Both the position numbers and the translations under genes were made by a program. Below are positions 1 through 64,000 of a stretch of 64,000 nucleotides of DNA, one piece after another. Below the pieces are notes generated by a model. The model was not told the origin of the DNA, made no database searches, and saw nothing but the letters and a program-made list of their open reading frames with translations. The DNA is from Pristiophorus japonicus (Eukaryota): assembly GCF_044704955.1 (NCBI RefSeq), contig NC_091994.1, positions 47,554,001 to 47,618,000 of the forward strand. Direction: 5' to 3'. Each line of letters opens with the position of its first letter. Position 1 is the stretch's first letter.

Positions 1-157
1 TCAAATCACAGATGGATTTTTATTCAATAAGGGAATTAAGGGTTATGGGGAGCGGGTGGGTAAGTGGAGCTGAGTCCACGGCCAGATCAGCCATGATGGC
101 GGAGCAGGCTCGAGGGGCTAGATGGCCTACTCCTGTTCCAAATTCTTATGTTCTTCT
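1..157 (+). mobile_element. CR1 LINE 3' end
   Basis: Matches 45052-45216 and ends in a ttcttatgttct tail. Confidence 0.85.
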
Positions 158-883
158 GTTGAGCCAAAGTGCCTTATCCCAGTCCATGTGGATGCCTCCC
201 CCAGCCAAAGTGTCTTACACCAGTCCAAGTGGATGCCTCCACCAGCTGAAGTGCCTTACCCAAGCACGTAGATGGGGTATTGTGTATGGATTGTTAACAG
301 GTTAATTGGGTATGAAGTGAATCATGCCAATTTTGTGACTTCTGTTTATCATCCACTCCAACGATGTCCCTTGTTGGGGTTTTGAAGAACGTGATCTGTT
401 TTTCCTGAGTTCCCGCTCTCCTCTCCGATCCCACCCGCCCGCCACGCCGCCGCCAGCCGCTCTCCAACAGCCTCTCTCACTCGCGGCCCCAAGGCCCTCC
501 GACACCCTCAACTGCCTCCCCCGGCCGCCGCTCGGGACTCGTGGCTCATTGCTCAGCGGGAGGCCCGGTCGGCCTAGCGAGTCCCGGTGGGCCCAGTCAG
601 TCCATGGGTGTGTGGGGGAATTGGTGGGCCTTGCGAGTCCCAGGGAGGGGGAGTCGGTGGGCCTAGCGAGTCCCGAGAGCAGGGGAGGGGGGCAGCGGAG
701 TCTCGGGGCTCAGCTCCTGCCTCTCGGCACCACGTGGGCAGAATGATTCGGGGCCTGGGAGGGGGCGGTGGGCGGAGCTTGACAGGGGTGGGGCTTGTCG
801 TCTGTCGGTCAAAAAAGTGCAGTGCAGGGCGGGGGGGCTGGACGGACGCCTGTCTGTCCAAGAAATGTGCAGCACAAATAGTT

Positions 884-3217
884 AGCCTTAAAACGGACCT
901 CTATCGTCCATTTTCACCAAAAAGTGGAAACTAGGCCCAAAATATCGCTGGAAAAATAGGTCCCCAAGTTTCGGCTCACTTTGCCAAAATGATCGCCGAA
1001 CTGATCGCCCAAAACAAGGCCCATCCCACTTTCGGCACAGAGTCAGCACTTCGCTGGGCTGATGGAAGGCCGAAAACATCGCTGAGAAATAGCTGCTTTT
1101 CCCGGGCTTTACAGAAGGAAATGGGCACTACGGATGCCATTTTGAAGATTGGACGACAGGTGGGGGCAACAGAAAAAACGAGCTAAATAGTTGTGAGTTA
1201 TTTAGAGAGTTATTTATAGATAGATCAACTCAGAATATGATATTATGGTATATATATTGAGAGTAGCTATTGTATAGGCATTTTTTTGTGAAAAGTGTTT
1301 TGTAGATAGTGAAAAGAATTATTGATATTGTTGAGGTCTATTAGACTGACTGGTATACAGTATAGAGAGAGTAGAGAGATTAGTTTAATTTAGTGAAAGT
1401 AATTATTGATAGTGATGGGGCCTATGCTTTCTCTGCCATTACTTGTAACTGCTCACACGCTGGTTTCTGAAAGGATCAAGCGAAGTGATGGCAGAGTAAT
1501 GTGTAGTCCCCTGCAGCAATGGTAGCTGTGACATCGCCCGTCACACACTCCATCATGTACAGGTCGACATGGGCTGTTCGGGAGTCTTCCATCATTTCCA
1601 GACCGGTAATCCTGGACTCCAAGCTGTGTGCAGAGCCCCGTAGAATATTAGAGAGGGACTCCTCCATGTTCCTTGACATTGCCAATAGGCTCTCTGGCAG
1701 GCTAGCCATTGCACCCAGCACTTTGGTCTGCATGTCCATCACCCTTCTGCTGAAGACCGACCCATCAAGGTCCTTATCTGAGTCTTGTGCAGCAGAACCC
1801 GTGTGCGAACTCACTCTCCGGGAAGCTGACCCCGAGCTACCCTTTCCCCCCTGGCCTTGCTGCAGCCCACTTGTGCCCGGTGCCTCACCTGTGCAGATCT
1901 CGCTTCTACTCTAGCCTCAAATATGCGCAGTGCCAGTTTCTGAGCTACTTTCTGCGAGTGACAAATGCAGCAACGCTGCGTTGTCTTCTTCTCCCCCCTC
2001 GCTCTCGTGCATTGCCTCAGAGACCGGCTTCTCAGGTGCTTGTTGCTGATTATCTGCAAGCAGAAATGCAGAAGAGTTGGGCTATGATGAGGGGAGGGGG
2101 GCATGAAGCAGGATATGCATGCATACAGCATCAGCAGCTTGAACGTGAGAAGAGATTGTGGGATGAGGGGGAAGTGCAGTGTGAGGAGAATTAGGAATGA
2201 ACATACCGTTGATATCCCCAAGGGGTTCAACCTCGCTGGTTTGAGGCCTGCCTCTATGATCTGCTGCCCAATGATGTCCACCACTTTCTCCTCCAGCAGG
2301 CTGAGGTCATGGTTGTCAGCCTACCTCCCGCCTGTCTGCTGCTGCTCCCTCCAATGATGCGCGACCTTTGCCTGCAAGAGAAAGAGAAGTGTGTGAGTGA
2401 ATGTGGTGCAATGTGTTTGGGTGATGTGCCTGCCATGGTTGAATAGCTGTCAGTATGTGCAAAGTGAGAGATGTAGGTGTGAGTGTTGCAGCAGTAGTAA
2501 GGTTGTGAGGGTGAAGTGAAGCTCTGATTATGAGCAGTGAGTGGTGGTGGGTAGAAATTGTTGGTAAGTGTGTGCTGGGGGTGTGGTACATTGAACAGTG
2601 TGTGAGGCTTGTGGTGCAGATGGTGGGATATGGCAGTTGCTGAAGCCTTTAACGACCTTGACCGGTCATGTGAGGTCATTAAATTTCATCCGACACTGGA
2701 TGGCCGACCTTGGAACCGCTGTGTTGGCCATGACATGGGCGACTATGTCCTGCCAGAGATTTCACGAGGAGTGTGACGAGGGCTTCCTGCCAGTGTGGGG
2801 GAAGTGGACAGCCCGCCTCCTCTCCACAGCCACGAGTAGTGGCTCAAGAGCCGCTTTGGAGAATCTGCAGGCTCTCCCTGTGCCGAGGCTCCGCCATGGG
2901 TTTGCACTAACGTCTTCTTCCAGCTGCACTTGTGAGGGGCTTGACAATGAGGTGCAGCAGTATCAGTGCATCTCCCCTTTAAGTACTGAATAAAGCCTGT
3001 GGCAAACATGACTGGGAATTAGACTGGACCCGATATTGGCCCATCTTGAGATTTAAGGCAATGAGCAACAGCTTGAGTGTGAAATCAAGACTATAATCAT
3101 GATAATGAGGACTGAGCACGAATTTTGCGTGCTACCTAGATCTTTTGGACCTGGTGCAGCTTAACATCGTTGGGCCAGGACACTGTCCGTTTCGTGGCCA
3201 TTTCTAATTTCTAGGCC
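884..3217 (-). mobile_element. Internally deleted PIF/Harbinger-like DNA transposon carrying a spliced Myb/SANT-like pseudogene (about 2897 to 1476, minus strand)
   Basis: Minus-strand RFSKAALEPLLVAVERRR...RSAIQCRMKFNDLT resembles the Myb/SANT domain of Harbinger ORF2; splice sites near 2656 and 2372; right end AATTTCTAGGCC; boundaries approximate. Confidence 0.65.
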
Positions 3218-3587
3218 ATTATCCCTTTAAACAGCGAGGTGTCTCACAGTTACTGAAAGGAACATGTCAGATGGAACAGAAACCAAGATATTTGTGTAAT
3301 GTGGGTATAAACTACAGACCGAGAGGGTTGGACTCTGTTCTGGACAGTCCCTCTCCTTAAAATAACAGAGCACAGTTCCTGTCCGGACCCCAGGTGTGTG
3401 TCAGTCTCACGCCCACCCGGGGCAGCTGGTTTGGGCGTCACCAAACCGCCTTCAAATATTGGAAGCTGATTGGCCGAAGCCACCAACCGACAGTTTAGCT
3501 TCAACCAATCCCCTTTGGTATTTAAATGTAGTGTAATTGGCTCTCAATGTCCTGATTCTGTGAAAACAGCAGAGACTGAGAAAATAG

Positions 3588-4012
3588 ATTGTATTTAGCA
3601 GTTTACTGTCCCCCTCCCCTTTTATAGGGGGCACTTGTAAAATATATAATTTTAAAACCCCCCCAAAAATTACAAAAAACCCGGAAAAAAACACACAAAA
3701 AAACAAAAAAAAAGAGGCAGTTAAAAGTGTCTGGAGTGTCCCCCAGACCGGGGGGCACTCGATCTAATGTTTATTTTGTACTCCCTAAAAAAGTTGTATC
3801 AAGCAGTTTAGTGTCCCCCTCCCCTTTTATAGGGGGCACTTGTAAAATATATTATTGTAATGCCCAAAAATCACAAAAAACCCCCACAAAAAAAACAAAA
3901 AATAATTTTAAAAGGGGGCAGTTGAAAAATGTTTGGAGTGTCCCCCAGATCGGGGGGCACTTGATCTAACTGTTAATTTTGTCTCCTTAAAAAGAGTTGT
4001 ATTTAGCAGTTA
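3588..4012 (+). repeat. Tandem array of two ~200-bp double-hairpin/A-rich units
   Basis: Unit: gtgtccccctccccttttatagggggcac ... A-rich ... gtgtcccccagatcggggggcac ... aaaagag; units bounded by ttgtatttagcagtt-like repeats. Confidence 0.85.
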
Positions 4013-4659
4013 GTAGAATGGAGTCAATAGTCTCACTGGTCAGCTGCTGGTTGACAGCAGGTTAGAATATGATAGTCAGCTGGCTGGCAAGTTAGTACTT
4101 CGGTAACTAGTTATAACTTCAGCCCCTTCCCGGTTAAGCATGTTCACTCACTGTTGGAGCACTGGCAACACACACACAGCAAGATTGTCTAAACACTAAC
4201 TGAGGGGGTTCACCGACAGATTGAGTCAGGACTCTATGTGGGAGTCACACAGTAAGTGTCCCAGGGTGAGGAGCTTGCTGTATGGAGAATGTTTCAGATG
4301 GTTTCTCTGGGAGGGAGCTGCCAGTAACGTGCGCTGTATCAGTGTGTGGTGCAGAAAGTGTCCCAGTCCTCCAGCTTTATAAGGTGTCTGTATTACTGAG
4401 AGAGCCACAAGCTGAGAGTACTGCACCAGACTGTGGTATGGCGGAGAGTTCTTGTTATTGGAGGAGTAATCTGCAATTTAAACTCCAGCCCAGGACAGAT
4501 GAAGCAGAAACTGAGAAATATCAGGCAATAAACGATCTTCTGATTAAGATGTCAGTCAGTTGCTAACAGTGTTGAGGTGTCCTGCCTCAATCTGATGGTT
4601 TCTGACGCTGAATGGGCGGGTTTCCGATCATTGCCCTGGTTGGTCAGTGTGAATGGCTC

Positions 4660-4701
4660 TAATTTGCATGGATTTCCTGCCTGGTGTGAATGGGTCTATA
4701 A
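4660..4701 (+). promoter_or_regulatory. IgL V promoter: decamer/octamer TAATTTGCAT (octamer 4662-4669) and TATAA (4697-4701)
   Basis: Canonical light-chain octamer orientation about 110 bp upstream of the leader ATG; GC box at 4614-4620. Confidence 0.9.
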
Positions 4702-4779
4702 CTGGGCTCAATGGGCAGCTGCTACTACAGTCTGTCACAGATACACTCGGGGAAGGCAGGCAGCTCAGTGGCAGGAACG

Positions 4780-4825
4780 ATGCAGACGCTGTGCTTTTTC
4801 TGGTCTCTGGCACTGTGGCTGGGCT
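4780..4825 (+). CDS. IgL cluster 1 leader exon (MQTLCFFWSLALWLG)
   Basis: 46-nt exon, GTAAG donor at 4826, phase-1 intron 4826-4930 ending ttttacag. Confidence 0.93.
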
Positions 4826-4930
4826 GTAAGTACAGACACTGAACTCTGCTCCTTCCGCAGCAGCACATGGGGCGCTTGGGGTCACTTTTAAAGAGTCAAT
4901 GTGTAATGTTTAATCCCTGCTCTTTTACAG

Positions 4931-5257
4931 GTGGACAGTCTCAGACTCTGACTCAGCCGCCAGCCCTGACCGTGAAACCAGGGGACACGGCCACACTCGA
5001 CTGTAACATTGGAACGGATGATGGCTATTATGTCAACTGGTACAAGCAGACACCAGGAGCAGTTCCTCAATGGATCCTCTATTACCATCACTCTCTCAGT
5101 GCCCCAACCTATGGTTCGGGGTTTACCAGCGACCGTTTCACATCGAAAGCCAACAGCGGCCACAACATTTACCAGTTAATCATAAAGTCCGTGGAGGTGA
5201 ATGACGCTGCCGTCTATTACTGTGAAAAATGGTTTTCAGCAAGCAGTGCTTATGTGT
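4931..5257 (+). CDS. IgL cluster 1 V exon, sigma-type light chain (sigma or sigma-2)
   Basis: QTLTQPP...LDCNIG...WYKQTPG...YYHHSLSAPTYGSGFTSDRF...DAAVYYC; the long CDR2 and YGSGF motif are typical of sigma-type V. Confidence 0.95.
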
Positions 5258-5285
5258 CACAGTGACAGAAGGTAACACAAAAACT
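5258..5285 (+). other. 12-RSS of V1
   Basis: CACAGTG, 12-nt spacer, ACAAAAACT. Confidence 0.97.
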
Positions 5286-5600
5286 GGGAGCAGCAAATGT
5301 TATACACTTAACAACATTTTGCATCTGAAAACATTCTAATGTTTTACATTTCATAAAATCACTTTAATGTTGTCTTTTTTTTATACAATATTTTCCAATT
5401 TATCCCATTTCAGACTTGGTAACATTGAGTCTCACTGCCCAGTATTGGGTGTTGCTGACCTTTAATGTCAGTGTGTGGATGTTGCTGAGAGTTCATTCCT
5501 TCCTGTCCCACACCAGCTGGTACACTCGCAATACATGGAGTCTGATTAATGCTGGCACTGGAGCTTCTGAATGTGTTTTCTGTCTGATTCCAGGGTCCTG

Positions 5601-5639
5601 GGTAATTGTATGGACTGAACCCTAGAACATCTCACTGTG
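5601..5639 (+). other. 23-RSS of J1
   Basis: GGTAATTGT, 23-nt spacer, CACTGTG. Confidence 0.95.
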
Positions 5640-5676
5640 GGGGTGTTCGGCAAAGGGACCAAGCTCTTTGTAGCAG
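5640..5676 (+). CDS. IgL cluster 1 J segment (GVFGKGTKLFVA)
   Basis: FGxGT motif, GTAAGT donor at 5677. Confidence 0.96.
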
Positions 5677-5686
5677 GTAAGTGGCT

Positions 5687-5696
5687 GGGAAATCCC
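5687..5696 (+). promoter_or_regulatory. Candidate NF-kB site GGGAAATCCC in the J-C intron
   Basis: Exact GGGRNWYYCC match, conserved at 51858-51867; function untested. Confidence 0.4.
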
Positions 5697-6109
5697 TCCT
5701 GCAGGGACTCTCTGGGTTTGAACATTTAGACGTTCATAATTTAAACTATTATTTCTACTATTTGTTAGACATTAATTTGAGTGAAAATGCTGATTGCAGT
5801 ACAATCCTGTTTAGTACTAGCTCTGTTAATTAGTGCTGTGTAATTTTTGAATTCTAATTGAATTGTTTCCTGAAATTATCTGCAGATTGCTTTTTAAACA
5901 GTTGATGCAGATAGTGTCTGGGTCACAGTGTCTGATGCAGTTTACTCCAAACCTGGATGGAGAGCAGTGCTGGAAAAAGGGTTAAATGATTTCCCTCAAC
6001 CCCACCCCCACCCCCATTCCTCCCATGGTTGAGCTGTTTTAGTTAACAATGGTGGGAATGTTTTCACCATTAACTAGATTGGGATGGATTATACTGAAGG
6101 CATATGTGG

Positions 6110-6235
6110 TTTGGTTAGTAGTACTCTTGCCCCTGAGTCAGATGTTTGTTCCACTCCAGACTAGGCTGACACTCCAGTGCCATATTGAGGGAATGCTGCA
6201 CTGTCAGAGGTGCTGTCTTTTGGCTGAGATGTCTG
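6110..6235 (+). mobile_element. tRNA-derived SINE (SacSINE1/DeuSINE-like) 5' part; split by a CR1 insertion and resumes at 9521-9783
   Basis: ctgcactgtcagaggtgctgtcttt core and ctatataaatgcaag tail; family assigned from memory. Confidence 0.6.
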
Positions 6236-9200
6236 AAACATAGAAAATAGTTGGAGGAGTAGTCCATTTGGCCCTTTGAGCCTGCACCACCATTCAATAA
6301 GATCATGGCTGATCATTCCCTGAGTACCCTTTTCCTATGTTCTCTCCATAACCCTTGATCGCCTTAACCGTAAGGACCATCTCTAACTCCCTCTTGAATA
6401 TATCCAATGAACTGGCATCAACAACTCTGCAGCAGGGAATTCCACAGGTTAACAACTCGGTGAAGAAGTTTCTTCTCATCTCAGTCCTAAATGGCTTACC
6501 CCTTATCCTAAGACTGTGTCCCCTGGTTCTGGATTTTCCCAACATCTGGAACCTTCTACCTGCATCTAACCTGTCCCGTCCCATCCTGTCAGAATCTTAC
6601 ATGTTTCGATGAGATCCCCTCATCCTTTTAAACTCCAATGTATAAAGGCCCAGTTGATCCAGTGTCTCCTCATGTTAGTCCTGCCATCCTGGGAATCAGT
6701 CTGCTGAACCTTCGCTGCACTCCCTCAATAGCAAGAATATCCTTCCTCTGATTAGGAGACCAAAACTGAACACAATATTCCAGGTGAGCCCTCACCAAGG
6801 CCCTGTACAACTGCAGTAAGACCTCACTGCTCCTATACTCAAATCCCTTAGCTATGAAGGCCAACATACCATTTGCCGCCTTCACTGCCTGCTGTACCTG
6901 TGTGCCAACTTTCAAAGACGGATGAACCATGACACCCAGGTCTTGTTGCACCTACCCTTTTCCCAATCTGCCGTCATTCAGATAATCTATCTTCGTGTTT
7001 TTATCCCCCAAGTGGATAACTTTACATTTATCCACATTATACTGCATCTGCCATGCATTTGCCCACTCACCTAACCTGTCCAAGTCACCATGCAGCCTTT
7101 TAGCGTCCCCCTCACCGCTCTCGCCACCACCCAGTTTAGTGTCATCTGCAAACTTGGAGATATTACACTCAATTCCTTCATCCAAATCATTGATGTATAT
7201 TGTAAAGAGCTGGGGTCCCAGCACTGAGCCCTGCGGCACTCCACATCACTGCCTGCCATTCTGAAAAGGACTCGTTTATCCCGACTCGCAGCTTCCTGTC
7301 TGCCAACCAGTTCTCTATCCACTTCAGTATATTAACCCCAATACCATGTGCTTTGATTTTGCACACCAATCTCTTGTGTGGGACCTTGTTAAAAGCCTTT
7401 TGAAAGTCCAAATACACCACATCCACTAGTTCTCCCTTGTCCACTCTACTGGAATTTTTTTGAGGGTGTAACTAGAAGATTTGTCAAGCATGATTTCCCC
7501 TTCAAAAATCCATGCTGACTTGGACTGATCCTCTCACTGCTTTCCAAATGTGCTGCTAATTCATAATAATTGATTCCAACATTTTCCCCACTACTGATGT
7601 CAGGCTAACCGATCTATAATTACCTGCTTTCTCTCTTCCTCCCTTTTTTAAAAAAAGTGGTGTTACATTAGCTACCCTCCAGTCCATCGGAACTGATCCA
7701 GAGTCGACAGAATGTTGGAAAATGATCACCAATGCATCCACTATTTCTTAGGCCACTTCCTTCAGGACTCTGGGATGCAGACAATCAGGACCCAGGAGTT
7801 TCTCGGCCTTCAATCCCATCAATTTCCTACCTAATAAGGATACTCTTCAGTTCCTCCTTCTTACTAGACCCTTGGCCCCTAGTATTTCAGGAAGGTTATT
7901 TGTGTTTTCCTTCGTGAAGACAGAACCAAAGTATTTGTTCAATTGGTCTTCCAATTCTTTGTTCCCCATTATAAATTCACCTGAATCTGACTGCAAGGGA
8001 CCTACATTTGTCTTCACTAATCTTTTTCTCTTCACATATCTATGGAAGCTTTTGCAGTCAGTTTTTATGTTCCTGGCAAGCTTGCACTCGTGCTCTATTT
8101 TTAGCCCTCTTAATTAAACCCTTTGTCCTCCTTTGCTGTATTCTAACTTTCTCAGTCCTCGGGTTTGTTTTATCCTGGCCAATTTATATGCCTCTTCCTT
8201 GGATTAACACTATCCTTAATTTCCCTTGTTAGCCACGTTTGAGCCACCTTCCCTGCTTTTTTTTAACTCCAGACAGGGGTGTACAATTGCTGAAGTTCAT
8301 CCATGTGATCTTTAAATGTTTGCCATTGCCTATCCACCGTCAACCCTTTAATTATCACTCGCCAGTCTATTCTAGGCAATTCATGCCTCAAACCATCGAA
8401 GTTACCTTTCCTTAAGTTCAGGACCCTAGTTTCTGAATTAACTGTCACTCTCTCTCTATCTAAATAAAGAATTCTACCATGTTATGGTCATTCTTCCCCA
8501 AGGGGCCTCGCACAACAGGATTGCTAATTAATACACTCCAGGAAATCCACCTCCACCGCATTGCTACCAGTTTGGTTCGCCCAATCAATATGTAGATTAA
8601 AGTCACCCTTGATAACTGCTGTACCTTTATTGCATGCATCCCTAATTTCTTTGATGCTGTCCCCAACCTTACTACTACTGTTTGGTGGTCTGTACACAAC
8701 TCCCACTAATATTTTCTGCCCCTTGATATTCCGTTGCTCCACCCATATCGATTCCACATCATCCAAGCTAATATCCTTCCTTACTATTGCATGAATTTCC
8801 TCTTTAACCCTGCCTCCTTTTCCTTTCTGTCTATCCTTCCAAAATGTTGAATTCCCAGCCTTGGTCACACTGGAGCCATGTCTCTGTGATGCCAATTACA
8901 TCCTATCTGTTAACTGCTATCTTATTCCGAATACTCCTCGCATTGAGGCACAGAGCCTTCACACTTGTCTTTCTAACACACTTTGCCCCTTTTTAGAATT
9001 TTGGTCCTTTTGGCTTTTTGCCTTGGGTTTCTCTGCCCTCCACTTTTACTTTTCTTCTTTCCATCTTTTGCTTCTGCCCCCATTCTACTTCCCTCTGTCT
9101 CCCTGCATAGGTTCCCACCCCCCCTGCCATATTAGTTTAACTCCTCCCCAACAGCACTAGCAAACACTCCCCCGAGGACATTGGTTCCGGTCCTGCCCAG

Positions 9201-9520
9201 GTGCAGACCGTCCGGTTTGTACTGCTCCCACCTCCCCCAGAGCCAGTTCCAATGTCCCAGGAATTTTAATCACTCCTCAAGCCACGTATTCATCTGAGCT
9301 ATCCTGCAATTCCTACTCTGACTATCACGTGGCACTGGTAGCAATCTTGAGCATACCACTTTTGAGGTCCTACTTTTAATTTATCTCCTAGCTCCCAAAA
9401 TTTGTCTCGTAGGACCTCATCCCATTTTGGTACCTATATGCACCATGACAACTGGCTGTTTACCCTCCCTTTTCAGAATGTCCTGCACCCGCTCCGAGAC
9501 ATCCTTGACCCTTGCACCAA
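6236..9520 (-). mobile_element. Decayed, 5'-truncated CR1 LINE (ORF1 esterase remnant, APE, RT) in the J-C intron
   Basis: [18 protein letters not shown] and YRPPNS fragments; flanking TSD ATGTCTG (6229-6235 and 9521-9527). Confidence 0.93.
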
Positions 9521-9839
9521 ATGTCTGCCTTCGAGGTAGATGTAAAATATCTTGTGGCACTATGTTGAAAAGCAGTGATTATCCACAGGTGTTCGGTCAA
9601 TATTTATCCATCGATCAACATCACTGGTTATTATCAAATTGCTGTTTGTGGGACTTGCTGGGTGTAATTTAGCTGCTGTGTTTTCTACATTACAAAAGTG
9701 ACTATTTTTAAAGTACATAATTGTCTGTAAAGCCCTTTGGGACACCATGAAAGGTGCTATATAAATGCAAGTGTCTCTTTCTATTACATTAAAACATTGA
9801 AAAAGAAATTGCATTGATGTAGCACCTTTTAAAAAGAAT

Positions 9840-11050
9840 CTAGGGAAGAGATAGCAGAGGTATTGCTACACATATTTAATAATTAGTTAGAAAACAGTGT
9901 AGTGCCAGAGGACTGATGAAAGCTTAATGTTCTATCCCCCTTAAATATAGGTATTGCATGTCCAATTAGCTTAACATCGGTGGTAGGAAAAATAATGGAA
10001 TCTCTCTACTAAAGGAGAAAATAAGATCTGGAGACTAAAAATATAATGAATGGTCAGCATGGATTTCAAAAGGGAAATTCTTGCTTGACCAACCTTATTG
10101 AAATTTTTGAAGATATAACAGAGGGAGTGAACAATGGTAATGAAGTAGATGTAATTTATCTAGATTTTCAAAAGGCCTTGGATAAGGTAGCCCATAATAG
10201 ACTGATGAGCAAGGTCAGAGAATGTGGAGTGAGGGGACAAGTAGCGGAATGGATCATTATCTGGCTTCAGGACAGAAAGCAGAGAGTAGGAGTAAAGGGT
10301 AGCTATTCACAGTGGCAGAATGTGGGTAGTGGTGTCCCACAAGGATCAGTGCTAGGGCCACTGCTGTTCACAATTTACATCAACTGATTTAGACTTTGAA
10401 ATTAAAAACACAATTTCTAAATTTGTGGATGGTGCCAAATTGTGAGGGGTGAATGAATAGTCAATACCAAGGAGTACTGCAACAAATTACAGGAGGACAT
10501 TAATAATCTTGCAGAATGGGCATTTCACTGGCAAAATGAAGTTCAACACAGATAAATGTGAGGTGTTACATTTTGGTAGGAAGAATAGGGAGGTCACGTA
10601 TTACTTGGAGGGTGCGAGTCTCGTTGGGGTAGAGGAACAAAGGGATCTGAGTACAAATTCACAAATCGGTAAAAGTTGTGACACAGGTTAGCAAGGCAAT
10701 AAAAAAAGCAAACCAAGCACTGGGGTTTATTTCTAGAGATATAGAATTGAAAAGTAGGGAAGTTATGCTCAACCTGTGTTGAACCTTGGTTAGACCGCAT
10801 TTGCACTGTGTCCAGATCTGGTTGCCATATTATAAAAAGCATGTAGAGGCACTGGAGAGGGTGCAGAGAAAATTTACAAGGATGATGCCTGAAATGTGAG
10901 GGTATACATATCAGGAAAGGATGAACAGGCTGGGTCTCCTCTCTTGAACAAAGGTGGCTTGGGAGTGACCTATTACAGGTCTTTTTAAATTATGAAAGGT
11001 TTTCATAGAGTCGATAGAGAGAATGTTTCCACTTGCAGGGAAGAGCTTAA
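9840..11050 (+). mobile_element. CR1 LINE RT fragment
   Basis: QHGFQKGNSCLTNL, YLDFQKALDKV and [13 protein letters not shown] with stops and frameshifts. Confidence 0.9.
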
Positions 11051-12963
11051 CTAGTGTCTTTTTCAGAAAGATAGCACCACTAATAATGCATTACTGTACT
11101 TGTGAGTACTGCACTGAAATGTTGGCTGAGACATAGTCCATATATTTCTCCTTCCCAATTAGACTGCTCACGATCGGTCGGTCTGGATCTGTTTATTACC
11201 ATAGATGATGCCGAGTGTTCATTATTCTGTCATTCTTACCCATCCCCAATATTCTGATTTGAATTATGATGCGTTGCGCTTTAATTCACATTTGTCTGCA
11301 CCGATTTCATCCTGATCATCAATTTCCCAACAGTTACTCCCTCCCTGCGCCAGTTGAGGTACTCAACACTGCATTTTGAGTCAGTTCAGAGATGCTGAAC
11401 CCAATCCAATTCTCTACCCCCATACTCTCAGACACTATACCCCATCCAACACCCTACACTCTCTCAATTTCTCACAGTTCATGCTGGAATTCCCCTTCTG
11501 ACTCTCATCCAAAAAAGCACTGCTCCCAGCCTCTACTCCCTTCCCTCTTCCCTTCATAGCCATCCATTTCCCTCGGCACTGCTCCTTTTGAGTCCTGTTG
11601 CTAAATGATTCTGGTTGCTGCACATTAAGGCTGGAGCTGGGTACAAGTTCTGGGTACAATTTCCGCCCCCCCACTGCCGGTGGGGTGTGGGGACCATAAT
11701 CTATCTGTAGCTGGACTCCAGTCAGACCGACATTGCTGTGAAAAGGCTGGATGGTTTGTGCTGATGTTTGGCATTGACCGCTAACACCCGGACTGGGCCC
11801 ACACCACTGGCTCACTGAATTCTGTCGTTTGCCGTGTCGACACTGAGCCTGTGCCGGTGGGTTAGTGTTGCTGCATCGTGAACATCTCCGGCTGCCCCAC
11901 ATCAGCACTTGTACATTTTCCTTTTTTGTTTAAACAAAACACTTTGCAACTTCCTATTTCTGACCATGTACACTTGGATATTGAGGATCGTACCTCCCAT
12001 TCCCTCAGGCTCCTGTCCATGGGAGTTGTGAGCCAGCCCCATCTTGCCCTAAATGACCATTCTTCATAGATTGGCCGGGACAGTGAGTGTTAGTGGATCA
12101 TTCACCTGTCAATGGCCTTGTCTTGTCCTCGCCTCACACCCACAACAGCGCACCTTCCCAGTTGGGGAGTGGCAGGTGGGAAAAGGGGACGTTGCCGTTT
12201 TGTTCCCCTCTCCCAACCTCTGGATAATGTGCCAATTGGAGCAACATCGCTGCCCATGGACCGACTGGTCTGTGGAGCTCGGGACCACACAGTACCCTTA
12301 CCCACTGGCACAGGGGAGGGTTTGAGATCTTTTTATCCTTCCTGTGGCAGTGGGTGGCACCGCAGGGGCATTAGTGATGGGTGGGAAGGGGTGAATTGTA
12401 GAGGTGGAATGTGCAGCCGGTAGGACAGGGTGTGGGCACATTACACGGGTATGGTACCACTTTACACTGGCAGTGTGTCTCCAAGTCCTTTAATGGCTCA
12501 GTGCCAAAACACATCACTCTTTTTGGGGCAGATTTTTAACTTGAAATCCAAGGTTGCAGAGGTCACTGGTTTATGGTCAGAGTGGGATCCAGGATCACTC
12601 CTCTCCCTAACCAGGGATACTGGGGCCAAGTGAAGGGTCCCTGGTGCACTCGCCCTAGATCAGCTAACTTGGCACAGACCGGGAATGGATCCTGGGAGCA
12701 GGAGGTGAGGTCCCAGAGCGAGTGATGCTCTAATCCACCCAGTCACCAGGAGGATCCGAAAACAATAATTGTACATCAAGAAATCGTAGTCCTTTGTTTT
12801 GATAAACCATGTTCAACCTTAAAGGGGCAATGCACTCACTGTGAACGTCTGGGGCCCACTTTCGGAAGATTCAACCATTAAAATCTGCTTCGCTTAAACT
12901 CTGACATATGTTAAACATTTCAATAACTTTATTCAAACACTTCTTCTCTGGTTCCTATTGCAG

Positions 12964-13286
12964 CTCAGCAACTCCCTGAACCTTCACTAAAAGTGCTCGG
13001 GCCTTCGGCCGAGGAGATGAGCGCTAAAGGAGCAGGCACGTTAGTTTGCCTGGTCAGCAAACTGTCCATGGGCTTCGCTGCGGTCAGCTGGACAGTCGAT
13101 GGGAGTCCGACGAGCAGTGAGGTCCAAACCAGCGCGGTGTCGCGGAACACGGACAACACCTTCAGTCTCAGCAGCTACCTGATGGTCCCCGGCACAGACT
13201 GGAGCAGTGGGAAGGTGTACTCCTGTACAGTTCAACAAGGGACAGCTTCGAAAACATCCGCTACAGTCGCACAATCCGACTGTTAA
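12964..13286 (+). CDS. IgL cluster 1 C exon
   Basis: ttgcag acceptor in phase with J; AQQLPEPSLKVLGPSAEE...TLVCLV...SW...YSC...QSDC-stop with the C-terminal Cys. Confidence 0.96.
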
Positions 13287-13693
13287 ATAGATCGAAGCTT
13301 CACTCGCGTATGCTGCCTGATTATTGGGGCAGTGTCACTTGCCCCATTATCCACCATGTATCCCTCAGCAACCCCATCTTCTTTCCCCTACCCCATTCTC
13401 CACCCTCTCCCCTTGGTCTCTGCTGCATTTTGTGCTTCTGTTTTGCATTGTGTGGTTCTGCTGTAACATTTGAAGTGTTTGTACCCGAGGCAGCTTTGTT
13501 CAGCTTCTCCTATTAAGAGGCTGCACAAGGGTTACAGTGACCAGGTACTGGTCTAGAATCAGAAAGTTCATTTGAAATTGATAGTTTGTTCAACAACACC
13601 TGAAGGATTTAATGAAAATGATTAATGAAGATTGTTTGTGATCTGCCAACAGCATCAGGCTGACAATGATGGTCTATGACTGATCTAACTTCC

Positions 13694-13699
13694 AATAAA
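13694..13699 (+). terminator. Likely polyadenylation signal of cluster 1
   Basis: First AATAAA after the C stop; conserved at 59621-59626. Confidence 0.65.
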
Positions 13700-13854
13700 G
13701 AGAATCTGTGCAGGAAATATTTGCGTGCTTTGTCACCTTGTGTGCCCTCCCCAGTCCTGACACCACCAAGTGGGCTAGATGTGAAGGGACCCAAAACTTT
13801 GCTCCAATTCTGATTCTGTCGCCATGAAACCAAGAATGTTGAGGGAATCCATGG

Positions 13855-14700
13855 AATTGTAGAAATATTTTGCACTGAAGGAGGCCATTCGGCCCATCGT
13901 GTTTGTGCCGGCTGTAAAACAGCTATCCAGCCTAATCCCACTTTCCAGCTCTTGGTTCATAGCTTGGCAGGTTACGGCATTTTAAGTGCATATTTTAAAT
14001 GATTGTTTCTACCTCTACCATCCTTTCAGGCATTGAATTCCAGACCCCTAGCACACTCTGGGTGAAAACATTTCTCAACACCCCCGCTAATCTTTGTAAA
14101 TCCATGCCCCTGCTGATTGACCCCTCTGCTAAGGGATTGATCAAGGGGTTTCAAAATCTTATACACCCAAGTTAAATCTCCACTCAGGTGTTCCAAAGAA
14201 AACAACCCCAGCCTCTCCAATCTTTCCTCGTAGTTAATATCCTTGTAAATCTCCACTGTACCTTCTCTCGTGCAATCACATCCTTTCTGTAATATGGTGA
14301 TCAGAACTGTATGCAGTACTCCAGCTGTAGCATAACTAGTGTTTTAGATAGTACAAGAATAACACCCCCTTCTCTTCTATCAATCTGCGGCTAATAAAGT
14401 AAAGTATCCCCTTTGTCCTTAACCGCATTATCTTTTTGTTCTGTTACATTCTGTGGACATGCACTGCAAGATCCCTCTGTTCCTCTACAACTCCTAGTAT
14501 CCTACCATTTATTGTACATTCTGTGCCTGGTTATCCTTCCCCAAATGCATTACCTCACATTTCTCATGATTAAAGTTCATTTGTCACTTTGCTTTCCACC
14601 TGGCCAGTCCATTGATATTTTGCTGCAGTCTACAACTTTCTTCCTCACTATCAACTGCAAGGCCAATTTTCGTATCCTCAGCAAACCTCTTAATCATGCC
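13855..14700 (-). mobile_element. Old CR1-like LINE 3' fragment
   Basis: YEERLERLGLFSLE motif and a CR1-type 3' hairpin region. Confidence 0.7.
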
Positions 14701-16199
14701 ACCTGCAAAAAAAGTCTAAATTAATTCCACGGACTGATTAGTCAGAGGAAATTGCAGCAGATCTGACCACCATCTTTCAAAGATCCTTGGATATGGAAGT
14801 TGGGTCAGATCTGTGGAGGGATGCCACTGTAACACATTGTTTTTAAGGAATGAACTAGCTAACAGTAAACCAGTCAGATTAACAGCAGCAATGGTATTCT
14901 AGAGGCCACAATAGAGGATCAATTAATACTCACCTGGAGACATGGGCTCTAAGAAGAGCAAGCAAGGTTTCACATGTGGCATTTAATAGAACTCCCTTTT
15001 GAGAGGCTATTGATGAATGAAATGCAGCAGATGTTGTATATATGTATAATAACTTGAGTTTTGTTACTGTAAACGGCCTTGGGTGTAAACCTGATCCAAC
15101 TTTATTCACGCTCAAAGTACCCATGTGACATAGTACCCACTTTTATAGACCAGTGACCGTGCGCAAGCCTGTACAGCCCGATGACCTGTGACAGTGGTGC
15201 CCGCTGGTGTCTGGTGACCCCAAGCATCAATACATAATGTTCTCTTTCAAGACCTTAATATCAGTCTCTTTACAAATTAAGATGGTCTGGGATTTTCCTC
15301 TCATGAGTTGATCGTCTCAGTTCAACTTTAGTTCTAGGCGAGCATTCTGAGTCAGTTGTGACTGAAGGCTGAGTAACCGATCTGATGGGAGTGGTAATGA
15401 CCACATCAGAGGCTGAAGGTCCAGGTTCAGTAATGACAGCAAAGTCCTTTGATGAATGAACATTGGTTGGTTGGTTGGTCACTGCCTGCATATTCCTCAA
15501 ATGGTTCCAGTTCATCTGTGTGCCATGGTCTTACCTGATCAACATGTTTCCTGCATGTTTGCCCATTCTCAATCATAGCTGTAGATGTACTGGATGACAT
15601 AATACTATACTCTATCCATTTTGAATATGCATCCAACACAACAAAAAACATTTTGCCCATGAAAGGGCCCACAAAATCGATGTGGATCCTCGACCATGGT
15701 TTAGATGGCCACGACCAAAGACTCAGCGGGCTTCCGCTGGTACTTTTCGTAGCTGCATGCAAGTATTGCACTGATTCACACATTCCAGATCAGAGTCAAT
15801 TCCAGGCCACCATACATAAGACCGAGCAATGGCTTTCATCAGGACAATACCGGGATGAGTGCTATGTACTTCACGTACAAATTTTTCTCTACTTTTCTTA
15901 GGCATAATGACTTGATTACCCAACAGTAAACAATCTGACTGACTGGACAGCTCATCTTTGTGATGGTTGTAAGGTTTGGTTTCATCACACATCTCCATAG
16001 GTATTGCAGACCAATGACTACTGAGGACACAACGTTTCACAACCGATAAAATAGGGTCATGGCTGGTCCAGCTCCTAACTTGTTGAGCAGTGACAGGAGT
16101 TCCTTCACTCTCAAAAGCATCCATTAATAACAGTAGATCTGCAGGTTGAGGCGTCTCCATATCAGGTGTGGGCAAAGGCAGACGACTCAGTGCACCGAC

Positions 16200-17371
16200 T
16201 GCAGGGGAGGACGAAAACCCACTCATTTTACCCAGAAGGAAAAGGGCTGTGGGATCGGTCTGTGCTGTGAATTGAAACCAAGACGGTTTGACCTTGGCAG
16301 AGCAGTGATTGGACGGGGGAGGACACCGGACGGCCAATGGTGGGACAGAGTCAGCCCGAAGCATGCGGCTTTCAAGCCAATGGGAGAGCACTTGAAAACT
16401 GTGGGACTCACAGCCATTATCGGGCTATTGTCTTCCCCATGTTTACATTATGGAAGGAAATTATGCAGTCCTTCAGAAAACTAGGGAACCCAAAACAAAC
16501 CAAAGGCCTACACAATGGCTACAGGAGGCCAACCCAATTAACACCTACTCAAACCTTGAGTAGGTTAACATCAGTGGAAAAAAACCCGCAATAATCTAAA
16601 ACGGCTGCATTTTCAAAATCACAAAGCCCACCAATGGGAAGAATCGATTTCAGCAGGAGAGGCGGACTGGATAATCTGGCTATAAAAAGTGGTTTCTGAC
16701 GTAGTGTGGGTGGTTCCCTGCTCTCGTGATCCAACAACCAGCAAGCCTCTCGACACTGAAGGAAAACCAGTGTCCGAAGACACCGAAGATAGAAGAAACA
16801 AACCACCAGACTTGCAGAAGGCACAGTAGTGAATATAACCTCTGGTCCCTGGAACTCCCAACTCAGTTAGGCCAGGAAAGGTGGGAGGTTGGGCAGTGTA
16901 CTGCTAAACTTGTGTAAAGATTTTCATTGTGTCTGTTTAGTGGGATTTAGGGGGATTGTTTTGTTGGTGTATTGCTGTTTGTTGAGATACACCTTGTCAA
17001 ATAAATTGGAAGCCTAAGTTCCTCTTGGAATCACCTTGTCTCAGTTCTATTGTATTACATCTCCTGATCGTGAGTCTTATGTCAGAACAGTGTAAGGGAA
17101 GCTAGAAGCGCCTCGAAAATGCTCAACTGTGTGTCACAGGCTAGGGAAGAAGGGGTTAGGAGTGTTTGACACTCACAGGTGCCTCACAGGCTAGGCATAA
17201 GCTGTGGGGATGCACGAGTCTCAAAACCCCCTTCATAAGCTGTGGACACAGTATCTCCAGGGGTGCTCTTGCAGCACTCAGGGTACCTCACAGGCCAAGC
17301 ATAAGCTGTGAGGGCAGAAGCCCAGAGAGAGACACCCAAGGCACAACAACACTCCCTGAGAACCCCTTACA
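16200..17371 (+). repeat. ERV 5' LTR
   Basis: TG...CA ends (tgcagggg...ccccttaca), TATAAAA at 16681, AATAAA at 17000; near-identical to 25481-26741 and 62114-63413. Confidence 0.9.
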
Positions 17372-17450
17372 GAACATGGTGATCGCCGCAGGACATAAGC
17401 AAACAGGAGATGTTAATATAACAGATGAGGTAATAAGAGAGGAAACTAAA

Positions 17451-19256
17451 ATGGAGGAGAGAATTTCCTCATACATTTTTGGCAAGGTGAACCTCACCAA
17501 ACCTTGGGTGCAAGCCCTCACACGGGCAGAGCGCCCAGTGGATGCTGCTGCTCAGTGGACAGCAGGGAAGGACCACAACCACAAGGTGGAAAAGGCCATC
17601 TGGCTTATCTGCTTCACCCGCCAAGTCCGAAAGCTCGACCAGCGGGTGAAGGACTTGGAACAGAGTCTTCAGAAATCAGAGGAGCTCTCTGCTATCCGGG
17701 CTGCGGTTGGGGACAACCTGCTGGCCGAATTAGCTGTGGAGCAGCAAGGGAAGAGGCAGTTGGAGGAGACCTTCCGAAATAGCCGGGACTATCTTCAGTG
17801 TCAGGTCACTGAGGCCAAGGGTAGTGAGGGGTCCCTCCGGGAACAGAACTCTCGGTACACCCAGAAAATTTGGGAATGAGAGAATAAATTAAAAGGAGTA
17901 CAGGCAGCCTATAAAGTGGCCAGTAGCAGTGAGTTTGCAGATCACGGTCCCTGCCAGGAGAGGATTAAAACTCTCACCCATGCTCTATCCCAGGCAAAGG
18001 GGATGGATGCCCTGATAGGACCCGGAGGGTCCACAGGGGACAAAGGAGAGTATTGGGGGGTAGAGGAGAATCCAAAGGCAAGAGACGCCCGACCACCTCC
18101 TGAGGCACCGGTGGTTTGTCCGGTGGGGTACCAGGAGGAGCGGGGCTCGCAGATAGTAGCATACCCAGGGCTGGGGGCAGGACCAATGTGTCCCGCTCGG
18201 CAGCAAGGATGTGAGGCTCCCGCCGAGGGTCAGTTAAGGGCTGGATCAGGCGACCACGCACTGTCTGCTGCAACGGGTATGGTGGGACAGCCGGAGGTAG
18301 AGGGGCCAGCGCAGAAAGATCCTGAACCAGGGTGGATGTGCCCGGTCAGGCAGCGCAAGTACTGTCCTCCACAGGGAGGTGGCCAAGGTCAGGGAGCGCT
18401 GGAGAGCGACTTTATTATTCCCCATGGAGTTCAATCACTCAGGCCCATTTGGCCAAACTCACTCGCAGCGGGGACCCGTCTATCCACTTCATGGAGGTGA
18501 TGCAGGCAGGGGAAATTAATGGGTGCGACGAGGAAGAGGCAGCCAAGCTGCTGCTCTTCTCTCTGGACACCAAATTGTACCAGGCCCTACCAGCAGAATG
18601 CCGGAGGGGGCAGCGTACATTTACTGAGGTCCAGAGGGCCGTCCTTGAGGCTATGGGCTTCAATGACCCAGTCCTTTCGAACGGGTCGAAAGGACAAGGC
18701 AGCTCGCAGGGGAAACCCCGCAGGCGTTTGCGGACAGGCTGTGGGTGGTATACGACTCAGCCTGTGGGGAGCTCCTCGACCGGGCGAATCTTTCCGCGGT
18801 ACAGACTGGCCGCTGGCTGAGGATGCTCAAGGCCAGGGCAGAACTGTGGTTCGATTCCCGGGACCCAACCTCACCGAGGAAGCACTGGTCAGGCAACTGG
18901 CACTGGTCCAACAGAATGGAGGAGGGGAGGAGAAGAAAACCTCCAAAGGTCGGGTAAATGAAGTAAAACCCAACTCGATTCCCCAAAAGGGAATGGCACC
19001 AGGAGGGTGGCCGCTTGATTGATAAGGAGGGAGTGTGCTATGGGTGTGGGAAAGCTGGGCATTTTAAAAGGGATTGCAGGAGCCCAGTAAAGAGATATGG
19101 GGGGAGAAGTCCTTTAGGAGCCGCCCAGAGTGGGGGAAGTGGAGCGAGCTCCTCACGATCCTTGACGAGATAGTAGCTGCAGTGAGGACAGCGCTAGAGG
19201 GGACTGGGAAGGTAGCCACGGCAACAGGCAGGGAAGCACCAGCAACCCTGCCGTGA
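17451..19256 (+). pseudogene. gag: Gag-like polyprotein (N-terminal coiled coil, C-terminal CCHC knuckle CYGCGKAGHFKRDC at 19036-19077); stop at 17877 and frameshifts
   Basis: Joined ORF fragments 17166, 17916, 18332, 18745, 18519 and 19074. Confidence 0.85.
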
Positions 19257-22200
19257 CTAGCCCAGACCCAGCCTGTATACCTGTGCCCACTAGAATACGA
19301 CCCCTGGGGACGACACTGGGTCAAGATGGAGGTTGAGGGTATATTGGGTACTTACGTTTTGGACACTGGTGCTTCCAGCACGATAGTCCATTCGGAGGAC
19401 CCCGCAACCTCACCTCTATCAAACGGGGTGCCGTATCAACTAGTTGGGTTGACAGGAAATAAGAAGGCTGGGTTTTTCTCAGTCCCGCTCGCAGTTCGTT
19501 TAGGAGCATTCCAAACACAATGGAAGTGCGTCCTGATGAACTGGGAGCAGGTGGGAAAAGGGATCTTGGGGGCTGATTTCATCATTGCTCGCCAGATCCT
19601 AGTAGACTTGAGGAATCACTGTCTATGGGGCATAGTGGGCACGGGAGCAGAGGGAGAAGTCATGTTTATTGATAAGAAACAGGGAAAAGGGACTCTGTGT
19701 ACAATGAAGCCAAAAGGTGGCTACGACCTGGAGGTTCTGGTTGGTAACACGCCGGCCGAGTCTATGCCGTGCCGTGCCGTGCAGCATTTGCCACCCATAA
19801 ACACGATTGTGGGAGAGTCACAGGAGTGGAGGTTAGAATAGATGGGGATCCCATGTCCCGCCCGCAAAAGCAGTATGGCTTTCCCCGAGAGGCAGAAGCA
19901 GACTTGGAGACAGCTTTAAGCTCACTTGTCGAGCAGGGTGTTTTGAGACCCATAGCCACCCATGTCAACTCCCCGCTTTGGCCGGTTAGGAAACCGGACA
20001 ATTCTTGGAGGGCTACGGTGGATTATAGGTTGCTCAATAAAAACATCCCAGCTTGTGCTCCCACAGTAGCGGCGGTTGCGGATCTGATAGGGGAAATCCC
20101 TGCATCCGCAACCACGCTCACAGTGTTGGACATATCCAACGGGTTCTGGTCTATCCCTGTATGGAGGGAAGACCAGTACAAGTTTGCCTTCACCTTCCGG
20201 GAACAGCAGTATACATGGAGCTGCCTCCCACAGGGCTTTCATAATAGTCCCAGCATCTTTCACCAATGCATGGTGAACTGCTTAAAAGGCTTCAGCCAAC
20301 CACACCAGCTGGTCCAGTATGTGGACGACCTGTTGTTGTTCACAGACAGCAGTGAGGAACACGGTCCACTGCTGGCCGAACTGCTGGTCTTACTGAAGGA
20401 AGGGGGTTTTAAAGTTAACCCCAAGAAAGCCCAGATAGGTCTAGGAGAGGTAAAATTACTGGGCCTGACGATAAGGGAAGGAGAAAGGGCCATTGATGAG
20501 GCTAGAAGAAAGGCAGTGCAGGAACTCCCTGTTCCGAGGGATGTGTTGGGAGTAAGGTCTTTCCTGGGAATCACTAGCTACTGTAGGGACTTCATCGAGG
20601 ACTATGCAGCCACTGCCGCCCCTCTGCTCAGACTCCTACATAAGGGGGTCGAGTGGGAATGGGACGAGGGCTGTGAGGCAGCATTTGTCCGTCTTAAGAG
20701 AGACCTGCAGGTAGCACCAGCCCTCGGGGCAATTGATGGGGGGGAGGAATTCTTCCTGGAGGTGGCAGCCAGTGGCGACAGCTTAAGTGCAGTGTTGCTC
20801 CAGGAGCGAAACGGTCAGCTGAGACCAGTGGTGTACTCCTCCAGGGTCCTCACGGAGGTAGAAAAGGGATATTCCAATTGTGAGAGGCACTTGCTTGCCA
20901 CCCACTGGGCAGTAGAGAGAGCTCAGATCTTTACCGGAATATCCCCCATTACACTCCTCACCCATCATACCCCGACGCAGATGCTGTTGGACGGGAGGAT
21001 TAAGGACGGGACAGTGAGCAGTGCTAGAATCACTCGCTGGACCCTCCTCCTCTCTCAAATGACTTTAAAGGTCAAGGGCCTCTGCGAGCCCAGGCTCGCA
21101 GCAAATTTAATCTATCCAGGGCAGCCGCATTGATGCTCTGTGGAGGGGGTATGGGACATCAACTTTAGATTTCGTGCAGGGATACACCCCACAGGCCGCG
21201 AGATCTACGTTGATGGCTCCAGTTCAGTGTCCGCGGGTACAAGACTCATGGGCTGCGGAGTTTGGGATCCCAAGGCAGGGATTGCCTTGGCTCTTAAACT
21301 CCCATGCACCCTGAGCGCCCAGCAGGCGGAACTCTCGGCGGTGATGTATGTGGTCACACACCCCGAGGAATTCCCTACCCCATACACGATTTGCTCGGAC
21401 AGCATGTTCACTTGCAATTCGTGTACAGCATATCTGGCGATTTGGTCATGCCGGGGGTACACCTGTGCGGATGGGAAGCCCCTTGTGACCAAACCCCTGC
21501 TAGAAAAGATTGTGGCTGCAGTGGGAGAAACCGGGGATGTATATATCCATAAGGTAAAGGCCCACTCCAAAACTGAGCCACGGGGGGAAGGTAACCAGCA
21601 GGCAGACCTGCTGGCAAGTGAAGGTGCTCGTTCAGGTCGCCCATGGGACCCATACAAGGCAGGCAGGATAGCAGCAGCAAGAAGCAAGCCAGGGACACAA
21701 GGGAGCGTAGGGGCGGCTGCGGCCTCGGACCTTAAAGTAGTCCAGATGCAGGATCCGGTCCTGAAGGCTGCCTTGGCTGCTATCAAAAAGAGGGAAAAGG
21801 CGGAGGGCCCATACAGTGCTGCAGATATTGCTGTGCGGGAAGGCATGTTGTTTAAAGGGGACAAATGGGTAGTGCCGCCACAACATCGGAGGGAATTCCT
21901 TCAGCTGGCCCATGAGGGTCCAGGTGCTGGAAATCTGGGCCGGAATCTACCTGGCAACAGATAGAAAAGGCAGGGTGGTGGCCAGGCCTCCGGGAAGATG
22001 TCCGCAACTTCTGTGCGGGCTGTCTGGTTTGCGCTGCAAACAACCCAGACCCTCAGAAAAGGAAGGTGTCTATGGGACACGTCAGGCGGGTAGAGGGACC
22101 GTGGCAGTCGATCCAGATCGACTACATCGGACCCCTACCGGCCGCCCAGGGAGGTTATAAATACTGCCTCGTCCTGGTGGGTTTTCCAAGTGGGTGGAAG

Positions 22201-23015
22201 CCTTCCCTTGCTGAACAGCTACCGCGGTGGGGACTGCAAAAATCCTGGTGAGGGAGGTGTTCTCTCGGTGGGGTCTACCTCAAATCGTGGAGTCCGACCG
22301 GGGAAGCCAATTCACCGGCCAGGTGATGCAGGTCACCCTAAAGGTACTGGGGATAGGAACCAAATGGTATGTTGCCTACAATCCTCAGTCCTCAGGCCCC
22401 GTAGAACGCCTGAACCGGACCCTAAAGGAAAGGCTGCGCAAGGAGACGGGAGACTCAACGAACAAGTGGGTGGAGGTCTTACCGTTGGTCCTCATGGGAA
22501 TCCGGGCCAGTCAGTCAAAGAGCACAGGGTACTCACCCCATGAGCTGAGGACGGGCCGGATCATGAGAACCCCAGTGCATGTATTGGCGCCGGTTCTCAC
22601 CGAAGGGCAGCTTCGAGAGGTGAACCGGGACCGCTTCGTCAGGAATCTGTTTGAACAGCTTCAACAGATTCACTGGCAGGCGGCCAACAACATGGGTAAA
22701 CAGCACCGTGCCAATCGGCTGCTGCTGGAACCCCGCAGTCACCATGATTGGGAGGTGGGCGACCAGGTGATGGTGAGAAGCTTCGCCCGGGTCGGGGTAT
22801 TTGAACCACTGTATATGGGACCATACAGCATAGTCGACAAGGCTAGCCCTATGGTCTATGCGGTTCAATTGCCTCGCCGGGTGAAGTGGTATCACATTCA
22901 TCAGTGTAAATTGTTTGTCCCCAAAAGAGATAAAAAACAGAGGGGACGAGCAAGGGAAGGGAATCAGGCACTGGGGGAAGAACAGGCCCCGGTGGATTTG
23001 GAGGCTCCGCAGTAG
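19257..23015 (+). pseudogene. pol: Pro-Pol: protease (LDTGA), RT (YVDDLL), tether, RNase H (YVDGS/SAQQAEL/SDS/KVKAH/GNQQAD), integrase (IDYIGPLP, SDRGSQF, PQSSGPVER)
   Basis: ORFs 19326, 19769, 21140, 22066 and 22227, linked by frameshifts and a stop at 21131. Confidence 0.95.
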
Positions 23016-23704
23016 GCAGCGGGCCCCGAAGCTCTACAGCCGGGGCTGGTTCATTGCTCCAGTAAGGCTATCCCACCATTGGGTAGAGGTTCCCAGCCCA
23101 CTAACAGAAGTAGGGAGAAAGGCTCTACCATTAGCAAGGTCCAAGGGGAAGCTGAACCTCCCATGGTGGATCAGCTGGGGCTAGCCCAAGAGGTGGAGGA
23201 GATAGCATTGCAGCCCATAATGTGGGACTCTGCACTGACAGTAAGGAGGAGTAACAGAGTGCCACAGCCCAGGGCGCCGTGGTCCCCTGTTTACTTAGCT
23301 CCCCGCCCCAGACCGAGAAGGCGAAAGACAACAGGGAGGGTGCTCTGTTGCGCTAGCAAGGGTCTCCCACCGATTATCCGGGGCTCGGGAGGGCCTTGGA
23401 GGGCAGCACCAGATCCATTAAGGGGGACTAAACGAGCCCCTCAGCGGAGGGCATCCTCGTCCCCAGGGTACGGTCAGCCGAGTGGTCAACGACCCCTGTA
23501 CAGTGACAGGATGTAGCCTGGCCACCCGGGGACCGGTGGCGGTGTATATATTTTCCCTTTCTGTTTTGTTACTTTGTGTTGTGTGCAGATGTGTTTAGGT
23601 AAGGCAGTGACGGTTGGGTACAGCATTTTATGTTCGGAACATGTTACGCGGGCCGAGCCTGGAGAGGTCTCTCAAGGCAAGGCCATGTTCTTCTGGCCTT
23701 TCGG

Positions 23705-25101
23705 ATGTCAACACCTCCCGACTGGACGTTAGTGATGCTGTTATCGCTAAGGATCTGCACCGGGCACCGAGGGGACACCGAGGACTCCCTGGTTTTCGGA
23801 TGCTCTGGGGGCAAAGCGCCGACAGTGACCACAGGAGAAGGGACTCCGGGGGCAGATGGCCGGGTCACCTACTCCCACGAGGGGAGATGGCCTGGGTGGT
23901 TGGAATCGAATTCCACCAAGTACTCCAACCATAAGGACTTTACCTACGGAGAGGCCTCCATCCCCTTCCCGGAGGTCACTGTGGCCACTTCCAGAGTGAG
24001 AGTGACAGAAGGCAGGAAGGTATGCCTAACTTGCCAAGGGGACATACCTCTGGGACGGTGGTGGTGGCTCAGGAAGCTCAAGAGGGACGTGGGAGACCGA
24101 TACTCGGACTGGGAACGTCTGGATAATGATACCTACCGAACCATCATGGGGTCATCTGGCGGGGTCACGGTGTGCTGGGAGAAATGGTGGGCGTATGACC
24201 AAGGAATTTATTTGTGTATGTGGGGATCCACTCGCGTGTGTTCAGAGGGGGTCTCCATTGCTTTCTATAGGTGTTGGTCAGGATACCCGTGATGGGGGCG
24301 TCCCCACGACCAGCACCTCTGTACCGAGTGGAGAATGTGGGAGTCATTCGTGGAGGGGTGCATGTTCGATTCCAAGAGGTCCCACCTTATGTCACAATGT
24401 GGGAGCACACTGTGACAGGTACAGACCTCTCGGGATGTCGGAGCAGGGGAGCACAGGTAATCCTGTGCCCCCAACACTTGAACGCTTTTGCAAGGCCACA
24501 ATGCAGAGCCTATCAATTGCACAGTGGAGGTAATGGCCCCTAACAACATGCCTCCACAGGAGCATATGTAGGCGGTGGGACATATTGTGTCACCACAAGT
24601 GCCCAACGGTATGAACACGGACCGGGAAGGTGGTGTCCAATACCGTACAGCAGCTTTTGCTTTAAACCCAGGGCAGAGGTTCAAGTGGCACACACTAGAA
24701 TCACACCCATCCCTGAACCTTCCACGATTCACCTCACGGTACAAAACAACCTCAGCTACCTACAGCAATATGTCGCCCATTTTGGCTATCCCATTGCCCC
24801 ACAACCTGAGAAACTTACAGCCCTCCTCCAGGCAGTGGATTTGTCTCAAAAACATTTTTACACCATGAAGCAGAAAACTGAAATTCTAGCAGGGGAGATT
24901 GTCCAGATTAAACCCCCAGCATGGTGGGATTTGGGGATACGGGCAGACATAGCTGCGTGGATCCGGGTGGGATCGCATGCCTTAGTATTCGGCCAACTCC
25001 TGATTGTAGCATATCTGCTAGTTACAAGCTGTAAGCTCAGGAGAAAAAGAAAAAGAAAGCAGTTCCTCAGGCTACTAAACAGACAGGAGAGCCATTGCTA
25101 A
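23705..25101 (+). pseudogene. env: Env-like glycoprotein: signal peptide, Ig-like domain, Cys-rich ectodomain, TM and basic tail; frameshifted
   Basis: WTLVMLLSLRIC; VTEGRKVCLTC...W...DQGIYLC; DLSGC...ILCP; HALVFGQLLIVAYLLV followed by RRKRKRK; lies between IN and the 3' LTR. Confidence 0.8.
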
Positions 25102-25480
25102 ACACTCAAGGCGTGTAAACAAAGCTTGACCGCGACACTTAGACGGTTTTTGTTATTCCCAGGGATGACTGCGTTTTCATACATGGCCCCTGGAGAGTTT
25201 GCAGGGCAGGTTTCTTTGTTTTACGGTTAAGACTGAAATGAGACTCAATGTACAATTACTGCTGTAACCTTAAGTACATATATGTATATTGCTGTCGATA
25301 ATTGTAACCTGTTGGAATCTGTGTTTTGCACCACGTTAAAAGGAATTACGATATATATCGACGGGATCAGTTTAGAGTTAAACTGGGGAAAGTTAGGCAA
25401 TTTGGGAGACCTAGGGTTTTCTCAACACCCTGAACTTTGACACACTTGAGTGGTGTCTGACTGTGTCAGATGGGGGATTA

Positions 25481-26741
25481 TGTCGGGGAGGAAGGAAAAG
25501 GGCTGTGGGATCGGTCTGTGCTGTGAATTGAAACCAAGACGGTTTGACCTTGGCAGAGCAGTGATTGGACGGGGGAGGACACCGGAGGGCCAATGGTGGG
25601 ACAGAGTCAGCCCAAAGCACGGGGCTTTCAAGCCAATGGGAGAGCACTTGCTCGAAAACTGTGGGACTCATAGCCATTATCGGGCTATTGTCTTCCCCAT
25701 GTTTACACTATGGAAGGAAATTATGCAGACCTTCAGAAAACTAGGGAACCCAAAACAAACCAAGGGCCTACACAATGGTTACAGGAGGCCAACCCAATCA
25801 ACCCCTACTCAAACCTTGAGTAGGTTAGAAAAACTGAATTGGAGGAAAATTATGCAGACGTTCAGAAACCAGGGAACCCAAAACAACCCAAGGGCCTACA
25901 AAATGGCTACAGGAGGCCAACGCAATCAGCACACACTCAAAACTTGAGTAGGTTAACATCAGTGGAAAAAACCCGCAATAATCTAAAACTGCTGCATTTT
26001 TCAAAATCACAAAGCCCACCAATGGGAAGAATCGATTTCAGCAGGAGAGGCGGACTAGATAATCTGGCTATAAAAAGTGGTTTCTGATGTAGTGTGGGTG
26101 GTTCCCTGCTCTCGTGATCCAACAACCAGCAAGCCTCTCGACACTGAAGGAAAACCAGTGTCCGAAGACACCGAAGATAGAAGAAACAAACCACCAGACT
26201 TGCAGAAGGCACAGTAGTGAGTATAACCTCTGGTCCCCGGAACTCCCAACTCAGTTAGGTCAGGAAAGGTGGGAGGTTGGGCATTGTACTGCTGAACTTG
26301 TGTAAAGATTTTCGTTGTGTCCGTTTAGTGGGATTTAGGGGGATTGTTTTGTTGGTGTATTGCTGTTTGTTGAGATATACCTTGTCAAATAAATTGGAAG
26401 CCTAAGTTCCTCTTGGAATCACCTTGTCTCAGTTCTATTGTATTACATCTCCTGATCGTGAGTCTTATGTCAGAACAGTGTAAGGGAAGCTAGGAGCGCC
26501 TCGAAAACGCTCAACTGTGTGTCACAGGCTAGGGAAGAAGGAGTTAGGAGTGTTTGACACTCACAGGTGCCTCACAGGCTAGGCCCATAAGCTGTGGGGA
26601 CGCACGCGTCTCAAAACCCCCTTCATAAGCTGTGGACACAGTCTCTCCAGGGGTGCTCTTGCAGCACTCAGGGTACCTCACAGGCCAGGCATAAGCTGTG
26701 AGGGCAAAAGCCCAGAGAGAGACACCCAAGGCACAACAACA
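25481..26741 (+). repeat. ERV 3' LTR (last ~20 nt deleted)
   Basis: Begins TGTCGGGGAG after the purine tract; identity to the 5' LTR stops at gcacaacaaca. Confidence 0.9.
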
Positions 26742-29700
26742 GATGATGTCAACGCCCATCTCTGGATACGGGATGATGCATTGGTATTAATACCTTTGTT
26801 TTCCGAAAACAAAGAAATGAGTGGCTTGTGATCCGTTTCGATCTCAAAATGAAGACCAAACAGGTACTGATGCATCTTTTTGACCCCATACCCACAGGCC
26901 AAAGCTTCTTTTTCTACCATGCTGTAAGCTCTTTCCGCCTTTGACAAACTTCTCGAAGCATACGCAACAGGTTGTCGCTTACCCGACTCATTTGCTTGTT
27001 GGAGTACACATCCAACCCCATATGATGAAGCAGCACAGGCCAATACAAGATGCTTACACGGATCATAATGAACAAGCAACTTGTTTGAACAGAGCAGATT
27101 CTTAGCTTTCTCAAAGGCTCTATCTTGAGATACATCCCAGACCCAGATGTTGCCTTTTCTGAGTAGCATATGTAGTGGCTCTAATAAAGTGCTCAATTTG
27201 GGTAAGAAATCACCGAAGTAGTTGAGTAGCCCAAGGAATGAACGCAGCTCTGTCACATTCTGAGGCCTGGGTGCATTTTTGATGGCCTTAGTTTTCAAAT
27301 CAGCAGGCCTGATGTCATCAGCAGCAATCTTCCTCCCCAGGAATTCAACTTCAGATACCATGAAGACATACTTCGAACATTTCAGCCTGAGTCCCACTTT
27401 GTCCAGACAATGTAGGACTTCTTCAAGATTGTTCAGATGTTCAGCAATGTCACGACCTGTGACCAGAATGTCATTTTGAAACACGACAGTTCTAGGAACA
27501 GACTTCAGTAGACTCTGCATATTCCTCTGAAATATGGCTGCAGCTGAACGAATTCCAATAGAACACCTGTTGTAGACAAACAGTCCTTTATGGGTGTTGA
27601 TGCAGGTGAGTTTCTTCGAAGTGCCGACAAGCTCCTGTGTCATATAGGCCGATGTCAGATCTAGTTTAGTGAACGACCTGCCACCAGCTAGCATGGCGAA
27701 CAGGTCATCAGCCTTCCGGTAACGGATACTGATCCTGTTTCGAAAATCAGTTATTCGTAACCTTGTAGTCACCACAAATCCTGACAGTGACATCAATCTT
27801 CAACACAGTAACAATGGGACTGGCACACTCGTTAAACTCGACCGGTGATATGATCCCTTCTCGTTGGAGTCTGCCAAGCTCAATTTTAACCTTCTCCCTC
27901 ATCATGCAAGGAACAGACCAAGCTTTATGATAGACAGGCTTTGCATCAGAATCTAGGTGAACCTGCACCTTGGCTCCAAGAAAATTACCAATGCCCGGTT
28001 CAAACAAAGAAGGAAACTTCTTCAACACTTGAGCACATGAAGTGTCATCCATCGAGGACAATCATTCCAGTTCCACTTGATTTTCTCAAGCCAATTCCTA
28101 CTGAACTGCGTTCGGATAAACACCTGGGATGATCCATAATGGTAGATCATGAACCACACCATCATATGACACCTTGACTACTATACTGCCAATCACCGGT
28201 ATGAGTTTCTTAGTCTAAGTACGCAACTTGGCATTGACTGGACTCAGCTTAGGCTTCACAGCCTCAGTGTCCCACAGCTTGTTGAATGCCCTTTGGCTCA
28301 TTACCGACTGACTCACACCTGTCAGCTTCACATTAACGATTATTGGCTGGCTCTTTCCCAAGAACGAATACAGACCATACACTTCCTCACCGGCTTGTGT
28401 ATCCGGGCCAGCACTGGACTGATCATCATCAAAAATGTGATGAGTGGCAACACGGTTGTTCAGTTGTGGGCACATTCTCTGAAGATGCCCCACTTTTGAA
28501 CAGCCATTACAGGCGGTATTGTTTAAACCGACACTGATGAGGCCGATGATTGCCCCCACAATGCCAACAGGGTGAAATCAGATTCGTACCAGTTGGCGGA
28601 CTCTGAGCAGCTATAGGTTTCACATAAGCAGTCGAGTAGGCCTTGCCATGAGCAGGTCCGCCAGAAGACGACACAATCTTGTTTACAGTAGCTGTCGTGG
28701 AGCTCCGATTCTTCGTTGATATCTGCCTCAAGCTATCATCAGATATCATGCATGCCTGGGCAGTCGCGATGGCCTTTCTCAAATCCAGCTTCTCTTTGGC
28801 CAAAAGCTTCCGAAGAATCACATTATGGTTGATGCCTATCACGAAGAAATCTCGCAACATGTCTTCCAACACGTTCCCGAACTTACGCGGCTCAGCAAGA
28901 CGTCATAGGTCGGCGATGAATCCCGACACAGCCTGATCCTCAGCACAAACATGTGTATAGAAGCAATAGTGTGAGATGATGATCCCCTCTTTTGGCTTAC
29001 AAAATCCTCGAAGCATACGCAACAGGTTGTTGCTTACCCGACTCATTTCCTTGTTGGAGTACACATCCAACCCCATATGATGAAGCAGCACAGGCCAATA
29101 CAAGATGCTTCCATGGATCATAATGAACAAGCAACTTGTTTGAACAGAGCAGATTCTTAGCTTTCTCAAAGACTCATACTCTTTGTCCATTGGACGTAAA
29201 GGCGAGAGAAGATTCTTCATAAGGTTGTAAATTTTCGGATGACAAATGGTGAGGAAAACCGCCATGCGCCTAATTGCATCAGCCTCTCCCTCCATTTTGT
29301 TGGCCACAAAACACTGATCCAGGCGGTCGATAAAATCCGCTCAATCCTCGCTCTCCGCAAATCTCTCCAGAATTGCAGTAGTGCCCATTGTACATGCGAA
29401 GGTTCTTAAGTTACCTCGTCGCCAAATGTAATGTCTCAAGAGCCTTGTTACTGTAAACGGCCTCAGGCGTATTCCTGATCCAACTTTATTTGCGCTCAAA
29501 GTACTTGCGCGACATAGTACCCGCTCTTATATGTCAGTGACCGCGCACACGCGCGTACAGCCCGATGACCTCCGACAGTGGCGCCCCCTGGTGTCTGGTG
29601 ACCCCAAGCATCAATACATAACAATATGGAGTTTCAAAAAGGGGTTTGATAACTTGCAACATTAGAGGTTTGTTGATAAAACTAGAGGGAGTGTGGAATT

Positions 29701-29959
29701 GTTGAACGGAGATAGAAGATATGTCAGGGATGAGAGGCTTCAGTTATGAGGAGGGACGAGAGTAAATGAGGACTTTTGCAGATCAAGGATGGTTAAGAAA
29801 AGATCTAATACAGTTGCTCAGAACTTTTGGTAAGGTAAATCGGGTAAAAACTATTTCTAGTGGTTGGTGAGTTAGTAACTAGAGGAAATAAATGTAAGAT
29901 CATCACTGAACGAATGAAAGGAAAGGGCTGGTGAATGTTTATGTTGTGGAGGGGAGTTA

Positions 29960-30891
29960 GGACTGGGTGGATGAAGGGGAACCAGTGGATGTGGTGTATT
30001 TGGACTTCCAGAAGGCATTTGACAAGGTGCCACATAAAAGATTACAGCACGATAAAAGTTCACGGGGTTGAGGGTAATATATTAGCATGGATAGAGAATT
30101 GCTAACTAACAGAAAACAGAGAGTCGGGATAAATGGTTCATTCTCGGGTTGGTAATCAGTAACTAGTGGGTGCCACAGGGATCAGTGCTGGGACCCTAAC
30201 TATTAACAATCTATATTAACGACTTGGAAGAAGGGGACCGAGTGTAACGTAGCCAAGTTTGCTGACGATACAAAGATGGGAGGAAAGCAATGTGTGAGGA
30301 GGACATAAAAAATCTGCAAAAGGATATAGTCAGGCTAAGTGAGTTGGTAAAAATTTGGCAGATGGAGTATAATGTTGGAAAGTGTGAGGTCATGCACTTC
30401 AGCATCAAAAAATCAAAGAGCAAGTTATTATTTAAATGGAGAAAAATTGCAAAGTGCTGCAGTACAGCGGGACCTGGGGGTACTTGTGCATGAAACACAA
30501 AAGGTTAGTATGCAGGTACAGCAAGTGATCAGGAAGGTCAATGGAATCTTGGCCTTTATTGCAAAGGGGATATTGTATAAAAACAGGGAAGTCTTGCTAC
30601 AATTATACAGGGTATTAATGAGGCCACACATGGAATACGGCATACAGTTTTGGTTTCCATATTTACGAAAGGATATACTTGCTTTGGAAGCAGTTCAGAG
30701 AAGGTTCACTTTGGTTGATTCCGGAGATGAGGGGGTTGACATGAGGAAAGCTTGAGGAGGTCAGGCCTCTACTCATTGGAATGCTGAAGAATGAGAGGTG
30801 ATCTTATCGAAACGTTTAAGATTATTAAATGGCTGAGCAGGCTCGAGGGGTCGTATGGCCTACTCCGGCTCCTATTTCTTATGTTCTTATG
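29960..30891 (+). mobile_element. 5'-truncated CR1 LINE 3' part
   Basis: RT C-terminal motifs (WQMEYNVGKC, LYRVLMRPHMEY) and a ttcttatgttcttatg tail. Confidence 0.9.
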
Positions 30892-31173
30892 ACATGGAAT
30901 GCCCGATCAGAAATAGTGGGGGAAACAATGCAAACAGGTTTTAATGAGGAAGTGAATATGAATTTGCAAAATAATATTAAAAAGGGCATTTGAAATTGAA
31001 CCAAATGGCTGGGTCTTTCAAAGCATCAGCACAGGTGCATGGGTCGGATGGCTCCAATCTGTGCTGTCAGATTCTATGGTTCTATGTGTGGTCATGGAGG
31101 GAGTGCATTGTGTGGTCTCGTGTACAGACACATGTCCCAGCTTCTCCCAACACTTTTTACTCAACATGATTAG

Positions 31174-34100
31174 TGTTACACTCATAATAAATGGTCAAAC
31201 TGAGTACTGTGTATAATGAGCAAGTGTGACCTCAGCTCCTTTATTAAGATTCCAGAGTGCAGGTACCTCGTGGGTGACCTGCTTGTATACTTGGCTCCAA
31301 AAGGGATGCTGGGATTCCTTGGGACTCCAACAGGTAGGCCCTCTGGTGGTCAGGTGTGATGCAGGTTGCAAGGGGTTAAATACATAATATCACTCCCCCG
31401 TGAAGTCAACAGTACACTTATTTACAAGGTGAGACGATCTGGGGCTTTGCGGTCCCTTGTCGATCGTCTCGGTACAAATGCTGGTGTGGGTGGGTTGGTC
31501 AGTTCTTCACTGGGCTGTTGATTTGCCAGCCTTGCCGGGCTGCTGGGGATGGTGAGTTCGGTTTCGTGGTCAACTATGATGTCAGTTTCCACTTGTGTGT
31601 GTGTGTGTTGGAGTGTAAAGTTGGTGGTGTCTTCTTCAGGTTGTTCGGAGCTGTTGGTGAACCTCAATTTGATTTGGTCCAAATGTTTTCTGTGCATTTG
31701 TCCATTGGCCAGTTTGACCTGAAATACCCTGCTCCCCTCTTTGGCTGTGACCGTGCCAGCGAGTCATTTGGGACCATGTCCATAATTGAGCACAATATCG
31801 AGTGACAATTTTGCGCAGTCATGGTACACACTTTGTTGATGCTGCTTGCCCTCCACGTGACAGAGCCTTGTTTTAAGCGTTCTTTTCATGAGCAGCTCAG
31901 CTGGGGGAATGATGGTGAGTGATTCGGGTCTGGTGCGATAGCTGAGCGGTGCTCGGGACAACCGGGTCTGCAGGGAGCCTTCCGACACGCATTTCAAGCT
32001 CTGCTTGATGGTCTCAACTGCCCGTTCTGCATGGCCATTTGGTGCGGGCTTGAACGGGGCAGGTGTGACATGTTTGATCCGGTTGTGGGTCATGACTTCC
32101 TTGAATTCAGCACTGGTGAAGCACGGCCCATTGTCGCTTACTAGGTCATCAGGCAAGCCGTGCGTGGCAAACATGGCTCGTAGGCTTTCAATGGTGGCTT
32201 TGGAAGTGCTTACAGACATTATTGCCCATTCAATCCATTTTGAGTAAGCGTCCACGACAACCAAAAACATTTTGCCTAGGAATGGGCCCACATAGTCTAC
32301 ATGGATCCTCGACCACGGTTTGAATGGCCATGACCACAAACTTAGCGGTGCCTCTCTGGGTGCATTGCTCAACTGAGAGCAAGTGTTGCAGTGGCGCATG
32401 CATGACTCTAAATCTGAGTCGATGCAAGGCCACCACACATGGGGTCTGGCTATGGCTTTCATCATTACGATGCCTGGGTGGATGTTGTGCAGTTCGCAAA
32501 TAAATGTCTCTATGCCTTTCTTGGGCAAGACTACGCGATTGCCCCACAAAAGACAATCCACCTGCAGGGACAACTCGTCTTTGCATCTGTGGAATGGCTT
32601 AATCACTTCCTGCATCTCCACTGGGACACTGGACCAGCTCCCATGGAGGACACAGATTTGTACAAAGGACAGTAAAGAATCCTGGCTGGTTCAGGTCCTG
32701 ATCTGGTGGGCTTCATTCTCAAATGCCTCCATGACCATGAGCAAGTCTGCTGGCTGTGAATTTTCCACCCCGGTGGTGGGCAATGGTAGCCGACTGAGAG
32801 CTTCTTCGCAGTTCTCTGTGCCCGGTCTGCGGCGGATTACATAGTTGTATGCCGACAGCATGAGTGCCCATCTTTGGATGCGAGCAGGGGCATTGGTATT
32901 AATCCCTTTGCTCTTCGAGGATAGCGATATGAGCGGCTTGTGGTCAGTTTCAAGCTCAAACTTACGGCCAAATAAGTACTGGTGCATTTTTTTTTCCCCG
33001 TAAGCACACGCCAGAGCATCTTTTTCAACCATGCTGTGGGCCCTTTCGACCTTGGACAAACTCCTGGATGCATACACAACCGTTTGCAAAATTCCCGATT
33101 CATTAGTCTGTTGTAACACACACCCAACCCCATATGACCACGCATCGCAAGCTAACACTAATCGTTTACATGGGTTATAAAGGACAAGCAGTTTGTTAGA
33201 ACATAATATGTTTCTGGCTTTCTTAAAGGCAGCCTCTTGTGAATTCCCCCATACCCAGTCGTCTCCCTTGCGCAGTAGCGCATGTAGGGGTTCTAGCAGG
33301 GTGCTTAACCCAGGTAGGTAATTACTGAAATAGTTAAGGAGCCCCAGGAACGACCGCAGCTCCGTCACATTCTGTGGTCGCGGTGCGTTCTTGATGGCCT
33401 CCATCTTGGCGTTGGTGGGTCCGATGCTGTCTGCTGCGATTCTCCTTCCTAAGAATTCGACGCCCTGTGCCAGGAAAACACACTTCGAGCGTTTCAACTT
33501 GAGCCCCACGCGATCCAACCGACTAAGAACCTCCTCCAGATTCTTCAAGTGCTCCATGGCGTCCCGACCTGTAACCAATATTTCGTCCTGGAAGACCACT
33601 GTGCAAGAAACCGACTGTAGCAGGCTTTCCATGTTCCGCTGGAAGATCGCTGCGCCGACCGAATCCCGAACGGGCACCGGTTGTAGATAAACAGACCTTT
33701 GTGTGTGTTGATGCAGGTGATGCTTTCAAAGACTCCTCCAGCTCCTGCGTCATGAAGGCCGAGGTCTGGTCCAGCTTGGTGAATGTCTTCCCTCCAGCCA
33801 GGGTCGCAAATAGGTCATCTGCCTTGGGTAGCGGGTACTGGTCCTGCAGCGAAAAATGGTTAATCGTTACTTTGTAGTCCATGCAAATTTTAACCGTACT
33901 GTCCTCCTTGAGTACCGGAACAATCGGACTGGCCCAGTCATTGAATTCCACTGGCGCGATGATGCCTTCACGTTGCAGCACGATTTCCACTTTTTCACGC
34001 ATCATGTACGGTACCGCACGAGCCTTGTGGTGATTGGGTCGCGTACCGGGAACCAAATGGATGTGCACTTTCGCTCTCGAAAAGCTTCCAATGCCTGGCT

Positions 34101-35624
34101 CAAACAACGAAGGGAACTTGCTTCGAACCTGGGTACATGCGGTGTCGTTGATGGATGAAAGCGCTCAGATTTCGTCCCAGTTGCAGCGGAATTTCCCCAG
34201 CCAGCTTCAACCAAACAAAGTGGGGCTATCCCCTGGCGCAATCCACAGTGGGAGTTCGTGTACTGCTCCATCATAGGAGACTTTGACTGCCAATTACAGA
34301 GATTAGTTCCTTGGTATACGTCCTTAGTTTGGTGTGAATGGGGCTGAGCTTGGACCTGTGTGTCTTCTTTCCCCACAACCTGTTGAAGGCCGCTTTACTC
34401 ATTATGGACTGACTTGCCCCTGTGTCCAACTCCATAGACACTGGAATGCCATTCAGTTCAACTTTCAACATTATTGGTGGGCATTTAATCGTGAACGTAT
34501 GTACCCCGTACACTTCTGCCTCCTCAATACGAGTTTCCAATTCCATCTGATCCACTGTGGATCGATCTTCCTCTGCAACGTGGTGGTTTGCTGGGTTTGC
34601 AGCTCACCTCCACATTTGCTGGAGGTGACCAATTGTTCTGCAGCCATTACACGAATAGTGCTTAAAGCGGCATTGATGGGGCCGATGATCACGTCCGCAG
34701 CACCAACATGGTGTTAACTGCCTCACATTAACAGATGATGGCGGACTCTGGGTCAATTGAGGTCGGACCACAGCAGCCGGCGTGTACTTTCTGCCACGTA
34801 CATTTCTGCTCAAAACCGACGTTACTTTATGCACTGTACTGGCTGAAACTTCTTTGTTCTGCGAAATCTGCTTGGTGCTGTCATTGGTTGACATAAATGC
34901 CTGGGCTATCAGACTCGGAGTTTCTACAGTCAACAGTTTGCGAAGGATTGTCTCATGTCCAATAACCAGTACAAAAAAGTCTCTGAGCATTTGTTCTAGG
35001 AATCCCTCAAACTCACACTGTCCTGCAAGGCGCCTTAGTTCGGCGACATAGCTCGCCACTTCCTGGCCCTCTGATTGTTGACACTTGTAGAACCGATATC
35101 TCGCCATCAAAATGCTTTCCTTAGGATTTAGGTGCTCCCGGAGCAGCGTACAGAATACTTCATAGGATTTCTCTGTTGGTTTTGCCGGTGCCAGGAATTC
35201 TTCATGAGGTCATAGGCTGTTGCCCCACAGACAGTTAGGATGATCGCCCATCGTTTGGTAGCGGTCTCGTCCCCTTCCAGCTCATTGGCCACGAAGTATT
35301 GGTCGAGTCTCTCCACGAAGGCCTCTCAATCATCCCCTTCTGAGAACTTCTCCAGGATGCCGACTGTTCTTTGCATTTTCGCGTGGTTGTTTGTTACCTC
35401 GTCGCCAATTGTTGCACTCATAATAAATAGTCAGACTGAGTATTGTGTGTAATGAGCAAGTGTGACCTTAGCTCCTTTATTAAGATTCCAGAGTGCAGGT
35501 ACCTCGTGGGTGACCTGCTTATATACTGTGCTCCCAAGGGTTGCTGGGATCCCTTGGGACTTCAACAGGTGTGCCCTCTGGTGGTCATGTGTGATGCAGG
35601 TTACAAGGGATTAAATACATAATA
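31174..35624 (-). mobile_element. Gypsy LTR retrotransposon B (K02A2.6-like), near full length, frameshifted
   Basis: ~215-bp LTRs at 31174-31389 and 35410-35624, TSD ATTAG, PBS at 35393-35407, PPT at 31390-31400; gag, LDTGAS protease, RT, RH, IN. Confidence 0.95.
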
Positions 35625-36098
35625 ATTAGGAATGGCCCGAGCCCATTCTGAATTGAAACTTAACCTTATGCATGAAGTGAATGGGAGGCAGCATGTTTGG
35701 TTGGGGTTGGGTTAAGACTGGAAATCATATGGGATACATTATATTCCATGACCTCCCAATTCCTCTTTCAACATTTGTCCCCACCTTACCTTCCCTCTGT
35801 TACTCACCATCACAGTATTCGCTTGGCCACAATGCTAAAATAAAACCCACCACAATGTAAACGTTCCAATCCAACTTTATACATCTATTCATCCAACATG
35901 ACCAGAAATCAACTAATCACCCTTATGCATACCCTTAGTGACCATCTTGTGTGTGAATTTACCTGTCCTAATGATGTCACTCAGTGCTACCCAAGTGTCT
36001 GCAGCATGGCTGGTGGGAGGCTGCTGACTTTCAGTGGGGGGCACTGCAGATGGCCTTGTTCGTCGCCCTCTAGGAGCTGGTGGCTGGGAGTGTCAAAT

Positions 36099-36303
36099 CT
36101 TCTTCTTCTCCCTCCTCCTCAACCCTCCTCCTCCTCCCTTCTCCCTCCTCCTCCTGCTCTCTCCACCTCCTCGTCCTCCCTGCTTCTCCTCCTTCCTCCC
36201 TCTTCCTCCCTCCTCCCATCTCCCTCCTCCTCCTTTCTCGTCTCATTTTTCTTCTTCATCTTCATCTTCCTCCTCCTCTTCCTCCTCTTTTTCCTCTTCT
36301 TCG
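36099..36303. repeat. Polypyrimidine (CCT/TCT)n low-complexity tract
   Basis: About 200 bp almost entirely C/T. Confidence 0.9.
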
Positions 36304-36409
36304 TAATGCCCAGAAGGAAGTTCAGCTTTAAGAACTGAAGTCTGCCATTTTAGAATTATTTATTTTGGAGAAGACAGTTGATCTCTAAGGGCATAAATTC
36401 TAACTATTT

Positions 36410-38940
36410 TTCAGGATCATCCACTTGACATTTCAGGCAGAAGATGGTTGAAAACCCTTCAGCCTTGTCTTTTGCAGTCACGTGCTGGGCTCCTCCATCA
36501 TTGAGGATTGGGATTTTCATGGAGCCTCCTCCTCCCTTTAGTTGTTTAATGGTCCACCACCATTCACGACTGGATGTGACATGACTGCAGAGCTTTGATC
36601 TGATCTTTTGGTCGTGGGATCATTTAGCATTGCCTGTAGCATTCTGCTTCTGTTGCTTAGCATGTATGTGGTCCTGTGTTGCAGTATCCTCAGGTTGGCA
36701 CCTCATTTTTAGGTGTGCCTGGTGCTGCTCCTGACGTGCTCCTGTACACTCTGCATTGAACCAGTTACATAAGAACATAACATAAGAAATACAAACAGGA
36801 GTAGGCCACTTGACCACTCGAGCCTGCTCCGCCATTTAACAAGATCATGGCTGATCTGATCATGGACTCAGCTCCACTTCCCTGCCCACTCCCCATAACC
36901 CTTTATTCCCTTATTGCTCAAAAATCTGTCTATCTCTGCCTTAAATATATTCAATGACCCAGCCTCCACTGCTCTCTGGGGCAAAGAATTTCACAGATTT
37001 ACAACCCTCTGAGAGAAGAAATTCCTCCTCATCTCAGTTTTAAATGGGCAGCCCCTTATTGTGAGACTATGTCCCTAGTTTTAGTTTCTCCTATGAGTGG
37101 AAATATCTTGTCTGCATCCATCTTGTCGAACTCCCTCATTATGTTATATGTTTCAACAAGATCATCTTACATTCTTCTGAACTCAAATGAGTTCATGCAA
37201 TCTACTCAACTTATCTTCATAAGACAACCCCCTTATCTCCGGAATGAACCTAGTGAAACTTCTCTGAACAGCCTCCAATATAAGTATATCCTTCCTTAAA
37301 TACGGAGACCAAAACTGTATGCTGGACTCTAGCTGTGGCCTCACCAATACCATGTACAGTTGTAGCAGGGCATCTCTGCTTTTAGATTCCATTCCCCTTG
37401 CAATAAAGGCCAATATTCCATTTGCCTTCCTGATTACTTGCTGTACCTGCATACTAACTTTTTGTGTTTCATGCACAAGGACCCCTTGGTCCCTCTGTAC
37501 TGCAGCATGTTGCAATTTTTGTCCATTTAAATTATAATTTGCTTTTCTATTTTTTCTGCTAAAGTGGCTAACCTAACATTTTCCCACATTGTACTCCACC
37601 TGCCAAATTTTTGCCCACTCACTTAGCCTGTCTATGTTTCCCTTTGCAGATTTTTTGTGTCCTCCTCAGAATTTGCTTTTCCACCCATCTTTGTATCCTG
37701 GTTTCTGGCTTAATGATAATGGCGGAGTGAGGGATATACTGGGCCATGATGTTACAGGTTGTGGTGGAATACAGTTCTGCTGCTGCTGATGGCCCACAGT
37801 GCCTCATGGAAGGCCAGTTTGAGCTATCCCATTTACCACGGTGGTAGTGCCACACAACACGATGGAGGGTGTCCTCAGTTTGAAGACGAGACTTCGTCTC
37901 CACATGGACTGTGCTCTGGTCATTGCTACCAATACTGACATGGGCCGATGCATCTGCGACAGGTAGATTGGTGAGTCGAGGTCATATATTTATTCCCACG
38001 TGTTGGTTCATGACCTGCCGCAGGCCCAATCTGGCAGCTTTGTTCTTCAGGAACTGCCAGCTCAGTCAGTAGTGGTGCTACCGAGCCACTCTTGTTGATG
38101 CACATTGAAGTAATCCACCCACAGTACATTCTGTGCCCTTGATACCCTTCGTGCTTCTTCCAAGTGGTGTTGGCCATGGAGGAGTAATAATTCATCAGCT
38201 GAGGAAGGGTGGTAAGTGGTAATCAGCAGGAGGTTTCCTTGCTCATGCTTAACCTGAAACCATGAGACTTTGTGGGGTTCGGAATCAGTGTTGAGAACTC
38301 CCAGGGCCACTACCTACTGACTGTATTCCACTGTGCCGCCCCCTCTGGTGGATCCGTCCTGCCGGTGAGTCAGGACATACCCAGTAATGGTGATGGAGGA
38401 GACTAGGACATTGGCTGAATAGTATGATTTTGTGAGGATGACTATGTCAGGCTGCAGCTCTCTCAATTTTGGCACAAGCCCCAGATGTTGGTGAGAAGGA
38501 CTTTGCAGGGTCGACTGGGCTGGGTGTGCAGTTGTCGTGTCCGAAGCCGGTGCCGATATCAATGCTGGATGTTCTCTCCGGTTTTATTCTTATTATTGTT
38601 TTCCGTAGCGTTTTGTACAACTGAGTGGCTTGCTCGGCCCTTTCAGAAGGCAGTTAGGAGTCAAATACATTGTTGTGTGACTGGAGTCACGTATAGGCCA
38701 GACCAGGTAAGGACGGCAGATTTCCTTCCCTAGGAGGACATCAGTGAACCAGATTGGTTTTATGACAGTCCTGTAGTTGCATGGTCACCATGACTGATAC
38801 TAGCTTTATATTCCAGATTTATTCAATTAATTGAATTTAAATTACGCAGCTGTTGTGGTGGGATTTGAATTCACTTCTCTGGATCATTAGTCCAGGCCTC
38901 TGGATTAGTAGTTCACTAACATAACCACTGTGCTACTGTA
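36410..38940 (-). mobile_element. Decayed non-LTR element (APE domain) with a tRNA-derived head at 38600-38940, interrupted by a CR1 fragment
   Basis: QPDIVILT, RQDGSTRGGG, LLLITTYHPSSADE and FNVHQQEWLGS; head has A-box gtagcacagtgg and B-box gaattcaaatcc. Confidence 0.7.
36767..37697 (-). mobile_element. CR1 LINE 3' fragment
   Basis: QRDQGVLVHE...QFWSPYLRKDI; acataagaacataac tail. Confidence 0.9.
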
Positions 38941-38969
38941 CTTACATTGGCGTTTGAGTGGGCAATGCT

Positions 38970-39935
38970 TAGATTCTAAAATTCTCATCCTTTCTTTCAA
39001 ATAACTCTATGGTCTCGCCCCTTCCTACTTCTGTAACGTCCTCTAGTCCTACGACCCTCCAATATCTCTGCACTGCTCCAATTCTGCACATCGCTCTATC
39101 ATTGGCACTATGCCTTCAGCAGCTTAGGCTCCAAACTTTGGGATTTCCTTGCTAATCCTCTCCGCCTCTCTACATCTCTCTCCTCCTTCAAGACGCCATT
39201 AACACCTACCTCTTGGATCAAGCTGAAGGTCACCTGTCCTAATATCGCTTTATGTGGCTTGCTGTCAGATTTGTGTCTCATTGCGCTCCTCCGAATCTCC
39301 TTGGGGCATTTTCTATTTTAAATGAGCTAGATAAATGCAAGTTGCTGTTGAGATATGTAATGTAAAGCTTTTGTTCTGTATATGTAATGCAAAGCTATAG
39401 GCCATGGGCCAGACTGTATTCGAGCATTAGAAGCCCAGGCACATCCGTCCTATTTGTGTGTACATTTGTAATTTACTGCCTCATTGAGTGGGCTGTTTGA
39501 CTATCTTAACTTCATAAACTGAACTACCCACTGAGCCACGGCTGACACTAGTCACTGCTCATCCTTCATCGCCTCATGCCTCCCTATCTCTGTAACCTCC
39601 TCCAATCCTAGAACCCACCCCCCCCCCCTCCCCTCCTTCTCTGAACTCACCGTTCCTGTGACTCGGGCATTTTTTACATTCTGCCCTTCCTTTGTCTCAC
39701 CATTGGGGGCCATGCCTTCAGCCGTCTAGGCCTCATGCTCTGGAATTCCCTCCCTAAATCCTTCTCTCTCTCCACCTCCTTCACTGACTTGAAGACCTTC
39801 CATAAAACCCCCTCTTTGACCAAGCTTTCAGTCACCCCTCCGAATATCGTCTTTGTCTCGATGTCCTTGTTGTCTGATTACACCTCTGTGAGTCGCCGTG
39901 GGCTTTCTACTATGTAAAGGCAGGTTGTTGCTGCT
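38970..39935 (+). mobile_element. Two L2-type LINE/SINE 3' tail fragments (about 38970-39350 and 39570-39935)
   Basis: gccttcagc...ctctggaattccctccctaa...acct...ttgaccaagc pattern repeated; family assigned from memory. Confidence 0.55.
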
Positions 39936-40279
39936 GGGAATGGTGGGGGATGTGGCCTGGTTTTGGGCTCCTGATTCCCTTCTTTGGGAGCCATGTAGGG
40001 CTGACCGGCACCTTATTGATTTGCGACAAATTGCTGGATGAAGAAAATAAAGGAAAGTGTCAACTGTAGTGGGACGGAGCTCCTAATTCATGCTGCAGCA
40101 CTCAGCACATTGTTGATAATCACCTCCTGGAGGGTGTGAACCGACAGTATAAAACGGCCTTGATCCGCGCAACCCAAGAACTTACTGACTTTGCAAATTG
40201 TAACTCGATCCATTTTGACTTCTTGAAGCGACAGAGGGCAGAGCTCCTCAGCAGACAGCAAGGACCACCCAAAGTCCCG

Positions 40280-40528
40280 TGCCCCTGTCCAAGTACATCA
40301 CTCCCCCAGCTAAAGTCCTGTACCCCAGACCAAGTGCATGCCTCCTCCAGCCAAAGTGCCTCCCCCAGCCAAAGTGCCTTACCCAATCCAACGACTTCCC
40401 TACCCCAGTGAAATGCCTTACCCCAGTCCAAGTGTAAGGCTCTCCAGCCAAAGTGCCTTACCCCAGTGCAAGTGCATGCCTGCCCCAGCCGAAGTGCCTT
40501 ACCCCAGTAAAACTACTTCTCTCCCCCA
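40280..40528 (+). repeat. Minisatellite (ccccagccaaagtgccttaccccagtccaagt-like), left part; continues at 45217-45750, shorter version at 160-270
   Basis: Repeated ~17-40 bp motifs split by the CR1 insertion. Confidence 0.85.
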
Positions 40529-43500
40529 GGAGTTCGGCGAGAGGCGAGAGTTCCAGGGATCGGAGAGGCCTACAAATGGCCAGTGAGACCGGGAGCAGCG
40601 CGAGTTCGGCGAGAGGCGGGAGTTCCGGGGATCGGAGAGGCCTACAAAAGGCAGTGAGACCAGGAGCAGCGCGAGTTCCACGAGAGGCGGCGGTTCCGGG
40701 GATCGGAGAGGCCTACAAAAGGCAGTGAGACCAGGAGCAGCGCGAGTTCGGCGAGAGGCGAGAGTTCCGGGGATCGGAGAGGCCTACAAAAGGCCAGTGA
40801 AACCAGGAGCTGCGCGAGTTCCACGAGAGGCGGGGGTTCTGGGGATTGGAGAGGCCTACAAAAGGCCAGTGAGACCAGGAGCAGCGCGAGTTCCACGAGA
40901 GGTGGGGGTTCCGGGGATCGGAGAGGCCTACAAAAGGTCAGTGAGACCAGGAGCAGCGCGAGTTCGGCGAGAGGCGGGGCTTGTGAAGCTGCAGGGGGAA
41001 GGCAAAAAAGAACTCGAAAGAAATAGAAAGGTGACGTCACAGCCAAGGTGGTAAGTGGTTGGCTGGTGATTGGTGAGTAGTTTTTCTTTGTTCTCTTCAA
41101 TAACAGTGAGTAAACTTTAACATTGTTGTTGCCAATTTAAGTGTATCTAAGGGTTAAGTCATGGCAGGAGAGCTTGGTCATGTGATATGCTCCTCCTGTA
41201 CCATGTGGGAACTCAAGGACACTTCCGGTGTCCCTGACGACTATGTTTGTTGGGAAGTGTATCCGCCTCCAGCTCCTGGCCGTCCGCGTTGCGAAACTGG
41301 AGCTGAGGGTGGATTCACTCTGGAGCATCCACAATGCTGAGAATAACGTGAGTAGCACGTGTAGCGAGTTTTTCTTACCGCGGGTAAAGGGTCCACAGCC
41401 AGATAGGGAATGGAAGGCCAGCAGGAAGAGCAGTGCAGAGGTCCCCTGCGGTCATCCTCCTGCAAAACAGATAGGCCGCTTTGAGTACTGTTGAGGGGGA
41501 TGACTCATCAGGGGAGGGCAGCAGCAGCCAAGTTCATGGCACCGTGGCTGGCTCTGCTGCACAGGAGGGCAGGAAAAAGAGTGGGAGAGCGATAGTGATA
41601 AGGGATTCAATTGTAAGGGGAATAGATAGGTGTTTCTGCGGCTGCAACCGAGACTCCAGGATGGTATGTTGCCTCCCTGGTGCAAGGGTCAAGGATGTCT
41701 TGGAGCGGGTGCCGGACATTCTGAAAAGGGAGGGTGAACAGCCAGTTGTCGTGGTGCACATTGGTACCAACGATATAGGTAAAAAAAAGGGATGAGGTCC
41801 TACGAGATGAATTTAAGGAGCTAGAAGCTAAATTAAAACATAGGACCTCAAAAGTAGTAATCTCTGGATTGCTACCAGTGCCACGTGCTAGTCAGAGTAG
41901 GAATCGCAGGATAGCTCAGATGAATACGTGGCTTGAGCAGTGGTGCAGCAGGGAGAGATTCAAATTCCTGGGGCATTGGATCCGGTTCTGTGGGAGGTGG
42001 GACCAGTACAAACCGGATGGTCTGCACCTGGGCAGGACCGGAACCAATGTCCTAGGGGGAGTGTTTGCTAGTGCTGTTGGGGAGGAGTTAAACTAATATG
42101 GCAGGGGGATGGGAACCTATGCAGGGAGACAGAGGGAAACAAAATGGAGACAGAAGCAAAAGACAAAAAGGAGATGAGTAAATGTGGAGGGCAGAAAAAC
42201 CCAAGGCAAAAAACTAAAAGGGCCACTGTACAGCAAAATTCTAAAAGGTCAAAGTCTAATAAAAAGGCAAGCCTGAAAGCTTGGTGCCTCAATGCGAGGA
42301 GTATTTGGAACACAGGAAAGGGCTCTGAGCTAGTTAGAGTGGGTGAGAGCTTAGATGAACAGGACCCCAAGATAGAATGCAAAGGGCAGGAGGCAACAGA
42401 GCAGAGTAGCACTGGGGTAAGTGTAAACCACAAGGTGATAGGAAGGGACAATATGTATGAATATAAAGGGGCTGCAGGAGGGGTCAAAACTAAAAATCAT
42501 GGTTTAAAAACTAGTATTAAAACACTCTACCTAAACGCACGCAGCATTCGAAATAAAGTAAATGAGTTGACGGCACAAATCATTACAAATGGGTATGATT
42601 TGGTGGCCATTACAGAAACGTGGTTGCAGGGTGGCCAAAACTGGGAATTAAATATACAGGGGTATCTGACAATTCGGAAAGATAGACAAGAAGGGAAAGG
42701 AGGTGGGGTAGCTCTGTTAATAAAGGATGATATCAGGGCAGTTGTGAGAGACGATATTGGCTCTAATGAACAAAATGTTGAATCATTGTGGGTGGAGATT
42801 CGAGATAGTAAGGGGAAAAAGTCACTGGTGGGCGTAAGGAGCAAGCTATCTTAGATCTGGTCCTGTGTAATGAGACAGGAATAATAAACGATCTCCTAGT
42901 AAAGAGCCTCTTGGAATGAGTGATCACAGTATGGTTGAATTTGTAATACAGATTGAGGGTGAGGAAGTAGTGTCTCAAACGAGCGTACTATGCTTAAACA
43001 AAGGGGACTACAGTGGGATGAGGGCAGAGTTGGCTAAAGTAGACTGGGAACACAGACTAAACAGTGGCACAATTGAGGAACAGTGGAGTACTTTTAAGGA
43101 GCTGTTTCATAGTGCTCAACAAAAATATATTCCAGTGAAAAAGAATGGCGGTAAGAGAAGGGATAACCAGCCGTGGATAACCTAGGAAATAAAGGAGAGT
43201 ACCAAATTAAAAACCAATGCGTATAAGGTGGCCAAGGTTAGTGGGAAAGTAGAAGATTGGGAAAATTTTAAATGATAGCAAAGAATGACTAAGAAAGCGA
43301 TAAAGAAAGGAAAGATTGATTACGAAAGTAAAATTGCACAAAACATAAAAACAGATAGTAAAAGCTTTTATCGATATATAAAACGGAAGAGAGTGACTAA
43401 AGTAAATGTTGGTCCCTTAGAAGATGAGAAGAGGGATTTAATAATGGGAAATGTGGAAATGGCTGAGACCTTAAACAATTATTTTGCTTCCGTCTTCACA

Positions 43501-45216
43501 GTGGAAGACACAAAAACCATGCCAAAAATTGCTGGTCACGGGAATGTGGGAAGGGAGGACCTTGAGACTATCACTATCACTAGGGGGATAGTGCTGGACA
43601 GGCTAATGGCACTCAAGGTAGACAAGTCCCCTAGTCCTGATGAAATGCATCCCAGGGTATTAAAAGAGATGGCGGAAGTTATAACAGATGCATTCGTTAG
43701 AATCTACCAAAATTCTCTGGACTCTGGGGAGGTACCATCGGATTGGAAAGCAGCTAATGTAACGCCTCTGTTTAAAAACGGGGGCAGACAAAAGGCAGGT
43801 AACTATAGGCCGGTTAGTTTAACATCTGTAGTGGGGAAAATGCTTGAAGCTATCATTAAGGAAGAAATAGCGGGACAGCTAGATATGAATAGTGCAATCA
43901 AGCAGACGCAACATGGATTCATGAAGGGGAAATCATGTTTAACTAATTTACTGGATTTCTTTGAGTATATAATGAGCATGGTGGATAGAGGTGTACCGAT
44001 GGATGTGGTGTATTTAGATTTCCAAAAGGCATTCGATAAGGTGCCACACAAAAGGTTACTGCAGAGGATAAAGGTACGCGGAGTCAGAGGAAATGTATTA
44101 GCATGGATCGAGAATTGGCTGGCTAACAGAAAGCAGAGAGTCGGGATAAATGGGTCCTTTTCGGGTTGGAAATCGGTGGTTAGTGATGTGCCACAGGGAT
44201 CGGTGCTGGGACCACAACTGTTTACAATATACATAGATGACCTGGAAGAGGGGACGGAGTGTAGTGTAACAATATTTGCAGATGACATAAAGATTAGTGG
44301 GAAAGCGGGTTGTGTAGAGGATACAGAGAGGCTGCAAAAGATTTAGAAAGGTTAAGCGAATGGGCTAAGGTTTGGCAGATGGAATACAATGTCAGAAAAT
44401 GTGAGGTCATCCACCTTGGAAAAAAAAACAGTAAAAGGGAATATTATTTGAATGGGGAGAAATTACAACATGCTGCGGTGCAGAGGGACCTGGAGGTCCT
44501 TGTGCATGAATTCCAAAAAGTTAGTTTGCAGGTGCAGCAGGTAATCAGGAAGGCGAAAGGAATGTTGGCCTTCATTGCGAGAGGGATGGAGTACAAAAGC
44601 AGGGAGATCCTGCTGCAACTGTACAGGGTATGGGTGAGGCCGCACCTGGAGTACTGCGTGCAGTTTTAGTCACCTTACTTAAGGAAGGATATACTAGCTT
44701 TGGAGGGGGTACCGAGACGATTCACTAGGCTGATTCCGGAGATGAGGGGGTTACCTTATGATGATAGATTGAGTAGACTGGGTCTTTACTCGTTGGAGTT
44801 CAGAAGGATGAGGGGTGATCTTATAGAAACATTTAAAATAATGAAAGGGATAGACAAGATAGAGACAGACAAGATAGAGGCAGAGAGGTTGTTTCCATTG
44901 GTCGGGGAGACTAGAACTAGGAGGCACAGCCTCAAAATACGGGGGAGCCAATTTAAAACTGAGTTGAGAAGGAATTTCTTCTCCTAGAGGGTTGTGAATC
45001 TGTGGAATTCTCTGCCCAAGGAAGCAGTTGAAGCTAGCTCATTGAATGTATTCAAATCACAGGTAGATAGATTTTTAACCAATAAGGGAATTAAGGGTTA
45101 TGGGGAGCGGGCGGGTAAGTGGAGCTGAGTCCACGGCCAGAACAGCTATGATGGTGGAGCAGGCTCGAGGGGCTAGATGGCCTACTCCTGTTCCTAATTC
45201 TTATGTTCTTATGTTC
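40529..45216 (+). mobile_element. Near full-length CR1 LINE (tandem-repeat 5' UTR, ORF1 Zn-finger/SGNH esterase from 41161, ORF2 APE-RT), disrupted
   Basis: MAGELGHVICSSC, CLPGARVKDV, HIGTND, DGLHL; [29 protein letters not shown]; (ttcttatg)n tail. Confidence 0.95.
40530..40980 (+). repeat. 71-72-bp tandem monomers (about 6 copies) at the CR1 5' end
   Basis: gagaggcctaca recurs at 40563, 40635, 40706, 40777, 40849 and 40921. Confidence 0.95.
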
Positions 45217-45750
45217 AGCCAAAGTGCTTACCCCATTCCAAGTGTTTGCCTGCCCCAGCCGAAATGCCTTAAACCAGTCCAAGTACTTCCCGCCCCAGCC
45301 AAAGTGCCTTCCCCCAGCACAAGTGTATGCGTCCCCCAGCCAAAGTGCCTTACCCCAGTCCAAGTGTACTGTCCTCCCACAGCCAAGGGCCTTACCCCAG
45401 TCCAAGTACTTCCCTCCCTCAGCCAAAGTGCCTTACACAATCCAACGAATTCCCTCCCTCAGCCAAAGTGCCTTACACAATCCAACGAATTCCCTCCCCC
45501 AACTAAAGCGCCTTACCCCAGCACAAGTGTATGCCTCCCCCAGCCAAAGTCTCATACCCAAGTCCATCTACTTCCCACCCCCAGCCAAAGTGCCTTATCC
45601 CAGTCAAAGTGCCTTACCCCATTCAAAGTGTATGCCTAGCCCAGCCAAAGTCCCACAGCCCAGCGCAAGTGCATGCCTGGTGCAGCCGAAGTGCCTTATC
45701 CCAGTCCAAGTGGATCCCTCTACCAGCTGAAGTGCCTTACCCAAGCACCT
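45217..45750 (+). repeat. Minisatellite, right part
   Basis: Many cagccaaagtgccttac units. Confidence 0.85.
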
Positions 45751-46293
45751 GGATGGGGCATTGTGTATGGATTGTTAACAGGTTAATTGGGTATGAAGTG
45801 AATCATGCCAATTTTGTGACTTCTGTTTATCATCCACTCCAACGATGTCCCTTCTTGGGGTTTGGAAGAACGTGATCCGTTTTTCCTGAGTTCCCGCTCT
45901 CCTCTCCGATCCCACCCGCCCGCCATGCCGCTGCCAGCCGCTCTCCAACAGCCTCTCTCACTCGCGGCCCCAAGGCCCTCCGACACCCTCAACCGCCTCC
46001 ACCGGCCGCCGCTCGGGACGTGTGGGGTAATTGGTGGGCCTTGCGAGTCCCAGGGAGGGGGAGTCGGTGGGCCTAGCGAGTCCCGGGAGCAGGGGAGGGG
46101 GGCGGCGGAGTCTCAGGGCTCAGCTCCTGCCTCTCGGCACCACGTGAGCCGAATGATTCGGGGCCTGGGAGGGGGCGGTGGGCGGAGCTTGACAGGGGCG
46201 GGGCTTGTCGTCTGTTGGTCAAAAAAGTGCAGTGCGGGGCGGGGGGGCTGGACGGACGCCTGTCTGTCCAAGAAAAGTGCAGCACAAATAGTT

Positions 46294-48667
46294 AGCCTTA
46301 GACTTTACACTTTACATCGCCCATCTAATCGCTCAAAACGGACCTTTATCGCCCATTTTCACCAAAAAGTGGAAACTAGGCCCAAAACATCGCTGGAAAA
46401 ATAGGCCCTCAAGTTTTGGCTCACTTTGCCAAAATGATCGCCGAACTGATCGACCAAAACAAGGCCCATTCCACTTTCGGCACAGAGTCAGCACTTCACT
46501 GGGCTGATGGAAGGCCGAAAACATCGCTGAGAAATAGCTGCTTTTCCCGGGCTTTACAGAAGGAAATGGGCACTACGGACGCCATTTTGAAGATTGGACG
46601 ACGGGTGGGGGCAACAGAAAAAACGAGCTAAATAGTTGTGAGTTATTTAGAGAGTTATTTATAGATAGATCAACTCAGAATATGATATTATGGTATATAT
46701 ATTGAGAGTAGCTATTGTAGAGGCATTTTTTTGCGAAAAGTGTTTTGTAGATAGTGAAAAGAATTATTGATATTGTTGAGGTCTATTAGACTGACTGGTA
46801 TACAGTATAGAGAGAGTAGAGAGATTAGTTTAATTTAGTGAAAGTAATTATTGATAGTGATGGGGCCTATGCTTTCTCTGCCATTACTTGTAACTGCTCA
46901 CACGCTGGTTTCTGAAAGGATCAAGCGAAGAGATGGCAGGGTAATGCGTAGTCCCCTGCAGCAATGGTAGCTGTGACATCGCCCGTCACACACTCCATCA
47001 TGTTCAGGTCGACACGGGTTCTTCGGGAATCTTCCATCATTTCCAGACCGGTAATCCTGGGCTCCAAGCTGTGTGCAGAGCCCCGTACAATATTGGAGAT
47101 GGACTCCTCCATGTTCCTTGACATTGCCAATACTCTCTCTGGCAGGCTAGCCATTGCACCCAGCACTTTGGTCTGCATGTCCATCACCCTTCTGCTGAAG
47201 ACCGACCCATCAAGGTCCTTATCTGAGTCTTGTGCAGCAGAACCCGTGTGCGAACTCACTCTCCGGGAAGCTGACCCCGAGCTACCCTTTCCCCCCCGGA
47301 CTTGCTGCAGCCCACTCCCACTTGTGCCCGGTGCCTCACCTGTGCAGATCCCACTTCTACTCTAGCCTCAAATATGCGCAGTGCCAGTTTCTGAGCTACT
47401 TTCTGCGAGTGACAAATGCAGCAACGCTGCGTTGTCTTCTTCTCCCCCCTCGCTCTCGTGCATTGCCTCAGGGACCGGCTTCTCAGGTGCTTGTTGCTGA
47501 TTATCTGCAAGCAGAAATGCAGAAGAGTTGGGTTATGATGAGGGGAGGGGGGCATGAAGCAGGATACGCATGCATACAGCATCAGCAGCTTGAACGTGAG
47601 AAGAGATTGTGGGATGAGGGGGAAGTGCGGTGTGAGGAGAATTAGGAATGAACATACCGTTGATGTCCCCAAGGGGTTCAACCTCGCTGGTTTGAGGCCT
47701 GCCTCTATGATCTGCTGCCCAATGATGTCCACCGCTTTCTCCTCCAGCAGGCTGAGGTCATGGTTGTCAGTCTGCCCCCGCCTGTCTGCCGCTGCTCCCT
47801 CTGATGATGCGCGACCTTTGCCTGCAAGAGAAAGAGAAGTGTGTGAGTGAGTGTGGTGCAATGTGTTTGGGTGATGTGCTTGCCATGGTTGAATAGCTGT
47901 CAGTATGTGCAAAGTGAGAGATGTGGGTGTGAGTGTTGCAGCAGTGGTAAGGCTGTGAGGGTGAAGTGAAGCTCTGATTATAAGGGGTGAGTGGTGATGG
48001 GTAGAGATTGTTGGTAGGTGTGTGCTGGGGGTGTGGTACATTGAGCAGTGTGTGAGGCTTGTGGTGCAGATGGTGGGATATGGCAGTTGCTGAAGCATTT
48101 ACTGACCTTGACCGGTCGTGTGAGGTCATTAAACTTCATCTGACACTGGATGGCCGACCTTGGGACCGCCATGCTGGCCGTGATGTGGGTGACTATGTCC
48201 TGCCAGAGATTTCACGAGGAGTGTGACGAGAGCTTCCTGCCAGTGTGGGGGAAGTGGACAGCCTGCCTCCTCTCCATGGCCACGAGCAGTGGCTCAAAAA
48301 CCGCTTTGGAGAATCTGCAGGCTCTCCCTGTGCCGAGGCTCCGCCATGGGTTTGCACTAATGTCTTCTTCCAGCTGCACTTGTGAGGGGCTTGACAATGA
48401 GGTGCAGCAGCATCAGTGCATCTCCCCTTTAAGTACTGAATAAAGCCTGTGGCAAACATGACTGGGAATTAGACTGGACCCAATATTGGCCCATCTTGAG
48501 CGTTAAGCCAATGAGCAGCAGTTTCAGCGTGAAATCAAGACTATAATCATGATAATGAGGACTGAGCACGAATTTTGCATGCTACCTAGATCTTTTGGAC
48601 CTGGTGCAGCTTAACATCGTTGGGCCAGGACACTGTCCGTTTCGTGGCCATTTCTAATTTCTAGGCC
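46294..48667 (-). mobile_element. Harbinger-like element with Myb/SANT pseudogene, copy 2
   Basis: Paralog of 884-3217; left end agccttagacttt is less deleted than in copy 1. Confidence 0.65.
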
Positions 48668-49035
48668 ATTATCCCTTTAAACAGCGAGGTGTCTCACAGT
48701 TACTGAAAGGAACATGTCAGATGGAACAGAAACCAAGCTATTTGTGTAATGTGGCTATAAACTACAGACCAAGAGGGTTGGACTCTGTTCTGGACAGTCC
48801 CTCTCCTTAAAATAACAGAGCACAGTTCCTGCCCGGACCCCTGGTGTGTGTCAGTCTCACGCCCACCCGGGGCAACTGGTTTGGGCGACACCAAACCGCC
48901 TTCAAATACTGGAAGATGATTGGCTGAAGCCACCAATCGACAGTTTAGCTTCAACCAATCCCCTTTGGTATTTAAATGAGGTGTAATTGGCTCTCAATGT
49001 CCTGATTCTGTGAAAGCAGAGACTCAGAAAATAGA

Positions 49036-50173
49036 TTGTATTTAGCAGTTTACTGTCCCCCTCCCCTTTTATAGGGGGTACTTGTAAAATATATTATTTT
49101 AATGCCCTCAAAAATTAAAAAAAACACAAAAAATACAAAAAATATTAAAAAAGAGAGCAGTTAAAAGTGTCTGGAGTGTCCCCCAGACCGGGGGGCACTC
49201 GGTCTAATGTTTATTTTGTCCCTCCCCCAAAAGAGTTGTAGAGCTGTTGCGGGGGGCACTTGATCTAATGTTTATTTTGTTCTCCCCCCCCCAAAACAGT
49301 TGTAGAGCTGTTGGACCAAATTTTAATTTGATTTTATATGTTTTAAAGTCTAATTTATTTTAATTGCCGGTTTTAGTGTCCCCCTCCCCTTTTATAGGGG
49401 GTACTTGTAAATTTATGCTTTTAGTGCCCAAAAAGAAAAAAAACCCACAAAAAAACCCCCAAAAAAGGGCACTTGTTTAAAAGTGTTTGGAGTGTCCCCC
49501 AGATCAGGGGGCACTTGAATTAACGTTTATTTTTTTCTCCAATCAAAAGAGTAGTATTGAGTAGTTTAGTGTCCCCCTCCCCTTTTATAGGGGGCACTTG
49601 TAAAATATATTATTTTAATGCCCAAAAATCACAAAAAACCCCCACAAAAAACGCACAAAAAAACCTACAAAAATACAAAAAAAAAGGGCATTGGAAAATG
49701 TACCCCCCAGATTGGGGGGTACTTGATTTAAATGTTTTCTTTTGTTTCATCTAAAAGAGTTGTATTTAGCAGTTTAGTGTCCCCCTCCCCTTTTATAGGA
49801 GGCACTTGTAAAATATTTTATTTTAATGCCCAAAAATCACAAAAAAGCCCCACAAAAAAACAAACAAAAAAAAAATTTAAAAAAGGGGCAGTTGAAAAAT
49901 GTTTGGAGTGTCCTCCAGATCGGGGGGCACTTGATCTAACTGTTAATTTTATCCCCCAAAAGAGTTTTATTTAGCAGTTTACTGTCCCCCTCCCCTTTTA
50001 TAGGGGGCACTTGTAAAATATATAATTTTAAAGCCCCCCCCAAAAAAAACTCAAAAACAAAAAAAAACAAAAAAAAAAGGCATTTGAAAAGCGTCTGGAG
50101 TGTCCCCCAGATCGGGGGGCACTTGATCTAACTGTTAATTTTGTCTCCGTAAAAAGAGTTGTATTTAGCAGTT
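49036..50173 (+). repeat. Same array expanded to about 6 units (one partial)
   Basis: Units start near 49053, 49250 (partial), 49313, 49569, 49777 and 49981. Confidence 0.85.
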
Positions 50174-50821
50174 AGTAGAATGGAGTTCATAGTCATACTG
50201 GTCAGCTGCTGGTTGACAGCAGGTTAGAATATGATAGTCAGCTGGCTGGCAAGTTAGTACTTCGGTAACTAGTTATAACTTCAGTCCCTTCCCTGTTAAG
50301 CATGTTCACTCATGTTGAAGCACTGGCAACACACACACAGCAAAATTGTCTAAACACTAACTGAGGGGGTTCACCGACAGATTGAGTCAGGACTCTATGT
50401 GGGAGTCACACAGTAAGTGTCCCAGGGTGAGGAGCTTGCTGTATGGAGAATGTTTCAGATGGTTTCTCTGGGAGGGAGCTGCCAGTAACGTGCGCTGTAT
50501 CAGTGTGTGGTGTAGAAAGTGTCCCAGTCCTCCAGCTTTATAAGGTGTCTGTATTAATGAGAGAGCCACAAGCTGAGAGTACTGCATCAGACTGTGGTAT
50601 GGCGGAGAGTTCTTGTTATTGGAGAGGTAATCTGCAATTTAAACTCCAGCCCAGGACAGATGAAGCAGAAACTGAGAAATATCAGGCAATAAACGATCTT
50701 CTGATTAAGATGTCAGTCAGTTGCTAACAGTGCTGAGGTGTCTCTGCCTCAATCTGACGGTCTCTGACGCTGAATGGGCGGGTTTCCGATCATTGCCCTG
50801 GTTGGTCAGTGTGAATGGCTC

Positions 50822-50863
50822 TAATTTGCATGGATTTCCTGCCTGGTGTGAATGGGTCTATAA
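50822..50863 (+). promoter_or_regulatory. IgL cluster 2 V promoter (octamer 50824-50831 and TATAA)
   Basis: Identical to cluster 1. Confidence 0.9.
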
Positions 50864-50949
50864 CTGGGCTCAATGGGCAGCTGCTGCCACAGTCTGTCAC
50901 AGATACACTCGGGGAAGGCAGGCAGGAAGCAAGCTCAGTGGCAGGAACG

Positions 50950-50995
50950 ATGCAGACGCTGTGCTTTTTCTGGTCTCTGGCACTGTGGCTGGGCT
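50950..50995 (+). CDS. IgL cluster 2 leader exon
   Basis: MQTLCFFWSLALWLG, GTAAG donor, intron 50996-51100. Confidence 0.93.
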
Positions 50996-51100
50996 GTAAG
51001 TACAGACACTGAACTCTGCTCCTCCCGCAGCAGCACATTGGGCGCTTGGGGTCACTTTTAAAGAGTCAATGTGTAATGTTTAATCCCTGCTCTTTTACAG

Positions 51101-51427
51101 GTGGACAGTCTCAGACTCTGACTCAGCCTCCAGCCCTGACCGTGAAACCAGGGGACACGGTCACACTCGACTGTAACATTGGAACGGTTGATAGCTATCC
51201 TGTCAACTGGTACAAGCAGACACCAGGAGCAGTTCCTCAATGGATCCTCTATTACCATCACTCTCACAGTGCCCCAACCTATGGTTCGGGGTTTACCAGC
51301 AACCGTTTCACATCGAAAGCCAACAGCGGCCACAACATTTACCAGTTAATCATAAAGTCCGTGGAGGTGAATGACGCTGCCGTCTATTACTGTGAAAAAT
51401 GGTTTTCAGCAAGCAGTGCTTATGTGT
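51101..51427 (+). CDS. IgL cluster 2 V exon, sigma-type
   Basis: Open frame with both Cys and the Trp intact; 6 aa differ from V1. Confidence 0.95.
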
Positions 51428-51455
51428 CACAGTGACAGAAGGTAACACAAAAACT
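51428..51455 (+). other. 12-RSS of V2
   Basis: CACAGTG-12-ACAAAAACT. Confidence 0.97.
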
Positions 51456-51771
51456 GGGAGCAGCAAATGTTATACACTTAACAACATTTTGCATCTGAAA
51501 ACATTCTAATGTTTTACATTTCATAAAATCACTTCAATGTTGTCTTTTTTTTTATACAATATTTTCTAATTTATCCCATTTCAGACTTGGGAGCATTGAG
51601 TCTCACTGCCCAGTATTGGGTGTTGCTGACCTTTAATGTCAGTGTGTGGATGTTGCTGAGAGTTCATTCCTTCCTGTCCCACACCAGCTGGTACACTCGC
51701 AATACATGGTGTCTGATTAATGCTGGCACTGGAGCTTCTGAATGTGTTTTCTGTCTGATTCCAGGGTCCTG

Positions 51772-51810
51772 GGTAATTGTATGGACTGAACCCTAGAACA
51801 TCTCACTGTG
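51772..51810 (+). other. 23-RSS of J2
   Basis: GGTAATTGT-23-CACTGTG. Confidence 0.95.
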
Positions 51811-51847
51811 GGGGTGTTCGGCAAAGGGACCAAGCTCTTTGTAGCAG
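51811..51847 (+). CDS. IgL cluster 2 J segment
   Basis: GVFGKGTKLFVA followed by GTAAGT; identical to J1. Confidence 0.96.
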
Positions 51848-52423
51848 GTAAGTGGCTGGGAAATCCCTCCTGCAGGGACTCTCTGGGTTTGAACATTTAG
51901 ACGTTCATTAATAATTTAAACTATTATTTCTACTATTTGTTCGACATTAATTTGAGTGAAAATGCTGATTGCAGTACAATCCTGTTTAGTGTCTAATACT
52001 AACTCTGTTAATTAGTGCTGTGTAATTTTTGAATTCTAATTGAATTGTTTCCTGAAATTATCTGCAGATTGCTTTTTAAACAGTTGATGCAGATAGTGTC
52101 TGGGTCACAGTGTCTGATGCAGCTTACTCCAAACCTGGATGGAAGGCAGTGCTGGAAAAAGTGTTACATGATTTCCCTCAACCCCACCCCCACCCCCACC
52201 CCCACTCCTCCCATGGTTGAGCTGTTTTATTTAACAATGGTGGGAATGTTTTCACCATTAGCTAGATTGGGATGGATTATACTGAAGGCATATGTGGTTT
52301 GGTTAATAGTACTCTTGCCCCTGAGTCAGAAGTTTGTTCCACTCCAGACTAGGCTGACACTCCAGTGCCATACTGAGGGAATGCTGCACTGTCAGAGGTG
52401 CTGTCTTTTGGCTGAGATGTCTG

Positions 52424-55400
52424 AAACATAGAAACATAGAAAATAGTTGCATGAGTAGGCCATTTGGCCCTTTGAGCCTGCACCACCATTCAATAAGATC
52501 ATGGCTGATCATTCCCTGAGTACCCGTTTCCTACTTTCTCTCCATAACCCTTGATCCCCTTAACCGTATGGGCCATATCTAACTCCCTCTTGAATATATC
52601 CAATGAACTGGCATCAGCAACTCTGCTGCAGGGAATTCCACAGGTTAACAACTCAGTGAAGAAGTTTCTCTTCATCTCAGTCCGAAATGGCCTACCCCTT
52701 ATCTTAAGACTGTGTCCCTGGTTCTGGATTTTCCCAACATCTGGAACATTCTACCTGCATCTCACCTGTCCCGTCCCATCCTGTAAGAATCTTACATGTT
52801 TCGACGAGATCCCCTCTCATCCTTTTAAACTCCAATGTGTATAAAGGCCTTGTTGATCCAGTGTCTCCTCATATGTCAGTCCTGCCATCCTGGGAATCAG
52901 TCTGCTGAACCTTCGCTGCACTCTCTCAATAGCAAGAATATCCTTCCTCTGATTAGGAGACCAAAACTGAACACAATATTCCAGGTGAGGCCTCACCAAG
53001 GCCCTGTACAACTGCAGTAAGACCTCTCTGCTCCCATACTCAAATCCCTTAGCTATGAAGGCCAACATACCATTTTCTGCCTTCACTGCCTGCTGTACCT
53101 GTGTGCCAACTTTCAAAGACTGATGAACCATGACACCCAGGTCTCGTTGCACCTACCCTTTTCCCAATCTGCCGTCATTCAGATAATCTGTCTTCGTGTT
53201 TTTATTCCCAAAGTGGATAACTTTACATTTATCCACATTATACTGCATCTGCCATGCATTTTCCCACTCACCTAACCTGTCCAAGTCACCCTGCAGCCTC
53301 TTAGTGTCCCCCTCACCGCTCTCACTGCCACCCAGTTTAGTGTCATCTGCAAACTTGGAGATATTACACCCAATTCCTTCATCCACATCATTAAAATATA
53401 TTGTAAAGAGCTGGGCTTCCCAGCACTGAGCCCTGCGGCACTCCACATCACTGCCTGCCATTCTGAAAAGGACTCGTTTATCCCGACTCACTGCTTCCTG
53501 TCTGCCAACCAGTTCTCTATCCACTTCAGTATATTAACCCCAATACCATGTGCTTTGATTTTGCACACCAATCTCTTGTGTGGGACCTTGTTAAAAGCCT
53601 TTTGAAAGTCCAAATACACCACATCCACTAGGTCTCCCTTGTCCACTTTACTGGAATTCTTTTGAGCGTGTAACTAGAAGATTTGTCAAGCATGATTTCC
53701 CCTTCATAAATCCATGCTGACTTGGACTGATCCTGTCACTGCTTTCCAAATGCGCTGCTAATTCATAATAATTGATTCCAACATTTTCCCCACTACTGAT
53801 GTCAGGCTAACCGGTCTATAATTACCTGCTTTCTCTCTTCCTCCCTTTTTTTAAAAAGTGGTGTTACATCAGCTACCCTCCAGTCCATTGGAACTGATCC
53901 AGAGTCGACAGACTGTTGGAAAATGATCACCAATGCATCCACTTTTTCTAAGGCCACTTCCTTAAGGACTCTGGGATGCAGACTATCAGGACCTGGGAAT
54001 TTATTGACCTTCAATACCATCAATTTCCTTAACAATTTCCTGCCTAATAAGGATACCCTTCAGTTCCTCCTTCTCACTAGAGCCTTGGTCCCCTAGTATT
54101 TCAGGAACGTTATTTGTGTTTTCCTTCGTGAAGACAGAACCAAAGTATTTGTTCAATTGGTCATCCAATTCTTTGTTCCCCATTATAAATTCACCTGAAT
54201 CTGACTGCAAGGGACCTACATTTGTCTTCACTAATCTTTTTCTCTTCACGTATCTATGGAAGCTTTTGCAGTCAGTTTTTATGTTCCCGGCAAGCTTGCA
54301 TTCGTGCTCTATTTTTAGCCCTCTTAATTAAACCCTTTGTCCTCCTCTGCTGTATTCTAAATTTCTCACAGTTCTTGGGTTTGTTTTTTCCTGGCCAATT
54401 TATATGCCTCTTCCTTGGATTTAACACTATCCTTAATTTCCCTTGTTAGCCACGTTTGAGCCACCAACCCTGCTTTTCTTTTACTCCAGACCGGGGTGTA
54501 CAATTGCTGAAGTTCATCCATGTGATCTTTAAATGTTTGCCATTGCTTATCCACCGTCAACCCTTTAAGTATCACTCGCCAGTCTATTCTAGGCAATTCA
54601 TGCCTCAAACCATCGAAGTTACCTTTCCTTAAGTTCAGGACCCTAGTTTCTGAATTAACTGTCACACTCTATCTAAATAAAGAATTCTACCATGTTATGG
54701 TCATTGTTCCCCAAGGGGCTCCTAAATGTTGAATTCCCAGCCTTGGTCACCCTGGAGTCATGTCTCCGTGATGCCAATGACATGTTATCTGTCAACTGCT
54801 ATCTGCGCAGTTAATTCGTCCACCTTATTCCGAATACTCCTCGCATTGAGGCACAGAGCCTTCACGCTTGTCTTTCTAACACACTTTGCCCCTTTTAGAA
54901 TTTTGGTGTAATGTGGCCCTTTTGGCTTTTTGCCTTGGGTTTCTCTGCCCTCCACTTTTACTTTTCTTCTTTCCATCTTTTGCTTCTACCCCCATTCTAC
55001 TTCCCTCTGTCTCCCTGCATAGGCTCCCACTTCCCTGCCATATTAGTTTAACTCCTCCCCAACAGCACTAGCAAACACTCCCCCGAGCACATTGGTTCCG
55101 GTCCTGCCCAGGTGCAGACCGTCCGGTTTGTACTGGTCCCACCTCCCCCAGAGCCGGTTCCAATGTCCCAGGAATTTTAATCACTCCTCAAGCCACGTAT
55201 TCATCTGAGCTATCCTGCGATTCCTACTCTGACTAGCACGTGGCACTGGTAGCAATCTTGAGCATACTACTTTTGAGGTCCTACTTTTAATTTATCTCCT
55301 AGCTCCCTAAATTCGTCTCGTAGGACCTCATCCCATTTTTACCTATATCGTTGGTGCCTATATGCACCATGACAACTGACTGTTTACCCTCCCTTTTCAG

Positions 55401-55444
55401 AATGTCCTGCACCCGCTCCCAGACATCCTTGACCCTTGCACCAA
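52424..55444 (-). mobile_element. CR1 LINE in the J-C intron, copy 2
   Basis: Paralog of 6236-9520 with the same ATGTCTG TSD and different internal deletions. Confidence 0.93.
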
Positions 55445-55759
55445 ATGTCTGCCTTCTCGAGGTAGATGTAAAATATCTTGTGGCACTATGTTGAAGAGCA
55501 GTGGTTATCCACGGGTGTTCGGTCAATATTTATCCATCGATCAACATCACTTGATATTATCAAATTGCTGTTTGTCGGACTTGCTGTGTGTAATTTAGCT
55601 GCTGTGTTTTCTACATTACAAAAGTGACTATTTTTAAAGTACATAATTGTCTGTAAAGCCCTTTGGGACATCATGAAAGGTGCTATATAAATGCAAGTGT
55701 CTCTTTCTATTACATTAAAACATTGAAAAAAAAATTGCATTTATGTAGCACCTTTTTAA

Positions 55760-56980
55760 AAGAATCCATGGAAGAGATAGCAGACGTATTACTACACATA
55801 TTGAATAATTAATTAGAAAACAGTGTACTGCCAGAGGACTGATGAAAGCTTAATGTTCTATCCCCCTTAAATATAGGTATTGCATGTCCAATTAGCTTAA
55901 CATCGGTGGTAGGAAAAATAATGGAATCTCTCTACTAAAGGAGAAAATAAGATCTGGAGACTAAAAATATAATGAATGGTCAGCATGGATTTCAAAAGGG
56001 AAATTCTTGCTTGACCAACCTTATTGAAATTTTTGAAGATATAACAGAGGGAGTGAACAATGGTAATGAAGGAGATGTAATTTATCTAGATTTTCAAAAG
56101 GCCTTGGATAAGGTAGCCCATAATAGACTGATGAGCAAGGTCAGAGAATGTGGAGTGAGGGGACAAGTAGCGGAATGGATCATTATCTGGCTTCAGGACA
56201 GAAAGCAGAGAGTAGGAGTAAAGGGTAGCTATTCACAGTGGCAGAAGGTGGGTAGTGGTGTCCCACAAGGATCAGTGCTGGGGCCACTGCTGTTCACAAT
56301 TTACATCAATTGATTTAGACGTTGGAATTAAAAACACAATTTCTAAATTTGTGGATGGTGCCAAATTGTGAGGAGTGAGTGAATAGTCAATACCAAGGAG
56401 TACTGCAACAAATTACAGGAGGACATTAATAAACTTGCAGAATGGGCATTTCACTGGCAAAATGAAGTTCAAAACAGATAAATGTGAGGTGTTACATTTT
56501 GATAGGAAGAATAGGGAGGTCACGTATTACTTGGAGGGTGCGAGTCTCGGTGGGGTAGAGGAACAAAGGGATCTGAGTACAATTCACAAATCGGTAAAAG
56601 TTGTGACACAGGTTAGCAAGGCAATAAAAAAAGCAAACCAAGCACTGGGGTTTAGTTCTAGAGGTATAGAATTGAAAAGTAGGGAAGTTATGCTAAACCT
56701 GTGTTGAACCTTGGTTAGACCACACTTGCACTGTGTCCAGTTCTGGTCGCCATATTATAAAAAGCATGTAGGGGCACTGGAGAGGGTGCAGAGAAGATTT
56801 ACAAAGATGATGCCTGAAATGTGAGGGTATACATATCAGGAAAGGATGAACAGGCTGGGTCTCCTCTCTTGAACAAAGGTGGCTTAGGAGTGACCTATTA
56901 CAGGTCTTTTAAATTATGAAAGATTTTCATAGAGTCGATAGAGAGAATGTTTCCACTTGCAGGGAAGAGCTTAACTAGTG
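55760..56980 (+). mobile_element. CR1 RT fragment, copy 2
   Basis: Paralog of 9840-11050. Confidence 0.9.
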
Positions 56981-58890
56981 TCTTTTTCAGAAAGATAGCA
57001 CCACTAATAATGCATTACTGTACTTGTGAGTACTGCACTGAAATGTTGGCTGAGACATAGTCCATATATTTCTCCTTCCCAATTAGACTGCTCACGATCT
57101 GTCGGTCTGGATCTGTTTATTACCATAGATGATGCCGAGTGTTCATTATTCTGTCATTCTTACCCATCCCCAACATTCCCCAATATTCTGATTTGAATTA
57201 TGATGCGTTGCGCTTTAATTCACATTTGTCTGCACCGATTTCATCCTGATCATCAATTTCCCAAAATTTACTCCCTCCCTGCGCCAGTTGAGGTACTCAA
57301 CACTGCATTTTGAGCCAGTTCAGAGATGCCGAACCCCATCCAATTCTCTACCCCCATACTCTCAGACACTATACCCCATCCAACACCCTACACTCTCTCA
57401 ATTCCTCACAGTTCATGCTGGAATTCCCCTTCTGACTCTCATCCAAAAAAGCACTGCTCCCAGCCTCTACTCCCTTCCCTCTTCCCTTCATAGCCATCCA
57501 TTTCCCTCGGCACTGCTCCTTTGTGTCCTGTTGCTAAATGATTCTGGTTGCTGCACATTAAGGCTGGAGCTGGGTACAAGTTCTGGGTACAATTTCCGCC
57601 CCCCCACCGCCGGTGGGGTGTGGGGACCATAATCTATCTGTAGCTGGACTCCAGTCAGAACGACACTGCTGTGAAAAGGCTGGATGGTTTGTGCTGATGT
57701 TTGGCATTGACCGCTAACACCCGGACTGGGCCCACACCACTGGCTCACTGAATTCTGTCGTTTGCCGTGTCGACACTGAGCCTGTGCCGGTGGGTTAGTG
57801 TTGCTGCATCGTGAACATCTCCGGCTGCCCCACATCAGCACTTGTACATTTTCCTTTTTTGTTTAAACAAAACACTTTGCAACTTCCTATTTCTGACCAT
57901 GTACACTTGGATATTGAGGATCGTACCTCCCATTCCCTCAGGATCCTGTCCATGGGAGTTGTGAGCCAGCCCCATCTTGCCCTAAATGACCATTCTTCAT
58001 AGATTGGCCGGGACAGTGAGTGTTAGTGGATCATTCACCTGTCAATGGCCTTGTCTTGTCCTCGCCTCACACCCACAACAGCGCACCTTCCCAGTTGGGG
58101 AGTGGCAGGTGGGAAAAGGGGACGTTGGCGTTTTGTTCCCCTCTCCCAACCTCTGGGTAATGTGCCAATTGGAGCAACATCGCTGCCCATGGACCGACTG
58201 GTCTGTGGAGCTCGGGACCACACAGTACCCTTACCCACTGGCACAGGGGAGGGTTTGAGATCTTTTTATCCTTCCTGTGGCAGTGGGTGGCAACGCAGGG
58301 GCATTAGTGATGGGTGGGAAGGGGTGAATTGTAGAGGTGGAATGTGCAGCCGGTAGGACAGGGTGTGGGCACATTACACGGGTATGATACCACTTTACAC
58401 TGGCAGTGTGTCTCCAAGTCCTTTAATGGCTCAGTGCCAAAACACATCACTCTTTGGGGCAGATTTTTAACTTGCAATCAAAGGTTGTAGAGGTCACTGG
58501 TTTGTGGTCAGAGATCCAGGGTCACTCCTCTCCCTAACCAGGGATACTGAGGCCAAGTGAAGGGTCCCTGGTGCACTCGCCCTAGATCAGCCACCTTGGC
58601 ACAGACCGGGGATGGATCCTGGGAGCAGGAGGTGAAGTCCCAGAGCGAGTGATGCTCTAATCCACCCAGTCACCAGGAGGATACGAAAACAATAATTGTA
58701 CGTCAAGAAATTGTCGTCCTTTGTTTTGACAAACCATGTTCAACCTTAAAGGGGCAATGCACTCACTGTGAACTTCTGGGGCCCACTTTCGGAAGATGCA
58801 ACCGTTAAAATCTGCTTCTATTAAACTCTGAAATATGTTAAACATTTCAATAACTTTATTCAAACACTCCTTCTCTGGTTCCTATTGCAG

Positions 58891-59213
58891 CTCAGCAACT
58901 CCCTGAACCTTCACTAAAAGTGCTCGGGCCTTCGGCCGAGGAGATGAGCGCTAAAGGAGCAGGCACGTTAGTTTGCCTGGTCAACAAACTGTCCATGGGC
59001 TTCGCTGTGGTCAGCTGGACAGTTGATGGGAGTCCGACGAGCAGTGAGGTCCAAACCAGCGCGGTGTCGCGGAACACGGACAACACCTTCAGTCTCAGCA
59101 GCTACCTGACGGTCCCCGGCACAGACTGGAGCAGTGGGAAGGTGTACTCCTGTACAGTTCAACAAGGGACAGCTTCGAAAACATCCGCTACAGTCGCACA
59201 ATCCGACTGTTAA
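58891..59213 (+). CDS. IgL cluster 2 C exon
   Basis: Intact; 3 aa differ from C1 (S>N, A>V, M>T). Confidence 0.96.
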
Positions 59214-60984
59214 ATAGATCGAAGCTTCACTCGCGTATGCTGCCTGATTATTGGGGCAGTGTCACTTGCCCCATTATCCACCCTGTATCCCTCAGCAACC
59301 CCATCTTCTTTCCCCTACCCCATTCTCCACCCTCTCCCCTTGGTCTCTGCTGCATTTTGTGCTTCTGGTTTGCATTGTGTGGTTCTGCTGTAACATTTGA
59401 AGTGTTTGTACCCGAGGCAGGTTTGTTCAGCTTCTCCTATTAAGAGGCTGCACAAGGGTTACAGTGACCAGATACTGGTCTAGAGTCAGAAAGTTCATTT
59501 GAAATTGGTAGTTTGTTCAACAACACCTGAAGGATTTAATGAAAATGATTAATGAAGATTGTTTATGATCTGCCAACAGCATCAGGCTGACAATGATGGT
59601 CTGTGACTGATCTAACTTCCAATAAAGAGAATCTGTGTAGGAAATATTTGCGTGCTTTGTCACCTTGTGTGCCCTCCCCAGCCCTGACACCACCAAGTGG
59701 GCTAGATGTGAAGGGACCCAACACTTTGCTCCAATTCTGATTCTGTCTCCATTAAACCAAGAATGTTGAGGGAAGCCATGGAATTGTAGAAATTTTTTGC
59801 ACTGAAGGAGGCCATTTGGCCCATCGTGTTTGTGCCGGCTGTAAAACAGCTATCTGCCTAATCCCACTTTCCAGCTCTTGGTTCATAGCTTGGCAGGTTA
59901 CGGCATTTTAAGTGCATATACAGGTACTATTTTAAGTGATTGTTTCTACCTCTACCATCCTTTCAGGCAGTGAATTCCAGACCCCTAGCACACTCTGGGT
60001 GAAAACATTTCTCAACACCCCCGCTAATCTATGTAAATCCATGCCCCTGCTGATTGACCCCTCTGCTAAGGGATTGATCAAGGGGTTTCAAAATCTTATA
60101 CACCCAAGTTAAATCTCCACTCAGGTGTTCCAAAGAAAACAACCCCAACCTCTCCAATCTTTCCTCGTAGTTAATATCCTCGTAAATCTCCACTGTACCT
60201 TCTCTCGTGCAATCACATCCTTTCTGTAATATGGTGATCAGAACTGTATGCAGTACTCCAGCTGTGGCATAACTAGTGTTTTATATAGTACAAGAATACA
60301 ACCCCCTCCTCCTCTTCTATCAATCTGCGGCTAATAAAGTAAAGTATCCCCTTTGTCCTTAACCGCATTATCTTTTTGTCCTGTTACATTCTGTGGACAT
60401 GCACTGCAAGATCCCTCTGTTCCTCTACAACTCCTAGTATCCTACCATTTATTGTACATTCTGTGCCTGGTTATCCTTCCCCAAATGCATTACCTCACAT
60501 TTCTCATGATTAAAGTTCATTTGTCACTTTGCTGTCCACCTGGCCAGTCCATTGATATTTTGCTGCAGTCTACAACTTTCTTCCTCACTATCAACTGCAA
60601 GGCCAATTTTCGTATCCTCAGCAAACCTCTTAATCATGCCCCCTGCAAAAAAGTCTAAATTAATTCCACGGACTGATTAGTCAGAGGAAATTGCAGCAGA
60701 TCTGACCACCATCTTTCAAAGATCCTTGGATATGGAAGTTGGGTCAGATCTGTGGAGGGATGCCACTGTAACACATTGTTTTTAAGGAATGAACTAGCTA
60801 ACAGTAGACCAGTCAGATTAACAGCAGCAATGGTATTCGAGAGGCCACAATAGAGGATCAATTAATACTCACCTGGAGACATGAGCTCTAAGAAGAGCAA
60901 GCAAGGTTTCATATGTGGCATTTAATAGAACTCCCTTTTAAGAGAGAGGCTATTGATGAATGAAATGCAGCAGATGTATATATG

Positions 60985-62113
60985 TATAATAACTCGAGTC
61001 TTGTTACTGTAAACGGCCTTGGGTGTAAACCTGATCCAACTTTATTCACGCTCAAAGTACCCGTGTGACATAGTACCCACTTTTATATACCAGTGACCGT
61101 GCGCAAGCCCGTACAGCCCGATGACCTGCGACAGTGGTGACCCCAAGCATCAATACATAACGTTCCCTTTCAAGACCTTAATATCAGTCTCATTACAAAT
61201 TAAGATGTTCTGGGATTTTCCTCTCACAAGTTGATCGTCTCAGTTCAACTTTAGTTCTAGGCGAGCGTTCTGAGTCAGTTGTGACTGAAGGCTGAGTAAC
61301 CGATCTGATGGGAGTGGTAATGACCACATCAGAGGCTGAAGGTCCAGGTTCAGTAATGACAGCAAAGTCCTTTGATGAATGAACATTGGTTGGTTGGTTG
61401 GCCACTGCCTGCATATTCCGCAAATGGTTCCAGTTCATCCGTGTGCCATGGTCTTACCTGATCAACATGTTTCCTGCATGTTTGCCCATTCTCAATCATA
61501 GCTGTAGATGTACTGGATGACATAATACTATACTCTATCCACTTTGAATATGCATCCAACACAACAAAAAACATTTTGCCCATGAAAGGGCCCACAAAAT
61601 CGATGTGGATCCTCGACCATGGTTTAGATGGCCACGACCAAAGACTCAGCGGGATTCCGCTGGTACTTTTTGTAGCTGCATGCAAGTATTGCACTGATTC
61701 ACACATTCCAGATCAGAGTCAATTCCAGGCCACCATACATGAGACCTAGCAATGGCTTTCATCAGGACAATACCGGGATGAGTGCTATGTACTTCACGTA
61801 CAAATTTTCCTCTATCTTTCTTAGGCATAATGACTTGATTACCCAACAGTAAACAATCTGACTGACTGGACAGCTCATCTGTGTGATGGTTGGTCTCATC
61901 ACACATCTCCATAGGTATTGCAGACCAATGACCACTGAGGACACAACATTTCACAATCGATAAAATAGGGTCATGGCTGGTCCAGCTCCTAACTTGTTGA
62001 GCAGTGACAGGAGTTCCTTCACTCTCAAAAGCATCCATTAATAACAGTAGATCTGCAGGTTGAAGCGTCTCCATATCAGGTGTGGGCAAAGGCAGACGAC
62101 TCAGTGCACCGGC
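60985..62113 (-). mobile_element. Gypsy A 3' LTR and integrase remnant, copy 2
   Basis: Paralog of 15045-16199. Confidence 0.9.
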
Positions 62114-64000
62114 TGTAGGGGAGGATGAAAACCGGTCATTTTACCAAGAAGGAAAAGGGTTGTGGGATCGGTCTGTGCTGTGAATTGAAACCAAGACGGT
62201 TTGACCTTGGCAGAGCAGTGATTGGACAGGGAAGGACACCGGAGGGCCAATGGTGGGACAGAGTCAGCCCGAAGCATGCGGCTTTCAATCCAATGGGAGA
62301 GCAGTTGCTTGAAAACTGTGGGACTCATAGCCATTATCGGGCTATTGTCTTCCCCATGTTTACATTATGGAAGTAAATTATGCAGTCCTTCAGAAAACTA
62401 GGGAACCCAAAACAAACCAAAGGCCTACACAATGGCTACAGGAGGCCAACCCAATTAACACCTACTCAAACCTTGAGTAGGTTAGAAAAACTGAATTGGA
62501 GGAAAATTATGCAGACCTTCAGAAACCAGGGAACCCAAAACAACCCAAGGGCCTACACAATGGCTACAGGAGGCCAGCACAATCAATACCCACTCAAACC
62601 TTGAGTAGGTTAACATCAGTGGAAAAAACCCGCAATAATCTAAAAGGGCTGCTTTTTCAAAATCACAAAGCCCACCAATGGGAAGAATCGATTTCAGCAG
62701 GAGAGGCGGACTGGATAATCTGGCTATAAAAAGTGGTTTCTGACGTATTGTGGGTAGTTCCCTGCTCTCATGATCCAACAACCAGCAAGCCTCTCGACAC
62801 TCAAGGAAAACCAGTGTCCGAAGACACCGAAGATAGAAGAAACAAACCACCAGACTGCAGAAGGCACAGTAGTGAGTATAACCTCTGGTCCCCGGAACTC
62901 CCAACTCAGTTAGGCCAGGAAAGGTGGGAGGTTGGGCATTGTACTGCTAAACTTGTGTAAAGATTTTTGTTGTGTCCGTTTAGTGGGATTTGGGGGATTG
63001 TTTTGTTGGTGTATTGCTGTTTGTTGAGATACACCTTGTCAAATAAATTGGAAGCCTAAGTTCCTCTTGGAATCACCTTGTCTCAGTTATATTGTATTAC
63101 ATCTCCTGATCGTGAGTCTTATGTCAGAACAGTGTAAGGGAAGCTAGGAGTGCCTCGAAAATGCTCAACTGTGTGTCACAGGCTCGGGAAGAAGGGGTTA
63201 GGAGTGTTTGACACTCACAGGTGCCTCACAGGCTAGGCATAAGCTGTGGGGATGCACGAGTCTCAAAACCCCCTTCATAAGCTGTGGACACAGTCTCTCC
63301 AGGGGTGCTCTTGCAGCACTCAGGGTCTCTCACAGGCCAGGCATAAGCTGTGAGGGCAGAAGCCCAGAGAGAGACACCCAAGGCACAACAACACTCGCTG
63401 AGAACCCCTTACAGAACATGGTGAACGCCGCAGGACATAAGCAAACAGGAGATGTTAATATAACAGATGAGGTGATAAGAGAGGAAACTAAAATGGAGGA
63501 GAGAATTTCCTCATACATTTTTGGCAAGGTGAACCTCACCAAACCTTGGGTGCAAGCCCTCACACGGGCAGAGCGCCCAGTGGATGCTTCTGCCCAGTGG
63601 ACAGCAGGGAAGGACCACAACTGCAGGGTGGAAAAGGCCATCTGGCTTATCTGCTTCACCCGCCAAGTCCGAAAGCTCGACCAGCGGGTGAAGGACTTGG
63701 AACAGAGTCTTCAGAAATCAGAGGAGCTCTCTGCTATCCGGGCTGCGGTTGGGGACAACCTGCTGGCCGAATTAGCTGTGGAGCAGCAAGGGAAGAGGCA
63801 GTTGGAGGAGACCTTCCGAAATAGCCGGGACTATCTTCAGTGTCAGGTCACTGAGGCCAAGGGTAGTGAGGGGTCCATCTGGGAACAGAACTCTCGGTAC
63901 ACCCAGAAAATTTGGGAACCAGAGAATAAATTAAAAGACGTACAGGCAGCCTATAAAGTGGCCAGTAGCAGTGAGTTTGCAGATGACGGTCCCTGCCAGG
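62114..64000 (+). mobile_element. ERV copy 2: 5' LTR (62114-63413), PBS-like site at 63419, gag open from 63493 to the window end
   Basis: Same insertion point in Gypsy A as 16200; LTR begins TGTAGGGG and ends CCCCTTACA. Confidence 0.92.

Follow-up and report, generated by a model that had tools for sequence, protein, structure and literature searches.

A dead, env-deleted provirus in a shark immunoglobulin light-chain locus and its probable origin from a large SnRV-lineage family with a predicted F-like envelope

Which retroviral lineage left the provirus that lies behind an immunoglobulin (Ig) light-chain cluster of Pristiophorus japonicus, and what kind of envelope did it once encode? The window, that is, the whole stretch of 64,000 nucleotides analyzed here (GCF_044704955.1 NC_091994.1:47554001-47618000), had been read in a preliminary description as an Ig locus of a cartilaginous fish holding a candidate lokiretrovirus (Loki)-like element. 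The locus itself was recognized correctly: a V segment with a 12-bp RSS at 5258, a J segment with a 23-bp RSS at 5639, and a C exon near 13000-13300 form a light-chain V-J-C cluster, and the unit recurs 46 kb further on. Both the arrangement of this cluster and the named relatives of Env suggest a cartilaginous fish. The provirus, located about 2.9 kb behind the C exon, occupies 16200-26741 as first delimited, starting with TG at 16200 and ending in a 3' LTR that is cut at 26741. It comprises LTRs, gag, a pol with the order protease, RT, tether, RNase H, and integrase, and env, all three genes being disrupted, and is nested within an older minus-strand Gypsy element. A further copy that begins at 62113 has the identical env deletion and flanks and is a segmental duplicate. 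Neither the nesting nor the duplicate had been noted in that description. The features are as follows.

15723 to 16199, minus strand: part of the host Gypsy element that flanks the insertion on its integrase side (Integrase_H2C2, E 2e-10)
16200 to 17371, plus strand: 5' LTR, TG...ACA, 1172 bp
17376 to 19256, plus strand: gag with stops and frameshifts, coiled-coil N-terminus, and one CCHC knuckle
17377 to 17394, plus strand: primer binding site, a decayed form of the subfamily site, after a 5-nt spacer following the LTR
19257 to 23516, plus strand: pol (protease, RT with YVDD, tether, RNase H, integrase, tail of about 200 residues) with frameshifts and stops
23705 to 24292, plus strand: env 5' part, signal peptide and probable Ig-fold module, with a stop after 195 codons
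24265 to 24291, plus strand: junction of the 916-bp env deletion, an imperfect direct repeat
24271 to 25101, plus strand: env 3' remnant, cysteine-rich F domains I/II, HR2, transmembrane helix, and basic tail
25469 to 25480, plus strand: polypurine tract
25481 to 26741, plus strand: 3' LTR
26742 to 27799, minus strand: part of the host Gypsy element that flanks the insertion on its RT-RNase H side (RT_RNaseH, E 1e-31)
62113 to 64000, plus strand: start of the second provirus copy, which arose when the Ig light-chain unit was duplicated (46 kb)

The LTRs are of the size first estimated, about 1.2 kb. The 5' LTR carries TATAAAA at 16681 and AATAAA at 17000 and lacks one 128-bp U3 repeat unit of the 3' LTR, which is itself 20 bp short at its end, the target-site duplication having gone together with some host DNA. 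The pair differs at 30 of 1116 aligned sites (p-distance 0.027, K2P 0.027), which translates to about 6 million years if a mammalian rate is applied and to about 60 million under the shark rate that the accessible part of PMC4422223 uses. In the window's subfamily, the primer site is the complement of the 3' end of a tRNA-Arg(UCG) gene in the same genome, a gene that carries an intron. Gag ends with TGA and then CTAG, in frame with pol. Its coiled-coil N-terminus and single CCHC knuckle (at about 19035-19077), both described earlier, are seen in the sequence; zf-CCHC is above the Pfam cut-off in a sister copy, and the Pfam coiled-coil families, HOOK-type ones included, match only weakly. The domain order previously described for pol is borne out by Pfam matches to RT (E 1e-31), a tether that matches Gypsy-type RNase H (E 2e-19) without the catalytic acids, a second RNase H with D-E-D-H-D motifs (PF00075, E 3e-20), and integrase, along with a weak protease match.

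The window element is a broken copy of a retrovirus that this cartilaginous-fish genome contains in over 700 places. The search for further copies returned 705 matches to the undeleted env pattern (reversed control, 0), and an RT search of the same genome found at least 97 places at 96-100% identity. Nine sisters, selected for long Pol frames, measure 11.7 kb (one shorter, one tandem) and have 1.3-kb TG...CA LTRs that are 0-0.5% apart. A 4-bp target duplication flanks seven of the eight scorable sisters and a 5-bp one the eighth. In all nine, gag and pol form a single frame across TGA-CTAG. TGT/ACA ends and an in-frame TGA are likewise described for a class III frog ERV in the accessible part of PMC8278194. 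The family is large and, because its LTRs diverge by as little as 0-0.5%, partly very young.

The env-like gene reported in the window is present, although its damaged state had been overlooked. Between two imperfect direct repeats 916 bp are missing, including the furin site, the fusion peptide, and HR1, and the 3' remnant is out of frame with the 5' part. The identical junction occurs at 41 loci (reversed control, 0). Among 33 deleted copies, 30 have the window's U3 type, one has the other type, and two are unscorable; the window's type is also found in 9 of 20 further undeleted copies. The 3' flanks of the deleted copies are mutually unrelated (24/24), and three deleted copies for which both ends are available have LTRs 0.028-0.041 apart and 4-bp duplications that are exact or nearly so. 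Therefore, the deleted form integrated many times and makes up a sublineage with defective env, whose spread was either autonomous or assisted.

In the sisters, the undeleted Env is 777-799 aa long and consists of a signal peptide, a module of about 210 residues, an F core, an RQ(K/R)R furin site, a hydrophobic peptide, heptads, a cysteine-rich region, and one transmembrane segment. It shows a GP-x-G-x-VL start motif and an LP..YR..NVG pattern and, as had been said of the window's env, contains neither CX6CC nor ISD. The proposal that Env is F-like rather than gamma-type gained support from a structural model built from 39 sequences (pLDDT 61). Foldseek matched this model to RSV F (E 5e-11) and hPIV3 F (2e-10), and also to the F proteins of Langya virus and NDV; a VIA structure search returned NDV F at Z 11.6 (rmsd 12.4, 389 aligned) and foamy Env at Z 8.1-8.2; and a viral structure library gave walleye-virus Env at E 1e-10 and 5e-8. 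The top BFVD match is a 928-aa entry without a name. Pfam and PDB sequence searches of Env found no fusion-protein match, PF00523 included, and one relative matches Baculo_F at E 0.001. From the model, the undeleted Env is predicted to be a class Ib fusogen resembling paramyxovirus and pneumovirus F. Its 44 relatives, shark, skate, and frog proteins among them, have F cores that align at 20-39%, and the close named ones are from skate and sawshark only. By crude counts in a biased sample of 30 undeleted copies, made without transition or CpG correction, dN/dS is 0.38 for shared and 0.74 for private variants in the F part (p 0.0095) and 0.22 versus 0.60 in RT-tether, which suggests purifying selection on Env during the spread and is consistent with copies having multiplied while Env was functional.

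The N-terminal module probably adopts an Ig fold. Pfam Ig_3 matches it at E 0.002, below the cut-off, its C-W-DxGxYxC pattern is kept in the skate and sawshark relatives, and Ig clusters are among its Atlas leads, with scores of 0.85-0.86. Its model is of low confidence (pLDDT 48); every one of the 50 best VIA rows is an Ig domain (Z 6.6-7.4, rmsd 2-2.8), a Z of 7 being within the range of common arrangements, and Foldseek found no match under E 0.001. For the relative P0054, the Atlas score of the front module as V-set is 0.93, on 185 shared features. The V-set-like front module of a relative shares 43% identity with the end of a gene model for a frog Pol in the same RT group. The pol-env linkage of the outside relatives comes from one gene model (P0004). 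Overall, the front modules of the Env relatives fall into groups with little or no mutual similarity, and one relative has no module. Within the family, purifying selection on the N-terminal part is not significant (dN/dS 0.61 shared versus 0.86 private, p 0.43). A profile comparison of the module with the neighboring light-chain V, in an alignment that contained chimeric rows, gave no match and therefore no support for capture from this Ig locus. The module likely serves for attachment and may choose the target cell. Ig-like receptor-binding domains and module capture are already known for gamma-type Env, according to the accessible parts of 10.1101/2024.03.17.585361 and PMC4299795. What is new here is the N-terminal module, probably of Ig fold, exchanged for unrelated modules or absent in relatives; a search that left most subscription papers, Repbase, and bioRxiv supplements outside its range found no paper in which the Env of SnRV-like shark ERVs is described as F-like or as bearing an Ig domain.

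The nearest Pols, at 46-48% identity, are NYNRIN-like models of frogs and coelacanth, NYNRIN-like being an automatic label. In an RT tree of 43 rows, the element falls outside Gypsy (100/100), in agreement with its earlier ranking as a retrovirus-grade element, and outside the gamma/epsilon-type rows (100/99); on a branch of 0.45, it is sister (91/90) to 12 Pols with the same motifs, frog and coelacanth among them. From a set of 139 rows, 8 had been dropped for short RT, including the host Gypsy. A quick RT-plus-tether tree still places the element outside Gypsy and gamma/epsilon, with a shifted root position. Both trees contain no SnRV, Loki, Odin, or foamy rows, and the SnRV placement comes from motifs and hand counts. 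A search of this genome for a foamy protease family matched nowhere, its controls included, and supplied no foamy row. In the accessible supplement pages of PMC7947760, the SnRV row has PTVA, LDISNGFWSI, QYxFAFTF, and LPQGFHxSPxIFHQ, matching the element, whose own RT reads PTVA and LPQGFHNSP; the RNase H motif CTxYLAxWxRRG..ADG is common to both, and the HERV-L, WDSV, and Xen-1 rows, judged by eye, share fewer motifs. PQG occurs in all rows of the element's group with a readable motif. An Arg-tRNA primer site and a Gag coiled coil are present in the element, and SnRV, as reportedly described by Hart in 1996, likewise has an Arg-tRNA primer site and a large Gag coiled coil. Pol bit scores are 233 for MLV, 231 for Ty3, and 210 for foamy virus, and a scan of viral contigs with the Pol alignment found no relative. 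Other assignments fit less well. With its RT outside Gypsy and two RNase H domains, the element departs from Ty3/Gypsy (Metaviridae); its 4-bp duplications (7/8) and single Gag CCHC depart from strict ERV3/ERV4, for which 5 bp and a Gag without zinc finger are expected (PMC4299795, in part), a source that leaves SnRV-related ERVs, some with a zinc finger, outside these classes. Taken together, the window element is a dead, env-deleted copy from a large ERV family, which in all likelihood is part of the SnRV lineage (class III, clade Huo). The undeleted Env of this family would be a class Ib fusogen of F-like type, with an Ig-fold attachment module at its N-terminus. The lineage itself is already known, as SnRV-related shark ERVs have been published: CmiERV lineage I comes from the elephant shark, a chimaera (PMC4422223), clade Huo spans all vertebrate groups (PMC6001957), and shark ERV RTs are mostly clade III (PMC11089739), each as given in the accessible part of the source.

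The loki-like placement proposed at first would make the element a deep-branching lokiretrovirus, the first in cartilaginous fish, and is highly improbable. It draws on the dual RNase H, on the F-like Env, whose GP-x-G-x-VL start and LP..YR..NVG also occur in published Loki Env passages, and on the nearest named Pols, labeled NYNRIN-like, from host groups that carry Loki. The tether-plus-RNase H architecture was described correctly, but it is not diagnostic of Loki because it is common to all retroviruses and Odin; nor is the F-like fold, because it is common to foamy, walleye-virus, and Loki Env. Loki integrase is expected to be closest to CGIN1/NYNRIN, and the nearest Pols of the element carry NYNRIN-like as an automatic label. 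The element differs from Loki in RT, as judged by motif and hand count: 69 of 132 positions (about 52%) are shared with SnRV versus 56 of 132 with a Loki entry, and the 15 YVDD Loki Pol passages listed in the accessible supplement of PMC7947760 show PLSRWP-type and CPFG(Y)xNSPA motifs, which the element lacks. Neither PLSRWP nor CPFGY occurs in any of the proteins compared, and KHDCG, QYKFAF, and CAPTVA are absent from 300 of the 318 pages of that supplement. In addition, there is no PF00523 match, and the three Loki Env passages with a visible N-terminus show no extra module. Loki was found in 0 of 3 chondrichthyan genomes by Wang and Han (PMC7947760, in part). By these sequence comparisons, the element is probably not a lokiretrovirus. 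Somewhat less improbable, though still unlikely, is a separate shark retrovirus lineage outside classes I and II and only loosely related to SnRV, as might be suspected from the long branch and the modest identity to the nearest named Pols, the difference in position between the two trees, the restriction of close named Env relatives to skate and sawshark, and the 4-bp target duplication. The RT identity and motifs shared with SnRV speak for the SnRV lineage instead, as do the published chimaera lineage and the presence of clade Huo in all vertebrate groups.

A different question is whether the deletion was itself of use, the deleted env being retained as a secreted signal-peptide-plus-Ig receptor blocker that would account for the spread. 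Refrex-1 and suppressyn are receptor-blocking proteins and offer analogues. The 195-codon frame with its signal peptide is clean and open in the window copy and its duplicate. Against this, the frame is intact in 13 of 30 deleted copies versus 13 of 27 for an equal RT stretch (p 0.79), and the cut appears to precede the last strand of the V-type sandwich. The leftover frame being no better kept than RT, the blocker is disfavored and highly improbable.

As a member of the SnRV lineage, the element can be set beside several known systems, each as represented in the accessible parts of its source. SnRV, CmiERV lineage I (PMC4422223), and clade Huo (PMC6001957) share with it the RT and RNase H motifs and an LTR provirus with env; the SnRV-related ERVs of the chimaera are old fragments, whereas the element has hundreds of copies, some with identical LTRs. 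For the SnRV clade, no description of an F-like fold or an Ig module was found in the literature searched, both of which are predicted in the element's family. Loki (PMC7947760) has a tether and RNase H and an Env with signal peptide, RXKR, fusion peptide, coiled coil, transmembrane segment, and F-like core, as does the element. Unlike Loki, the element has LPQG rather than CPFG in RT, an extra N-terminal module of 210 residues, and no PF00523 match. For the smc-like extra gene that some Loki members have, no separate frame was seen. Foamy Env is a class Ib protein, F serving as a scaffold that takes receptor modules (PMC11468914), and is similar in combining this scaffold with its own attachment module. 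However, the foamy module is inserted before the furin site, while that of the element is N-terminal, as in coronavirus spike, and the element's Gag has a CCHC knuckle and its pol is in frame with gag. An Ig-fold domain at the front of Env is also seen in the IgV-like RBD-C of gamma-type Env (10.1101/2024.03.17.585361), and one in place of Env in the nectin3 capture by crocodilian ERV4 (PMC4299795), both cases illustrating module exchange among retroviruses. In the element, by contrast, it is an F-like core, not a gamma-type SU/TM, that would carry the Ig module, and env has not been replaced.

For the origin of retroviral Env, PMC7947760 lays out four scenarios. If Env is F-like not only in Loki and foamy virus but also in SnRV-like and, as it appears, epsilon-like shark proviruses, this would weigh for an ancestral F-like Env; an Env of this type does not identify a lokiretrovirus. 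An N-terminal Ig-fold module would represent a third way to place the receptor-binding part on the F scaffold. A broader synthesis can be put forward only tentatively, with the balance tilting slightly against it: one sequence-alignable F-like Env family would extend across SnRV-like, epsilon-like, and frog proviruses, echoing Loki and foamy Env; the class Ib fusogen would be the ancestral retroviral envelope, with the gamma type a later replacement; tropism in these fish and amphibian retroviruses would be set by exchanging N-terminal modules, among them several Ig domains captured from hosts; and a family so built would still, or until very recently, have been entering this shark's germ line.

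For the family itself, the following course is likely. An LTR-driven transcript would yield Gag and, by UGA readthrough, Gag-Pol; reverse transcription would be primed by Arg-tRNA, and integration would generate the 4-bp duplication. Env would be cut by furin, and its Ig module might bind a cell-surface protein and trigger the F core to fuse, allowing the family to re-enter the germ line by infection. The loss of 916 bp of env in one subfamily may have occurred when the template was switched at a short repeat; with no fusogen of its own, this subfamily would then have reached about 40 loci, either intracellularly or in particles of helper copies. Because the family has hundreds of copies of different ages, some with env and some lacking it, the effect of env loss on spread could be tested directly in a shark. 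As to the one deleted copy with the other U3 type, the deletion may have recurred or recombined.

The P. japonicus genome holds a second young env-bearing family (loci L026–L032), with at least 66 matches, LTRs of 663–678 bp that are 99–100% alike, a primer site that we take to be of Ser type, two CCHC motifs, and a gag–TGA–pol arrangement. Its Pol scores 405 bits against MLV versus 205 bits against foamy virus and, in a quick tree only, adjoins the gamma/epsilon rows. Despite this Pol result, its Env core shares 30% identity (E = 5e-78) with that of the window provirus family, whereas the N-terminal Env module is cysteine-rich and unrelated to its counterpart there. Pieces of these envs also occur in shark gene models (P0026, P0027, P0035, and P0066), joined to Niban, zinc-finger, cadherin-like, and fbxo15 proteins; such fusions are either annotation chimeras or cases of exonisation.

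A third family is represented by a lone open frame:

L039:1347-3632, minus strand, env frame of 761 aa

The top match of this frame is a Chiloscyllium protein (45%). Since it is open while its own pol is fragmentary and other matches of this env type are riddled with stops, the sequence marks it as a candidate co-opted env gene.

In the window itself, two 46-kb units, ~97% alike near the provirus, each contain an unrearranged Ig light-chain V-J-C cluster:

4950-13300, first cluster
51100-59200, second cluster

The duplication and the provirus insertion are of about equal age (p 0.026 versus 0.027). Elsewhere in the genome, dozens of near-identical U3 matches, spaced 40–60 kb apart at 20.4–27.1 Mb and 86.4–86.6 Mb of contig C3, form another tandem array with the window provirus family.

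Because an ATG in the gag reading frame arises at the LTR–spacer–primer junction (17372-17394 and sister copies), the primer site of this family may be translated. Among three primer variants in the window copy and its sisters, one matches tRNA-Arg(UCG), and the remaining two are presumably Arg isoacceptors. Pol extends ~200 residues beyond the integrase (~22900-23516) as a Pro/Arg-rich tail, which the frog and coelacanth relatives lack.

Follow-up and report, generated by a model that had tools for sequence, protein, structure and literature searches.

Structure of the locus

The window, by which we mean the whole 64,000-nt stretch of Pristiophorus japonicus DNA analysed here, contains a provirus on the + strand, an LTR element running from about 16200 to 26741. 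The 5' LTR (16200..17371, TG...CA; ends read by hand against the termini of other copies) is followed by a TGG that may begin the primer-binding site. The 3' LTR (25481..26741) stands after a purine-rich tract, lacks its last ~20 nt and is 95.8% identical to the 5' LTR over 904 nt. The gag region (17160..19022), assigned by position, consists of several broken frames and has no Pfam match. Downstream are an aspartyl protease frame (19257..19841; Pfam gag-asp_proteas E 7.8e-5 and RVP E 0.0016, below the cut-offs), a reverse transcriptase (RT) with its tether, the first RNase H-like domain (19748..21133; RVT_1 E 1.3e-31, RT_RNaseH_2 E 3.4e-20), a second RNase H (21134..21964; RNase_H E 2.6e-20), making the RNase H dual as in retroviruses, and a frameshifted integrase (21916..23015; Integrase_H2C2 E 1.8e-10, rve E 6.5e-6).

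The env gene opens with a start codon and a signal-peptide-like stretch (23705..23764). The signal peptide was judged from the look of the sequence and from a helix at residues 6-18 in the structural model, and the ATG position is the same in 38 of 39 other copies. A conserved N-terminal segment (23765..23971; 48-72% identity to relatives) leads into the Ig-like domain (23972..24274), directly after which the window copy lacks 917 nt, counted by hand. The junction of this out-of-frame deletion, with the stop that results from it (24271..24292), lies between two short imperfect repeats. Beyond it, an env remnant from the C terminus (24284..25101), out of frame and broken at other points too, comprises a Cys-rich region, HR2, a transmembrane helix and a basic tail.

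The provirus sits within a minus-strand Gypsy-like element (15427-16199 and 26742-29340), between what its translations indicate are the RT/RNase H and integrase parts. The window also holds a C exon at 12927-13286 and, at 4843-5262 and 51013-51432, V exons of light-chain type that carry a 12-spacer recombination signal. This V/C cluster lies in a ~46-kb tandem duplication. The provirus was duplicated along with the cluster, with the LTR found again at ~62100-63400 and env in L018/L060, indicating that it had inserted before the duplication took place.

The immunoglobulin-like domain

The open reading frame on the + strand runs from the ATG at 23705 to a stop at 24290-24292 and encodes 195 amino acids. 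It contains VTEGRKVCLTC at 24002-24034, which includes Cys110; RWWW at 24056-24067, whose Trp119-121 begin 9 residues past Cys110; and DQGIYLC at 24197-24217, ending in Cys171, which is 61 residues past Cys110. The B-strand Cys, the C-strand Trp, the DxGxYxC F-strand Cys and a Cys-Cys spacing within 55-75 residues, the features expected of the immunoglobulin superfamily (IgSF), are therefore all present, and every residue of the V/I-set hallmarks listed in the preliminary description was found in the frame. Less usual are three additional cysteines (Cys107, Cys157 and Cys179) and an E-F stretch that is rich in Trp and non-canonical. Of the bounds first proposed for the domain, 23970..24226, the end falls a little short, as structural alignments carry the domain to about residue 190 (nt ~24274). 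The pattern C-x(8,16)-W-x(35,65)-DxGxYxC has a single match across the window's six reading frames and none in any of 100 triplet-shuffled windows, although it was composed after viewing the sequence and genuine host V exons fail to match it.

That the domain is unlike the neighbouring V and C exons, as had been claimed from the sequence, is borne out by comparison with the neighbouring V exon (BLASTP E 15, no likeness) and by a tblastn search of the domain against the whole window, in which the best other match had E 0.09 and none fell on the C exon. Local capture from the light-chain V/C exons is ruled out by these two comparisons.

Assignment to the Ig fold depends on several weak leads. 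The only relevant Pfam match for the head is Ig_3, at E 0.0019 (19.1 bits) with the whole frame and E 4.9e-4 (21.0 bits) with the domain alone, below the curated cut-off of 30; neither V-set nor I-set is listed for the domain at E<=10. In contrast, the host V exon in the window matches V-set at E 2.5e-16. All five matches at E<=10 in a search of PDB sequences are IgSF chains, the best being CRTAM (E 0.35). Profile searches of PDB gave no matches with the first alignment, and with the Ig alignment a best E of 0.034, to an unrelated position. In the Atlas, the ten best family matches of the head all belong to one clan (scores 0.92-0.94), the family-bearing rows sharing 156-161 features, under the guide value of 170. 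An AlphaFold model of the domain, built from 9 sequences, is all-beta with pLDDT 53, and in the full-length Env model most of the head has pLDDT <50. Among the 50 structural neighbours listed for the domain model, mostly IgSF chains by title, the best has Z 6.8 (rmsd 2.9, 86 residues aligned) and none reaches Z>=8, a range in which, by the structural-comparison tool's own warning, a match can mean a common arrangement. Foldseek gave no match for the Ig model at E<=1e-3 (best E 0.08).

Because the Pfam, PDB-sequence, Atlas and model leads agree, even though each by itself falls below its threshold and they overlap to some degree, we consider it probable that residues ~90-190 adopt an Ig fold. 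The structural and Pfam checks that had been suggested for the domain thus came out in part: the model is all-beta, as a beta-sandwich would require, and its nearest folds are of Ig type, whereas Foldseek and the Pfam models gave nothing above threshold.

Conservation of the head within the family

In the 5.9-Gb genome we found 2710 DNA candidates for members of this family, of which 40 were scored (95-100% identical), and 7184 protein candidates, of which 150 were scored; these candidate counts are not copy numbers. The head is not peculiar to the window copy. Among 29 copies picked with a downstream probe, that is, without reference to the domain, 25 carry it, so the segment is far from absent in other copies, and the remaining four have lost most of it by a shared deletion that also takes most of F2. 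This second deletion (L111, L119, L122 and L139) measures 639 nt by hand count and is in frame; the linker between the Ig head and F2 goes with it. In the first sample, all 40 copies keep Cys110, Gly167, Tyr169 and Cys171, with Asp165 kept in 39 and Trp120 in 36.

Four cross-species relatives span the domain, at 46-66% identity and with the same Cys/Trp pattern: two from the skate Rhinoraja (P0002 and P0007, 46-47%), one from a Pristiophorus sawshark (P0001, 64%) and a fourth at 66%. All four retain the Cys-Trp-DxGxYxC order and the 61-residue spacing. F2 is 67-80% identical to the same relatives, above the range for the Ig-like domain. The domain is conserved, though less strictly than the fusion core, a pattern that would fit an exposed binding domain.

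For the N-terminal segment and Ig domain together, amino-acid changes are depleted among variants shared between copies (17N:19S) relative to private variants (78N:30S; p 0.008), in a test on 37 of the 40 copies after three near-duplicates were dropped. For the Ig domain alone, the difference between shared and private variants was not significant in either of two samples (p 0.29 and p 0.37), which overlap by at least one copy; all of these site counts ignore transition bias. The suggested test of whether other family members keep the domain in frame with dN/dS<1 gave a trend, short of significance, for the domain by itself. The observations on copies and relatives support the segment as a stable part of the family's Env.

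A splice-acceptor pattern, narrowly defined, lies upstream of the ATG in only 5 of 40 copies, and we draw nothing from it. No RNA data set was listed as containing the family. Its sequences occur in four sequencing runs of unrecorded kind, two of which have contigs that continue into the undeleted form; this speaks neither for nor against expression. Gene models from Pristiophorus and Heterodontus (P0001, P0003 and P0039) join env pieces to host genes (zinc-finger, Niban-like, fbxo15) and are either chimeric transcripts or annotation artefacts.

The full-length Env and its predicted F-type core

In 7 of 39 other copies a frame opens at the same ATG position and runs on unbroken for 777-786 codons, and in these seven the furin site, fusion peptide, HR1, HR2 and transmembrane helix lie in one frame, which is not the case in the window copy. 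The encoded Env has, in order, the signal-like peptide, a segment of ~65 residues, the Ig-like domain, a Pro/Thr linker and, from residue 239, a core made up of an F2-like part, an R-x-[KR]-R site (328-331), a hydrophobic helix followed by heptads, a Cys-rich region and a transmembrane helix. The long natural copy that we examined has this furin-type site, 8 sequons and a transmembrane helix at 730-758.

A model of one natural copy has mean pLDDT 58.6, with 70-90 over much of the core. Foldseek matched it to 238 PDB chains at E<=1e-3, including the F proteins of RSV (E 3.3e-11) and hPIV3 (E 3.7e-11), with low TM-scores (0.2-0.3) and rmsd of 20-30 A for the F-type matches. Against a viral structure library, the matches included walleye epsilonretrovirus Env (9.6e-12), foamy Env (1.8e-4) and also baculovirus F. 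The Atlas assigned Fusion_gly at 0.91 with 199 shared features, and the Pfam Fusion_gly model gave no match to the long natural Env. From these comparisons, residues ~240-730 are predicted to have an F-type fold. The best matches to the F-type model include the predicted Envs of the walleye epsilonretroviruses WEHV1 and WDSV, which suggests that F-type Env may be wider among fish retroviruses than the loki and foamy viruses.

Relationship to known retroviruses

The RT matches PDB sequences of retroviral Gag-Pol of MLV type best (199.6 bits), followed by foamy virus (184) and Ty3 (130). Its nearest named relatives are coelacanth proteins, and a search of viral contigs with it found no relative. 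The RT, RNase H and integrase were also compared by eye, without a tree, with rows from the part of the PMC7947760 supplement available to us. By hand count, the RT is identical to that of snakehead retrovirus (SnRV) at ~110/248 positions (~44%) and to Loki-Lch at ~92/248 (~37%). The RNase H motifs SAQxAEL, YLAxWxxRG, ADG and KVKAH are common to our family and SnRV in those rows. The SnRV clade and CmiERV lineage I of the elephant shark (PMC4422223, PMC4977317 and PMC12193657) are among the closest known systems, and the main ERVs of the coelacanth are SnRV-like. Pol looks SnRV-like by this hand comparison, made without a tree.

Our first identification of the family was as a lokiretrovirus, and we lowered it after the RT and RNase H rows had been compared, the CPFGY motif being absent and the RT closer to SnRV. 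There are likenesses to the lokiretroviruses of PMC7947760. Both Envs are F-type with a signal peptide, an RxKR site, a fusion peptide, a coiled coil and a transmembrane helix; both have a GP-x-G-x-x-L core start and dual RNase H; the integrase core is similar by eye, and the RT thumb is loki/Ty3-like. Neither dual RNase H nor F-type Env is unique to lokiretroviruses, however, as the walleye and foamy Envs match too. The differences are that RT motif B reads CPFGY in the lokiretroviruses and LPQGF in the shark family, and that an N-terminal head is missing from 10 of the 11 lokiretrovirus Envs shown, the other being a fragment, while the shark family's Env has ~215 extra residues. As to hosts, the abstract of that paper names no chondrichthyans, and the one table row at hand gives 0 of 3.

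The head itself finds its closest published counterpart in a different type of Env. The available part of the Hotzel preprint (bioRxiv 10.1101/2024.03.17.585361) describes IgV-like receptor-binding domains (RBDs) at the N terminus of gamma-type Env, including one that was captured from SIRP. The gamma-type Envs whose RBD-C is IgV-like (MLV, FeLV, Env-Pb1) share with the shark Env an Ig-type N-terminal domain followed by a proline-rich linker, and the SIRP-like captured class has the canonical B-F disulfide, as the shark head would. Those RBDs, however, stand on a gamma-type SU/TM and have a recognisable donor, whereas the shark head stands on an F-type scaffold and its donor is not recognisable. 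For the core, the comparison is with the class Ib proteins of PMC11468914 (foamy Env, paramyxovirus and pneumovirus F, and coronavirus spike), which share the predicted F-type core. That paper treats F as a minimal scaffold to which receptor-binding modules are added, at the N terminus in spike and internally in foamy Env. In the spike the module is added N-terminally to the minimal scaffold, as in the shark Env; foamy Env differs in having an RBD of its own fold inserted inside SU, and the paramyxoviruses in having a separate attachment protein.

Retroviral Envs with an Ig-type head and retroviral Envs of F type have thus each been published already. The literature we searched, mostly outside the subscription journals and without the preprint supplements, describes no F-type or SnRV-like Env that bears an Ig domain; the main text of PMC7947760 contains neither "immunoglobulin" nor "shark", and the accessible parts of PMC12440569 and bioRxiv 10.1101/2023.10.26.564294 have nothing on Ig domains. 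The description of this Env architecture as unusual accordingly needs to be narrowed: N-terminal IgV RBDs as such are published for gamma-type Env, and the combination with an F-type Env is what appears new within the literature searched.

A variable slot between signal peptide and core

The position occupied by the head differs in content among related Envs. It is empty in 10 of the 11 lokiretrovirus Envs shown in the available part of PMC7947760, and in P0045, in all of which the signal peptide is followed directly by the F core; on this ground we regard the head as a module. In the related Envs P0010, P0024 and P0032 (Mustelus, Pristiophorus and Chiloscyllium) a Cys-rich head is found instead. 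P0031 has a V-set-like head in the same slot (V-set E 0.045), and a second shark family as well as an Env of the frog Pelodytes also have Ig-looking heads. Judged from these sequences, the slot between signal peptide and core is variable among related Envs. Relatives of the Env occur also in Xenopus and Scyliorhinus.

A common origin of the divergent heads was considered and found no support. HMM scores against P0013, L082, P0020 and P0031 were matched by 2, 29, 5 and 29 of 200 shuffles, respectively. HHalign probabilities were <2%, with the Cys-rich P0010 control as high, and other alignments covered only the F2 start. Both shark families do have a W-x-x-[WF]-W-x-x-[DHE]-x-G motif, the one sign in common, but it was chosen after the fact.

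Origin and proposed role of the head

Taking these results together, we favour with moderate confidence the reading that this high-copy shark-type ERV carries, at the front of its Env, a conserved and probably Ig-fold module that is likely a built-in cell-attachment domain for a predicted paramyxovirus F-type core. We propose an attachment role because, in the parts of PMC11468914 and bioRxiv 10.1101/2024.03.17.585361 available to us, the F scaffold takes N-terminal or internal modules and IgV-like RBDs stand at the N terminus of gamma-type Envs. Once furin has cut the protein, the Ig head would stay on the surface subunit, where it could bind a cell-surface protein, an IgSF partner being the likeliest. 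It would then supply the attachment step that is the work of a separate protein in paramyxoviruses and of an inserted domain in foamy viruses. Receptor binding is something we infer only from the head's position and from analogy. A weaker part of the proposal is that the module may derive from an IgSF gene of a host, acquired long ago, earlier than the separation of the sawshark and skate relatives. We are evenly divided on whether the head was captured from a host gene at all. No host donor was found among 46 relatives drawn from 1.84 billion proteins, nor at significant E in PDB, so the search for the closest IgSF donor, which the preliminary description had suggested, came back empty and capture is not shown.

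The empty donor search also fits a reading without host capture, in which the head is a beta-sandwich evolved by the virus, or a very old module handed from one virus to another, that serves in structure or shielding and resembles Ig by convergence. The sub-threshold scores, the Trp-rich E-F stretch and the extra cysteines all fit such an origin, and the available part of the Hotzel preprint (bioRxiv 10.1101/2024.03.17.585361) states that for the IgV RBD of MLV type, too, the origin in a host is unknown. We nevertheless think this unlikely, as the canonical residue order and the spacing hold in all four cross-species relatives and the head of P0031, in the same slot, is more canonically V-set-like.

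It may also be that the head acts as an immune-modulating decoy for an inhibitory receptor, a cytokine or Fc, with attachment left to the F core or to glycans. The nearest sequence leads, CRTAM among them, are immune IgSF proteins, and the headless Envs of P0045 and of the lokiretroviruses (as far as PMC7947760 was available) indicate that a head is dispensable for entry in some lineages. Those leads are not significant, however, no ligand motif or donor was identified, and the head occupies what the available parts of the literature give as the place of receptor-binding modules. A decoy function therefore seems to us rather improbable, and attachment remains the reading that we prefer.

The deletion in the window copy

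The 917 nt missing from the window copy would have encoded F2, the cleavage site, the fusion peptide and HR1, and the frame stops soon after the junction. The locus is an env with an Ig-like domain, as first described, but without ~0.9 kb of fusion core it is a dead deletion derivative that cannot be a working envelope; at most it could yield a secreted 195-residue head. The same junction is present in 19 of 40 copies collected with an Ig probe that spans it, a share inflated by that choice of probe, and in 1 of 29 copies in the second sample, collected with the downstream probe. Like the 639-nt deletion described above, it is now present at several loci, which it presumably reached with help in trans or through intracellular copying.

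Truncated Env proteins can serve hosts as restriction factors, Refrex-1 and suppressyn being examples, and we considered the possibility that the host has kept the window locus for a secreted protein, consisting of the signal peptide and Ig domain, that blocks a viral receptor. The deletion stops the frame right past the domain, and among the 19 deletion-type copies eight keep the exact 195-residue frame and three have a longer one. The other eight are broken before codon 195, however, and private variants in the deletion-type copies look neutral (Ig N/S ratio 0.80), so we see no sign of the host keeping a secreted head here. The position of the junction between short repeats is typical of a reverse-transcription slip, the tandem twin (L018) has an altered conserved Cys-containing motif, and the sample was chosen for likeness to the window copy. 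Host retention is, in our view, very unlikely. Least credible is a chance pattern in a decayed provirus: although no curated cut-off is reached, the motifs appear in none of the 100 shuffled windows, lie in frame in long natural ORFs and are conserved in shark and skate relatives, a conservation that refutes the chance reading.

A candidate co-opted env and wider implications

In the course of these comparisons, an Env of a second, older F-type family was found at L082:1851-4133 on the minus strand (G000:C18, about 30167350-30169632). Its frame of 761 residues is unbroken, whereas all 19 siblings fetched (86-92% identical) are frameshifted and 18 of the 19 have in-frame stops. Only an integrase remnant lies upstream. 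Its private changes number 5N:7S in the head, against 144:39 in the siblings (p 0.008), and 8:7 in the F part, against 431:161 (p 0.14), giving 13:14 against 575:200 combined (p 0.006). The head has no Pfam match; the protein is 42% identical to Chiloscyllium P0013, which bears the UniRef name "Ig-like domain-containing protein". L082 is a candidate co-opted env under apparent purifying selection, and its co-option is directly testable by orthology and expression.

It is tempting to join these observations. The N-terminal slot of shark and amphibian F-type Envs may be swappable in the manner of coronavirus S1, having been filled more than once with host-derived Ig domains (in the window family, in P0031 with its V-set-like head, in the second shark family and in the frog Env), or, in other sharks, with an unrelated Cys-rich domain, while elsewhere it stayed empty; and a shark may have co-opted L082, an F-type env with an Ig head of this kind. 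We offer this joint scheme as a tentative possibility that we would not ourselves expect to hold in full. If it were true, L082 would be an antiviral or syncytin-like gene, and the literature searched describes no case of such a gene for this class of fusogen and this host group.

For F-type fusogens that specify their receptor without a separate attachment protein, there have been two layouts so far, the S1 of the spike and the inserted RBD of foamy viruses. An Ig head on an F-type retroviral Env, if our reading is correct, would be a third, and would extend Ig-type RBDs from gamma-type Env to a structurally unrelated one. The head would also provide a small soluble domain with which to seek the first receptor of a cartilaginous-fish retrovirus.
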